Shown: piece by piece, positions 1 to 64,000 of the stretch
Layout: every line of letters begins with the position of its first letter
Position numbering within the stretch: position 1 is the first letter of the stretch
Assembly (NCBI GenBank): GCA_902168115.1
Contig: CABHPB010000141.1
Span: 1 to 64,000 of the forward strand
Length of the DNA stretch: 64,000 nucleotides
Source of the DNA: an uncultured Methylopila sp.
Lineage (GTDB): Bacteria > Pseudomonadota > Alphaproteobacteria > Rhizobiales > Methylopilaceae
Direction of reading: 5' to 3'
The notes under the pieces: model-generated
Database searches by the model: none
What the model was told of the DNA's origin: nothing
What the model saw: only the letters and a program-made list of their open reading frames with translations
Program-made: the position numbers and the translations under genes

Positions 1-1278
1 GCCGCGGATGGTGTCGGCGCCCCCGCCGCCGGAGAGCAGGTCCGCGCCGCCGGCGCCCTCGATCTTGTCACGGAGCTCGTCGCCCACGATCCGGTCGTCC
101 GCGCCGTCGCCGACGGAGGTACGGACGAAGGACTGGATAGAGGCCCTGATGTTCGGGTTGTCGTTGAGTCCGGGATCTTCGTAGAGGTATCCGTAAGTGT
201 CATAAGCGAAGGCGAAATCGCCGCCGGCCAAAGCTGCGACCGATGGCGACTCGGTCATTTCCAGCCCGATGTTGGCGAGCTCGGTGGGTCCTACCAGCAG
301 ATTACCGGCCTGGTCGTACAGAGCCCCGAAGATGTCATCGCTTCGAAATTCGTCTTCCGAAGGATTCCCCTCCTCGTCCGGGACGCCAGGATCAAATGCT
401 TTCCCCTGCCAAGCCACCAGCACGTAGCCGTTTTCCAGCACCGTGACTTGCGGCAAGAACTCCTCAGTGTCAGGCCGCCCGTCGATGTGGATGGCCGAGC
501 CTGGCGTCTCGTTGACCGCAGTCGCACCGAACAAACGGAGCGTGACGTATTCGGCGTATTCGGACGGATCACCTTCAGCGAGCGTGAGCGCGAAGCCGCC
601 GTCGGTGAGCGCCGCGATCGAACCTCCAAGTGTATGTTGCTGTCCACTCGCCAGCACGGCGTCGGCCACGCGAACGGTTCCGTCGGCGTTGAAGACCGTC
701 GCGCGAAGCGTCGCGCTTCCGGTCGTCTGGTCACTCCAGTACGAAACCACGTATCCGCCGTCGCTCAGCGTCGTGGCGTCGAACACTCTCGTGTCGGAAA
801 GTCCTGCGCCAATCTGGACCGGCGCTCCGACCTCGCTTCCCGCCCCGTCGTAGCGCTGAACGAACAGCGCGTCTTCAAATCTGTCGGCCAAGGCGAATCC
901 GCCGTCAGCCAGTTCCGCGACCGCGCTTCCTGCGACGCTGAACCCGCTCGGATCGCCGACCGACGCACCAGTGTCGGTGAATAGATAAGCGCGGGATTCT
1001 CCCCCCACTTCCTCTCCGACGATCAGCACGTTCCCGTTGGAAAGCTGGGTGAGATCGCGAACTCCGTAGTCGAAGTCTACGGTAACCTTGCCGATGGCTT
1101 CGAATTTGTCATCATAAAATAAGACATCATTGCGGGAACCTACCCCGTATAGAAGCGCCAGCCCGCCGTTATCGAGCCCAAGCAGGGACGGGCTGTGCTC
1201 TGGAGAAATTGTATTGACCTCTGGAGGAACTATTTCTTCCTCGAGAGTTTCCAGCGAATACGTCGTCGTCACAGCCAT
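1..1278 (-). CDS. Partial CDS whose 3' end lies beyond the window. It encodes a secreted RTX-type calcium-binding protein with an N-terminal beta-propeller-like repeat region, probably a type I secretion substrate.
   Basis: My own translation of the minus strand gives one open frame from ATG 1278 down to position 1 with no stop. An AAGGAGG RBS sits 5 nt upstream of the ATG. The product starts MAVTTTYSLETLEEE with no signal peptide. It has about seven 45-50 aa repeats containing (L/A)xDGGF(A/V)L-type motifs. It ends in window with the GGxGxD nonapeptide repeats typical of hemolysin-type Ca-binding proteins (EGAGGADLLSGGGGADTIRG). It is absent from the ORF track because its stop is outside the window. 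Confidence 0.6.
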   Translation of the reverse strand, partial: MAVTTTYSLETLEEEIVPPEVNTISPEHSPSLLGLDNGGLALLYGVGSRNDVLFYDDKFEAIGKVTVDFDYGVRDLTQLSNGNVLIVGEEVGGESRAYLFTDTGASVGDPSGFSVAGSAVAELADGGFALADRFEDALFVQRYDGAGSEVGAPVQIGAGLSDTRVFDATTLSDGGYVVSYWSDQTTGSATLRATVFNADGTVRVADAVLASGQQHTLGGSIAALTDGGFALTLAEGDPSEYAEYVTLRLFGATAVNETPGSAIHIDGRPDTEEFLPQVTVLENGYVLVAWQGKAFDPGVPDEEGNPSEDEFRSDDIFGALYDQAGNLLVGPTELANIGLEMTESPSVAALAGGDFAFAYDTYGYLYEDPGLNDNPNIRASIQSFVRTSVGDGADDRIVGDELRDKIEGAGGADLLSGGGGADTIRG

Positions 1279-1742
1279 CACGACCTCCTTGCGACTGACG
1301 CGCAGGATTTACGACGCGATCGGCGGGGGCCGACTTCAACCGATGCGGAGCAGGCCGCGGACTTCGCCGCGACCAGGATTCTTCCGGCGCTGGGGGCGGA
1401 CGCCAGACATGCAATCTGAAGACGCAGGCGAAAGTATCCGATAACTCGATACCCGAAATCATCACAAAGTCTGGGCGCCGCGTAAAGCAACTTGTGGATC
1501 AAGGACTTCGGGCGACGTCCGAGGCGTCGCGCCGGTTCACTTTTTGTTGGCGCGGCCAAGTCATCGCGGCCCACGGCAGTCGCGCAGCACGATAATACCT
1601 TATTGGATCAACCGCGCGCCGCTGCGCCACCCACCGCTTTCGCGGAGGGGCGGCGCCATCGCCCGGCGAACACGGCGCCCTCCGAGCTTGACGGCCCCGC
1701 TGCAATCCGGTCAGCGTCCGGCCTCTTCGGCGAAGGATTGGG

Positions 1743-2873
1743 ATGGCGGACAGATACGATCTCGCAATTGTCGGCGCCGGCGTCGTCGGTCTCGCGCATG
1801 CGCTGGCCGCGGCGCGCGGCGGGCGGCGCGTCGTCGTGATCGAGCGCGAGGCGCGCGCGGTCGGCGCGTCGCTGCGCATGGCCGGGCTGATCACCGTGGC
1901 CGGCCATTCGGCGGGCGCCTCATGGCGGCGCGCGAAGCGCTCGCGCGAGATCTGGGCCGATGTCTGCGCCAAGGCGGGCGTGCGGATCGAGCATGAGGGG
2001 CTCGCGGTTGTCGCGCGCCGCGCCGAGGCCGCCACCGTGCTGGAAGCCTTCGTCGCGACCGAAAGCGGCGCCGGCTGCGCCTTCTATCGCCCGGACGACG
2101 CGCACGCCCTGTTCCCGCATTTCAAGGGCGACATCGCCGGCGTGTTCTGGAGCCCCGACGAGATCCGCGTCGAGCCGCGCGCCGCCCTGTCCAAGATTTC
2201 CGCCTGGCTCGCCGACGCCCATGACGTCGCCTTCCGGTGGGAGACCGCCGTCACCGGGATCGAAGACGGCCTCGTGCGGACCTCGCGCGGCCCGATCGCG
2301 GCGGACGCGGTCGTCGTCTGCGCCGGCGACGACTTCCGCTCGCTCGGCGGCGAGGCGCTGGTCGGGACGGGGCTAACGCGCGCGAAGTCGCAGATGCTGC
2401 GCGTGCGCTGCGAGGACGGGTTCGAGCTGCCGGGCGCGGTGGCGAGCGACCTCGCCATCCCGCGGCTGCCGGCCTTCGGCGGCCTCGACGGCGCCGACGC
2501 GCTGCGCGGGAAGCTGGAGGCGGAGCAGCCCGATCACCTCCGGCACGGCGTCTCGATGCTCGCCTCCCAGTCGGCCGACGGGTCGGTGGTGCTGATGGGC
2601 AGCCGCCAGATCGAGGCGACGCCCGACCCGTTCCAGAGCGAGGCGATCGACGGGCTCATCCTCGACGAGTTCGAAGAGGTGTTCGGCAAGCGTCCGAAGG
2701 AGGTGCTGTCACGCTGGACCGGCGTCTACGCCTTTTCCGGCGAGCGGTCCGTGGTGGTCGGGGCGCCGTCGGAGCGCGTGCGCGTGGTCGTCGCCGCGTC
2801 CCCGGCGGGCGCGAGCTCGGCCTTCGCGGTCGGCGAGGACGTCATCGCGGAGCTTTACGGCAAGTCCGTCTGA
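1743..2873 (+). CDS. FAD-dependent oxidoreductase of the DAO / glycine-oxidase type.
   Basis: The N-terminus DLAIVGAGVVGLAHALAAARGGRRVVVIE is a Rossmann FAD-binding fold. The protein is 376 aa. AAGGATTGG lies upstream of the ATG. Confidence 0.7.
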   Translation: MADRYDLAIVGAGVVGLAHALAAARGGRRVVVIEREARAVGASLRMAGLITVAGHSAGASWRRAKRSREIWADVCAKAGVRIEHEGLAVVARRAEAATVLEAFVATESGAGCAFYRPDDAHALFPHFKGDIAGVFWSPDEIRVEPRAALSKISAWLADAHDVAFRWETAVTGIEDGLVRTSRGPIAADAVVVCAGDDFRSLGGEALVGTGLTRAKSQMLRVRCEDGFELPGAVASDLAIPRLPAFGGLDGADALRGKLEAEQPDHLRHGVSMLASQSADGSVVLMGSRQIEATPDPFQSEAIDGLILDEFEEVFGKRPKEVLSRWTGVYAFSGERSVVVGAPSERVRVVVAASPAGASSAFAVGEDVIAELYGKSV

Positions 2874-2976
2874 GCCTCGAAGACGGCTCTCGCGCGCCTC
2901 GGGGGTTTCGCGGATGCGCAAGGGGCGCTAGAGGCAGGCTCTCGCCCGACCTACAGCCGCATTTGGACGCCTTCCG

Positions 2977-4452
2977 ATGACCCGCCGCGCCGACCTGACC
3001 CCCGCCCGCCTGCCGCGCGGCTTCGCCGACCGCGGCGCGGCCGAGCTCAAGGCCGTGCGCGAGATGGCCGACGCGATCCGCGAGACCTACGAGCTTTGGG
3101 GTTTTGAAGGCCTCGAGACGCCGGCCTTCGAATACACCGACGCGCTCGGAAAATTCCTGCCGGACCAGGACCGCCCGAACGCCGGCGTGTTCTCGCTGCA
3201 GGACGACGACGACCAGTGGCTGTCGCTGCGCTACGACCTGACCGCCCCGCTGGCGCGCTTCGTGGCGGAGAACTTCCAGCGGCTGCCAAAACCTTATCGC
3301 AGCTACCGGTTCGGTCCGGTGTTCCGCAACGAGAAGCCGGGCCCGGGTCGCTTCCGCCAGTTCCTGCAGTTCGACGCCGACATCGTCGGAGCGCCGAACG
3401 TCACGGCCGACGCCGAGATGTGCATGATGATGGCCGACACGCTGGAAGCCGTCGGCGTCGCGCGCGGCGATTACGTCATCAAGGTCAACAACCGCAAGAT
3501 CCTTGACGGCGTCATGGAGGCGATCGGCCTCGCGGGCGACGACAACGCCGGACGCCGCCTGACGGTGCTGCGCGCCGTCGACAAGCTCGACCGTCTGGGA
3601 CCGGACGGGGTTCGGGCGCTGCTCGGCGCCGGGCGCAAGGACGAGAGCGGCGACTTCACGAAGGGCGCGGGGCTGGACGAGGCCGCGGCCGCCCGCGTTC
3701 TCGCGATCCTCGGCGCCAAGGCCCCGACCAACGGCGAGACCGTGTCGAAACTGTCCGACGAGTTCGCCTCGACCCCAACCGGCGCGGAGGGGGCCGCCGA
3801 GCTGTCGCAGATGGCCGGACTGATCGAGGCGGCCGGCTACGCCGACCGGGTCTCGATCGACCCCTCCGTCGTCCGCGGCCTCGAATATTACACCGGCCCG
3901 GTCTTCGAGGCCGAGCTGACCTTCAAGATCGAGGACGAGGACGGCCGTCCGATCCAGTTCGGCTCGGTCGGCGGCGGCGGCCGCTACGATGGGCTGGTCG
4001 GGCGCTTCATGGCCGAGAACGTGCCGGCGACGGGCTTCTCCATCGGCATGTCGCGCCTGCTCGCGGCCCTCGCCGCGCTCAGGAAGGACGAGGCGAAGGC
4101 CCCCGGCCCGGTCGTCGTGCTGGTGCTCGACCGCGACCGGATCGGCGACTCGATGGCGCTGGCCTCGACCCTGCGCGGCGCAGGGATCGCCGCCGAATGC
4201 TATCTCGGCGGCTCCGGCATGAAGGCGCAGATGAAATACGCCGACCGCCGCAGTTCGCCCTGCGTCGTCATTCAGGGCTCCGACGAGCGCGAGAAAAGCG
4301 AGGTCACGCTGAAGGACCTCGTCGAGGGCGCGAAGGCCGCGCAGGCGATCTCGGACCGCGCCGAATGGACCGAGAGCCGTCCTGCGCAGGTGACGGTGCC
4401 GCAGGGGCGGCTGGTCGAGGAAGTGAAGGCGATCCTCGCCCGCCACGCCTGA
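2977..4452 (+). CDS. hisS: Histidine--tRNA ligase.
   Basis: Class II aaRS motifs are present: [11 protein letters not shown] and [23 protein letters not shown]. The protein is 491 aa with a C-terminal anticodon-binding region. Confidence 0.9.
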
Positions 4453-4464
4453 CGCAGTCTGTCC

Positions 4465-4487
4465 TGTCCCGGGCTCGAGCCGGGACA
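4465..4487. terminator. GC-rich hairpin between convergent hisS and the small secreted-protein gene. It may be a bidirectional terminator but has no clean U-tract.
   Basis: The sequence tgtcccgg-gctcgag-ccgggaca forms a near-perfect inverted repeat. It lies 13 nt after the hisS stop. Confidence 0.4.
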
Positions 4488-4491
4488 AAAG

Positions 4492-4884
4492 TCATTGCGC
4501 GATGCGTGCTGTACCCGTGAGGCCGTCGTCGCGCGTCCAGGCAATCTGCGCGGGTCCGGTCGATCGGATCGTGAAGCAGAATTGTTTGCCGGCGTACCAG
4601 CTCTTCCACTTCTGGCAGAGCTTTGAGCCGTCGACCCACCAGCTGCCGCTGTCGGTCGGCTGCATGAAGCGGCCAAGGCCGATCGCCTTGCCGGACCCGT
4701 CGACCGTGCCGTCGGACCGGTAGTTCAGCGGAAACTCGCCGCCGAACGGCGTCGCCAGATAGACCTGCCGGCCCGAAATCCTGTCCTTGAGCTCGGCGCC
4801 GCCGAGATCTTCGGCCCGGGCCGACGACCCAGCGAGCGCTGCGACCGACAAGGCGCAGAACGACATAAGCAGCGTGGTTCGCAT
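4492..4884 (-). CDS. Small secreted hypothetical protein of 130 aa with an N-terminal signal peptide.
   Basis: An internal ATG at 4884 gives MRTTLLMSFCALSVAALAGSSARA, a signal peptide, preceded by AAGGAG. The longer track ORF 4492..5295 has a low-complexity N-extension. I trimmed it. Confidence 0.55.
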   Translation of the reverse strand: MRTTLLMSFCALSVAALAGSSARAEDLGGAELKDRISGRQVYLATPFGGEFPLNYRSDGTVDGSGKAIGLGRFMQPTDSGSWWVDGSKLCQKWKSWYAGKQFCFTIRSTGPAQIAWTRDDGLTGTARIAQ

Positions 4885-5107
4885 GGCCGGCGCTCCTTGG
4901 TCCCCCCAAGTCGAATCCCGGACAAAGTTTTTCGAACTACGTCGCGCCGGCCAGAACGGATCGTCCTCGCACAATATCTTGCGCGCAATATTTTTGATGA
5001 ACCAGCATTTCCATCCCTGCGTACCGTCTTCAGGCTTCCGCGCCGCGTATGCGGCGTTCGAGTTCGGCGCGACGGCCGCCAACAACTGACAGGGATGGAG
5101 AATGCAA

Positions 5108-6004
5108 ATGACCGACGCTACGAGCACCGTAGCGGCTGAGGCCGTGCGCGTGGACTTGACCGCAGGCAGACGAGCATTTCTTCGAACCTGCGGGCTGGCG
5201 GCCGCGGGCGCCGCCGCGCTTGGCGTAGCCGGGCGGCCAAGCGCCGCGACGGCGCAGGCCGTGACAGACGGCGACGTGCTAAACTTCGCGCTCAACCTCG
5301 AATATCTCGAGGCCGAGTTCTACCTGCGCGCCACGACCGGAACCGGCCTTGACGACTCCGACACCGGCGGCGTCGGCGACAAGGGCGGGGTCAAGGGCGG
5401 CCGCAAGGTCAAGTTCGACACCACCGCGATCAAGCTCTACGCGGAAGAGATCGCCGGCGACGAGCTCGCCCATGTGCGCTTCCTGCGCGCAGGTCTCGGC
5501 GGCGGCGCGGTCGCGCGCCCGCAGATCGATCTGAAGAAGAGCTTCACCGCCGCCGCCAAAGCCGCGGGGCTCGTCAAGGGCGACCAGGAATTCGACGCCT
5601 TCGCCAACGAGACGAACTTCCTGCTCGCCTCCTTTATCTTCGAGGACGTCGGCGTCACGGCCTACAAGGGCGCCGCGCCGCTGCTCGCCGACAAGGGCTT
5701 TCTGGAAGCGGCGGCCGGAATCCTCGGCGTCGAGGCCTATCACGCCGGCATCATCCGGACGCTGTTGTTCCAGAAGGGCCTCATCAAGGAGGCCAAGGCG
5801 ATCTCGGACGCCCGCGACTCTCTGGACGGCTCCTCGCCGATCGATCAGGGCATCGGCATCCAGCGCAAGGCCAACCTCGTCCCGACCGACGACAACGGCA
5901 TCGCCTTCAGCCGCTCCGTGCCGCAGGTGAAGTCGATCGTCTATCTCGGCGGCGACGGCAAGGGCGGCTTCTACCCGAAGGGAATCAACGGCGCCTTCGC
6001 CTGA
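5108..6004 (+). CDS. Tat-secreted ferritin-like domain protein (Ferritin_2 / DUF4439-like).
   Basis: It has the twin-arginine motif RRAFLRTCGLAAAGAAAL. It has the hallmark NFALNLEYLEAEFY of ferritin-like proteins. GGAGA lies 5 nt before the second ATG, and the track starts at 5102. Confidence 0.7.
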   Translation: MTDATSTVAAEAVRVDLTAGRRAFLRTCGLAAAGAAALGVAGRPSAATAQAVTDGDVLNFALNLEYLEAEFYLRATTGTGLDDSDTGGVGDKGGVKGGRKVKFDTTAIKLYAEEIAGDELAHVRFLRAGLGGGAVARPQIDLKKSFTAAAKAAGLVKGDQEFDAFANETNFLLASFIFEDVGVTAYKGAAPLLADKGFLEAAAGILGVEAYHAGIIRTLLFQKGLIKEAKAISDARDSLDGSSPIDQGIGIQRKANLVPTDDNGIAFSRSVPQVKSIVYLGGDGKGGFYPKGINGAFA

Positions 6005-6026
6005 GGCGGAGAAAGCTCGGGGCGGT

Positions 6027-6311
6027 CTAGGGCCGCCCCGCGCCCTGTCCTTCGAGTTCCGTCCTGACGTCGTCTTCCGTGACGGACGCCATCGGCTTCT
6101 TGAACTTGATCGCCTCGGTCTTGCGGCCGGCGCGCATCACCAGCGCGAAGGTCTCGGCGCCGCCGCATTCGGGGTCGCCGCAGGCGATCTCGCTCACCGT
6201 CACGGCGTCGTCGTCCCCGAGCGACAGACGGGTCCGGATGAGCTCCGCGACGCGCCGCGAATTGTCGGCGCGGGCGGGATCTTCCGGCTGGCGGCGAAAC
6301 AGGATGGCCAT
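6027..6311 (-). CDS. Small conserved-looking hypothetical protein of 94 aa with an ACGDPECGG motif. It sits directly downstream of the COG0523 GTPase.
   Basis: The ORF is in the track. It has balanced composition and the same orientation as the COG0523 gene, with a 143 nt gap. I cannot assign a family by eye. Confidence 0.45.
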   Translation of the reverse strand: MAILFRRQPEDPARADNSRRVAELIRTRLSLGDDDAVTVSEIACGDPECGGAETFALVMRAGRKTEAIKFKKPMASVTEDDVRTELEGQGAGRP

Positions 6312-6454
6312 GACGCGACCGTTCTACGCCCTCGCGGGACGGGTGGACAGGGCGGCGAGAGCGGTGGACAGCGTGACCACCTTGACCTCCTGAACACCCG
6401 GTTTCGCGCCCGTTGCGCCGGCTGCACGCGCCGGCCAATTCCCCGAACCTGCGC

Positions 6455-7663
6455 TCAGGCCGCCTCGCGCCGCCAGAGCGGAAAGGGATCGGGCAGCCGC
6501 CGCAGCGCGGTCCAGTCCACCGCCTCCGCGGTCTCGGGCCCGACCAGCGCCTCCTCCAGCGCCGCGCGCATCGCCTGCTCGTCGAGCCGCACGCCGATAT
6601 AGACGAGCTCCTGTCGCCGGTCGCCCCAACCCTCGACCCAGCGCTCCTGCAGCCAGTCACGCCATTCGGCGTGCTCCGGCCACTGCTCGCGGGGCGTCGA
6701 AGCCCACCAGATCCCCCCGCCCTCGGTCTGGCAGACGGCGCCGGCCAGTGACATCTCCCCCGCCCAGTCCGGCCGGGTGGCGAGCCAGAAGTGGCCCTTG
6801 GCGCGCACGAGCCCCGGCCAGTCGCGCGCGAGAAAGTCCGCGAAGCGCTGCGGATGGAACGGCCGGCGGGCCCGGAACACGAAGCTGGAGACGCCGTATT
6901 CCTCGGTCTCGGGCACATGCTCTGCGAAGCCGAACAGCTCCGTCATCCAGGCGGGCCGGCGACGGGCGGCGTCGAAGTCGAAGCGGCCGGTGTCGAGCAC
7001 CTCGCTCAGGTCCACGCGGCCGAAATCCGCCTCGATCAGCCGGGCCTCGCGATTGAGCGATCGCACCACGGCGCGCACGTCGGAGCGCCTGGCCGCATCG
7101 ACGCTGGAGGCCTTGTTGACGACGAGCACGTCGGCGAACTCGATCTGGTCGGCGAGCAGGTGGACGAGGGTGCGCACGTCCCCCTCCCCCGCGCTCTCGC
7201 CCCGGGCGGCGAGGAAATCGCGACTCGAGAAGTCGCGCAGCAGGCTGGTCGCGTCGACGACCGTCACCATGGCGTCGAGCCTGGCGACGTCCGAGAGCGA
7301 GGCGCCGTCCTCGTCGCGGAAATCGAAGGTCGCGGCGACCGGCAGCGGCTCCGACACGCCCGTCGACTCGATCACCAGGCAGTCGAAGCGCCCGCTCTCG
7401 GCGAGCCGGCGCACCTCGGTCAGCAGGTCGTCCCGCAGCGTGCAGCAGATGCAGCCGTTCGACATCTCGACCAGCGTCTCCTCGGCGCGAAGCACGTCGC
7501 CCGCGCGCACGATGTCGGCGTCGATGTTCACCTCGCTCATGTCGTTGACGATCACCGCGACCCGGCGGCCGTCGCGATTGGCGAGGATATGATTGAGCAT
7601 GGTGGTCTTGCCCGCTCCAAGGAATCCCGACAGCACGGTCACGGGGAGGCGTCGGTCGGTCAT
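6455..7663 (-). CDS. COG0523 / G3E-family GTPase (CobW/YjiA/ZigA-like putative zinc metallochaperone).
   Basis: It has the P-loop [15 protein letters not shown], the metal-binding motif [11 protein letters not shown], and the C-terminal CobW_C-like region. I moved the start to the second ATG at 7663 ([13 protein letters not shown]). The first 13 codons of the track ORF run through an AT-rich promoter-like segment. Confidence 0.85.
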
Positions 7664-7685
7664 GTGCGCATCCTTCAAGTTGGTT

Positions 7686-7697
7686 ATGTTATAACGT
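7686..7697. promoter_or_regulatory. Putative Zur-box-like palindrome ATGTTATAACGT overlapping the promoter of the COG0523 gene.
   Basis: A 10/12 palindrome sits in an unusually AT-rich stretch (ggttatgttataacgttgcatat) 20-35 nt upstream of the start codon. Its core resembles the TGTTATAACA-type Zur boxes that typically control COG0523 genes. Confidence 0.4.
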
Positions 7698-7865
7698 TGC
7701 ATATACAGGCCGTGTTTCGCCGTAAAGGCGGCGCGGCTGGCGTGCGAGCGCGAAAATGGTCGCGCCGGAGCGGCGCGCCTGCTAGAGGCGCGGGCGATCG
7801 GCCGGGAACTTCACCGCCCCGGCCTGCGAAGCCCCGGACTGCAAAAACCCAACTGCGCAAGAGCC

Positions 7866-8960
7866 ATGTCGCGTAAGCCCGCTTTGCCCGACCAGATCGT
7901 CGACCGCCTCGTCGCAGCCGGCTTCGCGCGCGTCGAGCCCGGCGTGCTGCAGCCGGCCGAACCGTTCCTCGACGTCATGGGCGAGGAGCTGCGCCAGCGG
8001 ATCTTCCTCACGACCGACGCCGCCGGCCGGGAGCTCTGCCTGCGCCCGGACTTCACCATCCCGACCGCCCTCGTCCACATGGCGGGCGCGAAGAGCGGCG
8101 CGGCGTCGTCCTACTTCTACGAAGGCCCGGTGTTCCGCCACGGCGCGAACGGCGGAGAGGCGCCTCAGGCGGGCGTCGAGATGTTCGGCCGCGCCGACGC
8201 GACGGCGGCCGAGACGGAGGCGCTCGCCCTTGCGCTCGAAGCCTGCGCCGCGCTCGGCGTCCCCGCCCCGCTGGTCCGGCTCGGCGACCGGGCGATCGTC
8301 GAGGCGGCGGTCGAGGCGCTCGACGCGCCGGCCGCCTTCCGCGGCCGCGTGCGCCGCGCCCTGAAGCGCGGTCGCTCGATCGAAGAGCTCTGCGTCGCAA
8401 GGCCGGGAGAGACCGAGCACGCCGGCCTGTTCGCGGCGCTCGCGTCCGCAGGGCCGGACGCCGGCCGCGCCGTCATCGAGGATCTTCTTTCGCTCGCCGG
8501 GATCGCTGCGGTCGGCGGGCGCACGGCCGGCGAGATCGCCGAGCGCTTCCTCGAGCGGGCGGCGGCGAACTCCGTGACGCTCGCGCCGCAGGCCAAGAAG
8601 ATGCTCGGCTCCCTGCTCGCCGTGGACGACCTCGCGCCCGCAGCGCTCGGCGCCCTGACAACCATCGCGGCTGGCGCCGCCCTCCCCGTCCAGTCCGCGG
8701 TCGCGCGGCTCGGCGAGCGGCTGGAGGCGTTCCGGGCGGCGGGCCTTCCGGTCGAGACGATGCGCTTCTCGGCCCGCTTCGGCCGCGGCCTCGACTATTA
8801 CGACGGCCTCGTCTTCGAGCTTTCGGGCGCGGCCGGCGAACAGCCGCTCGCGGGCGGCGGCCGCTATGACGGGCTGCTGAGCGCGCTCGGCTCTCCGACG
8901 CCGGTCACCGGCGTCGGCTTCGCGCTCTGGCTCGGACGCTTCCCGGAGGCCGGTCGATGA
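7866..8960 (+). CDS. hisZ: ATP phosphoribosyltransferase regulatory subunit (HisS paralog).
   Basis: It has a HisS-like class II core without an anticodon-binding domain. The protein is 364 aa. It overlaps the hisG start by 4 nt. Confidence 0.85.
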   Translation: MSRKPALPDQIVDRLVAAGFARVEPGVLQPAEPFLDVMGEELRQRIFLTTDAAGRELCLRPDFTIPTALVHMAGAKSGAASSYFYEGPVFRHGANGGEAPQAGVEMFGRADATAAETEALALALEACAALGVPAPLVRLGDRAIVEAAVEALDAPAAFRGRVRRALKRGRSIEELCVARPGETEHAGLFAALASAGPDAGRAVIEDLLSLAGIAAVGGRTAGEIAERFLERAAANSVTLAPQAKKMLGSLLAVDDLAPAALGALTTIAAGAALPVQSAVARLGERLEAFRAAGLPVETMRFSARFGRGLDYYDGLVFELSGAAGEQPLAGGGRYDGLLSALGSPTPVTGVGFALWLGRFPEAGR

Positions 8961-9964
8961 GCGGACCCCTCATCCTCGGCGTGCCGTCCAAGGGGCGGCT
9001 GCAGGAGAACGTGCAGGCGTTCTTCGCCCGCGCGGGGCTTGTCTTCACCCGCAGCGGCGGGGCGCGCGAGTATCGCGGCGCGATCGCAGACGTCGCGGAC
9101 GTCGAGATCGCCTATCTCTCCGCCTCCGAGATCGCGGGCCAGCTCGCCAGCGGCGCGATCCACCTCGGCGTCACCGGCGAGGACCTGATCCGCGAGACGA
9201 TCCCCGACGCCGACGCCTCGGTGAAGCTGCTGCAGCCGCTCGGCTTCGGCTACGCCGACGTCGTCGTCGCCGCGCCGAAGTCGTGGATCGACGTGCGCGA
9301 CATGGCCGACCTCGACGACGTCGCCGAGGACATGCGCCGCCGCCACGGCCGGCGCCTCCGCGTCGCGACCAAATACGTGAACCTCACCCGCCGCTTCTTC
9401 GCCGGCGAGCTCGGCCGCGAGGGCCGGCCGGGGGTCGTCGTCACCAACTACCGGATCGTCGAGAGCTCGGGCGCGACCGAGGGCGCGCCGGCCGCAGGCG
9501 CGGCGGATGTGATCGTCGACATAACGACGACCGGCGCGACGCTCGCCGCCAACGCGCTGAAGATCCTCGACGACGGGGTGATGCTGAAGAGCGAGGCCCA
9601 GCTGGTCGCGAGCCTGAAGGCCTCTTGGGGCCCGGCCGCCAAGGCCGCCGGCCGCTCGATCCTGACGCGCATCTCCGCGGAGGTGCGCGCCCGCGCGGTG
9701 CGCGAGGTGCGGGCCGCCTTCGAGGGCCGGGTCGAGCGCCTGATCGTCGACCTCGGCGCCCGCTTCGACGCCCGCGCCCCCTTCGGCGCCCCGGCCGCCG
9801 GCGCGCCGCTGGTCCTGCATGTGCCCAAGCGCGCGGTGTTCCCGCTGGTCGAGGCCCTGTCCGCCGCCGGCGCCGGCACGATCACGGTCGCGACGCTGGA
9901 AGACGTTTTCGAGCCCGAGCCCAAGCTCGTCGCGACCTTTGCGGACGCAGTCGAGGGGCTTTAG
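8957..9964 (+). CDS. hisG: ATP phosphoribosyltransferase.
   Basis: It starts MSGPLILGVPSKGRLQE and contains VTGEDLIRE and TTGATL. The protein is 335 aa with a C-terminal HisG_C-like regulatory extension. The start is coupled to the hisZ stop. Confidence 0.9.
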   Translation: MSGPLILGVPSKGRLQENVQAFFARAGLVFTRSGGAREYRGAIADVADVEIAYLSASEIAGQLASGAIHLGVTGEDLIRETIPDADASVKLLQPLGFGYADVVVAAPKSWIDVRDMADLDDVAEDMRRRHGRRLRVATKYVNLTRRFFAGELGREGRPGVVVTNYRIVESSGATEGAPAAGAADVIVDITTTGATLAANALKILDDGVMLKSEAQLVASLKASWGPAAKAAGRSILTRISAEVRARAVREVRAAFEGRVERLIVDLGARFDARAPFGAPAAGAPLVLHVPKRAVFPLVEALSAAGAGTITVATLEDVFEPEPKLVATFADAVEGL

Positions 9965-10023
9965 GGGCCCAAAGGGCTAGCGCGCCGCTTGAAGACGGCC
10001 TGCAACGCACGCACTGTTCCGCG

Positions 10024-10380
10024 ATGAACTCGACAGCAGAGCTGCTGGCTCGTTACGCCAGTGGAGAGCGGTCATTCCGCGAAACAGAAACCGAAGATCC
10101 AGACATTCTGGAGCTTGATGACTCCAACTTAGCCGGCGCCGATTTCTCAGGGTCTTTTTTGGTCGGCCGCTTTCGGCGGGCCAACCTTCGCGGCGCAAGC
10201 TTTCGCGACGCCAACATCAAGACTTGCGATTTTTCCGGCGCCGATCTGACCGATGCCGATTTTCGCGGCTCGGCGTTGGACGCCACGACCTTCGAAGGAG
10301 CGACCTTAAAAGGCGCCCAGTTCGCCGGGGCCAGCATTTGCGGCAGTGACATGGTGGAAGGTGAATTGCCGAGCTGGTAG
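10024..10380 (+). CDS. Small pentapeptide-repeat protein of 118 aa.
   Basis: Tandem A(D/N)LxG/A(D/N)FxG pentapeptide repeats are present (ADFSGSFLVGRFRRANLRGASFRDANIKTCDFSGADLTDADFRGSALDA). The ATG is at 10024. It lies in the tail of the fused track ORF 9283..10380. Local GC is about 55%, clearly below the surroundings. Confidence 0.65.
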   Translation: MNSTAELLARYASGERSFRETETEDPDILELDDSNLAGADFSGSFLVGRFRRANLRGASFRDANIKTCDFSGADLTDADFRGSALDATTFEGATLKGAQFAGASICGSDMVEGELPSW

Positions 10381-10534
10381 CGCCACGGACCCTGTCTTGG
10401 CCACGATCAAGCCAAGGGTTTCACGTCGCATCTGCCCTGTCGTCCTCTCGATCCCTGAGCAAATCCACCGTAGCTACGCCGAAGCCGAGCGGCGGATTGG
10501 CGTCTGACCTTGCTCTAAAAGGAGGAGACTGCAC

Positions 10535-10966
10535 ATGGCAGACGACACGGACGCACTGACCGGTCGGTGCCATTGCGGCGCGGTGCGGTTCGAGGCCGCG
10601 CTCAGCGACGGCTTCGACACCATTCTGCGCTGCACCTGCTCCTACTGCCGGATGCGGGGCGCCGTCGTCGCCATGGCGAAGACCGGCGGGGTAAAGATCC
10701 TCGAGGGCGAGGATGCGCTGACGAGCTACCGGTTTCACACCGGCGCGGCGGAGCACTTCTTCTGCTCCCGCTGCGGGATCTACACCCATCACCAGCGGCG
10801 CTCGGACCCGAACGGCTACGCCGTGAACGTCGCCTGCCTCGACGGGGTCAGCCCGTTCGACTTCGCCGAGGTTCCCGTGACGGACGGCGAGAACCACCCG
10901 AACGACACCGGCAAACCGTCGCGCCGCGCTGGAACGTTGCGATACGTCAGGTCTGAGGAAGGCTAG
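10535..10966 (+). CDS. GFA / CENP-V family protein (glutathione-dependent formaldehyde-activating enzyme-like).
   Basis: A Cys-rich zinc motif is present (GRCHCGAVRF, CTCSYC, CSRCG). AAAGGAGGAGA lies upstream of the ATG. Confidence 0.75.
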   Translation: MADDTDALTGRCHCGAVRFEAALSDGFDTILRCTCSYCRMRGAVVAMAKTGGVKILEGEDALTSYRFHTGAAEHFFCSRCGIYTHHQRRSDPNGYAVNVACLDGVSPFDFAEVPVTDGENHPNDTGKPSRRAGTLRYVRSEEG

Positions 10967-11182
10967 GCCTGTCGCCGACGTCGGGCCCGCGCTCTTGCGC
11001 TGGTATCCGCGACTTGGACGGTGCCTTCGACAAGCAAAATCGCGGATGTCCGGCTAGCCGGTCGTGACGGCCTGAAACGTCGTGAAATCGCGCCTGTCGG
11101 AACGACAGCCGACCCCGGCGTTACGGGCCAGCGCCCGCGCCGATGCTCTCAAAATCGGGAGAAAGACCCTTGAAAATGAAAA

Positions 11183-11215
11183 GGCGGAACCGCCTCGGGG
11201 GGTAGCGGTTCCGCC
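11183..11215 (-). terminator. Rho-independent terminator for the minus-strand dienelactone hydrolase gene.
   Basis: It has a perfect 11-bp stem ggcggaaccgc / gcggttccgcc. On the minus strand it is followed by TTTTCATTTTC. Confidence 0.6.
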
Positions 11216-11342
11216 TCGTCTAGGCTGGCCAGTCGGGGGAGCTGGCCGCCTTTTGCGAAAAGCTCCATTGCAGAGCCTTCATCGCGACAACGTCTACGTG
11301 GGGCCCCGGTTCCCGGATCGTGGAAAAAAATTTGTGCGCGAT

Positions 11343-12260
11343 TTATCGGGTCGGCGGAACGGCCGCCCCGAGGTGGCTTTCCAGAAAGGCGATCGTCCGG
11401 TCCCAGGCGAGCGCGGCCGCCTTGCGCTCGTAGCGCGCGGGGTTGGTGTCGTTGTTGAAGGCGTGGTTGGCGCCTTCGTAGATCTCGATCTGGTATTCCT
11501 TGCCCGCGTCCTTCAACGCTTTGTCGAAGGCGGGAACGCCGGCGTTGATGCGCTCGTCGAGGCCGGCGTAATGCAGCAGCAGCGGCGCCTGCACCTGCGC
11601 GGCCTGCTCGGGAGCGAGCGGCTGGCCGTAATAGGCGACGACCGCCTTGAGGTCGGACGCGGCGACCGCGAGGCGGTTCGCCATTCCCCCGCCCCAGCAG
11701 AAGCCGACCGCCCCGACGCTCTCGTTCGACTCCGGATGCGACAGCAGGAAGGTCACCGCCTCGACGAGATCGCGCGTCGTCTTCTCGAGGTCGAGCGCGC
11801 CGATCATCTCGCGCGCCTTGTCCTCGTCCTCCGGGGTCCCGCCTGCGGGCGACAGCAGGTCGACGCCGAAGGCGAGGAAGCCGGAGACGGCAAGACGCCG
11901 CGTGACGTCCTGGATGTGCGGATTGAGGCCGCGGTTCTCGTGGATGACGATCACCGCCGGGCGCTTTCCGCCGCCTTTCGGCCGGGCGAGCAGGCCGGAA
12001 ATCTCGCCGCTCGCGCCCTGATAGCTCGCGCGGTCGATGGCGAGGCGCTTGTCGTCCGGGGCGACGATCGTGGCGCGGGCGTAGTCGTTCGACAGCGACG
12101 AGAGCAAGACCGTCGCGGCGGCGGAGGAGCCGGCGAGCGCCGTCAGCCGCTCGAGGAAGTCGCGGCGGCCCATCTCGCCATGGGTGTAGCGGTCGTAGAG
12201 CGAAATGGCGCGGGCGTCAGGGCGGGTCGTCTCGGTCACGGTTTGCTCGCCCCGGGTCAT
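11343..12260 (-). CDS. Dienelactone hydrolase family protein, Tat-secreted.
   Basis: It has the twin-arginine signal GEMGRRDFLERLTALAGSSAAATVLL. The DLH fold motifs GFCWGGG (nucleophile elbow) and HxF are present. The start was chosen at the MTRGEQ.. ATG at 12260. The track start at 12323 adds a low-complexity extension. The start is uncertain. Confidence 0.75.
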   Translation of the reverse strand: MTRGEQTVTETTRPDARAISLYDRYTHGEMGRRDFLERLTALAGSSAAATVLLSSLSNDYARATIVAPDDKRLAIDRASYQGASGEISGLLARPKGGGKRPAVIVIHENRGLNPHIQDVTRRLAVSGFLAFGVDLLSPAGGTPEDEDKAREMIGALDLEKTTRDLVEAVTFLLSHPESNESVGAVGFCWGGGMANRLAVAASDLKAVVAYYGQPLAPEQAAQVQAPLLLHYAGLDERINAGVPAFDKALKDAGKEYQIEIYEGANHAFNNDTNPARYERKAAALAWDRTIAFLESHLGAAVPPTR

Positions 12261-12675
12261 ATACGAACGATAGCTGGCGGACCCTAGCGCGCTCGACCGT
12301 ATGGCCGCAAAGCCTTCGCGCAATGTTGAGCTTGCCAGTTTGATCTTCAGGGCCCCTGAGTCATCGTGGGCCGGCAGCGCTCAGGCGCGCTTTAGCGGAA
12401 GTGATCGGAGCGTTAGGTGACGTTCAATCAACCGAAGCTTCCCAAGGGCCTCAAGACGCGCCGTCACCACAACAACAAAGGTCGCAAGCAAATGCGTCTT
12501 GGGCGGACGGTCGATCAGGTCAAGGCGTTGGCGAAGCGGCTCGGCATTCCCTACGTCACGCGCACAGAACGCGACAGCAAGGACGAGTGACACGCTTGCG
12601 GCCGGAAGGATAGCGCCGATCGCTGACCCTATCGACGTCGCCGCTAAGACTGCGCGCCCGAACGACTCCGGTGTC

Positions 12676-13242
12676 TCACTTCGGCGGCGTCACCGACCGC
12701 GCGACGGACTCGAACTCGCTTTTGCGGCCCGCAAAACTCTTCTTCTCGCCGACGCAGACGATGGTCGTGCGGCCCTTCGGCGTGTCGAGCACGACAAGAT
12801 AGGACCGCACCTCGGTCGACTGCGGCTCGCCCTCGATCGGCTTGAAGTCGGCGACGACCGCAGCGCCCATCAGGCCCTGGTGCTCGAACGGCTCGACGGT
12901 CGAGACGTCGTAGCGCAGCGCGAGGGTGGCGCGGATCAGGTCAGTCCACTCCTTCTTCTTGGTGAAGTCGTTGATGTCGGTCTGGCTGAGCGCCTCGCTC
13001 GGGTCGGCGCCGGGAGCCTGGCTCGCCTGGAAGGCGATCTTGCAGCCGGTCTCGACCTCGCCCTTCTTCTGCACGGCGTAGACCGCCGCATAGCGCGGAT
13101 CGCCCTCCGCCTTGCGGGCCTCGTAGCCGTCCGGCGGTTGCAGGACGAGGCCAGTCGCCTCGTCGCGCACGGGTTCCGCCGCGATCGCGACGCCGCCGAG
13201 CAGGCCTGTGATGACGAGACTAACCAAGCCCTTGGGGCTCAT
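12676..13242 (-). CDS. Secreted hypothetical protein of 188 aa with a signal peptide.
   Basis: The ATG at 13242 has GGAG 7 nt upstream. The signal peptide reads MSPKGLVSLVITGLLGGVAIAAEP. The long overlapping plus-strand ORF 12499..13668 is an Arg/Leu/Ala-rich antisense artifact. Confidence 0.6.
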   Translation of the reverse strand: MSPKGLVSLVITGLLGGVAIAAEPVRDEATGLVLQPPDGYEARKAEGDPRYAAVYAVQKKGEVETGCKIAFQASQAPGADPSEALSQTDINDFTKKKEWTDLIRATLALRYDVSTVEPFEHQGLMGAAVVADFKPIEGEPQSTEVRSYLVVLDTPKGRTTIVCVGEKKSFAGRKSEFESVARSVTPPK

Positions 13243-13558
13243 CCGAGGCTCCGATACGCATCCCCGCTTCCGGCGCTCTTTGCACAGCGGCGCCGGTTTC
13301 GTCCCGCCGCTCTCGATCACGTTACCTCGGATCGGCGGCGAACCGTAGCAAATGCACGATTTAAGCTAAACGACGACCCTCCGAAGGCGCCATGCGGAGG
13401 ACATGCCCGCGAGATTTTTTTGAATGATTCAAATCTGAGCTTGCAATCGAGGCGCGAGGCCGTCATAAGCGCGCTCCTTCGCGAGGCCTTCGGGTGCGGG
13501 TTCGAAACGCCCGGCCGGCGCGGTCCCTCTGGGTCGCCGTGTTCCGCCGAACGGAGTC

Positions 13559-13633
13559 GAGTGTGTAGCTCAGTGGTAGAGCGCCGGGCCGAAAGCCCGG
13601 AGGTCGCCGGTTCGAGTCCGGTCATGCCCACCA
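13559..13633 (+). tRNA. tRNA-like element 1. Cloverleaf arms are recognisable and the anticodon loop is CCGAAAG (GAA, Phe-like), but C33 is atypical and the acceptor stem is weak. It may be a pseudo-tRNA.
   Basis: It has TAGCTCAGTGGTAGAGC as the D-arm, ccggg/cccgg as the anticodon stem, and GCCGG-TTCGAGT-CCGGT as the T-arm, followed by CATGCCC-A-CCA. The 5' acceptor GAGTGTG pairs with only 1 mismatch and 2 wobbles. Folded by eye only. Confidence 0.4.
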
Positions 13634-13706
13634 GGATAGCTCAGACGGGTAGAGCAGATGACTGTTAATCATCGTGTCGCGGGTTCGAATCCCGCTCCAT
13701 AACGCT
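13630..13706 (+). tRNA. tRNA-like element 2. Its D, anticodon (CTGTTAA, anticodon GTT, Asn-like) and T arms are canonical, but the acceptor stem does not pair. Its first 4 nt overlap the ACCA end of element 1. It is probably a pseudogene or a recombination remnant.
   Basis: It has TAGCTCAGACGGGTAGAGC, GATGA-CTGTTAA-TCATC and GCGGG-TTCGAAT-CCCGC. The 5' ACCAGGA pairs with the 3' TCCATAA at only 3 positions, and no CCA is encoded. Confidence 0.35.
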
Positions 13707-14060
13707 CCGGAACGGTCGTAAAGGCCGTACTCCTCTGAAAGGGGACCGGACGCGCGCTTCAGTCGCCGATCCGGTTCCGGTCAAGCCTTCGGGCTTTCCC
13801 GCCTCCATTTCGTAGACACCGTGAGACCGGCTCTGCGCCGCGGCGGATACCGCCACGGCCGGGCGCCGGACCGTCTTCGCGACCGGCCGCGCTCGCTTCG
13901 GCGACAGCGTCCGCTCGCGTCGCACGGCCGTCCCCCTGACGTGTCTCAAGCCCCGGCCCGCATGGCCTTGCGGGAAGCGCGCGTCCGGAACCTGACGTCC
14001 TGAAACAGAACTGAACGCCGCTCGCGGAATGGTCCGCGCGCGAACGCATGGAGGCGTGTC

Positions 14061-15212
14061 ATGAACCGGCGTCTTTGGATGCTGAACGTAACGGTGAAGG
14101 ACGGCCAGCGCGCCATCCTGACCCGCGACGGCCGGTTCGAGCGACTGCTCGGCCCCGGCCGTCACCGGCTGTTCGACCCTCTCGCGCGGCTCTCCGCCGA
14201 GCTGGTCGACGTGATCGGCGGCGAGATGGCGGTCGACCGCTACCTCGCTCTCGCGAGCGCGCGCCCCGACGTCGCGGCGGAGAACTTCGCCGTGGTGGAG
14301 ACCGGCGCAAGCGAGGTCGCGATCGTGCGGTTCGACGGCCGTCCGACGCACCTGCTCGGCCCCTGGGCCAAGCGCGTGTTCTGGACCGCGGTGACCCGCG
14401 TCGAGGTCGAGCGCGTCGACGTCGCGGCCGAGCCGCGGGTGGCCGAGCGCCACCTGAAGCAGCTCGACCGCACGCAGACCCGCTTTGCGAGCGAGACCGT
14501 GGTCGAGGCTCACGAGGCCGGCCTGCTGTTCGTCGACGGCAAGCTGGTCGAGCGCCTCGCGCCCGGCCGCCACGCGTTCTGGACCGTCGACCGCAAGGTC
14601 GAGGTCCGCCGGGTCGACCTGCGTCCGCAGCCTCTCGAGGTGACGGCGCAGGAGATGCTGACCAAGGACCGCGTGGCGCTGCGCGTGACGCTGACCGCCT
14701 TCCGCCGGATCGTGGATCCGGTGAAGGCGGCCGAGACCGTCGCGGACGTGGACGGCTGGCTGTACCGGCTGGCGCAGTTCGCGATCCGCGAGGCGGTGGC
14801 GAGCCGCACCCTCGACGAGGCGCTCTCCGCCAAGGAGGCGCTGAACGAGGAACTGCGCGCTGTCGTGGCCGGCAAGGTCGCGGCGGCGGGCGTGGAAGTC
14901 ACGGAGCTCGGCGTGAAGGACGTGATCCTTCCCGGCGAAATCCGCGAGCTCGTGAACAAGGTGGTGGAGGCGGAGCGGCTCGCGAAGGCGAACAACATCC
15001 GCCGCCAGGAGGAGACCGCGGCGACCCGGTCCCTGCTCAACACCGCCAAGGTGATGGAGGAGAACCCTCTCCTGCTTCGCCTGAAGGAGCTCGAGTCGCT
15101 GGAGAAGCTCGTGGAGAAGGTCGGCCGGATCGACCTCCACGCGGGCGACAGCGGCGGCTTCGACGCCCTGCTCACCAAGCTCGTGCGCCTCAAGGCGCCC
15201 GACGCAGCGTGA
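14061..15212 (+). CDS. SPFH / band 7 (stomatin-prohibitin-like) domain protein with a long N-terminal domain.
   Basis: The SPFH signature LTKDRVALRVTLTAFRRIVDP is present, followed by a coiled-coil tail. GGAGG lies 6 nt before the ATG. The 491-aa minus ORF opposite it is an artifact. Confidence 0.8.
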   Translation: MNRRLWMLNVTVKDGQRAILTRDGRFERLLGPGRHRLFDPLARLSAELVDVIGGEMAVDRYLALASARPDVAAENFAVVETGASEVAIVRFDGRPTHLLGPWAKRVFWTAVTRVEVERVDVAAEPRVAERHLKQLDRTQTRFASETVVEAHEAGLLFVDGKLVERLAPGRHAFWTVDRKVEVRRVDLRPQPLEVTAQEMLTKDRVALRVTLTAFRRIVDPVKAAETVADVDGWLYRLAQFAIREAVASRTLDEALSAKEALNEELRAVVAGKVAAAGVEVTELGVKDVILPGEIRELVNKVVEAERLAKANNIRRQEETAATRSLLNTAKVMEENPLLLRLKELESLEKLVEKVGRIDLHAGDSGGFDALLTKLVRLKAPDAA

Positions 15213-15228
15213 GCGACGAGACGAGAGG

Positions 15229-15257
15229 CCCCGGCGCGGAGACGCGCCGGGGTTTTT
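15229..15257 (+). terminator. Rho-independent terminator of the SPFH gene, shared with the convergent DUF2254 gene.
   Basis: The stem is ccccggcgcg-gaga-cgcgccgggg, followed by TTTTT. Confidence 0.6.
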
Positions 15258-15284
15258 CCTATCCGGCCCGAGACGTCGTCGCGG

Positions 15285-16529
15285 TCACGCTTCGGCGGCG
15301 GCGCGGAGGCGCCGGAGATCGTCCTCGATCTTGAGCGCGGTCCCGGCACGCTCCAGCGCGAGCCGGGAATGCCGCCGGGCCGCCGAGGCGAAGCGCCCGT
15401 CGCCGATCCCTTCGAGTGTGCGAAACGCCTTCTGGAGCCTCACCCCGACCTCGACCACGCCGGCGCCGTCGCGCGCGATGCCGTTGAACAGGTCGTCGAA
15501 CAGATCGTCCGGCTCGATCGACGGCGCGAAGACGCGGGGAAATTCGGGCTCGGCGTCGGGCCGCCCTTCCGCCCAGATCGCAAGCGTGCGCACGCCGCGG
15601 CCGATGACGTCGATCGCCGTGCCGGGATCGTTGATGCCGGGCGAAAGGGCTCGCGAGCCGATCTCGGAGAGAACGCACAGCCCGAAGCGCGGATCCTGGT
15701 CGAAGGAGCGGACGTCGTCGATCGCGAAGGCGGCGCGCACATGCTCGGCTGCGTCCTCGCCGAGACCGGCCAGCCACGCGACCGGCCGGCTCGGATCGAC
15801 GAAGACGCCGGGAAGCGCGGCGACGAAGACGCGCCCGTCGGTTTCGTCCGCGACTTCGGCGAGAGCCGCCATGTCGACGTGCTGCACATAGCCGATCTCG
15901 CTCGCGAACACCGGCGTCGTTCCCTCGGGCGGTCCGGACGCGGCGTCGCGCCAGCACGCGGCGCCAAGAAAGGGATTGTCGCGCCGATCGCGCATGGCGG
16001 CGGCGGCCGCCTGCTCGACCTGCGCCGTGGTTTCCGTCACGCGACCGAGCGTCGACAGGTGATCGATCCAGCGCACGAGCGTGACGACTATCAGCACGAT
16101 GACGCCGATGGTGACGGCGAACAACACGACCCGCCCGGCCTCGTCATAGAAGCCGGCGCTGATCGCCACGATCCCGACGAGCGCGAACAGGAAGGAGCCG
16201 AGGAAGGCCGCGAGCGCGTTCTGCGTCGTCGGGTCCTCGACGACGAGGCGTGAGGCGCGCGGCGTCACGTTGCTCGTCGCGGCCGAGAAGGCGGAGACCA
16301 TAGCGCCGAGCGAGAAGGTCGTAACGCCCAGCATGCTGGCGGCGATGATGCCGAGGATGTTGTCGACGGCGTCGGCGCCGATCTTCGACGACGCCGAGGG
16401 CGGGATCGCGGGGCTGACGACTGCGGCGAGGAGCGCTGTGACGACCGCGCCGAGCGAAAACAGGCTTGCCCTGAACCAGATCCGGCGCATGAGGCGCGAA
16501 AGCGTCCAAGAGAGGCGCGAGGCCGACAT
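15285..16529 (-). CDS. DUF2254-family integral membrane protein.
   Basis: It has N-terminal TM helices and the conserved SPGINDPGTAIDVIGRG motif. The protein is 414 aa. Confidence 0.7.
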   Translation of the reverse strand: MSASRLSWTLSRLMRRIWFRASLFSLGAVVTALLAAVVSPAIPPSASSKIGADAVDNILGIIAASMLGVTTFSLGAMVSAFSAATSNVTPRASRLVVEDPTTQNALAAFLGSFLFALVGIVAISAGFYDEAGRVVLFAVTIGVIVLIVVTLVRWIDHLSTLGRVTETTAQVEQAAAAAMRDRRDNPFLGAACWRDAASGPPEGTTPVFASEIGYVQHVDMAALAEVADETDGRVFVAALPGVFVDPSRPVAWLAGLGEDAAEHVRAAFAIDDVRSFDQDPRFGLCVLSEIGSRALSPGINDPGTAIDVIGRGVRTLAIWAEGRPDAEPEFPRVFAPSIEPDDLFDDLFNGIARDGAGVVEVGVRLQKAFRTLEGIGDGRFASAARRHSRLALERAGTALKIEDDLRRLRAAAEA

Positions 16530-16601
16530 ATCTGCTCTTTTTCTTTCTGTGGGCCGCTGCGCGCGGTGTAGCGCGTTTGGGCGCCGCGCAAAGACGCCCG
16601 G

Positions 16602-17495
16602 CTAGAGCTCGGCGCTCGCCGTCAGGAAGTCGACCAGCGAGCGGGCGTGCGGCGGAAGCTCCCGCGTCGGATGGGTCGCGATGACGAGGTCGCGCTGCGC
16701 CCAGGCGTCGGTCAGCGGCACGATGCGGATCGTCATGCTGCGGCTGGCGCGGGTCGCCGCGATGTTGGGCGAGATCCCGACGCCCACCCCCTGCTCCACC
16801 ATGCGGCAGACGGTTTCGAACGAAGCCACCCTGACCCGGCAGGCGAGCCGGCGCCCGAGCCGGCGCGCCTGCGCCGACAGGTAGTCGGACAGCCCTGCGC
16901 CCGATCTCAGCCCGACGTGGTCGAAGGCGAGCGTCTCGGCGAAGGAGACGCTCTTCGCGCCGGCGAGCGGATGGTCCTGCGGCGCGATCGCGACGAGCGC
17001 GTCCCGCGCGAAGGGGACGAGTTCGAGCTCGCCGGCGTCGACCTGGTCGGAGCCGATGCCGAGGTCGATCCTCCCGGCCGCGACGGCGAGGTAAATGTCG
17101 CGGCTGGTGCCCTCCTCCAGGTCGACGTCGACCTGCGGGTTGGCGGTGAGGAAGGCCGCGAGCGGGCCCGGCAGGTGCTCGGCGATCGCCGCGCTGCTCG
17201 CCATCATCCGCACATGCCCCTTGAGGCCGTCGCCATACTGGGCGAGGTCGCCGCGCATGCGCTCGGACTGGTCGAGGATCATACGGGCGTGATGGACGAG
17301 CGCCCGCCCGGCCGGCGTCGGCCGCACGCCGCGGCGGCCGCGCTCCAAAAGGGCCGTCGCGGCGTCGAGCTCCATCGCCCGAACGCGCTCGCTCGCGGAG
17401 GCCAGCGCGAGACCCGCCCGCTCCGCTCCGGCCGTGATGCTTCCGGCCTCGCAGACATGGACGAACAGCCTGAGGTCGACGAGATCGAACCGCAT
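16602..17495 (-). CDS. LysR-family transcriptional regulator.
   Basis: It has an N-terminal wHTH (MRFDLVDLRLFVHVCEAGSITAGAERAGLALASASERV) and a LysR substrate-binding domain. The start was trimmed to the MRFDL ATG at 17495. It is divergent from the TauE gene. Confidence 0.85.
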   Translation of the reverse strand: MRFDLVDLRLFVHVCEAGSITAGAERAGLALASASERVRAMELDAATALLERGRRGVRPTPAGRALVHHARMILDQSERMRGDLAQYGDGLKGHVRMMASSAAIAEHLPGPLAAFLTANPQVDVDLEEGTSRDIYLAVAAGRIDLGIGSDQVDAGELELVPFARDALVAIAPQDHPLAGAKSVSFAETLAFDHVGLRSGAGLSDYLSAQARRLGRRLACRVRVASFETVCRMVEQGVGVGISPNIAATRASRSMTIRIVPLTDAWAQRDLVIATHPTRELPPHARSLVDFLTASAEL

Positions 17496-17580
17496 CGCGC
17501 CCCTGCCTTCGGTTTCGCCGAAGCCTTGCTCCGCGACTTCCACATTGCGCCGATCTCGCCGCCTGCTTCAACTTCCTTCC

Positions 17581-18315
17581 ATGGTCGACGTCTCGCTCCC
17601 CCTGTTCTTCCTGATTTTCGTGCTCGCCGGCATGGTCAAGGGCGTGACCGGCATGGGTCTTCCGACCGTCGCGATGGGGCTGCTGGCGACCGTCGCGGCG
17701 CCGCATGAGGCGGTGTCGCTGATGCTGCTGCCTTCGCTCGCGACGAACATCTGGCAGTTCGCGACCGGCTCCGCCCGCGCCGAGACGGTGAGGCGGTTCT
17801 GGCCGATGATGACGATGGTCGCGGTCGGCGCGGTCACGACGGCCGGCGTGCTGACGGGCCCGTCCGCTCATCTGGCCGTCCTCGGCCTCGGCGGCGTGCT
17901 CGTCGCCTACGCCCTGTTCGGGCTGGCGGGGCGCAAGCTGCCCTCGCCCGCGGGCCGCGAGGCCTGGATCTCTCCGCCGGTCGGGCTCGTGACCGGCGCG
18001 ATCACCGGCGCGACCGGCGTCGCGGTGATGCCGGCAGCGCCCTATTTCCAGTCGCTCGACCTCGACAAGGACCGGATGGTCCAGGCGCTCGGCCTGTCCT
18101 TCACCGTCTCGACGCTGGCGCTCGGCGTCGGCCTCGCTTTGAACGGCGCTCTGACGGCGCCGCATCTCGGCGGCTCGCTGCTCGCGCTGGTTCCCGCCGC
18201 GATCGGCATGGCGCTCGGACAGGCCCTGCGCGACCGGATCGACCAGAAGACGTTCCGCACGGTCTTCTTCGCCGGAATGCTCGCGCTTGGCGTCCACCTC
18301 GTCTTCGGCGGCTGA
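17581..18315 (+). CDS. TauE/SafE (DUF81) family sulfite/anion exporter membrane protein.
   Basis: The protein has multiple Gly-rich TM helices and is 244 aa. It is divergent from the LysR gene. Confidence 0.8.
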   Translation: MVDVSLPLFFLIFVLAGMVKGVTGMGLPTVAMGLLATVAAPHEAVSLMLLPSLATNIWQFATGSARAETVRRFWPMMTMVAVGAVTTAGVLTGPSAHLAVLGLGGVLVAYALFGLAGRKLPSPAGREAWISPPVGLVTGAITGATGVAVMPAAPYFQSLDLDKDRMVQALGLSFTVSTLALGVGLALNGALTAPHLGGSLLALVPAAIGMALGQALRDRIDQKTFRTVFFAGMLALGVHLVFGG

Positions 18316-18330
18316 CGCGACGCCCGGTCG

Positions 18331-19335
18331 TCACTCCGCCAGCTGGTAGGTCTCGGCGATCCAGCGGAAGCCGCTCCCGTTTCTCGCGACGAAGCCGAGC
18401 GAGGGGAACGAGGTGTGATAGCCGATGACCGGCAGGCGCTCGGCCGCGGCCATGTCGTAGATCCGCGCCCGCGTCGCCTTTCCCTGATCCTTGTCCATGT
18501 CGAACAGGGCGCTCCATTCCGGATGCGCCAGCGAGGCGACCTCGTGATGCGCGCAGTCGCCCCAGGCGAGCAGCCGCCGCCCGTCGCTCTCGATGTGGAA
18601 GGCCAGATGGCCGGGAGTATGGCCGAAGGCCGCGAGCGCGGTCACGCCCGGCGACGCCTCCTGGCCTGGCTTGAGGAGCGTCGTCCGGTCGGCGAGTGAC
18701 GGGAAGACGCGGGCGAACAGGCGCGCGGATTTCAGCTCGACCGATCCGTCCGCCGCCTTCAGCCGCTCCGGATCGGACCAGAAGGCGTGCTCGACCGCTC
18801 CGATCGCGTAGCGCGCGTTCGGGAAGACCGGCGCGCCGCCCTCCGTGAGACCGCCGATATGGTCGATATGTCCGTGAGTGAGCGCGACGACGTCGATGTC
18901 GCGGGGCTCGTAACCCGCCGCCCGCAGACCCTCGACAAGCCGTCCGCCTGCGGGCCGCGGGATGAACCCGTCCGCGCCGTTGCCGGCGTCGATCAGCGTC
19001 CGGGTCGCGCCGTCGTCGACGACGATCGGGCTGAAGCCCGGCCAGAAGCGCTTCGGCGGCAGGAGGTTGTCCGCCATCAGCCGCTCGACCTCCTCGGCCG
19101 GACGGTCCTCGCCGACGATCGGCCAGGGCCCGTCCACCATCGCGCCGCCGTCGGAGACGATCGTGACCCTCAGCCGTCCGAAGGCGAAGCGGTGAAACGG
19201 AGGCGGCGGCGCCGGCGCAGCCGCCGCTTCCCGCGCCGCGCCGGGCGAGGCTGACGCAACCGACAGAAGCGCGGGCGCCGCGAGCCCCGCAAGAGCCGCG
19301 CGCCGGCTGAGAACCGGTGGATTTTCCGACGCCAT
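18331..19335 (-). CDS. MBL-fold metallo-hydrolase, Tat-secreted.
   Basis: The Tat signal is MASENPPVLSRRAALAGLAAPALL. The HxHxDH motif is ALTHGHIDHIGG. GGGGAGA lies upstream of the ATG at 19335. The rest of the 804-aa track ORF is an upstream antisense extension. Confidence 0.8.
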   Translation of the reverse strand: MASENPPVLSRRAALAGLAAPALLSVASASPGAAREAAAAPAPPPPFHRFAFGRLRVTIVSDGGAMVDGPWPIVGEDRPAEEVERLMADNLLPPKRFWPGFSPIVVDDGATRTLIDAGNGADGFIPRPAGGRLVEGLRAAGYEPRDIDVVALTHGHIDHIGGLTEGGAPVFPNARYAIGAVEHAFWSDPERLKAADGSVELKSARLFARVFPSLADRTTLLKPGQEASPGVTALAAFGHTPGHLAFHIESDGRRLLAWGDCAHHEVASLAHPEWSALFDMDKDQGKATRARIYDMAAAERLPVIGYHTSFPSLGFVARNGSGFRWIAETYQLAE

Positions 19336-19374
19336 CGATATCTTCTCCCCTGCACGAAAGCGGGGAGAGGCTAG

Positions 19375-20163
19375 ATGCCCGGAGCGGCGCAGCGCTTGTA
19401 CGCAGAGGCTGCGGACCTGCGCCCGCTGTGGCGGCTCGACGCCGGCCGGACGCTGTTCGTCGGGCCGCTCGACTACAACGCCCCGCACGAGCATGGCGCG
19501 CCCGTCTTCCTGTCGAGTCTCGGCGCGCCGTTCGGGCTTCGCCTCGACGGCGCCGGCGAGTGGCTGTCCTGCCATGCGGCGATGCTGCCGGCGGGAAAGG
19601 TCCATGAGCTTCAGGTGGGCGGCGAGCCGATCGCGGTGCTCTATGTCGAGCCGACGCTCGCGAGCGCCCACGTCTTCGCGCCGCTCTTCGCCGGCTGCGA
19701 GGAGGTCCGCGGCGCGCTGGTCGGACGCTCGAACGTCGTCTCGCTCATCCGCGCGCTCTACGAGGACCACGCGAGCCTCGGCTGGGCGGACGCGGCCCTC
19801 GACGACTTGCTCGCCTATGGCGGCGCGCGAGCCCGGCGGTCGATCGATCCAAGAATCTTGCGGGTTGCGCGGGCTCTCGCATCCTCGAGCGAACCGGCGG
19901 CGCCGCTCGCCGCCTTCGCGCCGGTCGCGAACCTGTCGGCCTCGCGCCTGCGCCGCCTGTTCGCGGAAGAGATCGGCGCGTCCTTCAGCCGGTACCGCGC
20001 ATGGCTCCGGATGCGCCGCGCGATCGACGCGGTCGTCGCCGGCGCCAATTTCACGGCCGCAGCCCATGACGCCGGCTTCGCCGATCAGGCGCACTTCGCC
20101 CATGACTTCCGAAGGACTTTCGGCGCCCCGGCCTCGCGCAGCCTGACCGGCGTGCGGCGCTGA
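19375..20163 (+). CDS. AraC-family transcriptional regulator.
   Basis: It has a C-terminal double HTH (SASRLRRLFAEEIGASFSRYRAWLRMRRA and FADQAHFAHDFRRTFG). Confidence 0.8.
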   Translation: MPGAAQRLYAEAADLRPLWRLDAGRTLFVGPLDYNAPHEHGAPVFLSSLGAPFGLRLDGAGEWLSCHAAMLPAGKVHELQVGGEPIAVLYVEPTLASAHVFAPLFAGCEEVRGALVGRSNVVSLIRALYEDHASLGWADAALDDLLAYGGARARRSIDPRILRVARALASSSEPAAPLAAFAPVANLSASRLRRLFAEEIGASFSRYRAWLRMRRAIDAVVAGANFTAAAHDAGFADQAHFAHDFRRTFGAPASRSLTGVRR

Positions 20164-20273
20164 AAGCAGGCCCGCCACGCAGGCGGCTTTCAGGCCGACG
20201 CGTGCTCCGTCACGACTTGGGCTCTTGTTGCTGATCGCAAGACGAACGAACACGAGTTCGTGTCCAGCCGCGT

Positions 20274-20291
20274 TTGTCACCCATGCGTCAC
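20274..20291 (+). promoter_or_regulatory. Putative Pho box (PhoB site) upstream of the Na/Pi cotransporter-pstS operon.
   Basis: Two direct repeats TTGTCAC-ccat-GCGTCAC have the 7+4 spacing of the CTGTCAT-N4-CTGTCAT consensus. They lie about 145 nt upstream of the start codon. Confidence 0.4.
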
Positions 20292-20434
20292 GTGCCGGAA
20301 ATAGGCGGTTAACCGTGCAGGCGTGTGGGGGGCGACGCCGGGCCGCCGTGTGGCGGCGCGCGCCGTCCTGTCGCGTCTGTTCGGTCAGCGCGGCGCCCGA
20401 ACGGTTCGGACATCGCCATTCGGAGCGGGGTCCG

Positions 20435-22150
20435 ATGCAACAGGTCGACATCTTCACGCAGATCATCGTGCCGGTGATCGGAGGCTTGGGCATCTTCATG
20501 CTCGGCCTCGAATTCATGTCCAACGGCATCCAGTCGCTGGCGGTGAACAAGATGCGGGCGCTGCTCGCCAAGTTCGCCGGAACGCCCGCCAAGGGCGTCG
20601 TCGCCGGCACCTTCATCACCGGCGTCATCCAATCCTCGACCGCGATGACGGTCATGGTCGTCGGTCTCGTCAACGCCGGCGTCGTCGGCCTTCGCCCCGC
20701 GATCTCGGTGATCATGGGCGCCAACATCGGCACGACGCTCGGCAACGGCCTGATCGCCTTGCCGCTCGGGCCGCTCGGCCTGCTGTTCGCAGGGCTGTTC
20801 GCGCTGCTCTACATCTTCGCCAAGTCCGACCGGGTGAAGAACATCGCACTCGCCTGCATCGGCTTTTCGCTGATCTTCTATGGCCTGAACCTCATGACCG
20901 GCGGCCTGAAGCCGCTGCGCTCCATGCCCGAGATCATGGCCGTGATCTCGTCGCTGAAGGCCGACAGCTACGTCAACCTGCTCTACTGCGTGCTGATCGC
21001 GGCCGGCGTCACCGCCATGATCCACTCGTCCTCGGCGACGATCGGCATCGTGATGGGCCTCGGCGCCGCCGGCATCCTCGACTGGAAGACCGCCGTCGCA
21101 TTCTCGCTCGGCGCCGACCTCGGCACCACGATCACCTCGTGGCTCGCCTCGCTGAACCTGTCGAAGAACGCAAAGCGAGCCGCCTACGCGCACATCTCGT
21201 TCAACATCATCGGCGTGATGGTGACGATACCGCTGTTCTTCGTCTCGATGGACGTTCTGACCTGGGCGATGCAGTGGTTCGGCGGCGATCCGGGCGTGCC
21301 GGTGATCGTGAAGGGCAAGGAGACCTTCCCGCTGGTGCCGGTCGCGATCGGCCTCTACTCGACCTTCTTCAACATCTTCAACGTCATCCTGCTCTACCCC
21401 TTCGTCGGCGTGTTCGAGAGCGTTCTGATGAAGGTCGGCGCCTCCTCGCTGGACGACGTCGAGGATTATTCGGTCCCGAAGCACCTGACCGCCGAGGCCG
21501 CCGCGAAGATCGAGACCGCCGTGCCGAGCGTGCTGCGCGAGAACGAGCGCTATCTCGAGGCCGCAATGAAGTTCCTCGACATCGCGCGCGGCAAGGAGGA
21601 CGCGCCCGAGAAGGTCGAGGAGCACTACGGCCAGATGGACATCCTCAACCGCGAGATCCGGGCCTACACCTCCGGCATGTTCAAGGCCGAGATGCCCTAT
21701 GAGCGCGCCGACCTGGTGGCGAGCCTGATCGAGGAGGAGGATCACACGGCCAGCCTCGGCGAGGCGCTCTACCAGATCGCCCGCCGCGTCGAGCGCCAGC
21801 CGTTCGAGGAGAAAGGCCGCGCGCTGGTCGACGCGATGCTCGACCAGGTCGCCGACGCGCTGCGCGTGGTGGTCGACCCGGCGCAGGCGCGCCGCGAGAA
21901 CCTCTCGGCGGAGGCTGCGCCTCGCGTCGCCGCCCTCGGCGAGCTGCGCGCCGAGGCGCTCAGGCTCAACGGCTCCCTGCCATGGGTCGAGCGCGGCGCG
22001 ATCCTGGCCCTGCTGGGAAGCGCCGAGCGGGCCTACTTCCTGATCGAGCGCATCGACGCCGAGCGCCGCTCGGTCTCCCGCGCCGTCCCGGCCGAGGCGC
22101 AGGCCCCGCGCGAGAGCGGCGGCTTCGGCCTCGCCCCGGTCCCGGCGTGA
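20435..22150 (+). CDS. Na+/phosphate cotransporter family protein (NptA-like with a C-terminal PhoU-like domain).
   Basis: It has the duplicated Na/Pi-cotransporter motifs GANIGTT and GADLGTTIT. The ATG at 20435 follows GGAGCGGGG. The protein is 571 aa. Confidence 0.85.
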   Translation: MQQVDIFTQIIVPVIGGLGIFMLGLEFMSNGIQSLAVNKMRALLAKFAGTPAKGVVAGTFITGVIQSSTAMTVMVVGLVNAGVVGLRPAISVIMGANIGTTLGNGLIALPLGPLGLLFAGLFALLYIFAKSDRVKNIALACIGFSLIFYGLNLMTGGLKPLRSMPEIMAVISSLKADSYVNLLYCVLIAAGVTAMIHSSSATIGIVMGLGAAGILDWKTAVAFSLGADLGTTITSWLASLNLSKNAKRAAYAHISFNIIGVMVTIPLFFVSMDVLTWAMQWFGGDPGVPVIVKGKETFPLVPVAIGLYSTFFNIFNVILLYPFVGVFESVLMKVGASSLDDVEDYSVPKHLTAEAAAKIETAVPSVLRENERYLEAAMKFLDIARGKEDAPEKVEEHYGQMDILNREIRAYTSGMFKAEMPYERADLVASLIEEEDHTASLGEALYQIARRVERQPFEEKGRALVDAMLDQVADALRVVVDPAQARRENLSAEAAPRVAALGELRAEALRLNGSLPWVERGAILALLGSAERAYFLIERIDAERRSVSRAVPAEAQAPRESGGFGLAPVPA

Positions 22151-22172
22151 CGGCGCGAGCGAGGAGAGCGAC

Positions 22173-23282
22173 ATGATCGGCTCCATGCTCGACGGGCGCG
22201 CCGTCAGGGCGGCGCGCATCGCCATCGCGGCTCTCGCCGTGGCGGGCGCGGCGCTCGCGGTCGCGCCCGCCGCCGCCCAGACCGTCTCGGGCTCCGGCTC
22301 CACCTTCGTCCAGCCGCTTCTGAACCGCTGGAACCACGATTTTCTGCGCTCGCAGTGGACGGCGGAATCCCAGCCTTCCGGCGGGCTCGACTACGAGGCC
22401 GTCGGCTCGCAGGCCGGCGTCATGCGCCTCAAGGACCGCGCCGTCGACTTCGGCGCGACCGAAGTCCCCCTGTCGCAGGACGAGCTCAAGCAGTACGGCG
22501 TCGCGCAGTTCCCGGTGGCGATCGGCGGCATCGCAGCAGTCGTTAACCTTCCCGGCGTCCGGCCCGGCGCGCTGAAACTTTCGGGCGAACTCATCGCCGA
22601 CATCTATCTCGGCAAGGTCCGGCGCTGGAGCGACCCGGCGATCAGGGCGGTCAATCCTGACCTCGCGCTGCCCGACGCGGACATCGTCGCGGTCCGCCGC
22701 TCCGACGGGTCGGGCTCGACCTTCGCCTTCACGACCTTCCTGTCGGGCGCCAGCGAAGCCTGGAAGCCGGTGGGCGCGGGCCTCGCCGTCCCCTGGCCGG
22801 CCGGCGTCGCGGCCAAGGGCAATGACGGCGTCGCCGAGACGGTGAGGAAGACCGCCAACGCCATCGGCTATGTCGACCTCGCCACCGCCCGGCGCGCCGG
22901 CCTCGTCGCCGCTTCGCTGAAGAACGCCGCCGGCGCCTTCGTCGCGCCGAGCCCGGAGAGTTTTCAGGCGGCCGCCGAGCGCGCCGACTGGAATGCGGCG
23001 AACGATGCCGGCCTGTCCCTGCTCGACGCACCCGGCGAGGCCGCCTACCCGATCGTGACGACGACCTTCGTCCTCGTCCCGAACGACAGGCCGGCCTCCG
23101 TGCGGACCGCCGCCGCCCTCGACTTCTTCAACTGGGGTTTTGAGCGCGGCGTCGTGCAGGCGGCGAGCCTCGGCTACGTGCCGCTGCCGCCAGCGATGGT
23201 CGCGAAGGTGCGCGAGCACTGGCGCGACACGCTCGGCGCGGCGCCGACGCTGCTGCCGGCGGCGGGTCCCGGCCGGAGCTGA
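22173..23282 (+). CDS. PstS-family periplasmic phosphate-binding protein.
   Basis: It has a signal peptide and the GSGSTF phosphate-binding motifs. AGGAGAG lies upstream of the ATG. It starts 20 nt after the transporter gene ends. Confidence 0.85.
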   Translation: MIGSMLDGRAVRAARIAIAALAVAGAALAVAPAAAQTVSGSGSTFVQPLLNRWNHDFLRSQWTAESQPSGGLDYEAVGSQAGVMRLKDRAVDFGATEVPLSQDELKQYGVAQFPVAIGGIAAVVNLPGVRPGALKLSGELIADIYLGKVRRWSDPAIRAVNPDLALPDADIVAVRRSDGSGSTFAFTTFLSGASEAWKPVGAGLAVPWPAGVAAKGNDGVAETVRKTANAIGYVDLATARRAGLVAASLKNAAGAFVAPSPESFQAAAERADWNAANDAGLSLLDAPGEAAYPIVTTTFVLVPNDRPASVRTAAALDFFNWGFERGVVQAASLGYVPLPPAMVAKVREHWRDTLGAAPTLLPAAGPGRS

Positions 23283-23311
23283 TCCGGCTCGATCGTCCGA
23301 CGTCGAGACAA

Positions 23312-23338
23312 GGCCCCGGACCCGTCCGGGGCCTTTTT
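23312..23338 (+). terminator. Rho-independent terminator after pstS.
   Basis: The stem is ggccccgg-acccgt-ccggggcc, followed by TTTTT. Confidence 0.65.
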
Positions 23339-23450
23339 CGTCGTGCGCCTGCGCCTGACCTGTCGTCCCGACTACGGGTACCTCAATACTGCAACACGAG
23401 TTCTTAAGCCCGCGGTGCGACGATCAGCTGATCAACAACGGGCAGGCGTC

Positions 23451-24497
23451 ATGCCGAAGAGACTCATTTGCGCCTTGCTGGCCGCGCTTTCGGCCGCGGC
23501 GCCGGCTGGGGCGGAAACCCTCAACCTGCTCAACTGGGAAAAGTATGTCGACCAGTCGATCCTCGACGCCTGGACGGCGAAGACCGGGGTCGCGGTGCGG
23601 CAGACCTATTTCGACAGCGGCGACGCGCGCGACGAGATCCTGACCGACCCGCTGAGCAGCGTCGACCTCGTGGTCATCGGCGACAACGGCGCGCGGCTTT
23701 ACGGCCGCCGCGGCGTGCTCGAGACGCTCGACGAGAAGAAAGTCTCGTCTCTGGCCGAGTATCCCGAAGATCTGCGCGGGCGCTGCGGCGGGTACGGCGT
23801 GCCTTATTTCACGGGAACCATGGGCATTCTCTACCGTTCCGACCGGATGAGCGTCGCGCCTACGTCCTGGAACGACCTGATGTCGCCAGCGGACGCCCTG
23901 AAGGGCCACGTCGCGATGTACAACGACCCGACGGAGATGTTCGTCGCCCCGCTGGTCGCGCTCGGCAAGTCGATCAACGCCTCCGACCCCAAGACGCTCA
24001 AGGCCGCGTTCGAGCTGCTGAAGGCGCAGGAGCCGGCGGTCCGGACCTACGACTACATTCTGACCTCGTCGCAGAACCCGACCTATGGCGACGAGATCTA
24101 CATGGCGCTCGGCTACAGCGGCGATCAGTTCGCGCTGAACGACATGCCGAAGTCGAGCGGCGCCTGGAAGTTCGCGTTGCCGCGCGAGGGCTCGCTCTAC
24201 TGGCTCGACTGCATGAGCGTCGTCGCCTCCTCGCCCCAGAAGGCGCTGGCGCTCGACCTCCTGAACCACATCGCCGCCGAGCCGAACGCCCTGATCAACG
24301 CCATGGCCCAGCAGCGCCCGACGCCGAACCTCAAGGCCCTGCCGAAGGTGCCGGAGGACATGCGCAAGAACGAGATGATCTACCCGCCGGCCGACGTGCT
24401 CGCGAAGAGCGAGGCACCGCGCGAGCTCACGCCGGAGGGAATCCAGACCCGAAGGCGGATCATCAGCTCGCTGGTGAACTTCCGTGACGCTCGGTAG
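23451..24497 (+). CDS. PotD/PotF-family periplasmic polyamine-binding protein (NspS-like sensor candidate).
   Basis: It has a signal peptide (MPKRLICALLAALSAAAPAGA) and the spermidine/putrescine-binding fold. Its stop overlaps the downstream GGDEF-EAL gene by 14 nt. Confidence 0.8.
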   Translation: MPKRLICALLAALSAAAPAGAETLNLLNWEKYVDQSILDAWTAKTGVAVRQTYFDSGDARDEILTDPLSSVDLVVIGDNGARLYGRRGVLETLDEKKVSSLAEYPEDLRGRCGGYGVPYFTGTMGILYRSDRMSVAPTSWNDLMSPADALKGHVAMYNDPTEMFVAPLVALGKSINASDPKTLKAAFELLKAQEPAVRTYDYILTSSQNPTYGDEIYMALGYSGDQFALNDMPKSSGAWKFALPREGSLYWLDCMSVVASSPQKALALDLLNHIAAEPNALINAMAQQRPTPNLKALPKVPEDMRKNEMIYPPADVLAKSEAPRELTPEGIQTRRRIISSLVNFRDAR

Positions 24498-26817
24498 ACG
24501 CGCTTTCTTCCTCATCTTCCCGGTGGTCTTCGCCGGCTACGCCATAGCCGCGTGTCTCGTCTACGTTTCGCAGCGCGACAGCCAGCAGCGGCTCGAACAG
24601 GCCCGGCTCAGCCAGCAGCTCGAGCATCTGCGCGTCCTGTTCGAGAGCGACGACGGCGTCGACCGCAGCTTCCTGCACGCGATGACCGGCGGCGGCGCCT
24701 TGCGGAGTTTCCTTCAGGAGACCGACGACGCCTATCGCAGCCACGCGCTCGGCGTGCGCCTGCAGCAGGCGATCGACTCGGTCGCGGGCGACAAGCGCTC
24801 GCTTCTGACCTTCTCGATCATGAACAGCGCGCTCAGCGTCGAGCACTATTTCGAGAACAGCACCGACCCCTTCGCCGAGATCGACCCCGAACAGGTGACG
24901 TTCGCCCGGCGCGTCATGACGGACCGTGGCAAGAGCTCCTGGGCGTTCCTTTCGCCCGAGGGCGGCAGGCCCTGGATCGTCCACGCCGACTTCGTCGATC
25001 CGCTCACCATGAACAGGCCGCTCGCGAGCCGGACCCACGCCGCGGTGCTGCTGATGGCGGCGGTGCGGCCGGAGCGGTTCCTGGCGATGAAGCGGGAGCT
25101 CGAGGCCGAGTACGGAGCGAAGCTCGAGATCGCCGACAAGCGGTTCGCCCCGACCGACGGGCTGTCGGCCTCGACCGAGCTCGCCTCGAGCGCCTTCGCG
25201 CGCATGACGCCCGCCGAAAGCTACTTCGGCGACCGGCTCTGGCCGCTCAAGTTCTGGCTGGCGGTCGGCACGATCGTCGTCAGCCTGCTGTCGATCAGCC
25301 TGCTGATGGCGCTGATCCGGCGCTTCATCACGCGCCCGATCGCGCGGCTCGACCGGCAACTGACCGACGTGCTCGCCGGCGAGCGCGCCTCGATCGCGAT
25401 CGCGGAGGAAGGCGGCGAGATCGGCAGCCTCTCGATCAACATGAAGAACCTGCACGACGACTTCGTGCAGTCGCTGAACGGCATCCAGACCGCGTCCTGG
25501 ACGGACACGCTGACGGGCATCAGCAACCGCGCGCATTTCAACGTTCTGGCCGCCGAAGCGCTGGAGTCCGCGGCCCGGCGCGGCTCGCAGTGCGGCCTGC
25601 TGTTCATCGACGTCGACAACTTCAAGTTCGTCAACGACCGCTTCGGCCACGAGATCGGCGACGGCCTCCTGAGGGAGCTCGCCGGGCGCTTCGCCGAAGT
25701 GGTGACGGACGCGGCCGGCCGCGAGAACGTCGCGCGGACCATCTTCGCGCGGCTTTCGGGCGACGAGTTCGCAGTGCTGGTCGAGAGCGGGGATGCGGCG
25801 GCGACGGCCAAGGAGGTCGCGAGCGAACTGCTCGCCGTCAGCGCCTCAGGCTTCGGCGAGCGCTTCCCGATCGGGGTGAGCATCGGCGTCGCCTCGACGA
25901 CGCAGGAGACCGCCGTCTCGCTCGACGAGCTGCTCGCGGACGCCGACGCTGCGATGTACGAGGCCAAGGCCGCCGGCAAGAACCGCTGGGCCAGCTTCTC
26001 GCGCGAGCTGCTCGAGAAGCGCAGCCGCGAGCGCGCCGTCCGGGACGCCCTGCGCGTCCTCGACCTGGACGAAGAGTTCCGGCTCGTCTTCATGCCGATC
26101 GTGGACGTCGACGGTCGCGTCGTCGCATGCGAGGCGCTGCTGCGCTGGACGTCGCCGACGCTCGGGGACGTCAGGCCGGACGAATTCATCCCCATCGCGG
26201 AGCGCAACGGGCTTTTCGCCGTGATCGACCGGTGGGTGATCGACAGGGCGCTGACGGAGCACGAGCGCCTCGCCGCGCTGTTCGGGGCCGACATCGTCGT
26301 CAGCATCAACGTGTCCTCGGCGGAACTCAGCACCATGTCGCTTCGCGACTATCTGGCGGAGCGCCTGTCGGTCCGCGGCGTCGATCCGGCCCTTGTCGAG
26401 ATCGAACTGACCGAGACCTTCGCCGCCGGCTCCCGCCCGGAGGTTCACCGGAGCGTGCGGGCGCTGCGCGACATCGGCGTCAGGATCGCGATCGACGACT
26501 TCGGCGCCGGCTACACCTCGATCCAGCAGATCACCGAATACTCGGTGGACACGATCAAGCTCGACCGCATCTTCGCCGAGCGTCTCGTCAGCTCCAGCGA
26601 GACGCTGCGCGCCCTGGTCGCGCTCTGCCATGCGCAGGGCATGCGAATCGTCGCCGAGGGCATCGACAGCCCCGAGAAGCAGGCGCTCTTCAGCGAAGTC
26701 GGCTGCGACGGCCTTCAGGGCTTCGGGATCTGCCGGCCGCTCGCGCTCGCGGACCTTGGCGTATGGGCGCTCGCGCGCGTGGTCAGCGCGGCGCGGGAGC
26801 GCAGGCGAGCCGTATGA
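24484..26817 (+). CDS. Membrane-bound GGDEF-EAL protein with a periplasmic sensor domain and HAMP (MbaA-like c-di-GMP phosphodiesterase).
   Basis: It has two TM segments flanking a periplasmic domain of about 230 aa. The GGDEF site is degenerate (RLSGDEFAV). The EAL domain has ACEALLRW plus DDFGAGYTS. The alternative-frame ORF 24552..26840 was rejected. Confidence 0.85.
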   Translation: MTLGRRAFFLIFPVVFAGYAIAACLVYVSQRDSQQRLEQARLSQQLEHLRVLFESDDGVDRSFLHAMTGGGALRSFLQETDDAYRSHALGVRLQQAIDSVAGDKRSLLTFSIMNSALSVEHYFENSTDPFAEIDPEQVTFARRVMTDRGKSSWAFLSPEGGRPWIVHADFVDPLTMNRPLASRTHAAVLLMAAVRPERFLAMKRELEAEYGAKLEIADKRFAPTDGLSASTELASSAFARMTPAESYFGDRLWPLKFWLAVGTIVVSLLSISLLMALIRRFITRPIARLDRQLTDVLAGERASIAIAEEGGEIGSLSINMKNLHDDFVQSLNGIQTASWTDTLTGISNRAHFNVLAAEALESAARRGSQCGLLFIDVDNFKFVNDRFGHEIGDGLLRELAGRFAEVVTDAAGRENVARTIFARLSGDEFAVLVESGDAAATAKEVASELLAVSASGFGERFPIGVSIGVASTTQETAVSLDELLADADAAMYEAKAAGKNRWASFSRELLEKRSRERAVRDALRVLDLDEEFRLVFMPIVDVDGRVVACEALLRWTSPTLGDVRPDEFIPIAERNGLFAVIDRWVIDRALTEHERLAALFGADIVVSINVSSAELSTMSLRDYLAERLSVRGVDPALVEIELTETFAAGSRPEVHRSVRALRDIGVRIAIDDFGAGYTSIQQITEYSVDTIKLDRIFAERLVSSSETLRALVALCHAQGMRIVAEGIDSPEKQALFSEVGCDGLQGFGICRPLALADLGVWALARVVSAARERRRAV

Positions 26818-27049
26818 CGCGGCGGAGAGCGGGCGCGTAGCTACACCCTGAAGCCGGGCCACGCGTTCCGGATCGCGGAACTCCCTGCCCGCTCTAAGAG
26901 TTCCCCACAGGAATCCTGCGCCGGACGCCGCAGCGTCGCGACCTCGTCGCGGACCGGCGGGCCGGGGCTAAAGCTTTTGATTCGTTCGAATTCGTCCCTG
27001 CGCGGCCGAGGGCCGGGACGACGAGGTGCATCCGACGTCGGGGTTGACC

Positions 27050-28318
27050 ATGCGTCATCTCCGCGTCACGCGAATACCGTCCTGCCGCACAATCACGGGT
27101 GCGCACATGATCTACGCGATGGCTCAGGCCGCAGCGCCGGACCGATTCTTCGACGGCTTCGAGGATAGGGGACGGCTGCAGGCGCACGGGCTCTACGACC
27201 GCATCCGGCAGTTTCGATCCGGCGGAGACGCCGATCTCGCCGTCCTCGTGTCCGATCTCCTCGCCCGCGCCGACCGCGCCCTGCAGCGCGGCCCCTACTC
27301 CGTGACGCACAAGACCGCGACGCCGCCGAGCGGCGACAAGCGCGACTACATGCACCTCGCGCCCTATTACTGGCCGAATCCGGACACGCCCGACGGGCTT
27401 CCCTATGTGCGCCGTGACGGCCGCCGCGCGCCGGGCACCATGCTCAACGGAGAGCAGAGCGAGCTCTACGACCGCACGCGCGTGCAGAACCTGTTCGACG
27501 ACAGCTACGTCCTGTGCCTCGCCTGGCGCTTCAAGCCGCGGCCGGCCTATCTCGACCACGCCGCCTCGCTGCTCGAGACGTTCTTCGTCGATCCCGAGAC
27601 GCGGATGCGGCCGCATCTGCGCTACGCCCAGATCCGCCCGGGCCACAACAGGAACATCGGGCCCTGCTCCGGCCTGATCGAGCTCAAGGACTTCTTCTAC
27701 TACCTGGACGCCGTGCGCCTGATGGCTTCCGAAGGCGCGCTGGAGCCTCCGACGCTCGCCGCCTTCAACCACTGGCTCGCCGACTATCTCGACTGGCTGC
27801 TGCGCTCCTCGCAGGGACAGGGGGAAGCGCGGGCGACCAACAATCACGGCGTCTATTATGATCTCCAGGTCGCGGCCATCGCGGCCTTTCTCGGCTGGAC
27901 CGACGTGGTCGAGGACGCGCTGCGGCGCGCGAGGCGGCGGCTGCCGGCGCATTTCGACGCCGACGGCGCGCAGCCGCAGGAGCTCGATCGGGCCGAAACA
28001 GAGCATTACTGCTGCTTCAACCTGCAGGGCTGGATCAACCTCGCGGAGCTTGCCGAGCAGTACGGCGAGGACCTGTGGTCCTACGAGGCGGTCAACGGCG
28101 CGAACCTGAAGACGGCGGCGGTCTGGCTGCTGGACGAGTCGGCCGGGTCGTGGGGACACGCGCAGTCGCAGCCGTTCGAGGCCGAGCGCATCCTGCCGAT
28201 CTGGGCCGCCGCGAGCGAGCGTCTGGATCCGGCCCCGAAACGCCCTGCGAGGCTGCCGCGGCTGTTCCACGCCAAGCCGATGCTGTCGCAGGGCGTGCGC
28301 CCGTTTTGGCAGATCTGA
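27050..28318 (+). CDS. Alginate-lyase-family (polysaccharide-lyase-like) protein with no obvious signal peptide.
   Basis: The protein contains HLAPYYWPNPDTPDGLPYVRRDG and WL..DYLDWLL. Possible starts are 27026 (GTG), 27050 (ATG) and 27107 (ATG), so the start is uncertain. The printed line 27001 also looks offset by one base relative to the track. Confidence 0.6.
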   Translation: MRHLRVTRIPSCRTITGAHMIYAMAQAAAPDRFFDGFEDRGRLQAHGLYDRIRQFRSGGDADLAVLVSDLLARADRALQRGPYSVTHKTATPPSGDKRDYMHLAPYYWPNPDTPDGLPYVRRDGRRAPGTMLNGEQSELYDRTRVQNLFDDSYVLCLAWRFKPRPAYLDHAASLLETFFVDPETRMRPHLRYAQIRPGHNRNIGPCSGLIELKDFFYYLDAVRLMASEGALEPPTLAAFNHWLADYLDWLLRSSQGQGEARATNNHGVYYDLQVAAIAAFLGWTDVVEDALRRARRRLPAHFDADGAQPQELDRAETEHYCCFNLQGWINLAELAEQYGEDLWSYEAVNGANLKTAAVWLLDESAGSWGHAQSQPFEAERILPIWAAASERLDPAPKRPARLPRLFHAKPMLSQGVRPFWQI

Positions 28319-28345
28319 GGATCTGACCAGTTCGACAAAGAAAAA

Positions 28346-28367
28346 GGCCCCGGATTTCGCCGGGGCC
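28346..28367. terminator. Bidirectional rho-independent terminator serving both the alginate-lyase gene and groEL.
   Basis: The stem is ggccccgg-atttcg-ccggggcc. It is flanked by AAAAA on the plus side and TTCTTCATTTT on the minus side. Confidence 0.65.
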
Positions 28368-28394
28368 TTCTTCATTTTCTGGAGCCGGACTTCC

Positions 28395-30110
<1,716 letters not shown>

Positions 30111-30119
30111 TCAGGAGTG

Positions 30120-30407
30120 TCAGACGATCACGCCCATGATGTCCGACTCCTTCATGATCAGCAGCTCTTCGCCGTCGATCTTGACTTCGGTGCCGGACCA
30201 CTTGCCGAACAGGATCTTGTCGCCGGCCTTGACGTCGAGCGCGACGATCTTGCCGGAGTCGTCACGGGCGCCGGGGCCCACGGCGACGACTTCGCCTTCC
30301 TGCGGCTTCTCCTTGGCGGTGTCCGGGATGATGATCCCGCCCTTGGACTTCTCTTCGGCGGTGAGGCGGCGGACGACCACGCGGTCGTGCAGCGGACGGA
30401 AGCTCAT
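30120..30407 (-). CDS. groS: Co-chaperonin GroES.
   Basis: It starts [15 protein letters not shown] and contains [13 protein letters not shown]. The protein is 95 aa. Confidence 0.95.
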
Positions 30408-30485
30408 AGGGTCAAATCCTCTCGCGCGGTGCGCTGATTTGCTTGGCGTTGCACATATCGCGACGGGCCGAGGCCGTCACGACTG

Positions 30486-30512
30486 TTAGCACTCCCTTTT
30501 CAGGAGTGCCAA
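30486..30512 (-). promoter_or_regulatory. CIRCE element (HrcA operator) in the groESL leader.
   Basis: The minus strand reads TTGGCACTC-N9-GAGTGCTAA. A sigma70-like TTGACT-N17-TATCTC lies upstream at about 30522-30550. Confidence 0.85.
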
Positions 30513-30546
30513 AGCGCCCGCGAGATACGATCGACCCCTGGCCGAG

Positions 30547-31509
30547 TCAAGATTGGCCGAGCGCGAAGGACCGCGTTTTTTCGGCCGAAACCGCCAGCGC
30601 GTCGAACCATCGCCGGGCCGAGGCGGCCACGCGTTCGCCGCGCGTCATCGGCGCCGGGCGACGCCCCAGCAAGTGGTCGATCAGAAGGTTGAGAGGCGGC
30701 TCCTTCACGGCCGAGCGCGCCACCTCCTCGACCATGGCGCGCATGTCCGAGGGTCGGGTCTGCCGCACGTCGGCGTCGCCCGAGCGGCGATAGGCCCGCC
30801 TGATCCGCTCGCGGATCTCGGTCCGGTCCATGCCGTGGCACATGAAATGGAAGGCCGTGCCGTGGGTCGCGCCGGCGACGACGCGATGGACGACGTTCGA
30901 CCCGCGCAGGCGCGCCGCCTCGGCCCTGTCGACCTCCGCGTCCCGCGCGAACACGATCTCGACCACGAGGTTCGGATGCGAGCCGGCGCTCGACACGTCG
31001 CCGTGGCGGCGCAGGTCCCGCATCAGCCGGGGCTTGGCGGAGCCGCGCCGCTCAAGCCGGCGATAGCTGCTGAAGTACAGCGACGGATTGTGCGGGAACA
31101 GCCTCACCTGCGGCGAGAAGGCGAGTGCATGGAACGTCCGCGATGGACGCCGCCGGGCGCACAGCCGGGCGACAGACAGGGCGCCGAAGCCGCCCTTGCT
31201 CGAGCCGGCGAACAGGACGCGCTCATAGCCCTCGCGCTCGACGAAGCGCAGGATCTCGCGCGCCAGTCCGTCGGCGTCCTTCAGGAAGTAGCGAAGCTCC
31301 GGATCGGCCACGTAGAGCGCGTCGCGGCCGAAGTCGTGCCGGTACAGCGCGAAGCGGCGCCCGGAGGAGAACGCGACCACCAGGTCCCGGCTCGGCCGCG
31401 TGCCCCGCTTCAGCGCGAATTCGTATCCGTCGACCGCGATCTCTGCGCCGCTCGCCCTCGCCTTCTCGAACCACTTTCTGCGCACGCGCATGCTCCATGC
31501 CAATAACAC
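30547..31509 (-). CDS. Hypothetical protein with a possible alpha/beta-hydrolase fold.
   Basis: A GxSxG-like motif occurs in LFAGSSKGGFGAL. The ORF is 320 aa with an unclear RBS. Confidence 0.5.
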   Translation of the reverse strand: MLLAWSMRVRRKWFEKARASGAEIAVDGYEFALKRGTRPSRDLVVAFSSGRRFALYRHDFGRDALYVADPELRYFLKDADGLAREILRFVEREGYERVLFAGSSKGGFGALSVARLCARRRPSRTFHALAFSPQVRLFPHNPSLYFSSYRRLERRGSAKPRLMRDLRRHGDVSSAGSHPNLVVEIVFARDAEVDRAEAARLRGSNVVHRVVAGATHGTAFHFMCHGMDRTEIRERIRRAYRRSGDADVRQTRPSDMRAMVEEVARSAVKEPPLNLLIDHLLGRRPAPMTRGERVAASARRWFDALAVSAEKTRSFALGQS

Positions 31510-31613
31510 ACAAAAACCATAGAATTAATGACGCCGCAATCTTTTCGATCGTCGCAGGCGACCCTGCGCGGAGACCGCGCTATTCCCATGTCGCGCGCGG
31601 CCGGAGCCGATCA

Positions 31614-31632
31614 GTTGTTGCAATGCAGCAAC
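31614..31632. promoter_or_regulatory. Imperfect palindrome GTTGTTGCAATGCAGCAAC upstream of marR, a candidate MarR operator.
   Basis: It is 16/19 symmetric and lies about 105 nt upstream of the marR ATG. Confidence 0.3.
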
Positions 31633-31737
31633 GCCGGCTTCGGAACGTGCGCGCAATGGTGGAATAAGCCCTCCGAGCGCCCGACGGCGGCGTCCGGTCG
31701 CTTGATTCCGCGCGACGTCTTCGCAAGACTTGTCGCC

Positions 31738-32175
31738 ATGCCGTCGCGCGAAGAAATCGTCGACATCCACAACATGTGCGCCTGTTCGCACATCCGGATG
31801 GCGTCACGCGCGGTGACGCGCTTCTACGACGAGGCGCTGCGCTCGTCCGGCCTGAAAGGGACGCAGTTCGTGCTGCTGGCCGCGATCGAGGCCGGCGAGG
31901 CCGCGTCGATCACCGATCTCGCCGAGCTCATCGACATCGAGCGCACGACGCTGGTCCGCAACCTCCAGCTTCTGCGCAAGGAAGGCCTGGTCGCGCCGGA
32001 AAAGGGCATGAACGGCCGCCAGCGGCCGACGCTCACCAAGCAGGGCGTCGAGACCCTCGAGGCGGCGCTGCCGCTCTGGCGCCAGGCCCAGAGCGAGATC
32101 GAGGAGCGCCTCGGCTACGGTTCCTGGCAGGTCACCCGGCGGCGTCTGGGCGAGCTTCGGAAGGCGGTCGGCTGA
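31738..32175 (+). CDS. MarR-family transcriptional regulator.
   Basis: It has a wHTH (GLKGTQFVLLAAIEAGEAASITDLAELIDIERTTLVRNLQLLRKEGLV). The start was trimmed from the 215-aa track ORF to the MPSREE ATG at 31738. Confidence 0.8.
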   Translation: MPSREEIVDIHNMCACSHIRMASRAVTRFYDEALRSSGLKGTQFVLLAAIEAGEAASITDLAELIDIERTTLVRNLQLLRKEGLVAPEKGMNGRQRPTLTKQGVETLEAALPLWRQAQSEIEERLGYGSWQVTRRRLGELRKAVG

Positions 32176-32680
32176 CCTCCTCGCCGGCGACCGCGCCTGT
32201 CGCGATCGGCCGGGAGAACCTGACCTCCACCGCATCCGATCCGTCGTGCCGCCCCTTGACGCCCGGGTCCTTCACGAATCCCTGCCGCTCGAGGAAGTCG
32301 ATGGCCTCAGTGAGGCGCGTGTCGACCCACACGCCGAGCGCCGATCCGCCCGACGCCGCGGCGAAGGCGTCGGCGCCGGCGAGCAGGGCGGTGGCGAGGC
32401 CGAGACCGCGCTGCTCGCGGTCGAGCCCGATCAAGGCGAGATCGAACTCCTCGGGCCGCGCGCCGCGGTAGACGCCGAGCGCGCCGACCGCCTCCTGACC
32501 GCTCGTCACCAGCCACAGCCGGCCGTCGCGCTCGGCGAAGGCGCTGGCCGGCCGGTCGAGCGAAGGGCGGCCGGCCGCCTCGACCGCGCCGTCCGGCTGG
32601 CCCTGCGCGACGGACCGCACGAGCGTCGCCAGCGCGCCGGCGTCGTCGTCCCTGGCTTCCCTGACGATCAGGTCGCTCAT
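32132..32680 (-). CDS. GNAT-family N-acetyltransferase.
   Basis: The acetyl-CoA-binding motif RGLGLATALL is present. The start is at the MSDLIVREARDDDAG ATG at 32680. The 3' end overlaps the convergent marR gene by 44 nt. Confidence 0.65.
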   Translation of the reverse strand: MSDLIVREARDDDAGALATLVRSVAQGQPDGAVEAAGRPSLDRPASAFAERDGRLWLVTSGQEAVGALGVYRGARPEEFDLALIGLDREQRGLGLATALLAGADAFAAASGGSALGVWVDTRLTEAIDFLERQGFVKDPGVKGRHDGSDAVEVRFSRPIATGAVAGEEVSRPPSEARPDAAG

Positions 32681-32830
32681 CTGTGTTCGACTTTCCGAAT
32701 GCGACGTCGATAAGAAACGTCGGCGCCCACGCAACTTCATATGGATCGATGATCGTCAAAAGCGATCTTTCGCACGCGGCGGCGCGATCTACATGAGGCT
32801 GCGGGGACGCGTAGAACCGGCGGCGAGACC

Positions 32831-33202
32831 ATGCGCACACCTGACTCCAGTCATCCGATCTCCATCCACCCGGTCGCGGGCCGCGTCGTCGTCAGGGCGG
32901 GCGAAACCGTTCTTGTCTCGACGAGCGACGCGCTCGAGCTGCGCGAGGCGTCCTACCCGCCGGTCCTCTACCTGCCGCGGTCGGACGCGCGGATGGACCT
33001 GCTCGTGCCGAGCGCGCTGCGCACCACGTGCCCCTACAAGGGCGAGGCGAGCTATTTCAGCCTGAACGCGGTGGGCTCGACGGCGAAGGACGCGGTCTGG
33101 AGCTACGAGCGGCCCTACCCCGCGGTCAGCGAGATCGCGGGGCGGCTCGCCTTCTATCCGCAGCATGTGAAGATCGAGGTCGCGCCGGAGGAACGGCGCT
33201 AA
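32831..33202 (+). CDS. DUF427 domain protein.
   Basis: It contains YPPVLYLPRSD, TTCPYKGEASYFSL, WSYERPYP and LAFYPQHV. Confidence 0.7.
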   Translation: MRTPDSSHPISIHPVAGRVVVRAGETVLVSTSDALELREASYPPVLYLPRSDARMDLLVPSALRTTCPYKGEASYFSLNAVGSTAKDAVWSYERPYPAVSEIAGRLAFYPQHVKIEVAPEERR

Positions 33203-33391
33203 CCTTCGCCGATGCAAAATGGCGACATGGGCGCCGAAATCGCCTAACCGTGAAGCAGGGACGCAACGTCGCCCTCGTATAGCCAGAGAGGCGGGCAACC
33301 GTTCGCGGCATCAGTGCGTTAACGCCGGCCGGCAGGGTCGGCCGACGGATCCCGAACGGGGCTCGTCGCGGGGGTTCGAGGAGTTCCTGAA

Positions 33392-34294
33392 GTGACATTG
33401 GTGCGCGCATTCGCATGGGCCATCGTGGGCGGCGCGCTCGCGCTCGGCCTCGCAGGGCCGGCCTCGGCCCAGATGCTGTCGTCTCCCGCGGAAATCGCAG
33501 CGCCGCGCGAGGCGCTGCCGCAGACCGTCCAGACCTACCAGCGCTATGACGACGAGGATTACGGCGCGCCGCGGCGCTATGGCCGTCGCGCCTATTCCGA
33601 GGACATGTTCGACGACGAGGGCGGCGGCTACTACCGCGACCTGCCCCGTCGCGCGCCGACCGTCCGCCGCTACCGGTCGGCCGAGGACTACCAGTACGAG
33701 GTCGAGCCGAGGACCTACGGCCGTGGCCGGCGCTACTACAGCGATCGCGAATACGAGTACGAATCGGTCGACCCGGAAATCCGCAGCGCCCCGCGCCGGC
33801 TCGCCGGGCCGCCCTCCGCGCTCGGCGCGAGCGAGGGCCGCCGCACCGTCGATCCCAAGTTCGCGCGCACGACCGTGCGCTACAGCGGCGGCGAGCCGGC
33901 GAACTCCATCGTGATCGACACCCGCACCCGCTACCTCTACCTCATCCAGGGCGACGGCACGGCGATCCGCTACGGCGTCGGCGTCGGAAAGGAAGGCTTC
34001 ACCTGGAAGGGCGTGAACAAGATCTCCGCCAAGCGCGAGTGGCCGGACTGGTACCCGCCGGCCGAAATGCGCGAGCGCCGGCCCGAGCTCCCGGTGATGA
34101 TGGCCGGCGGCCCCGACAACCCGCTCGGCGCCCGGGCGCTCTACCTCGGCAGCACGCTCTACCGGATCCATGGCTCCAACGAGCCCTGGACGATCGGCCA
34201 CGCCGTCTCGTCGGGCTGCATCCGCATGACGAACGACGACGTGACGGACCTCTACGACCGCGTGAACGTCGGCACCACCGTCAAGGTGATGTGA
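33392..34294 (+). CDS. L,D-transpeptidase (YkuD domain) with a signal peptide and a Tyr/Arg/Asp-rich linker.
   Basis: The YkuD catalytic region is present (YRIHGSNEPWTIGHAVSSGCIRMTNDDVTDLY). A Sec signal is present. Confidence 0.8.
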   Translation: MTLVRAFAWAIVGGALALGLAGPASAQMLSSPAEIAAPREALPQTVQTYQRYDDEDYGAPRRYGRRAYSEDMFDDEGGGYYRDLPRRAPTVRRYRSAEDYQYEVEPRTYGRGRRYYSDREYEYESVDPEIRSAPRRLAGPPSALGASEGRRTVDPKFARTTVRYSGGEPANSIVIDTRTRYLYLIQGDGTAIRYGVGVGKEGFTWKGVNKISAKREWPDWYPPAEMRERRPELPVMMAGGPDNPLGARALYLGSTLYRIHGSNEPWTIGHAVSSGCIRMTNDDVTDLYDRVNVGTTVKVM

Positions 34295-34473
34295 CCTCCG
34301 GAGGCCATCGGCGCGCTGGCGCAGGCGGCCTTTACGGTGGGGTCTGGCATGCCATAAGTCCTAATACGCGTTAAGAAATTTTCATTTTTTCGCGTCATAT
34401 TCCGGCAACCACGAAACCCCGACCCGCCTCGCGCGTTGTGAGGCGGGTCGCGTTACCGCCGGAGTACCGAGTT

Positions 34474-34836
34474 ATGGCGCCATTTCGTGTTCTGATCCTC
34501 GAGGACGACGCTGTCCTCGCTCTCGATCTCGCCACCATCGTCGCCTGCTGGACCGACGCCGACATCACGTCCTGCCGCTCGATCGCGCAGGCGAAGAAGG
34601 CGCTCGTGGCCAAGTTCGACTTCGCGCTGCTCGACATCGACGTCCTGGACGGGAAGTCCTACGAGCTCGCCGAGACGCTGAAGGAGCGCAAGTTGCCCTT
34701 CGCCTTCGTCTCCGGCTCGGACTCGAACGACCGGCCCGAGGCGCTGAGGGACGCGGCCTTCATCTCCAAGCCATACATGCAGCGCGAGATCGAGAAGATT
34801 GTCTCGTCCGCGGCCGGCGCGCGACGGCACCCCTGA
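34474..34836 (+). CDS. Single-domain response regulator (CheY-like receiver).
   Basis: It has the acidic pocket LILEDD, the phospho-acceptor in ALLDIDVLDG, and the conserved Lys in ISKP. The start was trimmed to the ATG at 34474. Confidence 0.75.
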   Translation: MAPFRVLILEDDAVLALDLATIVACWTDADITSCRSIAQAKKALVAKFDFALLDIDVLDGKSYELAETLKERKLPFAFVSGSDSNDRPEALRDAAFISKPYMQREIEKIVSSAAGARRHP

Positions 34837-34947
34837 CGGCTTTGGGGGTCAGTCCCGGCTGGATCGGCTTCTTTCTGTCGAGCGCGCCGCCGTCAAAGTC
34901 GCGGATACGCGCGCTAAAGCGCGGGCATGACGGCTGTCGGAAAAGCT

Positions 34948-36771
34948 CTACCCGGCGACCGCCTCGATCCGGCGACCCGGATCGCCGGCGCCGAACTGGA
35001 GCTCCGCGAGCCGCGCATAGAGCCCTCGCCGCGCGACGAGCTCGGTATGCGAGCCCTGCTCGACGATGCGCCCGCCGTCCATGACGAGGATGCGGTCGGC
35101 CGCGAGCACGGTCGCGAGGCGATGCGCGATCACGAGCGTGGTGCGCCCGGCGGCGGTCGCGGCGAGCGCTTCCTGCACCAGCGTCTCGCTCTCGGCGTCG
35201 AGCGCAGAGGTCGCCTCGTCGAGCAGCAGCACCCGCGCGTCCTTCAGCAAAGCGCGGGCGAGCGCGATGCGCTGGCGCTGTCCGCCGGAGAGCGTCACGC
35301 CACGCTCGCCGAGCGGCGTGTCGTAGCCCTGCGGCAGCGCGGCGATGAACCGGTCGGCGCCGGCGAGGCGCGCGGCCGCCTCGACCTCGGAGCGCTCCGC
35401 TTCGGGCAGGCCGAAGGCGATGTTGTCGAACGCGCTCGCCGCGAACAGCACCGGGTCCTGCGGCACGAAGGCGATCCGCGCCCGCACCCCGGCGAGCGAG
35501 GCTTCCCGGAGGTCGACGCCGTCGAGCGTGACGCGCCCGGAGGCCGGGTCATAGAACCGTAAGGCGAGCTGGAACAGCGTGCTCTTGCCGGCCCCGGACG
35601 GCCCGACGATCGCGACCGTCTCGCCGACGGAGGCCTTGAAGCTCAAATCCTCGACCGCCGCCGTCTCGCCGCCCGGATAGGCGAAGCTGACATGCTCGAA
35701 GGCGAGCGCGCCGCGCGAGGGCTCGGGCAGCGGCTTCGGATGGACCGGGCTCGAGACCGCAGGCGGGATCCGCAGCAGTTCGCCGAGCCGCTCCGCCGAG
35801 CCGGCCGCCTGACTGATCTCGCCCCAGACGTTCGACAGCTCGCCGATCGCGGCGGCGGCGAACACGGCGTAGAGCACGAACTGGCCGAGCTGGCCGGCCG
35901 ACATCTGGCCGGCGAGCACGGCGTTCGCGCCGTACCACAGCACGCCGACGACGCTCGCGAAGATGAGGAAGATCGCGACCGCGGTCAGGATCGCGCGGGC
36001 GGTGATGGAGCTTGCGGCCGAACGGTAGGCGCGCTCGACGGCGACGAAGAAGCGGCCGGCGACGACGCCTTCGGCGTTGAACGCCTGGACGGTGCGCATG
36101 GCGCCGATCGCCTCGCCGGCGAGCGCGGAAGCGTCGGCGAGCGTGTCCTGCGCCTGCCGCGAGCGGCGGCGCACCGAGCGCCCGAAGCCCGCGAGCGGCA
36201 GCACGATGACGGGAATCGCGACCAGCACGCAGGCCGAGAGCTTGGGGCTCGTCACGACCATCATCACGGCCGCGCCGAGGAACAGGAACAGGTTGCGCAG
36301 CGCCTGGCTCGCGGTCGCGCCGAAGGCCGACTTGATCTGTGTGGTGTCGGCGGTCAGCCGCGAGACGATCTCGCCGGAGCGCTGGCCGTCGTAGAAGGCC
36401 GGGGTGAGCTCGGTGAGATGGCGGAAGACGGCGTTGCGCAGATCCGCGACCACGCGCTCGCCGAGCGTCGTCACGAACCAGTAGCGGGCGGCGCTGGCGA
36501 AGGCGAGCACGCTCACCACCGCGAGCATCGCCGCGAAATACTGGTTCACCATGCCCGGGTGTTCGGCCGAGAAGCCGAAGTCGATCAGCCGGCGGATCGC
36601 GACCGGAATGGCGAGCGTGGCAGCCGAGGCGACGGCGAGCGCGATCAGCGCGCCGACCACACGGCCCTTGTGCGCCAGCGCGAATGGCCGCAGCGCGGCG
36701 AGCGGCTTCAGCGAGCGCGACGGCGCGGCGTCGTCGCGGCCAGGTTCAGCGGCGCGGCTGCGGCGGGCCAT
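34948..36771 (-). CDS. ABC transporter, fused permease/ATPase (MsbA/ABCB-type exporter).
   Basis: It has a six-TM domain followed by Walker A GPSGAGKST, the signature LSGGQRQR, and Walker B LLLDEATSALD. The protein is 607 aa. Confidence 0.85.
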   Translation of the reverse strand: MARRSRAAEPGRDDAAPSRSLKPLAALRPFALAHKGRVVGALIALAVASAATLAIPVAIRRLIDFGFSAEHPGMVNQYFAAMLAVVSVLAFASAARYWFVTTLGERVVADLRNAVFRHLTELTPAFYDGQRSGEIVSRLTADTTQIKSAFGATASQALRNLFLFLGAAVMMVVTSPKLSACVLVAIPVIVLPLAGFGRSVRRRSRQAQDTLADASALAGEAIGAMRTVQAFNAEGVVAGRFFVAVERAYRSAASSITARAILTAVAIFLIFASVVGVLWYGANAVLAGQMSAGQLGQFVLYAVFAAAAIGELSNVWGEISQAAGSAERLGELLRIPPAVSSPVHPKPLPEPSRGALAFEHVSFAYPGGETAAVEDLSFKASVGETVAIVGPSGAGKSTLFQLALRFYDPASGRVTLDGVDLREASLAGVRARIAFVPQDPVLFAASAFDNIAFGLPEAERSEVEAAARLAGADRFIAALPQGYDTPLGERGVTLSGGQRQRIALARALLKDARVLLLDEATSALDAESETLVQEALAATAAGRTTLVIAHRLATVLAADRILVMDGGRIVEQGSHTELVARRGLYARLAELQFGAGDPGRRIEAVAG

Positions 36772-36977
36772 CGGGAGCCTTGGTCATAACGCTTCCAGAG
36801 AACATGCGCGGGGTTATGCCTTGCGGAGCCTGCAATCTCCACCCCGCCTTTCGCGGCGCATCGGCGCGGCGGTTGTCCGAAGCGTCCGATTGAGCTATAG
36901 GCTCGCGCCTCACGCCATTTTCGCACCTTCGCCGCGCGGGACGCGCCGACGCGACCGAGAAGCTGATAGAGACCGCC

Positions 36978-37211
36978 ATGAAGGCCGACATCCATCCCGA
37001 CTACCACGTCATCAAGGTCGTCATGACCGACGGGACCGAGTACGAGACCCGCTCCACCTGGGGCAAGGCCGGCGACACGCTGCAGCTCGACATCGACCCG
37101 AAGACCCATCCGGCCTGGACCGGCGGCACGGCGCAGCTGACCGACCGTGGCGGCCGTCTGTCGCGCTTCAACAAGAAGTTCGCGAACTTCGGCGTCGCCA
37201 CCAAGCAGTGA
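36978..37211 (+). CDS. rpmE: 50S ribosomal protein L31.
   Basis: It starts [10 protein letters not shown]. The protein is 77 aa. Confidence 0.9.
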
Positions 37212-37281
37212 CGCCTCCTCGCTTCGCGAAACGCTTCGCCCCGGCCCTCGCGGCCGGGGTTTTCGTTTGAGGAGCCGCGCG

Positions 37282-37650
37282 ATGGCCCGACGGATCGCGA
37301 TGGGGATCGTGCTGCTGGCGCTGATCGCGCTCGGCGTCTCGATCTGGCGCTTCAACGCCGCGCGCGACGCCGGTCCGCCATTGTCGGGCGAAGCGCGCGC
37401 CGGCTTCCTCAAATCGGCGGTCGACGGGTGCGTCGCCCTGCAGAAGGCGAGCCCCGACAACGCGTCCGTGCCGCCGGAGACTATCACCGCCTATTGCACA
37501 TGCTACGCCGACGCGATGGCCTCCCGCGTCACCGCCGGCGACCTCGACCGGCTCCGCGGCAAGCAGCCCGCGGACATGCAGGCCGAGATGCGGCCGAAGA
37601 TGGAGCAGGCCGAGCAGAGCTGCCTCGCCAGGATCGACGAGGCGAAGTGA
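37282..37650 (+). CDS. Hypothetical membrane-anchored protein of 122 aa.
   Basis: It has an N-terminal TM helix (MARRIAMGIVLLALIALGV). GAGGAG lies upstream of the ATG at 37282. The track ORF starts earlier at 37147. Confidence 0.5.
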   Translation: MARRIAMGIVLLALIALGVSIWRFNAARDAGPPLSGEARAGFLKSAVDGCVALQKASPDNASVPPETITAYCTCYADAMASRVTAGDLDRLRGKQPADMQAEMRPKMEQAEQSCLARIDEAK

Positions 37651-37749
37651 GCCGCCCGGCATTGCGGGCCGACCCTCGCGATGCGGGCGCGACGCTCGCC
37701 GCCCGCTCCTCCTGCTTCGCAGACAAGACGTCCCGACGGCGATCGGGCG

Positions 37750-39498
37750 TCAGGCGCCGCGCTTCCGGCCGCGGCTGAGCGCGACCCGGTAGCTGTCGCG
37801 CTGGTCGTCGATCGATGCGACGACGCGGCCGGACGGGACCCCGACCTCCATCAGCACGAGCTCCGAGAGATGGAGGCTCGGATCGATGTCCTTGACGATC
37901 GTGTCGGTGGCGCCGAGGCGATAGAGCTTCTTGGCGTGACGCACGTCCGTCGCGCGGACGATGATCGGCAGCAGCGGGTTCTCCGCTCTTGCTGCGGTGA
38001 CGGCGGCGTTGACGACGTTGCGGTCGCCGACCGTCACGACCAGCGCCCTCGCCTCCCGCACACCGCAGCGCACGAGAAGCTCCTGGTTGGCGGCGTCGCC
38101 GAAGAACACCGGCCCGGAATGCCGCCTCTGCCGCGCCACCACGCCGACGTCGTCGTCGATCGCGATGAAGGGGATGTCGTTGCGCGCGAGCATCCGCCCG
38201 ACGATCGAGCCCACCCGGCCGTAGCCGGCGAGAATCACCGCAGGGCCGTTCTCGCCGGCCGGCGGTTCGTATTCGAGCTCCTGGGTCGTCGCCGCTGCGC
38301 GCTTCGGGAACCGCGCTCCGAGGCCGATCAGATAGGGCACGAGGAACATCGAGAGCGTGACCCCGGCCATGGCCGTGTTGGCGGCCTCGAGCGGCACGAT
38401 CTGGCCTGACATGGACGGGCTCAGCAGGACGAAGGCGAACTCGCCCCCGCCCGCAATCGCGAGCGCCGCGTCCTTGGCGGCGTTCCAGGACAGCCCGGTC
38501 GCGCGCGCCGCAGCGCAGGTCACCGCGCCCTTGATCAGGATGAAGGCGACGGTCGCGCCGGCCACTTCCGGGAAGCGGCCGAACACCTGCCCGAGGTCCA
38601 GCGTCGCCCCGACCGACAGGAAGAACAGCCCGAGCAGCAGCCCCTTGAACGGCTCGATGATCGCCTCGATCTGGCGGCGGAACTCGGTCTCGGCGAGCAG
38701 CAGGCCGGCGAGGAAGGCGCCGAGCGCCATCGACTGACCGCTCGCCGCCGTGACATAGGCCGTGCCGAGGATCACAAGCAGGCAGAGCGCCATGAACAGC
38801 TCGGCGCTGCGCGTCGCGCCCACCCAGTGAAACAGCGGGCGGAACACGAGCCGGCCGACCGCGATCAGCGCGACCACGGCCCCGACGCCCGGCGCGAGCG
38901 ATCGGAACAGGCTCGCCCCGAGATCCTCCCCCCCGCCGCCGCCCATCAGCGAGACCATCACCAGCAGCGGGGCGACCGCGAGGTCCTGGAACAGCAGGAC
39001 CGAGAAGCTCGCCTGCCCGGAGACGAGGTGGAGGCGGTCCTCCTCGGCGAGCGTCGGGATGATGATCGCGGTCGACGACAGCGAGAGCGCGGCGCCGATC
39101 ACGACGCCGGCGGCCGCGGACAGCCCCGTGCGGTAGGCCGCATAGGCCAGCGCGCCGGAGCATAGGACGATCTGCGCCGAGCCGAGCCCGAACACGAACT
39201 TCTTCGAGTGCCACAGGCGCTCGAGCGAGAGTTCGAGCCCGATCATGAACATCAGGAAGACGACGCCGAGCTCGGCGATTCTGGCGATCTCGCCCGTGTT
39301 GTTGATCGTGACGAGGTCGAGGAGCCCGCTCGAATCGTGCAGGCCGCCCAGCCCGAACGGGCCGAGAATGGCGCCCGACAGGATGAAGCCGTTGATCGGG
39401 CTGAGCTTCAGTTTCTTGAAGAGCGGGATGATGATCGCCGCGGTGGCGAGGAAGGTCAGCGCCTCAGTGTAATACTGGGTTTGATAGAGCTCCTGCAT
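37750..39498 (-). CDS. CPA2-family monovalent cation:proton antiporter with a C-terminal TrkA-N/RCK domain (KefB/KefC-like).
   Basis: It has Na/H-exchanger TM helices. The Rossmann motif ILAGYGRVGSIVGRML is in the C-terminal domain. The start is at the MQELYQ ATG at 39498, preceded by GGGGAAG. Confidence 0.8.
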   Translation of the reverse strand: MQELYQTQYYTEALTFLATAAIIIPLFKKLKLSPINGFILSGAILGPFGLGGLHDSSGLLDLVTINNTGEIARIAELGVVFLMFMIGLELSLERLWHSKKFVFGLGSAQIVLCSGALAYAAYRTGLSAAAGVVIGAALSLSSTAIIIPTLAEEDRLHLVSGQASFSVLLFQDLAVAPLLVMVSLMGGGGGEDLGASLFRSLAPGVGAVVALIAVGRLVFRPLFHWVGATRSAELFMALCLLVILGTAYVTAASGQSMALGAFLAGLLLAETEFRRQIEAIIEPFKGLLLGLFFLSVGATLDLGQVFGRFPEVAGATVAFILIKGAVTCAAARATGLSWNAAKDAALAIAGGGEFAFVLLSPSMSGQIVPLEAANTAMAGVTLSMFLVPYLIGLGARFPKRAAATTQELEYEPPAGENGPAVILAGYGRVGSIVGRMLARNDIPFIAIDDDVGVVARQRRHSGPVFFGDAANQELLVRCGVREARALVVTVGDRNVVNAAVTAARAENPLLPIIVRATDVRHAKKLYRLGATDTIVKDIDPSLHLSELVLMEVGVPSGRVVASIDDQRDSYRVALSRGRKRGA

Positions 39499-39605
39499 GG
39501 CGCTTCCCCGAAACGTCGGCCGGCGCCGACGGCGGCCGAGACGTCCGCCCACGGCAGAATGCTCGGATCCGAGGCGGAAGCGCTAGGACCGTTCGCCACA
39601 CCGAC

Positions 39606-40589
39606 CTACTCGTCGAGCGCGAACTGCATCAGCAGCGTGCGCTGCAGGGGATGGAAGTTGTCGTCGGAGACTACCGTCAGCACCGTGCGGCCGTCGGCTC
39701 CGCGATGGGCCGAGATCCCCTCGAAATTGTCGATCCCCTGCGCGAGGCTCGCCTCCATCAGCACCGGACCGTCGACGACGGCGCCCGGCGCGACGTCCTT
39801 CTCGGCGATGCGCTTCATGCGCACGGAGAGCGAAAAGGGCGGCTGGTAGCGTCGCTCAAGCAGCACGAAGCCGCCGTTTGGCAGACGCGTCAGGTCGGTC
39901 GGCCGGAAATCGTCCGAGCGCGCAAGCGAGAAGGCGAAGGGCTTCTTGCCGCCGACGACGAAGGCCGGGAAGGCGTCGTCGCTGCGGCTGGTCTGGGCGA
40001 TCAGGATCAGGCCGCCGTCCCGCGACCGCGCCAGCGACTCGTAGCCGCCGTTGCGCGCGACGCCGGGCGGCGCCTTCGGCAGCGCCATCGCCTGCCCCGC
40101 GCCTGACGGAAAGCCGTCGGCGTCGAGCGCGTAGCGGGTCAGCCAGTTGACCCGCTCGGCAGTGACCCAGGCGGTGCGCCCCTCAATCTCGAGACCTTCG
40201 GTGTCAAATCCCCTGCGGCCCGGCAGGGGCCGGCCGTCGCGGCCCGGCGTCGCCATGCGCCGCATGTCGGCGACGCCTGCAAGGCGGCCATCTGCGTAGG
40301 TCAGCTTCCCGCGAAACCAGTTGCCGCGATCGCTGATCGCGGTGAGGCCCTCGCCGTCCGCCTCGAGGCGCAAGCCGGACAGGCCGCCGAAATCCGGATC
40401 GGACGAGACGAGCTTGATGCCGCCGAGGAACGTGAGGGAGCCGTAGCGCGCGCCGACCGGCGTCGCGGCGCCGAACCGGTCGATCTGCACGGCCGAGACA
40501 TCGATCGGGGCCGGGCCTGAAGCGTCCTGCGCGGGCGCCGAGCCGGCGAGCGTCGCCGCGATCAGCGCGGCGAGCGCAAGACGCCTCAA
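39606..40589 (-). CDS. Secreted phytase-like esterase family protein.
   Basis: It has a signal peptide and the conserved C-terminal [20 protein letters not shown]. Its start overlaps the cobT stop (ATGA). Confidence 0.65.
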
Positions 40590-42466
40590 TGCAGTCGCCG
40601 CGGCGCCGGCGTCGTCGTCTCGTCGAACAGCTCGGCGAGCTTCTCCGTCATCGCGCCGCCGAGCTCCTCGGCGTCGACGATGGTGACGGCGCGGCGATAG
40701 TAGCGCGTGACGTCGTGGCCGATGCCGATCGCGATCAGCTCCACCGGCGAGCGGGTCTCGATCTCGTGGATCACGCGCCTGAGGTGCTTCTCGAGGAAGT
40801 TGCCGGGATTGACCGAGAGCGTGGAGTCGTCGACCGGCGCGCCGTCCGAGATCACCATCAGGATGCGACGCTGCTCGGCGCGCGCCAGCAGGCGGTCATG
40901 CGCCCAGGACAGCGCCTCGCCGTCGATGTTCTCCTTGAGCAGCCCCTCGCGCATCATCAGGCCGAGGTTCTTGCGCGTGCGGCGCCAGGGCGCGTCGGCG
41001 GCCTTGTAGATGATGTGGCGCAGGTCGTTGAGCCGGCCCGGCGCCATCGGCTTGCCGGCGGCGAGCCACTGCTCGCGCGACTGGCCGCCCTTCCAGGCGC
41101 GGGTCGTGAAGCCGAGGATCTCGACCTTCACCCCGCAGCGCTCCAGCGTGCGGGCGAGGATGTCGGCGCAGGTCGCCGCCACCGTGATCGGCCGTCCGCG
41201 CATCGAACCGGAATTGTCGAGCAGCAGCGTGACCACGGTGTCGCGGAAGTCGGTGTCGCGCTCGCGCATGAAGGACAGCGCGCTCATCGGGTCGATGATG
41301 ACGCGCGACAGCCGCGACGGGTCCAGCATGCCCTCTTCGAGGTCGAAGTCCCAGGCGCGGCTCTGCTGCGCGAGCAGGCGCCGCTGCAGCCGGTTCGCGA
41401 GCCGGCCGACCACGCCCTGCAGCTGGTTGAGCTGCTTGTCGAGATAGGAGCGCAGCCGCGCCAGCTCCTCGGCGTCGCAGAGCTCCTCGGCGAGCGCCTC
41501 CTCGTCGAACTTGGTCGTAAAGGCCGAATACTCGAGCTTCTCGCGGTCCTTGCGCGGGTCGTCCTTCGGACGCCACGGCTCGGTCGCCTCCTCGGCCTCG
41601 CCGAGCTCGTCGTCGTCCGGCGCGTCGGTCGGCGGCGCGTCGGCCGCCTCCATCTGCTCGGCATCGTCCTCGTATTCGGCGGAGGATTCCGTCTCGCTCT
41701 CGTCGGCGCCGTCATTGGCCTCGTCGGGCGCGTCGGCGGCGTCGCCGTCCTGCGGCGGCGGCTGGTCGCCCTCGCCCTCGTTCTCGTCGTCGGACGACTG
41801 GCGGTCGGCCGCCAGCTCCTCGCCCATGTCGAGCGAGGACAGCAGGTCGCGGATCGCATGGGCGTAGGCGCCCTGGTCCTCCAGCAGGCGGTCGAGCTTG
41901 GCGAGGTTGACGCCGGCCTTCTCCTCGATCCACGGCCGCCACAGATCGACCAGCTTGCGCGCGGCCTCGGGCGGCTTGCGGCCGGTCAGGCGCTCGCGCA
42001 CGAGCAGCGAGACGGCGTCCTCGAGCGGCGCGTCGGCGCGGTCGGTGACGTCGGCGTGCGGGCTGCGGAGGTAGCGGTCCTCCAGCATCGCGGTGATGTT
42101 CTCGCCCGTGCCGGCCATGCGCCGCGCGCCGATCGCCTCGACGCGGGCCTGCTCGACGGCGTCGAACACGGCCTTGGCCTCGGCTCCCTGCGGCGCAAGA
42201 CGGGCGTGGGTCGCCTGGTCGTGGCAGGCGATCCTGAGCGCCATCGAGTCGGCGTAGCCGCGCAGGATCGCGACGTCGCGCGGATCGAGCCGCCGCGGCG
42301 GCTCAGGCAGGCGGGCCTTGTGGCCCATCAGCGCCGGGCGCTCGGAGGCGAAGGCGACCTCGACCTCCGGATCGCCGGAGATCGCCCGCAGGCAGCCGGT
42401 CACCGCCCGCTTGAACGGTTCGGCCGGGGGCGGCGGCTTCTCGCCGGGCTTGCGGTTGGAGATCAC
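40586..42466 (-). CDS. cobT: Cobaltochelatase subunit CobT (aerobic cobalamin pathway).
   Basis: It has an acidic low-complexity middle region and a C-terminal vWA domain ([11 protein letters not shown]). The protein is 626 aa and lies downstream of cobS. Confidence 0.85.
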
Positions 42467-42491
42467 GCGCGGACGGTCTTCTACGGCCTGT

Positions 42492-43490
42492 TCAGCTCAT
42501 CGCGACGTTGACGGCGCTCTCCGGCAGCTCCTTGCCGAAGCAGCGCTGGTAGAACTCGGCGACGAGGCCGCGCTCCAGCTCGTCGCACTTGTTCAGGAAC
42601 GTCAGCCGGAACGAGAAGCCGATGTCGGAGAAGATGTCGGCGTTCTCGGCCCAGGTGATGACCGTGCGCGGGCTCATCACGGTCGACAGGTCGCCGTTCA
42701 TGAAGGCCTGGCGCGTGAGGTCCGCGAGCCGCACCATCTTGGAGACGGTGTCGCGGCCGTCCGGAACCTGCTGATAGTGCGGCGACTTGGCGAGGACGAT
42801 GTCGACCTCCTTGTCGTGCGCGAGATAGTTCAGGGTCGTGACGATCGACCAGCGGTCCATCTGGCCCTGATTGATCTGCTGGGTGCCGTGATAGAGGCCC
42901 GAGGCGTCGCCGAGGCCGACCGTATTGGCGGTCGCGAACAGGCGGAACGCCGGATGCGGGCGGATGATCTTGCGCTGGTCGAGCAGGGTCAGCTTGCCCG
43001 AGACCTCCAGCACGCGCTGGATCACGAACATCACGTCCGGCCGGCCGGCGTCGTATTCGTCGAACACCAGCGCCACGTTGTTCTGCAGCGCCCAGGGCAG
43101 GATGCCGTCGCGGAACTCGGTGACCTGCTGGCCGTCCTTGAGGACGATCGCGTCCTTGCCGATCAGGTCGATGCGGCTGACATGGCTGTCGAGGTTGACG
43201 CGCACGCAGGGCCAGTTGAGCCGCGCCGCGACCTGCTCGACATGGGTCGACTTGCCCGTGCCGTGGTAGCCCGTGATCATCACGCGGCGGTTCATCTTGA
43301 AGCCGGCGAGGATCGCGAGCGTGGTGTCGTGGTCGAACAGGTAGTCCGGGTCGAGATCCGGGACCGCGCCCTTGGCCTCGCCGAAGGCCGGCACCTCCAT
43401 GTCGGTGTCGATGCCGAAGACCTGTCGGGCGGACACCTTCATGTCGGGCGTCGGCGCTTCGGTCGCTGTGGCTTCGAGGGCGACAGTCAT
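42492..43490 (-). CDS. cobS: Cobaltochelatase subunit CobS (AAA+ MoxR-like ATPase).
   Basis: The Walker A motif is GYHGTGKST. The protein is 332 aa. Confidence 0.9.
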
Positions 43491-43578
43491 GAAATCTCCT
43501 GGTCGGGCGCGTCCGTGGCGGGCCGGTCCGGCCCGCGCGCCCGTCTTGCGGCGCGAACTGCGCGCCGGAGCCGTGAAA

Positions 43579-44208
43579 TCAGCAGAGGCCGACGGATCGC
43601 AGATAGTTATAGGCTTGGATGATCTCGCGCAATTTGTCCTCGGCGCCGCGGTCGCCGCCGTTGGTGTCCGGGTGGAAGCGGATCAGCAGCTCCTTGTAGC
43701 GGGCGCGGATCTCCTCGCGGCTCGCGCCGGCGCCGAGGTTGAGGGCCTCCAGCGACTTCATCTCGACCTTCTTGATCTCGCGGCGCGGCTCCCGCCTCGC
43801 CTGCGGCCCGTCCTCGCCGAAGACGCCGAGGTCGTCCTCGAAGGCGAACTCGCCGGCCCAGCCGCGGTTGCGCCCGCGCTTGCGGTCCGCGCCGTTGCGC
43901 GCCTCGGCCGAGGGGCCGCCGTTGCGGCCCATGGCCCAGGTCGGACGGTGGCCGACATGGGCGTCGCGCTCATAGGCGCGCAGCGCCTCGTCCGACATGC
44001 CGGAGAAGAAATTGTAGGACTGGTTGTACTCGCGCACGTGCTGGAGGCAGAACCGCCAGTACTCGTTCTCGCGGTCCCGGCCCTTCGGCGCGCGGTAGAG
44101 CCCGGCGTCCCGGCAGCCCGGATGCTGACAGCGCGCGGCCTGGGGCTCGGGGCGCTCCTCGCCCCGGGACACCCGGACCTTGTCGAACCATTCGCTGTCG
44201 AGCTTCAT
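43579..44208 (-). CDS. J-domain protein with a C-terminal DnaJ domain and an N-terminal Cys-rich region.
   Basis: The J-domain HPD motif is present ([16 protein letters not shown]). The gene lies upstream of cobS. Confidence 0.7.
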
Positions 44209-44345
44209 GACGACGCCATTATGGGCGTCGTGGCATAACGGAACAAGAACGCGCGACGCATGGCCCCGCCGGCTTCGGGGGGCTTGACGCGCTCTTGCGC
44301 GGTCGACATCTCCCGCGTCCCGAAAGGCGTTGGGGAGAGACCGAC

Positions 44346-44624
44346 ATGAGCGTGCGCGCGCGGATCGAGACCGCTCTGACCGAGGCGCTGAAGCCCGAGC
44401 GGCTCGAGGTCATCGACGAGAGCCACCTGCACGCCGGCCACGCCGGCGCGCGGCCGGAAGGCGAGACGCATTTCCGGGTCCACATCGTCTCCGGGGCGTT
44501 CTCCGGCCTCAGCCGCGTCGACCGGCACCGGCGCGTCAACCAGCTGCTCGCGGGCGAACTCGCTGGCCCGGTGCACGCGCTCGCGATCGACGCGCGCTCG
44601 CCGGAGGAGCCGGGACGGCCGTAA
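44346..44624 (+). CDS. BolA-family protein.
   Basis: It starts MSVRARIETALTEALKPERLEVIDESHLHAGH and contains FRVHIVSGAFSGLSRVDRHRRVNQLL. GGGGAGAG lies upstream of the ATG at 44346. Confidence 0.8.
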   Translation: MSVRARIETALTEALKPERLEVIDESHLHAGHAGARPEGETHFRVHIVSGAFSGLSRVDRHRRVNQLLAGELAGPVHALAIDARSPEEPGRP

Positions 44625-44627
44625 GGC

Positions 44628-45857
44628 CTAGCTCGGCGTCGCGGCCGCGGGCGCCGTCACACGTTCCGGCCGCACGCCGATCCCGACGATGCGCGCCGGG
44701 ATCGCGCGCAGGGCGGGCACGGCGCGCATCAGCTTCAGGATGAAGGGCGGCTGCAACCTTTCGGTCGAGGCCAGCACCGGCGAGACCACGCGGTTCTGGA
44801 CCGCGATCTGCAGCCGCTGGATCACGCGCGTCGGGAACAGCCTGCGCTCCTGCACCCGCGCGAGATCGTCGTCGCTCGCCCTGCCCTGCCGCAGCGGCTC
44901 GGCGAGGATGTTCGCCGCCGCGACCGCGTCCTGGATCGCGAGGTTGATGCCGACGCCGCCGATCGGGGACATGGCGTGCGCCGCGTCGCCGATGCAGAGC
45001 ACGCCCAGCGCGTGCCAGCGCTTCAGCCGGTCGACCGCGACGGAGAGCACGCTGACCTTGTCCCAGCCGTCGATCAGCGTCGCGCGGTCGGCGAGCGGCG
45101 GGGCGAGGCGACCGATCCGGTCCCGGAACGCGTCGAGTCCGGCCGCCTTCACGGCGTCCCAGCCGCCCTTCGGGATCACCAGCGCGCACTGCCAGTAGTC
45201 GCCGCGATAGATGGTGACAAACAGGCCGCCGGCGGAGAACCGCCCGCCCGTCGCCTCGCCGTCGCTCTCGTGACGCGGCAGGCGGAACCAGACCACGTCC
45301 ATCGGCGCCCCGAGCGTCTCGACCTCGAAGCCGGCGGCGGACCGGATCGTCGAGCGACGGCCGTCCGCGCCGACGACGAGGTCGCAGGCCACCTCGAGCG
45401 GGCCGTCGGACGTCTCAGCCTTCAGCCCGACGACCCGTCCGCGATCGCGGATGAGCTCCTTCGCCTCGGCCCGACGGATCAGGCGGAAGTTCGGATAGCG
45501 CTCGGCCTCGCCTGCGATGAAGTCGAGGAAATCCCACTGCGGAAGCAGCGCGATGAAGGGCAGCACCGCGTCGATCTTCCGGAAGTCGGCGATGACGAAC
45601 GGCTCCTCCTCGACGAAGCCGGTCAGCGTCTCGACCTCCTGATGCGGCAGCCGCAGGAAGGAGTCGAGCAGGCCGAGATCGTCGAGGATGTTGAGCGTCG
45701 AGGGATGGATCGTGTCGCCGCGGAAGTCGCGCAGGAAGTCGGCGTGCTTCTCCAGTACGACGACGTCGACGCCGCCGCGCGCGAGCAACAGGCCGAGCAT
45801 CAGCCCGGCCGGCCCGCCTCCGGCGACGCAGCACTGGGTCGTCAGCTCCATCGCCAA
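44628..45857 (-). CDS. FAD-dependent monooxygenase (UbiH/Coq6-like).
   Basis: It has GGGPAGLMLGLLLARGGVDVVVLEK as the FAD fold and the DG and GD motifs GADGRRSTIR and LCIGDAAHAMSPIGGVG. Confidence 0.8.
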   Translation of the reverse strand: MAMELTTQCCVAGGGPAGLMLGLLLARGGVDVVVLEKHADFLRDFRGDTIHPSTLNILDDLGLLDSFLRLPHQEVETLTGFVEEEPFVIADFRKIDAVLPFIALLPQWDFLDFIAGEAERYPNFRLIRRAEAKELIRDRGRVVGLKAETSDGPLEVACDLVVGADGRRSTIRSAAGFEVETLGAPMDVVWFRLPRHESDGEATGGRFSAGGLFVTIYRGDYWQCALVIPKGGWDAVKAAGLDAFRDRIGRLAPPLADRATLIDGWDKVSVLSVAVDRLKRWHALGVLCIGDAAHAMSPIGGVGINLAIQDAVAAANILAEPLRQGRASDDDLARVQERRLFPTRVIQRLQIAVQNRVVSPVLASTERLQPPFILKLMRAVPALRAIPARIVGIGVRPERVTAPAAATPS

Positions 45858-45929
45858 GCCCCGAAAGTCGCCTCGCCCCGAAGATCGCCAGGCCGGCGGC
45901 CCGCGCGAGCGGGCCGCCGGAAACGCGCG

Positions 45930-47045
45930 CTACAGCGCCCGGCCGGCGCGGCAGCCGCGGCCGTCCGGCGCGAAGGCGACGGCGAGGTCCCGGCAGACGA
46001 TCTCCTGCGCGGTGCGGGCGTGGCGCACGATCGCGCCCATGCCGAAGAAGCCGTGCGAGACGCCCTCGAAGTCGACGCCATTGACGTCGACGCCGGCCGC
46101 CCGCAGCCGTTCGCCGAGCTCCAGCCCTTCGGAGCGCAGCGGATCGATCTCGGCGGTCAGCAGCGTCGTCGGAGGAAGGCCGGCGAGGTCGGCGCGGCCG
46201 ACGACGTCGAGCCGTGGGTCCGCCTTTTCGGCCGGACTCATCAGCGCATGGCCGAAGATCCACTCGATCATCGCCTTGTTCACCGGGCGGGCGAACTCGT
46301 TGATGCGGAACGAGGGGGTGGTCATGTCGACGCCCGCGATCGGGTAGATCAGCGCGAGATGCACCGGCGACTGCAGACCGCGGTCGCGCGCGGCGACCGC
46401 GACGTTGATCGCGAGGTTGCCGCCCGCGCTCTCGCCGGCGACCGCCACCACGTCCGGCGTGCCGCCGAACTCGGCGGCGTGCGCGACGACGTGCTCATAT
46501 GCCGCGACGGCGTCGTCATGCGCGGCCGGGAACTTGTGCTCGGGCGCGCGGCGTGTCTCGACCGCGACGACGACGGCGCCGGTGCGGGCCGCGATCGCCC
46601 GCGCGCTCGAATCGTAGTCGTCGAGGTTCGAGAGCACCCAGCCGCCGCCGGGATAATAGACGACGATCGGGCGCGGCTCGCCGCCGTTCGCCGGCCTGTA
46701 GACGCGTAGGCCGAGCGTCTCGCCGCCGCTCTCATAGCTCGCGTCGCGCGTCGGGATGTCGTCGTCGGGATCGCTGACGCCACACTTCGCCATCAGCGAG
46801 GAGACGGCGTCGGCGGGGGACGGCTGCCGGCGCGCCTCCTCCGGAGTGCAGTCCTCGATCGGCTGGGCGCCGAGAACCTTCAATTCCTCGAGCACCCGCG
46901 CCATGTCGAGCTCGGCGCGCGCGGTCGGGTCTCCCGCGACGGCGCCGAGAATGCGGCTGACGCGCTCCCCGAAGGTCGCGGGGGCGTGGGGATCGAGGGC
47001 TTGCGAGTCGGTAGCGCGGGTATCGGTGGAGTCAGGCGTCGACAT
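45930..47045 (-). CDS. Alpha/beta-hydrolase fold-3 esterase/lipase (HSL family).
   Basis: It has the oxyanion-hole motif YYPGGGW and the nucleophile motif GESAGGNLA. The start was trimmed to the ATG at 47045, preceded by GAGGAG. Confidence 0.75.
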   Translation of the reverse strand: MSTPDSTDTRATDSQALDPHAPATFGERVSRILGAVAGDPTARAELDMARVLEELKVLGAQPIEDCTPEEARRQPSPADAVSSLMAKCGVSDPDDDIPTRDASYESGGETLGLRVYRPANGGEPRPIVVYYPGGGWVLSNLDDYDSSARAIAARTGAVVVAVETRRAPEHKFPAAHDDAVAAYEHVVAHAAEFGGTPDVVAVAGESAGGNLAINVAVAARDRGLQSPVHLALIYPIAGVDMTTPSFRINEFARPVNKAMIEWIFGHALMSPAEKADPRLDVVGRADLAGLPPTTLLTAEIDPLRSEGLELGERLRAAGVDVNGVDFEGVSHGFFGMGAIVRHARTAQEIVCRDLAVAFAPDGRGCRAGRAL

Positions 47046-47175
47046 GCGGCGTCTCCTCGCGACGAGGCCCCGCACGGTTCGCCCGCATTCGGGGCCAGCT
47101 TCTTGGAACGCACAGAGTGGACTCTCGTTCCGCCCGCGTGAAGACATATGAAACAGATTGTGAAGGAGGCGCGCC

Positions 47176-47448
47176 GTGGACGACGACCTCGACGCCATGA
47201 GCCGGGACGATCTCGTTGCCGAGGTCCGCAGGCTCAGACGTGGCATCCGCGAGCATCGCGATTCGAGCGGCCACGATCTGTGCTGGCATCACCCGCAGCT
47301 CTGGGGGCTGCTGCCGGAGCGGATCGACCCGAGCGTCGCCGTTCCACCGTGGCCAAAATTCCTGCGCGGCTGCCTCGCCTATCGCGAGGCGCTGGACCGG
47401 GAGCTTTCAGGCGCTCCCGTCCACGACAGGGAATTTCGAAAGGACTGA
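47176..47448 (+). CDS. Small hypothetical protein of 90 aa.
   Basis: It has a GTG start with a strong AAGGAGG 6 nt upstream. I did not recognise a family. Confidence 0.45.
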   Translation: MDDDLDAMSRDDLVAEVRRLRRGIREHRDSSGHDLCWHHPQLWGLLPERIDPSVAVPPWPKFLRGCLAYREALDRELSGAPVHDREFRKD

Positions 47449-47485
47449 GGCCGCGGCGAGCCCGGGCGGCCTCAAACGCGTCCGT

Positions 47486-47941
47486 TCAGGACGCGGCGGC
47501 TTCCGTCGCCGCGTCGAGCAGGGAGCGGTTGGCGGCGGTCGCTTGCTCGAGGTCGAGGCCGGCGCGGCGCGCAAGGGTGCGGGCGTCGTCGAAGGCGATC
47601 GAGACGGCGCCGCGGTCTTCGGAGACGAGCACGCGCAGGCGCGGCTCGATCTCGTCCATGGCGTAGCCGCTGGGCTCGCCCTGGTGAGTCGGGTCGACGA
47701 ACATCACGAGCGTGGCCGGACCGGCGGGACCCGGGCGCTCGACCTTCACGAGCGTCTCGACGCCGCGACGGCGCAGCGCGCTCTCGAGGGCGGCCACGGT
47801 GGCCTTCAGGCCCTGTGCGCTGCGGACCGTCTGCGGGCGGTTCTGCTGCGAGGCGCCGGCTTCGGCCGGCAGGCTGGTCGGCAGCGCGGCCGCGGCCAGA
47901 ACGAACGCCAGGATGGCGCACAGGAAGATCGCGACACGCAT
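47486..47941 (-). CDS. Secreted DUF302-like protein.
   Basis: It has a signal peptide (MRVAIFLCAILAFVLAAAA). The track ORF starts 11 codons upstream. Confidence 0.5.
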   Translation of the reverse strand: MRVAIFLCAILAFVLAAAALPTSLPAEAGASQQNRPQTVRSAQGLKATVAALESALRRRGVETLVKVERPGPAGPATLVMFVDPTHQGEPSGYAMDEIEPRLRVLVSEDRGAVSIAFDDARTLARRAGLDLEQATAANRSLLDAATEAAAS

Positions 47942-48223
47942 AAACTTACATCCCCGAAACGGCCGGTTCGCCACGACGCTATAAACGTCCGGATTCGGTT
48001 AGGGATCCGTTGAGATCGATCTTTCCGGGGGGTGTTGCAAAGACGTCGCGGTGGCGCGCCGCGGCCGGCGCTTGCCCCGCCGCGGCGGGTTTGGCATCGT
48101 CGCGCCCGCCGCCGCTGAGGGCGGCCTGAAGGCGTTTCCGCACGGCCCCGATGGAGGCCTTGGCGGCTTTCCGCTCCCACACGATCGCGCGGCGGCCGCA
48201 GGCGCCCGCGGAGACGAAAGCCC

Positions 48224-49069
48224 ATGTCCATCATCACCCGCAGGATTTTCGGCGGCGCCGCCCTCGCCTTCGCCATCGCGGCGCAGCCTTTCGCGGCGTT
48301 CGCCCAGGAGGCGAACGCGCCCGCAGGTTCCGGCGCGGCCGCGGCCGACGCCAAGGCCCCGGTCGTCGTGTTCGCGGCCGCCTCGCTCAAGAACGCGCTC
48401 GACGCCATCGCCAAGGACTGGACCAGAGAGAGCGGCGTCGAGGTCAAGGTCAGCTACGCCGCCTCCTCCGCCCTCGCCAAGCAGATCGAGCAGGCGGCGC
48501 CGGCGGACCTGTTCATCTCGGCCGACGTGCCGTGGATGGACTATGTCGCGCAGAAGGACCTAACCGTCCCGTCGACCCGCGTCGACCTGCTCGGCAACCG
48601 CCTCGTCCTCGTCGCTTCGAAGGACTGGTCGAAGGGCGACGTCGAGCTGAAGTCGGGCGCGGACCTCGCGGGCCTGCTCGGCGACGGGCGTCTCGCCATG
48701 GGCGAGGTCTCCTCGGTCCCGGCCGGCAAATACGGCAAGGCGGCGCTCGAGAAGCTCGGAATCTGGTCGAGCGTCTCCGCAAAGGTGGCGGGCGCGGAAA
48801 ACGTGCGCGCGGCGCTTGCGCTGGTCTCGCGCGGCGAGGCTCCGCTCGGGATCGTCTACAAGACGGACGCGGCCGCCGACAAAGGCGTGAAGATCGTTGG
48901 AACCTTCCCTGCCGACAGCCACCCGCCGATCATCTATCCCGCGGCGAAGCTGAAGGGCGCGACCAGCGCCAGCGCCGACGCCTTCCTGAAGAGGCTGTCG
49001 TCGGCGGGCGCGAAGAAGACCTTCGAGGAGGCCGGCTTCACGGTGATCGCGCCGCCTTCGGGGAGCTGA
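48224..49069 (+). CDS. modA: Molybdate ABC transporter substrate-binding protein.
   Basis: It has a signal peptide and the ModA fold (AASLKNALDAIAK, YAASSALAKQIEQAAPADLFISAD). Confidence 0.85.
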   Translation: MSIITRRIFGGAALAFAIAAQPFAAFAQEANAPAGSGAAAADAKAPVVVFAAASLKNALDAIAKDWTRESGVEVKVSYAASSALAKQIEQAAPADLFISADVPWMDYVAQKDLTVPSTRVDLLGNRLVLVASKDWSKGDVELKSGADLAGLLGDGRLAMGEVSSVPAGKYGKAALEKLGIWSSVSAKVAGAENVRAALALVSRGEAPLGIVYKTDAAADKGVKIVGTFPADSHPPIIYPAAKLKGATSASADAFLKRLSSAGAKKTFEEAGFTVIAPPSGS

Positions 49070-49073
49070 CGCG

Positions 49074-49784
49074 CTGGAGACGCTTGCGGCAGGGCTCGGC
49101 CTGGAGCCGGACGATCTCATCGCCATCCGGCTCAGCCTGCTGGTCGCGAGCGTCGCCACGCTCGCCAGCCTGCCCTTCGCGGTGCTGGTCGCGCTCGCGC
49201 TCGCCCGCGGAAAATTCTGGGGCAAGACGCTTCTGGACGGGCTGGTCCACCTGCCCCTCGTCATGCCGCCGGTCGTCACCGGCTATCTGCTGCTGGTGGG
49301 CTTCGGGCGCCGCGGGCCGATCGGCCAGGCGCTCGAGGCCTGCTGCGGGCTGGTGTTCTCGTTCCGCTGGACGGGCGCGGCGCTGGCTGCGGCCGTGATG
49401 GGCTTTCCGCTGATGGTGCGCGCGATCCGCCTGTCGCTGGAGGCCGTCGACCGGCGGCTCGAGGACGCCGCCACGACGCTCGGCGCGGGCCGCCTCGGGG
49501 TGTTCTTCGCCGTCACCCTGCCGCTCGCGGTCCCCGGCCTGCTCGCCGGGATCGTGCTCGCCTTCGCGAAATCCCTCGGCGAGTTCGGCGCGACGATCAC
49601 CTTCGTCTCGAACATTCCCGGCGAGACCCGCACCCTGCCGGCCGCGATCTACACGCTGACCCAGACGCCGGGCGGCGACGAGGCCGCGTTCCGGCTCGTG
49701 CTGATCTCGATCGCGCTGTCGCTCGCGGCGCTGATCGCCTCGGAAATCCTCGCGCGCCGCCTCGCGGGAAGGATCGACGGATGA
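49074..49784 (+). CDS. modB: Molybdate ABC transporter permease. The 5' end is uncertain because no ATG, GTG or TTG is in frame before the GTG at 49182.
   Basis: The frame is open from 49047 and encodes a ModB-like N-terminus (LETLAAGLGLEPDDLIAIRLSLLVASVATLASLPFAVLVALALARG). The track begins at the GTG at 49182. The EAA-loop region is present. Confidence 0.7.
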   Translation: METLAAGLGLEPDDLIAIRLSLLVASVATLASLPFAVLVALALARGKFWGKTLLDGLVHLPLVMPPVVTGYLLLVGFGRRGPIGQALEACCGLVFSFRWTGAALAAAVMGFPLMVRAIRLSLEAVDRRLEDAATTLGAGRLGVFFAVTLPLAVPGLLAGIVLAFAKSLGEFGATITFVSNIPGETRTLPAAIYTLTQTPGGDEAAFRLVLISIALSLAALIASEILARRLAGRIDG

Positions 49785-50851
49785 CCCTGTCGATCGACAT
49801 CCTCCGCACCGTCGGCAGCTTCTCGCTCGACGTCGTGTTCGAGGCGCCACCGGGCGTCACCGCGGTGCTCGGACGCTCGGGCGCCGGCAAGTCGACGCTG
49901 GTCGCAGCGGTCGCCGGCCTCGCGCGCCCCGACGACGGCCGCATCACGCTCGGATCGGACACCCTCTACGAGAAATCCCGCCGCATCGACCTGCCGGCGC
50001 GCAAGCGGCGGATCGGGGTCGTGTTCCAGGACAGCCGGCTGTTCCCGCACCTGTCGGTGAAGTCCAACCTCATGTTCGGGCGCCGGCGCCGCGGGGCGAG
50101 CAGGCCGGACTTCGACGGGGTGGTCGAGACGCTCGGCATCGCGCCGCTGCTCGGCCGGCGGCCGCGCTCGCTGTCGGGCGGAGAACGCCAGCGCGTCGCG
50201 ATCGGTCGCGCGCTACTGTCCGGGCCCCGCGCGCTGCTGTTCGACGAGCCGCTCGCCGCGCTCGACAGCGAGCGCAAGGCCGAGATCATGCCGTTCCTCG
50301 AACAGGTGGCGGCGCAGACCGCCCTGCCCGTCCTCTACGTCACCCACGCGCTCGAGGAGGCGCGGCGGCTCGCCGACCGGCTGGTCGTGCTGGAGGACGG
50401 AAAGGTCTCGGCGCAGGGCGCGGTCGAGGCCGCCATCGCCTCGGCGGGCCTCGTCAGCGCCGGCGACCGCTTCCTCGACGGCGTCGTGGTCGAGGCCGTC
50501 ATCGACGAGATCGACGAGCGCTACCAGTTGTCCGGCTTCGCGCTGGGGCGCCATCGCGTCTGGGCGCCGGGCGTGCTGGGCGAGGTCGGCGGCGTCGCGG
50601 CGCTCAGGCTGCTCGCGCGCGACGTCGCGCTGTCGCTCGATCCGCCGCAGCGCTCCTCGGTCCGCAACGTCCTGCCTGGCGTCGTCCGCAAGATCGCGCG
50701 CGGCGACGGCCCTTACGCGACCGTGCTGGTCGACGTCGGCGGCGCGGTCCTGAAGTCGGAGATCACGCGCCGCTCAGCCGACGAGCTCGGCCTCGCCCCC
50801 GGCCGCGTCGTCCACGCCCTGATCAAGGGCGTGGCGGTCGCACGCGGGTAA
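49781..50851 (+). CDS. modC: Molybdate ABC transporter ATP-binding protein with a C-terminal Mop/TOBE domain.
   Basis: It has Walker A GRSGAGKST, the signature LSGGERQR, and a C-terminal TOBE. Its start overlaps the modB stop. Confidence 0.85.
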   Translation: MTLSIDILRTVGSFSLDVVFEAPPGVTAVLGRSGAGKSTLVAAVAGLARPDDGRITLGSDTLYEKSRRIDLPARKRRIGVVFQDSRLFPHLSVKSNLMFGRRRRGASRPDFDGVVETLGIAPLLGRRPRSLSGGERQRVAIGRALLSGPRALLFDEPLAALDSERKAEIMPFLEQVAAQTALPVLYVTHALEEARRLADRLVVLEDGKVSAQGAVEAAIASAGLVSAGDRFLDGVVVEAVIDEIDERYQLSGFALGRHRVWAPGVLGEVGGVAALRLLARDVALSLDPPQRSSVRNVLPGVVRKIARGDGPYATVLVDVGGAVLKSEITRRSADELGLAPGRVVHALIKGVAVARG

Positions 50852-50859
50852 GCTGTCCC

Positions 50860-52545
50860 TTACGGCTGCGGCTTTGGCGCGTCCGGAGCGGCAGGCGCTG
50901 GCGCGGTCTGGGCGGCCGATTCTGGCTGCGCAGGCGGCGGAGGAGGCGGAGGCGGCAGCGGCTCGAGGCGGCGGAAGGGCAGCGTCCAGGTCTCGGTCAG
51001 CGCCCGGTCGCCGGCCTTCAGGAAGCAGCGGATGTCGACGGTCTGGCCCTTCTCGGCCCGGACGTCGATGCCGACGCGGAAGCCCCGCACCTTCGGATTG
51101 AGCATCAGGAAGCTGCGGATCAGCTGGCCGGACGACACCGACGAGACGATCGAAACCTTGGTCGGGTCCTTGAGGTAGTAAGCGAGCTCGCCGCCGACGA
51201 AGTCGATCAGGAACCGCTGGGTTCCCTCGCCCGGCCCCTCCGGCGCGCCGAGCGCGGCGGCCGGGGCCGAGAAGGTGTTCATGACGCGCCCGCCGCGGTT
51301 GATCTGGGTGTCGTCGGGCATGCAGGTCAGGCGGTAGGCGAAGGCGAGCTCCTTGCCCGGCTCCACCGGCGCCTTTGGCACCCAGTACATGACGGTGTTG
51401 TCGTTGGTCTCGTCCCCGGTGTGGAAGGCGAACAGCTCGATGCGCCCTTCGCCCCATTCGCCATGCGGCTCGATCCAGTAGCTCGGCCGGTTCTCGTAGC
51501 CGAGCTCTAGGTCCTGGTAGTGGTCGTAGTTCCGGTCGCGCTGGATCAGCCCGAACCCCTTCGGGTTGCGGTCGAGGAACTGCGAAGTCTCCGGGTCGCG
51601 CTCGGGATTGACGAGCGGGCGCCAGAGCCACTCGCCCGTGCCGGTGTGGATCAGCAGGCCGTCGCTGTCGTGGAGCTCGGGGCGGAAGTCGGTGAAGCTC
51701 GAGCGGTTCAGCTCGGCGTAGTAGAACATGGAGGTGAGCGGCGCGATGCCGAGCTTCTCGATCGGCTTGCGCGGGACGATCGTGGCGGAGACCTCCACCA
51801 CCGTGTCCTCGCCCGGATAGACCTCGAAGCGGTAGGCGCCGGTCAGCGACACGCTGTCCATCAGCGCGAAGATCACGACGCGGCTGGCGTTCGCGCCCGG
51901 CTGCTCGATCCAGAACTCGCGGAACTCCGGGAACTCCTCCGTCCCGACCGGGCCGCCGGTGCCAACCGTCGCGCCGCGCGCGGACAGGCCATAGACGTCG
52001 CCGCGGCCGAGCACGCGGAAGTAGCTCGCGCCGATGAAGGAGATCAGCTCGTCGAAGTTGCGCGGGTCGTTGAGCGGATAGGCGAGCTTGAAGCCGCCGA
52101 AGCCGAGGTCGACCGGCAGCGGCTTGGCGAGCTTCAGCCCGCCGTAGTCGAACATGGCCGCGGCGTAGGGCACCGGCGCCGCGATGCCGTCGCGCACGAC
52201 GTTCACCACCACCGGCCGCACGAACAGGAAGCCGGGATGGAACAGCTGCAGCCGGAACGGGCTGCCGCCGGCGTCGAGCAGCGACTTTTCGGGCCGGAAG
52301 TTGATGTTGCGGTACTGGTCGAAGGAGAGCTTGTGCAGCTCCTGCGGCAACTCCTTCCCGCCGGCGTCGTAGGGACGGGTCGAGAGATCGCGCGCGCGCT
52401 GGACGACGTCGTCGAATGCGAAGGGCCGCGAGGGCTGCTGCTGGGCGCGCAGCGGGTCTGCGCTGAGCAGCGCTGCGGCTGCGACTCCTGAGGCGAGAGC
52501 GAGCGCGCGGCGGCGCGTGACGGGCGGAAGAATCGTGTCGGGCAT
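50860..52545 (-). CDS. Periplasmic glucan biosynthesis protein of the OpgG/OpgD (MdoG/MdoD) family. The Tat-type signal suggests it is OpgD-like.
   Basis: It has the Tat signal MPDTILPPVTRRRALALASGVAAAALL and the MdoG-family core. It has an unusual C-terminal poly-Pro/Ala tail (PPPPPPPPAQPESAAQTAPAPAAPDAPKPQP). The start was trimmed to the ATG at 52545. Confidence 0.8.
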   Translation of the reverse strand: MPDTILPPVTRRRALALASGVAAAALLSADPLRAQQQPSRPFAFDDVVQRARDLSTRPYDAGGKELPQELHKLSFDQYRNINFRPEKSLLDAGGSPFRLQLFHPGFLFVRPVVVNVVRDGIAAPVPYAAAMFDYGGLKLAKPLPVDLGFGGFKLAYPLNDPRNFDELISFIGASYFRVLGRGDVYGLSARGATVGTGGPVGTEEFPEFREFWIEQPGANASRVVIFALMDSVSLTGAYRFEVYPGEDTVVEVSATIVPRKPIEKLGIAPLTSMFYYAELNRSSFTDFRPELHDSDGLLIHTGTGEWLWRPLVNPERDPETSQFLDRNPKGFGLIQRDRNYDHYQDLELGYENRPSYWIEPHGEWGEGRIELFAFHTGDETNDNTVMYWVPKAPVEPGKELAFAYRLTCMPDDTQINRGGRVMNTFSAPAAALGAPEGPGEGTQRFLIDFVGGELAYYLKDPTKVSIVSSVSSGQLIRSFLMLNPKVRGFRVGIDVRAEKGQTVDIRCFLKAGDRALTETWTLPFRRLEPLPPPPPPPPAQPESAAQTAPAPAAPDAPKPQP

Positions 52546-52699
52546 CACTGTCCGGGCTTGATCGTCGAAAGAGGCCGAGGGCTCTCGGGCGGGAGCCGAG
52601 TCGTAGCCGCCGCCTCGATTTCGAGCAAGGTGGAGAGCCCTGGCCGGGACGCCCTCGGCGATTAAGATTCCGTTAGGAAAAAACACTGTCACAAATCAA

Positions 52700-53158
52700 A
52701 GGTTTCGCTTGCGTGGAGGGGCGAACGCCCTTATCTCCCCGCTTGCCCAATTTCGCGCGTGCCTGTGTCGTGTGTCGGGTTGGCGGGAACTCCCCGCCGG
52801 GCAACCCGATGGCCGGAAATCCCAACCGGCTCTAAGTCGCCTCTCCGGCGGCGGACGCGACGTGAAGCAACGACGTAGAGGGCTTTTTTGGTCTCTGTCG
52901 GCTCTCCAAAGGCCGGCGACACTAAAGAGGCGACTACTTCCTTGCCGGGCGCGTGGCGCGGGTAACTCCCAAACCAAGCGTGGCGACGGTTCCCCAACAA
53001 CGGACATCCGTGTCCGGGGATTGTCGTGACTACGGCGTGATCGAGCGGTTCGGCTTCGCGAGAGGTCGGCCACGGAACGACGCAACTTTCGAACCGCGTG
53101 TCTCCACACCGCGCGGATCGAGGGCGCGCCGATCCACCACGCACATCGTGTTTGGGAC
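52700..53158 (+). ncRNA. Long structured 5' leader of the ornithine decarboxylase gene, a candidate alphaproteobacterial speF-leader RNA motif.
   Basis: This is a 460-nt ORF-free stretch with several local hairpins (for example ggcggg-aactc-cccgcc), directly upstream of odc. Known alphaproteobacterial odc genes carry a conserved leader RNA. I assigned it by context only. Confidence 0.4.
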
Positions 53159-54325
53159 GTGACGACCATGACCTCTCACCTCGACGCCCTCGAGAACGAC
53201 CGCCTCCGAGGATTCCTCCGGAACGCCCAGGCCGACGGCCCGATCATGGTCGTCGACAGCGAGATCGTGCGCGAGAACTACGCCAAGTTCGCCCGCGCCC
53301 TGCCGGACACCCGCGTGTTCTACGCCGTCAAGGCGAACCCGGCGCCGGAGATCCTGCAGCTGCTGGCCGACCTCGGCTCGTGCTTCGACTGCGCCTCGGT
53401 CGTCGAGATCGACATGGCGCTGGCGACCGGCGTGAAGCCCGACCGCATCTCGTTCGGCAACACCATCAAGAAGGAGCGCGACGTCGCCGCCGCCTTCGCC
53501 CGTGGCGTGCGCCTGTTCGCGGTCGACTGCCGCGAGGAAGTCGAGAAGATCGAGCGCTCCGCCCCCGGCGCCCGCGTGTTCTGCCGCATCCTGGCCGACG
53601 GCGCCGGCGCCGAGTGGCCGCTGTCGCGCAAGTTCGGCTGCGTCCCGGCGATGGCCGCCGACGTGCTCGAGCACGCCCACGCCCGCGGCCTCGTCGCGTA
53701 CGGCGTGTCGTTCCATGTCGGCTCGCAGCAGAACAATGTCGGCGCGTGGGACGCCGCGCTCGCCTCCGCCGCGGAGATCTTCCGCGAGTGCGAGCGCCGC
53801 GGCATCTACCTGTCGATGGTGAACCTCGGCGGCGGCTTCCCGACCCGCTACCTGAAGGACATCCCGGCGGTCGACGCCTATGGCAATGCGATCTTCGAGG
53901 CGCTGAAGGCGCATTTCGGCAACCGCATCCCGGAGACCATCATCGAGCCGGGCCGCGGCATGGTCGGCAACGCCGGCGTGATCGAGGCCGAAGTGGTGCT
54001 GATCTCGAAGAAGTCGGACGCCGAGGACGAGATCCGCTGGGTCTATCTCGACATCGGCAAGTTCGGCGGCCTCGCCGAGACCATGGACGAGGCGATCCGT
54101 TACCCGATCCGCACCGCCCATGACGGCGACGCGGTGGCCCCCTGCGTGCTCGCCGGCCCGACCTGCGACTCGGCCGACGTGATGTACGAGAAGGCGCCCT
54201 ACGCGCTGCCGGTCAGCCTCTCGATCGGCGACAAGGTGCTGATCGAGGCCTGCGGGGCCTACACGACCACCTATGCGGCGGTCGCGTTCAACGGCTTCGC
54301 GCCGCTGGCCTCGCACGTCATCTGA
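53159..54325 (+). CDS. Ornithine (or lysine/ornithine) decarboxylase, PLP-dependent fold-type III.
   Basis: It has FYAVKANPAPEILQLL with the PLP lysine, GGGFPTRY, and EPGRGMVG. The protein is 388 aa. Confidence 0.85.
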   Translation: MTTMTSHLDALENDRLRGFLRNAQADGPIMVVDSEIVRENYAKFARALPDTRVFYAVKANPAPEILQLLADLGSCFDCASVVEIDMALATGVKPDRISFGNTIKKERDVAAAFARGVRLFAVDCREEVEKIERSAPGARVFCRILADGAGAEWPLSRKFGCVPAMAADVLEHAHARGLVAYGVSFHVGSQQNNVGAWDAALASAAEIFRECERRGIYLSMVNLGGGFPTRYLKDIPAVDAYGNAIFEALKAHFGNRIPETIIEPGRGMVGNAGVIEAEVVLISKKSDAEDEIRWVYLDIGKFGGLAETMDEAIRYPIRTAHDGDAVAPCVLAGPTCDSADVMYEKAPYALPVSLSIGDKVLIEACGAYTTTYAAVAFNGFAPLASHVI

Positions 54326-54405
54326 GCCCTCAAGGTCCCCCACGGGGGACCGCTCGTCCCACAAAGTGACCCGCAAGGTCGTCTGACCCCCATCAGGAGG
54401 GTTTC

Positions 54406-54957
54406 ATGGCCGTCATTCTTGACGAGGCTCCGGCTGACGCCGGGGCCCGCGAGGCCCTGCTCGACCGCGCCTTCGGCGCAGGCCGTTTCACCAAGACCTG
54501 CGAGCGTCTGCGCGAGGGCCGGATTCCGGCGTCCGGCCTCGCGCTCAAGGCGGTGGACGAGACCGGCCGCATGATCGGCACGCTGCGTTTCTGGCACGTG
54601 ACGATCGGAACGGAGCGGCCCGCGCTCATGCTTGGACCGCTCGCGGTCGAGTCGGCCTCCCGCGAGGGCGGCGTCGGCTCGTCGCTGATGCGCGCAGGCC
54701 TGGCGCGGGCCGCGGCGCTCGGCCACGACGCCGTCATCCTGGTCGGCGACCGGCCTTATTACGAGCGCTTCGGCTTTTCGGGCGAGGCGACGGCGGAGCT
54801 TGAGATGCCCGGCCCGGTGGAGCGGGACAGGTTTCTCGCGCTCGAGCTCAAGGCCGGCGCGCTCGCGGGCGCGTCCGGCGAGGTGCGCGGCGCCGGCGCG
54901 GTCGCCTTCGCGCCGCGCAAGTCCGTCAAAGACCGGGTCGCAGCTCGAGCGGCCTGA
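54406..54957 (+). CDS. GNAT-family N-acetyltransferase adjacent to odc.
   Basis: It has an acetyltransferase fold. AGGAGGG lies upstream of the ATG. It sits 80 nt after odc, with a stem-loop ggtcccc-cacg-ggggacc between them. Confidence 0.7.
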   Translation: MAVILDEAPADAGAREALLDRAFGAGRFTKTCERLREGRIPASGLALKAVDETGRMIGTLRFWHVTIGTERPALMLGPLAVESASREGGVGSSLMRAGLARAAALGHDAVILVGDRPYYERFGFSGEATAELEMPGPVERDRFLALELKAGALAGASGEVRGAGAVAFAPRKSVKDRVAARAA

Positions 54958-55498
54958 TTAGGCTCGCGGACTTCAGGACGCGGGGCTGACGCGGGCCGGC
55001 CTTGTCCGCGAGCAGGAAGGGCTGGACCGGCTGCCTGGTCATCTCGGCGATCAGCAGCCGCTCGCGCCGATTGTAGAGCCGCGTCTCGTCCAGCGAGACG
55101 TAGCTCTTCGGCGCGCCAATCTGGCCGCCCTTGAACACCACCACGCGGTCGGTCAGCACCAGGATGTCGCCGCGCTTCAGCGTCGGGTCGATCAGGTGCC
55201 AGTCGGGATTTGCGACGGGGTCGATGACCCGCGCCATCTGCTGCTTGGCGTCGAAGGGAGACAGCGGATTGAGCATGACGAGCCCGGTCGGCTTGCGGTG
55301 TTTGGCGGTCCGCAGCGGCTTCTTCGCGACGGGCTTTGCGATCGTCACGTCCGGATGCGCGGGCGCTGCGACGGGCGCGGGCTCGCGGCGGCCGAACAGA
55401 AAGTCAAACAGTCCCGCCTGCGCGGTCGACACCGTGAGGAAGCTCGCGACGAAGGCGACCCCGAGCGTCTTCCAGCCACCAAGCTGCTTCCAGCCCAT
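54926..55498 (-). CDS. Hypothetical membrane-anchored or secreted protein of 190 aa.
   Basis: It has an N-terminal hydrophobic segment (TLGVAFVASFLTVSTAQA). It overlaps the GNAT gene end convergently. Confidence 0.45.
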   Translation of the reverse strand: MGWKQLGGWKTLGVAFVASFLTVSTAQAGLFDFLFGRREPAPVAAPAHPDVTIAKPVAKKPLRTAKHRKPTGLVMLNPLSPFDAKQQMARVIDPVANPDWHLIDPTLKRGDILVLTDRVVVFKGGQIGAPKSYVSLDETRLYNRRERLLIAEMTRQPVQPFLLADKAGPRQPRVLKSASLIRPLELRPGL

Positions 55499-55630
55499 CG
55501 ACCCCTCCAGCGACGACTTCTCGCAGGAGCGATGTAGCCGAGAGGCGGCCGGAATGGCGCCGCCCGGGGCCTCCCGGCGGCGCGAAGTTTTAAGTTAAAG
55601 TTAACTCGAATGAAGGGCTTGAGGCTCGCC

Positions 55631-56269
55631 TCACCAGCGCAGCAGGCGCGCCCCCACGGCTGCGCCGACGACCGTCACCAGGCAGACGGCGAGCGTGTAC
55701 CAGACGCCGACGAAGAGCGGGGAGTCGTTCGGGCAGAAGGCGGCGTAGGCCGTCGCGCCGATCGCCCCGGCGAGCAGCCCGGCCGCCGCCCCGAGACCGG
55801 CGGGCGATCCCGGCGCGCCCCGACGCATCGCGAGCAGGATCGCGGCGAGCGGCGCCGCCGAAAACAGCGGCACGTGGACCAGGCAGACGAGCCAGTTGAT
55901 CCCCATCACCCGCTCGCGCCACAGCCCGCTCGGCGTGACATACATCTCGACGAGCATGGCGGCGGCCAGCACCGCGATTGCGCCGAACAGGGCGACACGG
56001 GCGGGGGCGAGCGCCGCGCCCGGACGCGCCAGCCGCATGGCGAGCGCAGCCGCAGCGGCGCCGAATGCGCAGGTCACGACGAACTTCATCGGGAAGCGCA
56101 CCGCCGCGAAGGACGGATCGACCTCCGGACGCGGCGGCAGCATGCCCCACGCGGCGATCCACGCCGCGACCGCGGAGACCGCGAGCGCGATCCACACCGC
56201 CGGCGCCAGGCGCTTCGGCGGCGTCGCCGCGTCTGCGGCGATCGCGCGGATCAGATCCTCGGTCCTCAT
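55631..56269 (-). CDS. nrsF: NrsF-family (DUF1109) membrane anti-sigma factor.
   Basis: It starts MRTEDLIRAIAADAATPPKRL, followed by six TM helices. Its ATG overlaps the sigF stop (ATGA). The track fused it into a 397-aa ORF with a wrong upstream extension. Confidence 0.75.
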   Translation of the reverse strand: MRTEDLIRAIAADAATPPKRLAPAVWIALAVSAVAAWIAAWGMLPPRPEVDPSFAAVRFPMKFVVTCAFGAAAAALAMRLARPGAALAPARVALFGAIAVLAAAMLVEMYVTPSGLWRERVMGINWLVCLVHVPLFSAAPLAAILLAMRRGAPGSPAGLGAAAGLLAGAIGATAYAAFCPNDSPLFVGVWYTLAVCLVTVVGAAVGARLLRW

Positions 56270-56820
56270 TCCCGGAAACTCCTGTAGGCTTGGCTGAGCG
56301 CCGCCAGGCCCCTGTGCAGCGCGACCCTCACCGCGCCTTCGCTCATGCTCAGCTTCTCGGCCGTCTCGCCGATGTCGGCGCCGTCGACCGAAATGGACTT
56401 CACCACCTCGTGCTGGCGGCCCTTCAGGACGGAGATGAGCTTCTCCGCCTCGCCGGGCCTGAGGCCGTCGTCGTCGCCGGCCTCGGCCGGCAGGACCTCC
56501 GCGAAGTCCTCGACCGGCACGTGGACGCGCCGTCCCTTGCGGCGGAGCGCGTCGATCAGCTTGTTGCGCGCGATAGCCGCGACCCACGGCCCGACGGGCT
56601 GGCGTTCGTCCCAGGTGCCGCGCTTCAGATGGATCGCAAGCAGCGTCTCCTGCACCACGTCCTCGACATCTGCGGAGGCGAGCCCGTAGCTCGCCGCCCG
56701 GTTGCGGACGACGCTCCGCACGAAGGGAGCGAGCGCCGACAGCAGACGCCGATAGGCCGCGGCGTCGCCTGCGAGCGCCGACGCCATCCAGTCCGACCAG
56801 TCCGCTTCCCGTTCCTTCAC
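56266..56820 (-). CDS. sigF: ECF-subfamily RNA polymerase sigma factor (SigF-like).
   Basis: It has the sigma-70 region 2 (DVVQETLLAIHLKRGTW) and region 4 (EKLSMSEGAVRVALHRG). It has a GTG start with AAGGA upstream. Confidence 0.85.
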   Translation of the reverse strand: MKEREADWSDWMASALAGDAAAYRRLLSALAPFVRSVVRNRAASYGLASADVEDVVQETLLAIHLKRGTWDERQPVGPWVAAIARNKLIDALRRKGRRVHVPVEDFAEVLPAEAGDDDGLRPGEAEKLISVLKGRQHEVVKSISVDGADIGETAEKLSMSEGAVRVALHRGLAALSQAYRSFRE

Positions 56821-56841
56821 GCAAGGTCCTTTGACGAGGCC

Positions 56842-56867
56842 TACGGCCGAAGTCGGCGGCTTGTTAC
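56842..56867 (-). promoter_or_regulatory. Candidate autoregulatory sigmaF-type promoter for sigF-nrsF, reading GTAACA-N16-CGTA on the minus strand.
   Basis: It matches GTAACC-N16-CGAA at 8/10 positions and lies about 25 nt upstream of the sigF start. Confidence 0.35.
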
Positions 56868-56923
56868 GCGCGCGAGGCGGCGCGGCGGGGCCGAACTTTT
56901 TTCTACACGGATGCGTGACGGAC

Positions 56924-56949
56924 GTAACGGCCCGGCCCGTCGCGGCGAA
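56924..56949 (+). promoter_or_regulatory. SigmaF-type ECF promoter GTAACG-N16-CGAA driving the bufferin operon.
   Basis: It is an exact N16 spacer match to the reported sigmaF consensus. It lies about 55 nt upstream of the bufA ATG and divergent from sigF. Confidence 0.55.
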
Positions 56950-57002
56950 ACCTCCGTCACGAGCCGCGCGACGGCTCGATCGGAGAACTCAGGAGAAACA
57001 CC

Positions 57003-57284
57003 ATGCCTGCTCGCACCGTCAACGCCGCGCTCGCCGGCTCCCTGCTCGCCGCCCTGTCGATCGTCTCGGCCTCGGCCGCCGAGGACAAGATGGCCGGCAA
57101 AGAGAAGTGCTACGGCGTCGCCATGAAGGGCCAGAACGACTGCGCCGCCGGCCCCGGCACCACCTGCGCCGGCACCTCCAAGGTCGACTACCAGGGCAAC
57201 GCCTGGAAGGCCGTGGCCAAGGGCACCTGCACCACCATGAAGACCCCGAAGGGCATGGGCTCGCTCGAGCCGATCAAGATGTGA
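57003..57284 (+). CDS. bufA: DUF2282-family Cys-containing secreted peptide (bufferin precursor, BufA-like).
   Basis: It has the signal peptide [28 protein letters not shown]. The core has 4 Cys ([25 protein letters not shown]...[11 protein letters not shown]). AGGAGAA lies upstream of the ATG. Confidence 0.75.
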
Positions 57285-57483
57285 CGCTTCTTCCCTGATC
57301 CCTCTCTCGAAGATGGGAGGGTGGCCGAGCCGAAGGCGAGGTCGGGTGGGGTCGGTTCAGAACAAGGCGCGCGGTCGACGCCGCGCTTCACGATCCAAGT
57401 ACCCACCCGTCCCCGGCTGCGTCGGGGCCACTCTCCCCGCTGCCGCGGGCAGGGATCCCCATGCCGCCTCCGGAGCCGACCTC

Positions 57484-58335
57484 ATGACCCCGACCGCCCT
57501 CCCCGCCACATCCGGCGTCGGCTTCAAGCCGGAGCATTTCGCGGCCATCCTCGAGGCCGGCTTCGACGGCTTCCTCGAGGTCCACGCCGAGAACTACATG
57601 GGCGCGGGCGGACCGCCGCACGCGATGCTCGGGCGGTTGCGCGAGGACCATGCGCTGTCGATCCACGGCGTCGGCCTGTCGATCGGCGGGGCCGGACCGC
57701 TCGACCGCGACCACCTCGCCCGCCTCAGGACGCTCTGCGACCGCTACGCACCGGAGAGCTTTTCGGAGCATCTGGCATGGTCGACGCATGACGGCGACTT
57801 CCTCAACGACCTCCTGCCCCTGCCCTACACGCAGGAGACGCTTCGACGCGTGGTCGCGCATGTCGACCAAACGCAGGACGCGCTCGGCCGGAAGATGCTG
57901 CTGGAGAACCCGGCGACCTACGTGACCTTCGCCGAAAGCGACGTTCCCGAGACCGAGTTCCTCGCCGAGATCGCGCGCCGCGCCGGCTGCGGACTGCTGC
58001 TCGACGTCAACAACGTCTTCGTCTCGGCGACCAATCACGGTTTTTCCGCCGACGCCTATCTTGCGGCGTTTCCTCTCGACTTCGTGGGCGAGATCCATCT
58101 CGGGGGGCACGACGCGCAGGAGGACGACGCCGGCGCGCCGCTGCTGATAGACGCCCACGGCGCGCCCGTGGCGGATCCGGTCTGGACGCTCTACGAGCGT
58201 GTGCTGGCGCGGACCGGCCCGATCGCCAGCCTCATCGAATGGGACAACGACGTGCCCGACTGGTCGACGCTCGCCGCCGAAGCGAAGCGCGCCGACGCCC
58301 TGATGGCCGGCGCCGCGCGCCGTCGCGCCGCCTGA
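57484..58335 (+). CDS. bufB: DUF692 / UPF0276 TIM-barrel protein (MNIO multinuclear non-heme iron oxidase, BufB-like).
   Basis: It contains [36 protein letters not shown] and EIHLGGHD. The start was trimmed to the ATG at 57484. The track ORF begins at 57313 with a junk extension. Confidence 0.85.
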
Positions 58336-58346
58336 GGCCCCGCGCC

Positions 58347-59123
58347 ATGTCCGCCGCGACCGAGACCGCCTTCGGCGCCGCCCTCCGCGACCCGGGCCGC
58401 GGAGCGCCCGCCCACTTGGCTCCGTCGTCGGGCCGGCGCCCGGAGCGGCGCTTCTCGGTCTATCGCAACAACGTCGCCGTCTCGCTGATGGGCGCGCTCG
58501 CGACGCGGTTTCCAGCCGCGCGGCGCATCGTCGGCGAAGCGTTCTTCGACGAACTCGCCAGAGCTTATGTCGCGCAGCATCCACCGCGCTCGCCGCTGAT
58601 GATGATGTATGGCGACGATTTTCCCGAGTTCGTCGCGCAGGCGCCAGGCCTCGACGAGGTCTCCTATCTCGCCGACATCACGCGGCTGGAGGCGGCGCGG
58701 ACCCGAGCCTATCACGCCGCCGACGCAGATCCTTTGCCGGCTTCCGCCTTCGCGGCTCTCGATGGCGCGCTCGACGAGGTCCGCCTTGCGCTCCACCCGT
58801 CGGTCGAGGTGGTGCGGTCCGGGCATCCGCTCGTGACGATCTGGGCGATGAACTCCGGCGAAGCTGAGCTTGGCCCCATCGCCGACTGGTCGCCGCAAGA
58901 CGCGCTGGTCTGCCGGCCCGAGCTTGACGTTTTCGTCCGCCGGCTGCCGGACGGCGGCGCGGCGTTCCTGGTGGCGCTCGCCGGGGGCGCGACGCTCGCC
59001 GACGCCGCCGGCCGCGCCGCGCAGGAGGCGCGCAGCTTCGACCTCACGGAAAACCTGATCGGCCTGATCGGCGGCGGCCTCGTCGTCGCGATCCGGCCCT
59101 CGCAACAGGGAGACGCGCCATGA
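58347..59123 (+). CDS. bufC: DUF2063-family protein (MNIO partner, BufC-like).
   Basis: The hallmark RFSVYRNNV is present. The ATG at 58347 lies 12 nt after the bufB stop. Confidence 0.8.
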   Translation: MSAATETAFGAALRDPGRGAPAHLAPSSGRRPERRFSVYRNNVAVSLMGALATRFPAARRIVGEAFFDELARAYVAQHPPRSPLMMMYGDDFPEFVAQAPGLDEVSYLADITRLEAARTRAYHAADADPLPASAFAALDGALDEVRLALHPSVEVVRSGHPLVTIWAMNSGEAELGPIADWSPQDALVCRPELDVFVRRLPDGGAAFLVALAGGATLADAAGRAAQEARSFDLTENLIGLIGGGLVVAIRPSQQGDAP

Positions 59124-59599
59124 GCGCCATCGACGTCCGCCCGCCCGTCCTGTCCGGCCCCGCGGAGGCGATCCGCCGCCTGTTCGGCCTGTTCGAGGCC
59201 ATCCCCTATTCGCTGCTGGCGCTGGCGGCGCGGGTGTTTCCGGCGGCGGTGTTCTGGCAGTCCGGCCAGACCAAGACGCAGGGGCTGAACGTCTTCGCGC
59301 TCTCCGACAGCGCGGTGTTCCTTTTTCAGGAAGAGTACAAGCTCCCGCTGGTCGACCCGACGGTGGCGGCGCATGGCGCGGCGATCGCAGAGCACCTGTT
59401 CCCCGCGCTGCTCGTCATCGGCCTCGCCAGCCGCTTTTCGGCGCTCGCGCTGCTCGGCATGACGCTGGTCATCGAGATCTTCGTCTATCCGGACGCCTGG
59501 CCGACGCACGGCACCTGGGCCGCCTGCTTCCTGCTGGTCATCGCCCGCGGGCCGGGCGTGGTCTCGCTCGACCATCTCATCGCGAAGCGCTGGGGGTGA
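59120..59599 (+). CDS. bufD: DoxX-family membrane protein (BufD-like).
   Basis: It has four TM helices of the DoxX pattern. Its ATGA overlaps the bufC stop. Confidence 0.8.
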   Translation: MSAIDVRPPVLSGPAEAIRRLFGLFEAIPYSLLALAARVFPAAVFWQSGQTKTQGLNVFALSDSAVFLFQEEYKLPLVDPTVAAHGAAIAEHLFPALLVIGLASRFSALALLGMTLVIEIFVYPDAWPTHGTWAACFLLVIARGPGVVSLDHLIAKRWG

Positions 59600-59685
59600 G
59601 GCGCGGAGCGACCGCCCTCGGTTGATTATGGCGCCTCCATCGGCTTTATCGCTGCGACGCAGCGCGAGAGCCGAAGGAGCCCCAA

Positions 59686-61119
59686 ATGACCGACTGGCCC
59701 GTCTACGCAAAGATCGACGGCCCCATCGTCATCATCGGCTTCGGCTCGATCGGACGCGGCACGCTGCCCCTCATCGAGCGCCACTTCGAGTACGACAAGG
59801 ACCGGATCGTCGCGATCGACCCGTCCGACCTCAACAAGCACATCCTCGACAAGCACGGCGTGCCGTTCATCCAGCAGCACGTCACCAAGGAGAACTATCG
59901 CGAGCTGCTGACTCCGCTGCTCACCAAGGGCGGCGGTCGCGGTTTTTGCGTGAACCTCTCGGTCGACACCGGCTCGGCGGACCTCATGGCGCTCTGCCAG
60001 GAGCTCGGCTGCCTCTACATCGACACCGTCAACGAGCCGTGGCTCGGATTCTACTTCGACAAGACCAAGGGCCCGTCCGAGCGCTCGAACTACGCGCTGC
60101 GCGAGATCACGCTCGACCTTCGCCGCCGCTCGCCGAAGGGCCTACCGACCGCCGTCTCCACCTGCGGGGCGAACCCCGGGATGGTGTCGTTCTTCGTCAA
60201 GCAGGCGGCGCTGAACATCGCCTCCGACCTTAAGCTCAACGTTCCCGAGCCGAAGAACCGCGAGGAGTGGGCGGCGCTGCTGCGGCAGATCGGCGTGAAG
60301 GGCGTCCACATCGCCGAGCGCGACACCCAGCGCACCACGGACCCCAAGCCTCGCGGCGTGTTCCTCAACACCTGGTCGGTCGAGGGCTTCATCTCGGAAG
60401 GGCTGCAGCCGGCCGAGCTCGGCTGGGGCACGCATGAGAAGTGGATGCCGGCCAACGGCAAGACCCATGAGGATCCGAAGGCGGCGGCGATCTACCTGAT
60501 GCAGCCGGGCGCGGCGACCAAGGTCCGCACCTGGTGCCCGACGCCGGGTCCCCAGTACGGCTTCCTCGTCACCCACAACGAGTCGATCTCGATCGCCGAC
60601 TACTTCACCGTCTGGGAGGACGGCAAGGCGGTCTACCGCCCGACCTGCCACTACGCCTACCACCCGGCCGACGACGCCGTGCTGTCCTGGCACGAGCTGT
60701 TCGGCGCGGAAGGCAAGGTGCAGGACAAGCTGCACGTGCTCGACGAGGACGAACTCACCGACGGCGTCGACGAGCTCGGCGTGCTGCTCTACGGCCACGG
60801 CAAGGGCGCCTACTGGTACGGCTCGCAGCTCTCGCTCGAGGAGACCCGCACGCTTGCGCCCTACCAGAACGCGACCGGTCTGCAGGTGACCTCCGCCATC
60901 CTCGCCGGCATGGTCTGGGCGATCGAGAACCCGAACGAGGGCATCGTCGAAACCGACGAGATGGACTTCAAGCGCTGCCTGGAGATCCAGCGCCCCTATC
61001 TCGGGCCGGTGAAGGGCTACTACACCGACTGGACGCCGCTCGAGAACCGCCCGGGCCTGTTCCCGGAGGAGATCGACGAGAGCGATCCCTGGCAGTTCCG
61101 GAACTTCTTCGTCGGGTGA
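59686..61119 (+). CDS. hss: Homospermidine synthase (NAD-dependent).
   Basis: It starts MTDWPVYAKIDGPIVIIGFGSIGRGTLPLIERH. The protein is 477 aa, the typical length and N-terminus for bacterial HSS. AAGGAG lies upstream of the ATG. Confidence 0.9.
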   Translation: MTDWPVYAKIDGPIVIIGFGSIGRGTLPLIERHFEYDKDRIVAIDPSDLNKHILDKHGVPFIQQHVTKENYRELLTPLLTKGGGRGFCVNLSVDTGSADLMALCQELGCLYIDTVNEPWLGFYFDKTKGPSERSNYALREITLDLRRRSPKGLPTAVSTCGANPGMVSFFVKQAALNIASDLKLNVPEPKNREEWAALLRQIGVKGVHIAERDTQRTTDPKPRGVFLNTWSVEGFISEGLQPAELGWGTHEKWMPANGKTHEDPKAAAIYLMQPGAATKVRTWCPTPGPQYGFLVTHNESISIADYFTVWEDGKAVYRPTCHYAYHPADDAVLSWHELFGAEGKVQDKLHVLDEDELTDGVDELGVLLYGHGKGAYWYGSQLSLEETRTLAPYQNATGLQVTSAILAGMVWAIENPNEGIVETDEMDFKRCLEIQRPYLGPVKGYYTDWTPLENRPGLFPEEIDESDPWQFRNFFVG

Positions 61120-61137
61120 GGAGCGGTCGCGAACCCT

Positions 61138-61162
61138 CGCCGCCGGGCTCGACCCGGCGGCG
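61138..61162 (+). terminator. GC hairpin after hss, a weak terminator.
   Basis: The stem cgccgccggg-ctcga-cccggcggcg is 10 bp. The T-run begins only 7 nt later, which is weak. Confidence 0.35.
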
Positions 61163-61599
61163 GCGGCGTTTGGCTCGACGGCCTCAATCTCTAAAAGTAG
61201 TGGGCGCTTTCGGCGCCGTCGAAGCGGCCGGCCTCAAGGCAACACGCCTTGAAACCGGCGGCCCGATCCGCAGGGGCACGGATCCTTGCGGCCGAGCCTC
61301 TCGATAAGTTCGACGTCGCCGTGGACGATGCGGACACCGCGTTTGACGCGGGTCTCGGACGGGAACGACTTACGCCGTTTGCTCGTGCGTTCGAAAGCAC
61401 GAGGCGTCGTCGTGGATGCGCTTGATCGCCATGACAGCCTCCCGGTCTCATCCGCCGAAAGCCGGCGCGCGCCTCGATAGACGGCGCTGACCTCCTCGGC
61501 AACAGGTCCCCGCGACGCTGACGTTCGGGCCGCGCGCTTGGCTCACGCGCCTGCTGGCGCTAGGGATGCGCCGTCTCCCGCAGCAAAGCCGACGCCCGC

Positions 61600-62865
61600 A
61601 TGTCCTCCTCCGCCGTCTGGCGTCCGTTCACGCAGCACGCGCTCGAGCCCGACCCGCCCGCGATCGCCCGCGCCGAAGGCGCGTGGCTCACCGACGCGAG
61701 CGGACGGAAGATCCTCGACGCCATCTCGTCCTGGTGGGTCACGACCCACGGCCACCGCCACCCGCGTATCATCGCGGCGATCCGCGAGACGGCGGAGAGC
61801 CTCGACCAGGTCATCTTCGCCGGGCTGACGCACGAGCCGGCCGAACGCCTGGCCGCCGGCCTCGTGGAGATCGCGCCAGCCGGCCTGTCGCACGTGTTCT
61901 TCTCCGATTCCGGGTCGACCGCGGTCGAGGTCGCGCTGAAGATGGCGTTGGGCTACTTCCGCAACCTCGGCGAGGCGCGCACGCGGGTCGCGGTGCTCGA
62001 GGGCGGCTATCACGGCGACACCATCGGCGGGATGAGCGTCGGCGAACGCGGCGTGTTCAACGCGGCCTATGCGCCGCTGCTGTTCGAGGTCGAGCGGGTT
62101 CCGTTTCCGGGCGACGGCGGCGAGCAGGCGGCGCTCGACGCGATCGAGCGCGCAGGCTCACGAGGCGACCTCGCCGCGCTGCTGGTCGAGCCGCTCGTGC
62201 TCGGCGCCGGAGGCATGCGCATCTACACTCCTGCGACACTGGCGCGGCTCGCGGAGGCCGCCCGGGCGCACGGCGCGCTGCTGATCGCCGACGAGGTCAT
62301 GACCGGCTGGGGCCGGAGCGGAACCCTCTTCGCCTGCGAGCAGGCCGGCCTGTCGCCCGACATCCTCTGCACGTCGAAGGGACTGACCGGCGGCGCGATC
62401 CCGCTCGCGGCGACGCTTGCGACGCAGGCGATCTTCGACGCGCACTGGTCGAGCGACAGGGCCAAGACCTTCTTCCATTCCTCGTCCTACACCGCGAACC
62501 CGATCGCCTGCGCCGCGGCGCTCGCCAATCTCGACGTCTGGCGCGAGGAACCGGTCCGAGAGCGCATCACACGGCTGGCGGAAATGCAGGGCGAACGGGT
62601 GTCGCGCGTGGCTTCCGACCCACGGTTCCGCAACGTCCGTCGCTGCGGGACGATCGCAGCCGTCGATCTACACGTCTCGGACCCGGGATATCTCGCGGAC
62701 GTCGGTCCGAGACTGCGCGCATTCTTCCTGGAGCGCGGCCTTCTCGTGCGGCCGCTCGGGGACGTGATCTATCTGATGCCGCCATATTGCATCACCGAGG
62801 CGGAGCTCGACGTGCTGTACGACGCCATCGCAGAGGCGGCGGACCGGTTCGGAGCGCCGCGATGA
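61600..62865 (+). CDS. bioA: Adenosylmethionine-8-amino-7-oxononanoate aminotransferase.
   Basis: It has [18 protein letters not shown] and [11 protein letters not shown]. The protein is 421 aa. Confidence 0.9.
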
Positions 62866-63848
62866 AAGCTGCCGGAACGACCATCCTCGGCTTCGGCCAT
62901 GCGGTCCCGGCGCGCCGGGTGGCGAGCGCCGAGATCGAGCGCGACCTCGGCCTCGAAGACGGCTGGATCGAGCGGCGCACGGGCGTGCGGGAGCGGCGCT
63001 GGGCCGGGCCCGACGAGACGCTGACAGACCTTGCGACGAAGGCCGGCGAGCGCGCCCTCGCCGCGTCGGGGCTCGGCCGCGGCGACGTCTCGCTGCTGCT
63101 GCTCGCCACCTCGACGCCGGATCGGCTTCTGCCGCCCTCGGGTCCGCTGGTCGCGCACAAGCTCGGCCTGACGCGCGCCGGCGCGGTCGACATGGCGGGC
63201 GCCTGCGCGGGCTTCGTCTATGCGCTGACGCTCGCCGACGCGCATGTCCGCGCCCATGGCCGCCCGGCGCTGGTGATCGCCGCGAACCTGCTCAGCCGCC
63301 GCATCAATTTCGCCGAACGCGGCGGGGCTGCGCTGTTCGCGGACGCGGCCGGCGCCGTGCTGCTCGGTCCGACGGACGACGCAGGCTCCGGCGTGCTCGG
63401 GCAGTCGCTCGCCTCCGACGGCGCGGGCTACGATCTCGTCTCGATCGCGGCCGGCGGCAGCGAGCGTCCGTTCACGGCCGACATGCCGATCGAGGACACG
63501 CGCATGGCGATCTCGAACGGCGGAGCGCTGTTCGCCGGCGCCGTCCACCTGATGACCGAATGCTCGCGCGAGGCGATGGCGGAGGCGGACGTCGCGGTCG
63601 AGGCGATCGACCGCTTCACGCCGCATCAGGCGAACGCCCGCATCTTCGCGGCCGTGGGCCGCAAGCTCGGCCTCGCCGACGGCGTGATGGTGAGCACGGT
63701 CGCCGACTATGGCAACTCGTCGGCGGCGACGATTCCGCTGTCGCTCAGCCTGTCGCATGAGGCGAGGCCGATCCGGCGCGGCGAGACCCTGCTGCTCGCC
63801 GCCGCAGGCGCCGGACTGACCGGCGGCGCGGCGGTCTATCGAACCTGA
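62862..63848 (+). CDS. bioZ: FabH-like 3-oxoacyl-ACP synthase III paralog in a bio operon (BioZ-like).
   Basis: It has KAS III active-site motifs ([23 protein letters not shown]). Its ATGA overlaps the bioA stop. The track fused it into a 760-aa ORF from 61566. Confidence 0.7.
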
Positions 63849-63862
63849 TCCTCGGCGGAGAA

Positions 63863-63885
63863 GGGACCGGCGCAAGGCCGGTCCC
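63863..63885. terminator. Bidirectional hairpin between bioZ and a convergent partial gene.
   Basis: The 9-bp stem is gggaccggc-gcaag-gccggtccc. Confidence 0.5.
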
Positions 63886-63888
63886 GGC

Positions 63889-64000
63889 TCAGTTCCTCGG
63901 ATTGATGAGGGTCCGGTCGAGGGTCTCGTAGGTCGAGGCGAGATTGCGCGCCTGGCCGATGATCGTCAGGAACTTCTGCAGCTCGGTGAGCGCCGAGTTC
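63889..64000 (-). CDS. Partial CDS giving the C-terminal 37 codons of an unidentified protein. Its N-terminus lies beyond the window.
   Basis: A frame is open to the window edge and ends ...LTELQKFLTIIGQARNLASTYETLDRTLINPRN with a stop at 63889-63891. Confidence 0.4.
   Translation of the reverse strand, partial: NSALTELQKFLTIIGQARNLASTYETLDRTLINPRN

Follow-up and report, generated by a model that had tools for sequence, protein, structure and literature searches.

The window analysed here is a 64,000-nt stretch from an uncultured Methylopila sp., in which an ornithine decarboxylase gene (odc) is preceded by a long structured leader and followed by a GNAT acetyltransferase gene. The following features are located at the locus or discussed in connection with it:

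23343-26817, 26 kb from odc: NspS/MbaA-like pair, a periplasmic binding protein and a GGDEF-EAL protein
52708-52736, + strand: promoter P1, with -35 CTTGCG (52708-52713), a 17-nt spacer and -10 TTATCT (52731-52736); the predicted start is at about 52743-52745
52745-52887, + strand: ar45 module (RF02347), a long bulged stem with three apical hairpins on top and a basal helix GCCC 52745-52748 / GGGC 52880-52883
52884-52895, + strand: U6 tract (52884-52889) and GGUCUC linker (52890-52895), a candidate attenuation or processing site at the ar45 3' end
52896-53016, + strand: speF leader (RF00518), with HP1 at 52896-52918 (loop CUCCAAA, 52904-52910) and a P2 hairpin, GGC 52929-52931 / GCC 52944-52946
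52980-53093, + strand: variable insertion in the speF module
53094-53116, + strand: HP2, a second CUCCA-loop hairpin (stem CCGCGUG / CGCGCGG, loop UCUCCACAC) and the conserved block on the 3' side of the speF module
53154-53157, + strand: weak Shine-Dalgarno (SD) candidate GGGA, 10 nt 5' of the odc ATG
53168-54325, + strand: odc, a PLP-dependent lysine/ornithine decarboxylase of the alanine-racemase fold, 385 aa
54334-54351, + strand: GC-rich hairpin in the odc-GNAT spacer, with a 7-bp G+C stem and no U-run, not terminator-like
54406-54957, + strand: GNAT acetyltransferase (183 aa, similar to YhbS), preceded by a ribosome-binding site of its own, AGGAGG; it is second in the operon
59686-61119, + strand: hss, homospermidine synthase (PDB 4plp, E 9.4e-233)

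The odc product matches Pfam Orn_Arg_deC_N (2.5e-54) and Orn_DAP_Arg_deC (6.7e-13) as well as the lysine/ornithine decarboxylase PDB 5gjm (E 8e-60), and it is 86% identical to a protein of Methylopila henanensis; its nearest relatives are found in Methylopila and other Hyphomicrobiales. The start codon can be placed at 53168, as an ATG aligns at this position in 79/79 relatives, and not at the GTG at 53159. A divergent MdoG-like gene (ATG 52545, - strand) leaves a gap of 622 nt upstream of odc, with 424 nt between the predicted transcription start and the ATG. The preliminary description of this DNA had reported about 460 nt of hairpin-rich, ORF-free sequence at this place, and a long non-coding structured stretch is indeed present: over 437 nt, the leader has a folding energy of -202.8 kcal/mol (z = -3.46), a stability equalled by 1/100 shuffles. 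The term ORF-free should not be taken literally, as in DNA of 70% G+C there are mechanically called + strand ORFs, such as those at 52709-53029 (106 aa) and 52953-53162 (69 aa). The segment just before the ATG varies in sequence and length among relatives.

Searching with Rfam covariance models (cmscan), we found two matches on the + strand, 8 nt apart. The upstream one is to ar45 (52745-52887, 46.0 bits against a gathering score of 40, E 7.9e-07) and is full-length, covering model positions 1-148; the downstream one is to the speF leader (52896-53016, 39.8 bits against a gathering score of 37, E 1.8e-06, model positions 1-153). The speF-type leader that had been suspected upstream of odc is thus borne out, although it consists of two catalogued modules and not one. 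It is clearly a copy, judged by its sequence, of a tandem that is already in Rfam, and in that respect is a rediscovery; the original "extended speF element" covered both parts (PMC1273637). We compared it with related Hyphomicrobiales by scanning 20 loci with the covariance models and by aligning 79 leaders. Each family reached gathering level in 18/20 loci, with at least one of the two at each locus, and the promoter, the ar45 basal helix with its U6 tract, the two CUCCA-loop hairpins and the ATG were common blocks of the 79 aligned leaders, so the leader is kept in related genomes. The order is constant, with ar45 and speF in tandem 5' of odc and separated by 7-8 nt. Copies of ar45 were found before odc genes only, and in one relative (L004) a second odc paralogue also has an ar45 copy in front of it.

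Promoter P1 agrees with CTTGAC-N17-CTATAT, which PMC3346310 quotes as the consensus for alphaproteobacteria. Across the 79 aligned leaders the -35 element reads CTTGnn, the spacer is 17 nt in 69 and 16 nt in 10, and the A at -11 is present in 78. The ar45 5' end, GCCCAA, begins 7-8 nt further on (8 nt in the window). A conserved promoter some 424 nt upstream argues against a transcription start close to the odc ATG, as far as a predicted start allows. A second promoter motif, P2, has been proposed in S. meliloti at the 3' end of ar45 (PMC3346310). In our leaders the U-tract (CTTTTT or TTTTTT) would have to serve as its -10 element, A at -11 occurs in 0/79, and although a -35-like CTT(A/G)AA is conserved, the same bases form part of a conserved ar45 stem. 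We consider an internal promoter unlikely in the taxa represented by these 79 leaders.

Within the ar45 helices, 13 pairs are changed on both sides among relatives, while the basal helices are invariant. Folded alone, the domain closes its basal helix with a probability of 0.99 in the window and a mean of 0.94 among the leaders, above 0.5 in 79/79. The U-tract that abuts this helix is T6 in 61/79 leaders and at least five T in 72/79, with a near-invariant GGTCTC following it; in a few relatives it is interrupted, reading TTCTCT or TTCTAG. A consensus terminator scan made no call at the U-tract because the stem is long-range, being a 139-nt branched domain with a terminal helix of 4 bp before an internal loop. 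In S. meliloti, the 3' end of the homologous Smr45C maps to the U stretch (PMC3346310). Smr45C is an Hfq-bound RNA of about 148 nt that is always syntenic with odc, and its expression profile and that of the long odc mRNA are described as "very similar" (PMC3346310); in Bartonella (B. bacilliformis) a short ar45 RNA has likewise been seen together with a speF-containing transcript of more than 700 nt (PMC7717549).

In the speF module, HP1 has 6 pairs changed on both sides and the P2 hairpin is invariant. The 3' third of the Rfam match (about 52980-53016) has probably been forced to align with the variable insertion, in which conservation is near zero across the 79 leaders and which is absent or shorter in most relatives; the spacing from HP1 to HP2 is about 200 nt in the window and in a sister genome (L001) and about 110-117 nt in many relatives. 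Because of this insertion of about 110 nt, the speF module as delimited by the alignment extends past the end of the Rfam match, to about 53116, where HP2 ends. HP2 is present in 61/79 leaders, where many different compensating sequences make up its stem: 94.3% of cells are paired, and 49 cells have double changes compared with 14.8 in shuffles, a count that 0/500 shuffles reached. In a strict search for CUCCA hairpins, 50/79 leaders had two with the same 7-nt loop and 71/79 had at least one. The Rfam model spans the HP2 sequence but annotates no hairpin there; of these bases only the 3' CGC is paired, with a GCG some distance away, and the HP2 loop of the Rfam consensus is not CUCCA. This 3-bp GCG:CGC pairing is contradicted by leaders in which the HP2 3' strand has become GCACG with GUGCGG unchanged. 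The speF consensus was reportedly updated by Greenlee et al. 2018, and while HP2 is absent from the Rfam structure, their model may already include it.

We also looked for alternative structures. A helix around HP1 predicted by RNAalifold (UUGGU 52888-52892 / ACUAA 52921-52925) has one-sided changes only and is unproven. A long-range helix between CGCACG in the ar45 5' strand and CGUGCG in speF is matched by compatible changes on both of its sides in the window and L001 and is broken in two other relatives (L005 and L071), and we keep it as a lead. As this sole long-range candidate has two sequences for it and two against, there is no convincing case of conserved alternative pairing across the leader.

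Downstream of odc, the GNAT gene follows after a spacer of 80 nt. It had been described as lying behind a non-terminating stem-loop, and this holds, as the spacer hairpin has no U-run and no terminator-like site was found on the + strand between 52400 and 55100. The protein has generic GNAT/YhbS-like similarity only (Pfam Acetyltransf_1, 3.3e-06; PDB 4rs2 and 4zbg, E ~1e-13) and no match to SpeG-type enzymes in the PDB comparison. A GNAT gene is directly 3' of odc in 70/80 related loci. In 47/80, hss is co-oriented and within 3 kb 3' of odc, in the order odc-GNAT-hss in 40 and odc-hss in 7, from which we conclude that hss was ancestrally next to odc-GNAT and that here it is 4.7 kb away by way of an inserted bufferin/ECF-sigma cluster. 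The preliminary description had spoken of a distributed polyamine regulon. Synteny supports this for odc, GNAT and hss; no link to the NspS/MbaA-like pair was found, and no other ar45- or speF-like RNA was detected in the window when searched to E<=1. An RNA element common to the other polyamine genes of the window can be dismissed at the same threshold, and hss has no conserved block in front of it.

We believe that these observations are best explained by a single transcript from P1, which yields ar45 when it stops or is processed at the U-tract and otherwise continues into odc-GNAT, and we regard this as the probable arrangement. RNA polymerase would initiate at about 52744, and once ar45 has folded, its closing helix together with the U-tract would cause a fraction of transcripts to be terminated or cleaved there. 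The product would be an ar45 RNA of about 145 nt, a species that binds Hfq in S. meliloti (PMC3346310), while the other transcripts would continue past the speF domain and include odc and the GNAT gene. The ratio between the two could be set by a polyamine-related signal, either a small molecule such as sym-homospermidine or a protein, and in this way the leader would tune putrescine synthesis. Supporting a single transcript are the A at -11 of P1 in 78/79 leaders compared with 0/79 for P2, the basal helix (mean probability 0.94), the U6 tract (61/79), the covarying helices in ar45, HP1 and HP2, and the occurrence of ar45 before odc only. Against reading the U-tract as a terminator are the non-compact stem with its 4-bp terminal helix, the lack of a call in the scan and the few interrupted U-tracts.

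Both experimental papers take ar45 and speF as independently expressed (PMC3346310, PMC7717549). On their view ar45 would have a promoter and a terminator of its own and act in trans as a free-standing Hfq-dependent small RNA, and the speF-odc mRNA would start from a P2 overlapping the ar45 3' end. Northern blots of S. meliloti and B. bacilliformis show a discrete ar45 RNA of about 150 nt and a separate long speF-odc species (PMC3346310, PMC7717549), Smr45C co-immunoprecipitates with Hfq and a P2 motif was proposed for S. meliloti (PMC3346310), and the -35-like CTT(A/G)AA is conserved in our 79 leaders. But Northern blots cannot show whether the RNAs arise by independent initiation, by termination with some read-through or by processing, the expression profiles of the two RNAs are very similar in S. 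meliloti (PMC3346310), and ar45 is never apart from odc and lies a fixed 7-8 nt from speF. Given in addition that P2 would need the U-tract as its -10, without a single A at -11 in the 79 leaders, and would share its -35-like bases with the ar45 stem, we think that two separate units are unlikely. A conserved leader peptide of the SpeFL kind, in which ornithine is sensed on the ribosome by way of a short upstream ORF, is suggested by the mechanical ORFs and by analogy with gammaproteobacterial speF (bioRxiv 10.1101/604074). No frame is kept among relatives: counted from one invariant anchor, the candidate starts fall in each of the three frames, and peptide similarity mirrors nucleotide conservation. 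The 69-aa ORF that ends at the odc start is without counterpart in any relative, the region before the ATG is variable and the decarboxylase fold is unlike that of enterobacterial SpeF, so we reject a conserved leader peptide and hold this kind of control to be extremely improbable.

We think it rather unlikely that the leader is a protein- or small-RNA-binding RNA instead of a metabolite riboswitch, with the CUCCA loops of HP1 and HP2 as docking sites or as anti-SD loops masking the odc ribosome-binding site. The same 7-nt loop does occur twice in 50/79 leaders and at least once in 71/79 with stems that covary and loops that are fixed, UCUCC is complementary to GGAGA, a common odc SD, and no pathway metabolite was bound in vitro (PMC1273637). 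An anti-SD-like loop is automatically complementary to any SD, and hence its complementarity is no evidence. The SD pairing probability, calculated over the last 140 nt of 79 leaders in a model that does not cover pseudoknots, was 0.71 compared with 0.71 for shuffled upstream sequence and exceeded the control in 39/79, and within the same limits the HP2 loop was the predicted partner in 6/61 leaders only. Sequestration of the SD as the regulatory output is therefore unsupported. The HP2 loop is also not CUCCA in the Rfam consensus, and there is no known candidate protein.

Finally, ar45 could sense a ligand as an aptamer, with its closing helix also serving as the stem of a terminator, and so combine a riboswitch with a generator of a small RNA. 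On binding, an untried compound of the polyamine pathway would lock the basal helix in place next to the U-tract and turn odc off, and the Hfq-binding small RNA thus released would act in trans. The compound could be, for instance, sym-homospermidine, as end product of the ancestral odc-GNAT-hss cluster, or an acetylated amine produced by the GNAT that is co-transcribed with odc. We consider this improbable. For none of six pathway compounds (ornithine, lysine, diaminopimelate, putrescine, cadaverine and spermidine) did in-line probing detect binding (PMC1273637), and a 2024 review found still no strict evidence for a riboswitch (PMC11477304). As for an expression platform, occlusion of the SD is at the level of chance and the alternative helix stands at two sequences for and two against. 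The internal loops of the basal stem are invariant, the apical region is dispensable and the U-tract is fixed, which is compatible with an aptamer without demonstrating one. In the literature on speF and ar45 we found no ligand tests with homospermidine or acetylated amines, nor a demonstrated cis-regulatory effect on odc expression for any member of the speF family (PMC11477304). The speF/ar45 tandem is among the oldest candidate riboswitches that still have no ligand, and an aptamer, if real, would resolve an orphan of 20 years. Several comparative points narrow the experiments: a single conserved promoter and no credible second one within the leader, a basal helix that is invariant and adjoins a U-tract, a second covarying CUCCA hairpin, no upstream ORF, no programmed occlusion of the SD, and an ancestral linkage to hss. 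For annotation, the 5' region of odc can now be labelled as an ar45 and speF leader, with the start fixed at 53168 and an operon defined as P1-leader-odc-GNAT.

Like the speF leader described by Corbino et al. 2005 (RF00518, PMC1273637), the element is an alphaproteobacterial 5' leader of an ornithine decarboxylase of the alanine-racemase fold (COG0019), and it shares a first hairpin whose loop contains UCCA, the GAAGAGGC...UUGCC hairpin, a block of the GUGCGG type and the conserved block at the distal end. It differs in its low score (39.8 bits), because the insertion of about 110 nt separates the core from the distal block, in an Rfam match that ends about 100 nt before the real 3' boundary, and in a distal block that in this clade is the covarying local hairpin HP2 where Rfam has a 3-bp long-range pairing. 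With ar45/Smr45C (RF02347; del Val et al. 2012, PMC3346310) it has in common a sigma-70-type promoter directly 5', a bulged stem with a branched top, a 3' U-tract and a position directly 5' of speF and odc; compared with most relatives the apical part is shorter (143 nt versus up to about 230), and an otherwise invariant internal-loop A is G at 52757. Enterobacterial speF with its SpeFL (bioRxiv 10.1101/604074, PMC6386406) also has a long regulatory leader 5' of an ornithine decarboxylase gene, but its enzyme has an unrelated fold, our leaders lack a conserved upstream ORF and the sequences are not related. The single transcript that we favour is similar in outline to riboswitch-derived small RNAs and terminator-embedded aptamers, in which a 5' domain ending in a U-tract gives a short RNA and read-through gives the mRNA. 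Such systems, as far as the citing texts convey them, include the Listeria lysine riboswitch, which acts in cis and in trans (cited in PMC3346310), and the HMP-PP riboswitch (cited in PMC7266159). In our case the U-tract adjoins a closing helix that pairs over a long range and not a compact hairpin, so the likeness is one of resemblance and not of membership.

We scanned the whole window against all Rfam families and found that ar45 and the speF leader adjoin on the forward strand, both at gathering level, with no further match to either family in the window even at E<=1. The preliminary description had proposed a candidate speF-type regulatory RNA in front of odc, the lysine/ornithine decarboxylase gene, and the covariance-model check with the Rfam speF model bears this out. 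The leader and its flanking genes are as follows.

50860-52545, reverse strand: MdoG-like (MdoG/OpgD-like, periplasmic) glucan-synthesis gene, divergent, start at 52545
52708-52713 (-35, CTTGCG) and 52731-52736 (-10, TTATCT), forward strand: promoter P1, conserved in 79 leaders
52745-52887, forward strand: ar45 (RF02347), 46.0 bits vs gathering score 40, E 7.9e-07
52896-53016, forward strand: speF leader (RF00518), 39.8 bits vs gathering score 37, E 1.8e-06
53159/53168-54325, forward strand: odc ORF, encoding a PLP-dependent decarboxylase
54406-54957, forward strand: GNAT acetyltransferase gene, 183 aa, separated from odc by an 80-nt spacer

The odc product matches the Pfam domains Orn_Arg_deC_N (2.5e-54) and Orn_DAP_Arg_deC, and its nearest solved structures are lysine/ornithine decarboxylases (5gjm, E 8e-60). 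Searching genomes with this decarboxylase as the query gave 80 loci in Hyphomicrobiales, of which that of Methylopila henanensis ranked best (86% amino-acid identity). The leader is conserved in these relatives: among 20 related loci scanned with Rfam, ar45 was present in 18 and speF in 18, every locus had at least one of them, and the tandem always had a gap of 7-8 nt and always lay just upstream of odc. We aligned 79 leaders with MAFFT (positions are given in window coordinates), and the alignment has a conserved promoter, near-invariant blocks over 52744-52980, a stretch without conservation (52980-53093), a conserved block at ~53097-53112, and an ATG at 53168 that is common to all 79. The intergenic region between the MdoG-like gene and odc is 622 nt, and the predicted start-to-ATG length is 424 nt in the window and 310-515 nt (median 447) among the aligned leaders. 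The long structured leader stands, but the wording "ORF-free" is not strictly correct, since mechanical ORFs occur in it because of the high G+C of the window (69.5%). Both in the window and in 27/80 related loci, the MdoG/OpgD-like gene lies next to ar45-speF-odc on its upstream side, in divergent orientation, and the two units would share a divergent promoter region of ~160 nt.

In two relatives a second ar45 copy lies downstream of odc, GNAT and hss, the homospermidine synthase gene. The copy in locus L004 (6549-7140) heads a full second leader in front of a second odc paralogue (ATG at 6936), so ar45 travels with odc; in this leader the loop equivalent to that of HP1, the first speF hairpin, is GCGAAU and not CUCCAAA. 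The copy in locus L018 (6932-7133) reaches the end of the available DNA.

Ahead of the ar45 5' end, all 79 leaders have CTTGnn, a spacer (17 nt in 69 leaders, 16 nt in the other 10) and a TA-containing -10 element, with the -11 A in 78/79 and GCCCAA 7-8 nt after the -10. P1 agrees with the consensus that del Val et al. cite for alphaproteobacteria and with the mapped start site of Smr45C (PMC3346310), and we therefore infer a transcription start at ~52744, which would be far from the ATG. The fold of the whole leader (-202.8 kcal/mol, z = -3.46) is more stable than those of shuffled sequences, and RNAalifold on 36 non-redundant sequences recovered the Rfam architecture of ar45: 13 pairs, all in the inner and apical helices, have changes at both positions, and the basal helices and their internal loops are invariant. 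The apical part differs in size between leaders, ~90 to 255 nt in total length. When ar45 is folded alone, the GCCC:GGGC basal helix is predicted to close in all 79 leaders (mean probability 0.94; 0.99 in the window). Directly 3' of this helix is a U-tract (U6 in 61/79 leaders, at least five U in 72/79), and then an invariant GGUCUC.

We infer one transcription unit driven by P1 as the simplest model compatible with these data. Transcription would start at P1, the folded ar45 domain would set a closed stem against the U-tract, a fraction of the transcripts would end or be processed there and accumulate as ar45, and the remainder would run on through speF into odc-GNAT. A shared promoter fits the very similar expression profiles of the short and long RNAs (PMC3346310). 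That ar45 and speF-odc are two independent units is, in our view, a less likely alternative. An internal promoter P2 has been proposed for S. meliloti; if used here, its -10 would be the U-tract itself (CTTTTT or TTTTTT), and it is unlikely in these taxa because the -11 A is found in 0/79 leaders.

Six pairs of HP1 (52896-52918), in the speF part, show double changes, and the P2 hairpin of speF (GGC/GCC) is invariant. A second hairpin with an HP1-like loop, (C/U)UCCAnn, is HP2 (53094-53116 in the window), which is present in 61/79 leaders with many differing compensating stems. In a gap-free alignment of 38 distinct sequences, 94.3% of HP2 cells pair and all six pairs covary; double changes occupy 49 cells, compared with 14.8 +/- 2.9 for shuffles, and 0/500 shuffles reached that number. 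Because the hairpins had been selected for at least 4 bp, the percentage paired is biased upward, though the variety of pair types is not. In the Rfam speF model, which spans the HP2 sequence (model positions ~117-137), only the 3' CGC of HP2 is paired, with a GCG far away from it (3 bp), and this pairing fails in many leaders that have the strand GCACG and an unaltered distant GUGCGG. An insertion of ~110 nt between the speF core and HP2 explains why the speF score in the window is marginal and the Rfam match ends ~100 nt early. As a tentative, somewhat doubtful alternative, the CUCCA loops may bind a protein or act against the Shine-Dalgarno (SD) site; programmed SD occlusion was not found in the leader (pairing probability 0.71 vs 0.71 for shuffled upstream sequence).

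No conserved upstream ORF was found in the leaders, where candidates, measured from a single invariant anchor, begin in each of the three frames, and the 69-aa ORF abutting odc in the window has no counterpart in relatives. We also found no convincing conserved alternative helix in the leader. The window and L001, its sister genome, alone among the leaders have G for the invariant A of the ar45 CGCACG (52757) and CGCGUG or CGCGCG for the invariant speF CGUGCG (52950-52955), paired changes that would keep a 6-bp long-range helix between the modules. This CGCACG:CGUGCG helix, compensated in these two, is broken in L005 and L071, where only one side is changed, and we regard it as no more than a lead.

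GNAT is directly downstream of odc in 70/80 loci. The stem-loop before it does not resemble a terminator: the spacer hairpin (54334-54351) lacks a U-run, and there is no forward-strand terminator-like site from the leader to the end of GNAT. The homospermidine synthase at 59686-61119 is confirmed (4plp, E 9.4e-233). In 47/80 relatives hss is co-oriented and within 3 kb downstream of odc (40 odc-GNAT-hss, 7 odc-hss; median GNAT-hss gap ~209 nt), a gene order that bears out an evolutionary link between hss and odc. This otherwise conserved cluster is interrupted in the window by a 4.7-kb block (54926-59599) that contains a convergent ORF of unknown function and the following genes, none of which was found flanking any of the 80 related loci.

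55631-56269, reverse strand: NrsF anti-sigma
56266-56820, reverse strand: ECF sigma factor
57313-58335: BufB-type MNIO bufferin maturase (NCBIfam, 378.8 bits vs cutoff 310)
58239-59123: HvfC-like protein
59120-59599: DoxX

No conserved element was found upstream of hss. A binding protein gene (SBP_bac_8, periplasmic solute-binding) overlaps a 777-aa GGDEF-EAL gene by 14 nt (23343-26817), and the pair has the domain make-up of NspS/MbaA; it is 26 kb from odc, and we found no evidence tying the two together. The distributed polyamine regulon that had been suggested thus has partial backing, from synteny in the case of hss, and no support for this pair.

Elsewhere, 13559-13698 of the window holds two tRNA sequences in direct succession: a tRNA-Phe(GAA) that has mismatches in its acceptor stem and, unusually, C at position 33, and a tRNA-like sequence (anticodon GUU; Rfam 52 bits, no ARAGORN call) missing most of its acceptor stem. 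The FabH match (beta-ketoacyl-ACP synthase III, 482.9 bits) of a 760-aa mechanical ORF (61566-63848) is confined to residues 434-759; the 430 residues N-terminal to it probably belong to a separate gene or result from the ORF being called too long in G+C-rich DNA.

Our literature search found neither a functional resolution of the ar45/speF element nor a binding test with homospermidine. The remaining interest is in the mechanism of the family, for which the comparative details suggest concrete, cheap experiments. The arrangement itself, in which two RNA families already in Rfam occupy the position before odc where they are normally found, is known, and our result is a rediscovery. An "extended speF element" in front of the ornithine decarboxylase gene of alphaproteobacteria was reported by Corbino et al. 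2005 (PMC1273637), beginning near a putative transcription start and consisting of a long stem with a variable four-stem junction on top, an ~80-nt bulged stem-loop and more conserved blocks; it did not bind ornithine, lysine, diaminopimelate, putrescine, cadaverine or spermidine in vitro. Rfam splits this element into ar45 and speF because del Val et al. 2012 (PMC3346310) identified the 5' part as Smr45C (family ar45), an Hfq-associated RNA of ~148 nt that is always syntenic with odc, and the same two RNA species have been observed in Bartonella (Wachter et al. 2020, PMC7717549).

Follow-up and report, generated by a model that had tools for sequence, protein, structure and literature searches.

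A contig from an uncultured Methylopila sp. (CABHPB010000141.1) carries a gene cluster that, judging from its sequence, is very probably orthologous to buf1 of Caulobacter and encodes a bufferin-1 (captophorin-class) RiPP controlled by its own ECF16 sigma/anti-sigma pair. All six genes (nrsF, sigF, bufA, bufB, bufC and bufD) were found with intact reading frames between positions 55631 and 59599 of the window, the 64,000-nucleotide stretch of DNA that was analysed. nrsF and sigF occupy the minus strand and bufA, bufB, bufC and bufD diverge from them, so that gene coordinates and strands bear out the divergent arrangement proposed by the first-pass annotation; its domain calls (DUF2282, DUF692, DUF2063, DoxX and DUF1109) also held in HMM searches, with thresholds passed where a curated model exists. 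The description of the genes as tightly packed and partly overlapping stood only in part. Two gene pairs share 4 nt each, the ATG of nrsF lying across the sigF stop and that of bufD across the bufC stop, and bufB and bufC are 11 nt apart, but no other genes overlap and 199 nt separate bufA from bufB. No sequence feature contradicting the bufferin-1 reading was found, and no buf2 paralogue was found within the 64-kb window.

The closest known system is buf1 of Caulobacter vibrioides (crescentus), the model system from which the understanding of bufferins and of sigmaF/NrsF regulation comes. There, bufA1B1C1D1 (CCNA_03363-03366 / CC3254-CC3257) and the divergent sigF-nrsF (CC3253-CC3252) comprise the same six genes in the same order and orientation, and this CC3252-CC3257 arrangement agrees with the bufferin-type architecture suggested earlier (PMC3511200, PMC11626156). 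The proteins are nearly the same size (NrsF, SigF and BufA to BufD: 214/179/93/280/254/150 aa in Caulobacter, 212/184/93/283/258/159 aa here), in Caulobacter, as here, bufA is preceded at about 50-60 nt by a sigmaF-type promoter and sigF by a similar one, and none of the differences affects a defining feature. The divergent sigF-nrsF/bufABCD layout was found again in 50 of 80 loci from related genomes, and sigma and NrsF genes are reported as typical of Buf1 clusters and not for Buf2 clusters (PMC12452194). The cluster is an intact, ordinary copy of the already described bufferin-1 system. Its annotation was correct and nothing about it is new; the novelty claimed for it was overstated, the system, its regulator linkage and the database names all having been published already.

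The regulatory pair has clear counterparts. sigF (56266..56820, minus strand) starts with GTG and encodes a 184-aa ECF sigma factor with Sigma70_r2 and Sigma70_r4_2 domains, which scores 251.9 bits on the NCBIfam equivalog PRK12512 (cut-off 198); its identity to the sigma gene that diverges from bufA in 50 related loci is 35-55%. The protein belongs to group ECF16 and is orthologous to sigmaF of Caulobacter and RpoE7 of S. meliloti. nrsF (55631..56269, minus strand) encodes a protein of the former DUF1109 family, the membrane-bound anti-sigma factor acting on sigmaF, which matches the whole PF06532 NrsF profile at 157.7 bits; public annotation of an identical contig likewise gives it 212 aa. 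Both cysteines of NrsF are conserved (C129 in 51 of 52 orthologues, C179 in 52 of 53) and lie 50 residues apart, as do C131 and C181 of Caulobacter NrsF, which are required for function there (PMC3511200).

By homology, NrsF, a multi-pass membrane protein, would hold sigmaF at the membrane, and envelope stress would inactivate it through C129 and C179. Free sigmaF would then guide RNA polymerase to two promoters, of bufABCD and of sigF-nrsF, the latter providing positive feedback. In Caulobacter the inducing stress is copper and other metals. The trigger here is uncertain, because neither H2O2 nor Cd nor chromate induced the orthologous promoters of S. meliloti (PMC6180224) and NrsF-type systems of Azospira answer hypochlorite. 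The same cluster and chemistry might therefore have a natural trigger and role other than copper, with sigmaF/NrsF sensing oxidants (hypochlorite) or Au, Cd or chromate and the peptide protecting against that stress. We regard this as unlikely, while noting that in Azospira the homologues of NrsF and SigF detect reactive chlorine species and control a divergent operon for a periplasmic peptide, that Caulobacter sigmaF was first linked to chromate, cadmium and oxidative stress (PMC3511200), that the core peptide here holds five Met among its 68 residues, and that we counted the unresponsive S. meliloti orthologue on the same side. Gold induces the 'gig' operons, but Caulobacter bufA1 and bufA2 fusions answer Cu and not Fe, Zn or Mn, Buf1 picks copper from a metal mixture with an affinity that is femtomolar or tighter, and buf mutants are copper sensitive (PMC11626156). 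The thiooxazole-forming cysteines and the enzyme acting on them are, moreover, fully conserved in the cluster described here, which favours copper.

The precursor gene bufA (57003..57284, plus strand) encodes a 93-aa Buf1-type peptide that scores 87.6 bits on PF10048 DUF2282 (cut-off 22.4) and is 97% identical to a C. sambhunathii protein; its homologues carry the NCBI name 'BufA1 family periplasmic bufferin-type metallophore'. On the BufA2 model it reaches only 24.5 bits (cut-off 60), and assignment as BufA2 was rejected. A predicted Sec signal peptide spans residues 1-25, with the cleavage site (ASA|AED) read by eye, leaving a predicted core of 68 residues; Caulobacter BufA1 divides into 25 + 68 residues in the same way (PMC11626156). 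The four cysteines, in the KCYG, DCAAG, TCAG and TCTT contexts noted before, are invariant in 80 of 80 loci. They fall at core positions 11, 22, 30 and 51, compared with 12, 23, 31 and 52 in Caulobacter Buf1, and the spacing is 11-8-21 in both; 11 of the 15 Caulobacter residues named in PMC11626156 are identical in BufA, at a constant offset of -1. Both peptides have D-C at CysII, C-A at CysIII and the E-x-C-Y and W-K-x-V strands. Four positions near the Caulobacter copper site are changed (K24 to A, S30 to T, M46 to A and K48 to A), Met46 and Lys48 belonging to the beta-sheet face. The AlphaFold model of BufA is of low confidence (pLDDT 46.9).

The maturase gene bufB (57484..58335, plus strand) encodes an MNIO (multinuclear non-haem iron oxidative enzyme, the former DUF692) of 283 aa (PF05114, 344 bits). 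Based on its score on the NCBIfam MNIO_BufB equivalog ('bufferin maturase'; 378.8 bits, cut-off 310), bufB is identified as a bufferin maturase, while identity as the HvfB equivalog was rejected (226.7 bits, cut-off 360). Among solved structures, 3BWW is the nearest (E = 3.5e-39). H61, H96, E141, D174, N177, H205, D223, H225 and E252 are each kept in at least 76 of up to 79 orthologues, and N177, D223 and H225 align, via 3BWW, within one residue of the essential site-3 residues N175, D242 and H244 of HvfB. bufC (58347..59123, plus strand), which follows bufB in 78 of 80 loci, encodes a 258-aa MNIO partner with an N-terminal DUF2063 domain (PF09836, 93 bits), a putative RRE-like C-terminal domain and a below-threshold match to NCBIfam HvfC. 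bufD (59120..59599, plus strand) comes next after bufC in most related loci and encodes a 159-aa DoxX-family membrane protein (PF07681 DoxX, 55.1 bits) whose NCBIfam HvfX match is also below threshold; in Caulobacter, bufD is dispensable for modification and copper protection (PMC11626156).

On the Caulobacter precedent for bufferin biochemistry and genetics (PMC11626156), BufB, an oxygen-dependent enzyme, would act in the cytoplasm with its partner BufC to oxidise the two central BufA cysteines (precursor C47 and C55, core C22 and C30) to 5-thiooxazoles, each with a loss of 4 Da. The precursor would be exported by the Sec pathway with removal of the 25-residue signal peptide, and the outer cysteines (precursor C36 and C76) would form a disulfide. 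The folded product of 68 residues should have a monoisotopic mass of 6990.2 Da, compared with 7000.3 Da unmodified, and would bind a single Cu(I) or Cu(II) ion through thiooxazole N and S, thereby buffering excess periplasmic copper.

The first-pass annotation had asked for a comparison of the core with characterised bufferins because the modification pattern might differ. Since the cysteine spacing is identical to that of Caulobacter Buf1, the same pattern is expected, with thiooxazoles at the two central cysteines and a disulfide between the outer pair, and the question is answered negatively as far as sequence can tell. It is very unlikely that the MNIO instead installs an oxazolone-thioamide, or modifies a different set of cysteines on account of their neighbours. 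Two flanking residues do differ from Caulobacter (DCA here and DCK there after CysII; TCA here and SCA there), but MNIOs of the DUF2282 type accept a range of residues around the cysteines, whose number is that of Buf1, and BufB exceeds the BufB equivalog cut-off. Products of related MNIOs were first assigned as oxazolone-thioamides, which are isomeric with 5-thiooxazole; the oxazolin structure has since been revised, and 5-thiooxazole chemistry confirmed in bufferins and EGKCG peptides (10.64898/2025.12.15.693703; PMC13097082).

Two candidate sigmaF-dependent promoters lie back to back between the divergent operons. The exact GTAACG-N16-CGAA reported before the peptide gene is present at 56924..56949 (plus strand), its 3' end 54 nt before the bufA ATG, as the candidate promoter of bufABCD. 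The second motif claimed for the opposite strand is also present, at 56867-56842 (minus strand), 21 nt before the sigF GTG; it reads GTAACA-N16-CGTA, with a -10 of CGTA rather than CGAA, and as the candidate sigF-nrsF promoter would confer the autoregulation suggested earlier, in agreement with published data for Caulobacter sigF (PMC3511200) and S. meliloti rpoE7 (PMC6180224). The two -35 elements are 56 nt apart. The Caulobacter motif is GTAACC-N16-CGAA, with a transcription start at -61 of CC3254 (PMC3511200); the sixth base of the -35 is thus C there, compared with G (bufA side) and A (sigF side) here, and the sigF-side -10 also differs. Scanning the 64 kb for GTAAC-N17-CGWA returned these two matches only, with a chance expectation of about 0.16, and two matches were reached in 1 of 100 shuffles. 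Among the 50 divergent loci, on which the promoter counts were taken, the bufA-ward motif always has a 16-nt spacer (sixth base G in 16) and the sigF-ward motif has A as its sixth base in 16 and a -10 of CGTA in 9; matches outside these intergenic regions number only 5 in 729 kb. Motif scans alone are weak evidence, as 14 of 100 shuffles of the 64 kb held at least one GTAAC-N17-CGAA, but it is hardly credible that this copy is silent or decaying and its promoter-like matches due to chance, given six intact frames with invariant catalytic, Cys and regulatory residues, an intergenic region 94% identical to that of C. sambhunathii with both motifs retained, and motifs at a conserved position in 47 (bufA-ward) and 49 (sigF-ward) of the 50 loci.

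More distant systems share parts of this organisation. The ECF16 locus of S. meliloti (rpoE7-ecfR7 and SMb20530-SMb20527), located on the megaplasmid pSymB and absent from some strains, pairs a divergent ECF sigma/anti-sigma pair with genes for a DUF2282-type membrane protein, a DUF692, a DUF2063 and a fourth protein; RpoE7 overexpression up-regulates all of them, and both published promoters are GTAACA-N16-CGAA (PMC6180224). The EGKCG-repeat captophorins (H. influenzae oxazolin HvfA/HvfBC, fontiphorin, gonophorin and bulbicupramide) and Buf2 (BUF_6/12Cys) have in common with this cluster the MNIO subfamily, the DUF2063 partner and, in many cases, a DoxX gene, as well as conversion of Cys to 5-thiooxazole, Sec signal peptides and copper-binding products (PMC12452194; 10.64898/2025.12.15.693703; PMC13097082), but their precursors belong to other families and BufA lacks EGKCG repeats. 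Methanobactin (MbnA/MbnBC) is also built on a Cys-containing ribosomal peptide and binds copper, and its enzyme has the MNIO fold and iron ligands of BufB (E = 1e-8 to 5e-10 against MbnB structures). MbnB is nevertheless distant (BufB scores 51.8 bits, cut-off 325), it works with MbnC instead of a DUF2063 protein, and its product, bearing oxazolone-thioamide groups, is a secreted copper-acquisition chalkophore rather than a periplasmic buffer.

The bufA-bufB spacer (57285..57483, plus strand) yielded no detectable conserved element and no plus-strand terminator-like site, and its RNA folding z-score is -0.34. The longest open reading frame would start bufB at an in-frame upstream ATG (57313); this was rejected because the spacer is poorly conserved relative to C. 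sambhunathii, with indels that break the frame, and the conserved start is 57484. Position 58239 was likewise rejected as the bufC start, the conserved start at 58347 giving the 258-aa protein. The bufB and bufC starts adopted here agree with independent public gene calls on the identical contig and in Chelatococcus sambhunathii.

Profile searches with Pfam and NCBIfam models bore out all six family calls made in the first-pass annotation of the locus. On the plus strand, bufA (57003-57284) encodes a 93-aa precursor of the DUF2282 family (PF10048, 87.6 bits, cut-off 22.4), a length within the 80-120 residues expected of Buf1-type precursors, and bufB (57484-58335) encodes a 283-aa multinuclear non-haem iron oxidative enzyme (MNIO) that matches both PF05114 (344 bits) and the NCBIfam equivalog model MNIO_BufB, 'MNIO family bufferin maturase' (378.8 bits, cut-off 310). 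They are followed by bufC (58347-59123; 258 aa; DUF2063, PF09836, 93 bits, cut-off 27.2) and bufD (59120-59599; 159 aa; DoxX, PF07681, 55.1 bits, cut-off 23.6). The DoxX gene is the fourth core gene here; in Buf1 clusters such a gene is frequent, though not obligatory. Divergently oriented on the minus strand lie sigF (56266-56820), which begins with a GTG codon and encodes a 184-aa protein with Sigma70_r2 and r4_2 domains (NCBIfam PRK12512, 251.9 bits, cut-off 198), and nrsF (55631-56269; 212 aa; PF06532, 157.7 bits), for a putative multi-pass membrane anti-sigma factor of the NrsF (DUF1109) family; the gene is probably co-transcribed with that of the ECF sigma factor.

The genes had been described as tightly packed and partly overlapping. 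This description holds for bufC/bufD and for sigF/nrsF, each pair overlapping by 4 nt, and has to be given up for bufA and bufB, which are 199 nt apart, and for bufB and bufC, which are separated by 11 nt; the overlapping picture arose because longest-ORF starts were used. Starts at 57313 for bufB and at 58239 for bufC were rejected, as both extensions fall outside the domain models and are unconserved in Chelatococcus sambhunathii. Indels in the C. sambhunathii spacer disrupt the longer reading frame, and independent gene calls in public records use neither position as a start. An identical BufA is encoded on an ENA metagenome contig and a 97% identical BufA in the C. sambhunathii genome. The two agree with the window in gene content and in the starts that were called for them independently, which identifies the window as Chelatococcus DNA; their public records already label the Pfam families as 'BufA1' and 'HvfC_N'.

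Read by eye, the N-terminus of BufA opens with the positively charged n-region MPAR, continues with hydrophobic residues and reaches ASA|AE at residues 23-27, pointing to a putative Sec signal peptide that would be cut after Ala25 (ASA|AED) to leave a 68-residue core. Caulobacter BufA1 is likewise a 93-aa precursor with a 25 + 68 split. The four core cysteines (CysI-IV) occupy positions 11, 22, 30 and 51, compared with 12, 23, 31 and 52 in the mature Caulobacter peptide Buf1, so that their spacing is equal, and all four are invariant in 80/80 of the related loci listed. The NDCAAG motif also appears invariant in these loci, but this figure is biased because the motif was itself a search pattern. 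In Caulobacter Buf1, CysII and CysIII each show a shift of -4.03 Da, corresponding to a 5-thiooxazole, and CysI and CysIV form a disulfide (PMC11626156). The two peptides were compared through the residue numbers and identities in the text of that paper, which names 15 residues. At a constant offset of -1, 11 of the 15 are identical here (E10, C12, Y13, D22, C23, C31, A32, W44, K45, V47 and C52, in Buf1 numbering) and four are changed (K24 to A, S30 to T, M46 to A and K48 to A).

The first-pass annotation had raised the idea that the modification pattern might differ from that of the characterised bufferins; with Cys spacing equal to that of Buf1, nothing points to a different one. The core had also been put forward for alignment with BufA1 and BufA2, and its Cys spacing is that of Buf1. 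On the BufA2 model, for which the cut-off is 60 bits, BufA reaches no more than 24.5 bits, so it is of the Buf1 type rather than the Buf2 type. BufA has more than 8000 homologues, some of which are named BufA1 family by NCBI. For bufferins, as for the EGKCG peptides related to them, the chemical debate of thiooxazole versus oxazolone-thioamide has been decided for 5-thiooxazole (10.64898/2025.12.15.693703; PMC13097082). The predicted monoisotopic masses are 7000.295 Da for the unmodified core and 6990.217 Da for the mature form. A search for a solved structure of BufA found none, and the AlphaFold2 model, built from a 17-sequence alignment, was too poor to use (mean pLDDT 46.9, pTM 0.27).

Judged from its sequence, BufB is a bufferin-subfamily MNIO in which the predicted metal-binding residues have been kept. 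In a comparison of up to 79 orthologues, each of H61, H96, E141, D174, N177, H205, D223, H225 and E252 is shared by 76 or more. An alignment to 3BWW pairs N177, D223 and H225 with N175, D242 and H244 of the Haemophilus influenzae MNIO HvfB. As 3BWW is not HvfB but a homologue 72% identical to it, the numbering holds to ±1 residue. Substitutions of N175, D242 and H244 in HvfB abolish activity. The remaining conserved residues presumably belong to iron sites 1 and 2, an assignment made after the structures of MbnB. In BufC the N-terminal DUF2063 domain is clear, and a comparison with PDB sequences for an RRE-like C-terminal domain gave no significant match.

The promoter motifs of the regulatory wiring proposed at first pass are also present. 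An exact GTAACG-N16-CGAA lies at 56924-56949 on the plus strand, 54 nt ahead of the bufA ATG, and a second candidate sigmaF promoter, GTAACA-N16-CGTA, lies at 56867-56842 on the opposite strand, 21 nt ahead of the sigF GTG. Besides this pair, the 64-kb window has no match to GTAAC-N17-CGWA; chance alone would give about 0.16, and two matches were reached in 1/100 shuffles. The -35 elements are 56 nt apart, the range among related loci being 32-114 nt. In Caulobacter, 5'RACE placed the published sigmaF motif GTAACC-N16-CGAA ahead of CC3254, the bufA1 gene (transcription start at -61), and ahead of sigF; lacZ fusions demonstrated that the motif is required (PMC3511200).

Because one window is insufficient to prove promoter function, phylogenetic footprinting was used. 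The set comprised at least 80 loci, obtained by scanning a genome collection with a BufA alignment, 50 of which have a divergent sigF homologue, usually then followed by nrsF. The motif was found towards bufA in 47/50 of the intergenic regions, with a 16-nt spacer every time, and towards sigF in 49/50 of the same regions. The base variants of the window are frequent there: over these loci the sixth base was G in 23 instances and A in 22, and CGTA served as the -10 element 3 times towards bufA and 9 times towards sigF. The remainder of the 50 loci held only five matches to GTAAC-N15-17-CGWA in 729 kb (both strands); these may be promoters of further sigmaF targets or have arisen by chance. The C. 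sambhunathii intergenic region is 94% identical and retains both motifs, with a bufA-side spacer one base longer. In Sinorhizobium meliloti, the orthologous arrangement of rpoE7-ecfR7 with SMb20530-20527 has a published GTAACA-N16-CGAA promoter for each of its two sides, and overexpression of RpoE7 raises the expression of all these genes (PMC6180224). Taken together, the motif conservation in the related loci and in C. sambhunathii and the S. meliloti data make both candidate promoters well supported as sigmaF targets. The autoregulation suggested at first pass fits the published data for Caulobacter sigF and S. meliloti rpoE7; auto-induction of sigF in Caulobacter is modest (PMC3511200). Among the scanned loci, six from Erythrobacter/Qipengyuania (L040, L063, L065, L066, L069 and L074) have another arrangement, with bufB-bufC divergent from bufA and with doxX, sigF and nrsF downstream of bufA.

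NrsF scores 91.7 bits on the NCBIfam equivalog model AntiSigF_NrsF, below the cut-off of 300, and its membership is therefore family-level rather than equivalog-level. Of its four cysteines, C129 is conserved in 51/52 orthologues and C179 in 52/53, the other two being unconserved. C129 and C179 stand 50 residues apart, as do C131 and C181 of Caulobacter NrsF, which are needed there for the stress response (PMC3511200). NrsF-type systems answer metals in Caulobacter (PMC3511200) and, in Azospira, reactive chlorine species; H2O2, Cd and chromate drew no response from the S. meliloti orthologue (PMC6180224). About 50 nt past the nrsF stop, at ~55556-55584 on the minus strand, is a GC-rich hairpin (GCGCCGCCGGG...CCCGGGCGGCGC) with an AT-rich stretch before it and no U tract, which may be the end of the sigF-nrsF transcript.

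Our observations at the locus cover the layout of the genes and the conservation of residues and promoters; the working of the system can be sketched by analogy with Caulobacter. NrsF would release sigmaF under stress, CysII and CysIII of BufA would be oxidised to 5-thiooxazoles, the peptide would be exported by Sec, the outer cysteines would pair in a disulfide, and the mature peptide would bind copper 1:1. Caulobacter Buf1 has a Kd of ~6e-15 M for Cu2+ and of 7e-20 M for Cu+; in that peptide the beta-sheet face carries Met46 and Lys48, which sense the bound copper, and Lys24 adjoins CysII (PMC11626156). BufA has Ala at the equivalents of Met46, Lys48 and Lys24, and five Met elsewhere in the peptide. 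These differences, together with the NrsF-type sensors that answer hypochlorite in other bacteria, are the basis for a second reading, in which Buf1 peptides with the NDCAAG motif would form a subgroup with another metal affinity or selectivity, or would also act as a sacrificial oxidant sink, under a non-copper inducer. We consider this highly improbable.

The locus is a common representative of a system already known, and the first-pass annotation of it was correct. Both the bufferin system (PMC11626156) and its regulators (PMC3511200) have been published, and a family survey found sigma and NrsF genes to be typical of Buf1 clusters (PMC12452194). The association of sigmaF/NrsF with Buf1 is already known from the literature (PMC12452194, PMC3511200, PMC6180224), and NCBIfam and Pfam models already name these proteins. 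As the gene set for a standard periplasmic copper-buffering RiPP system with a dedicated ECF16 regulator, the locus matters little beyond its right annotation. A by-product that may be useful is the count of back-to-back motifs over 50 loci from alpha- and betaproteobacteria (47 towards bufA, 49 towards sigF), which documents how evenly Buf1 clusters have kept their sigmaF wiring.

The 199-nt spacer between bufA and bufB gave no support for a regulatory RNA or an attenuator: the folding z-score is -0.34, searches of the spacer found neither a terminator-like site on the plus strand nor an Rfam match, and its conservation relative to C. sambhunathii is poor. The spacer contains a small perfect GC hairpin at 57369-57386 (GCGCGG-TCGAC-GCCGCGC), which the scan marks as resembling a terminator on the minus but not the plus strand and which is absent from C. 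sambhunathii.

The buf locus is not in a genomic island; its DNA is ~70% G+C without a compositional break, and it sits between polyamine genes in a conserved chromosomal context. The polyamine setting is read from the nearby genes for an ornithine/DAP-type decarboxylase (53159-54325), a GNAT acetyltransferase (54406-54957) and a saccharopine-dehydrogenase-family protein (59686-61119), the last of which is probably homospermidine synthase. C. sambhunathii has the same neighbours upstream, and downstream up to the saccharopine-dehydrogenase-family gene, past which it has an extra mechanosensitive-channel gene. No second buf paralogue was found in the 64-kb window.

Downstream of nrsF, and like it on the minus strand, an ORF of 190 aa (54926-55498) with a signal-peptide-like N-terminus begins after a gap of 132 nt; with its last 32 nt it runs into the convergent GNAT gene. 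Neither Pfam nor NCBIfam models match it, and it is conserved in C. sambhunathii. We rejected it as an extra member of the regulon and place it outside the conserved system, since none of 80 other buf loci contains it.

Two Rfam gathering-level matches on the plus strand, to the alphaproteobacterial sRNA ar45 (52745-52887, 46 bits) and to the speF leader (52896-53016, 39.8 bits), follow one another immediately ahead of the decarboxylase gene. Elsewhere in the window, tandem tRNA genes at 13559-13630 and 13634-13698 on the plus strand are separated by 3 nt; the match of the second to the tRNA model is confined to positions 5-66, and this gene may be truncated or unusual.
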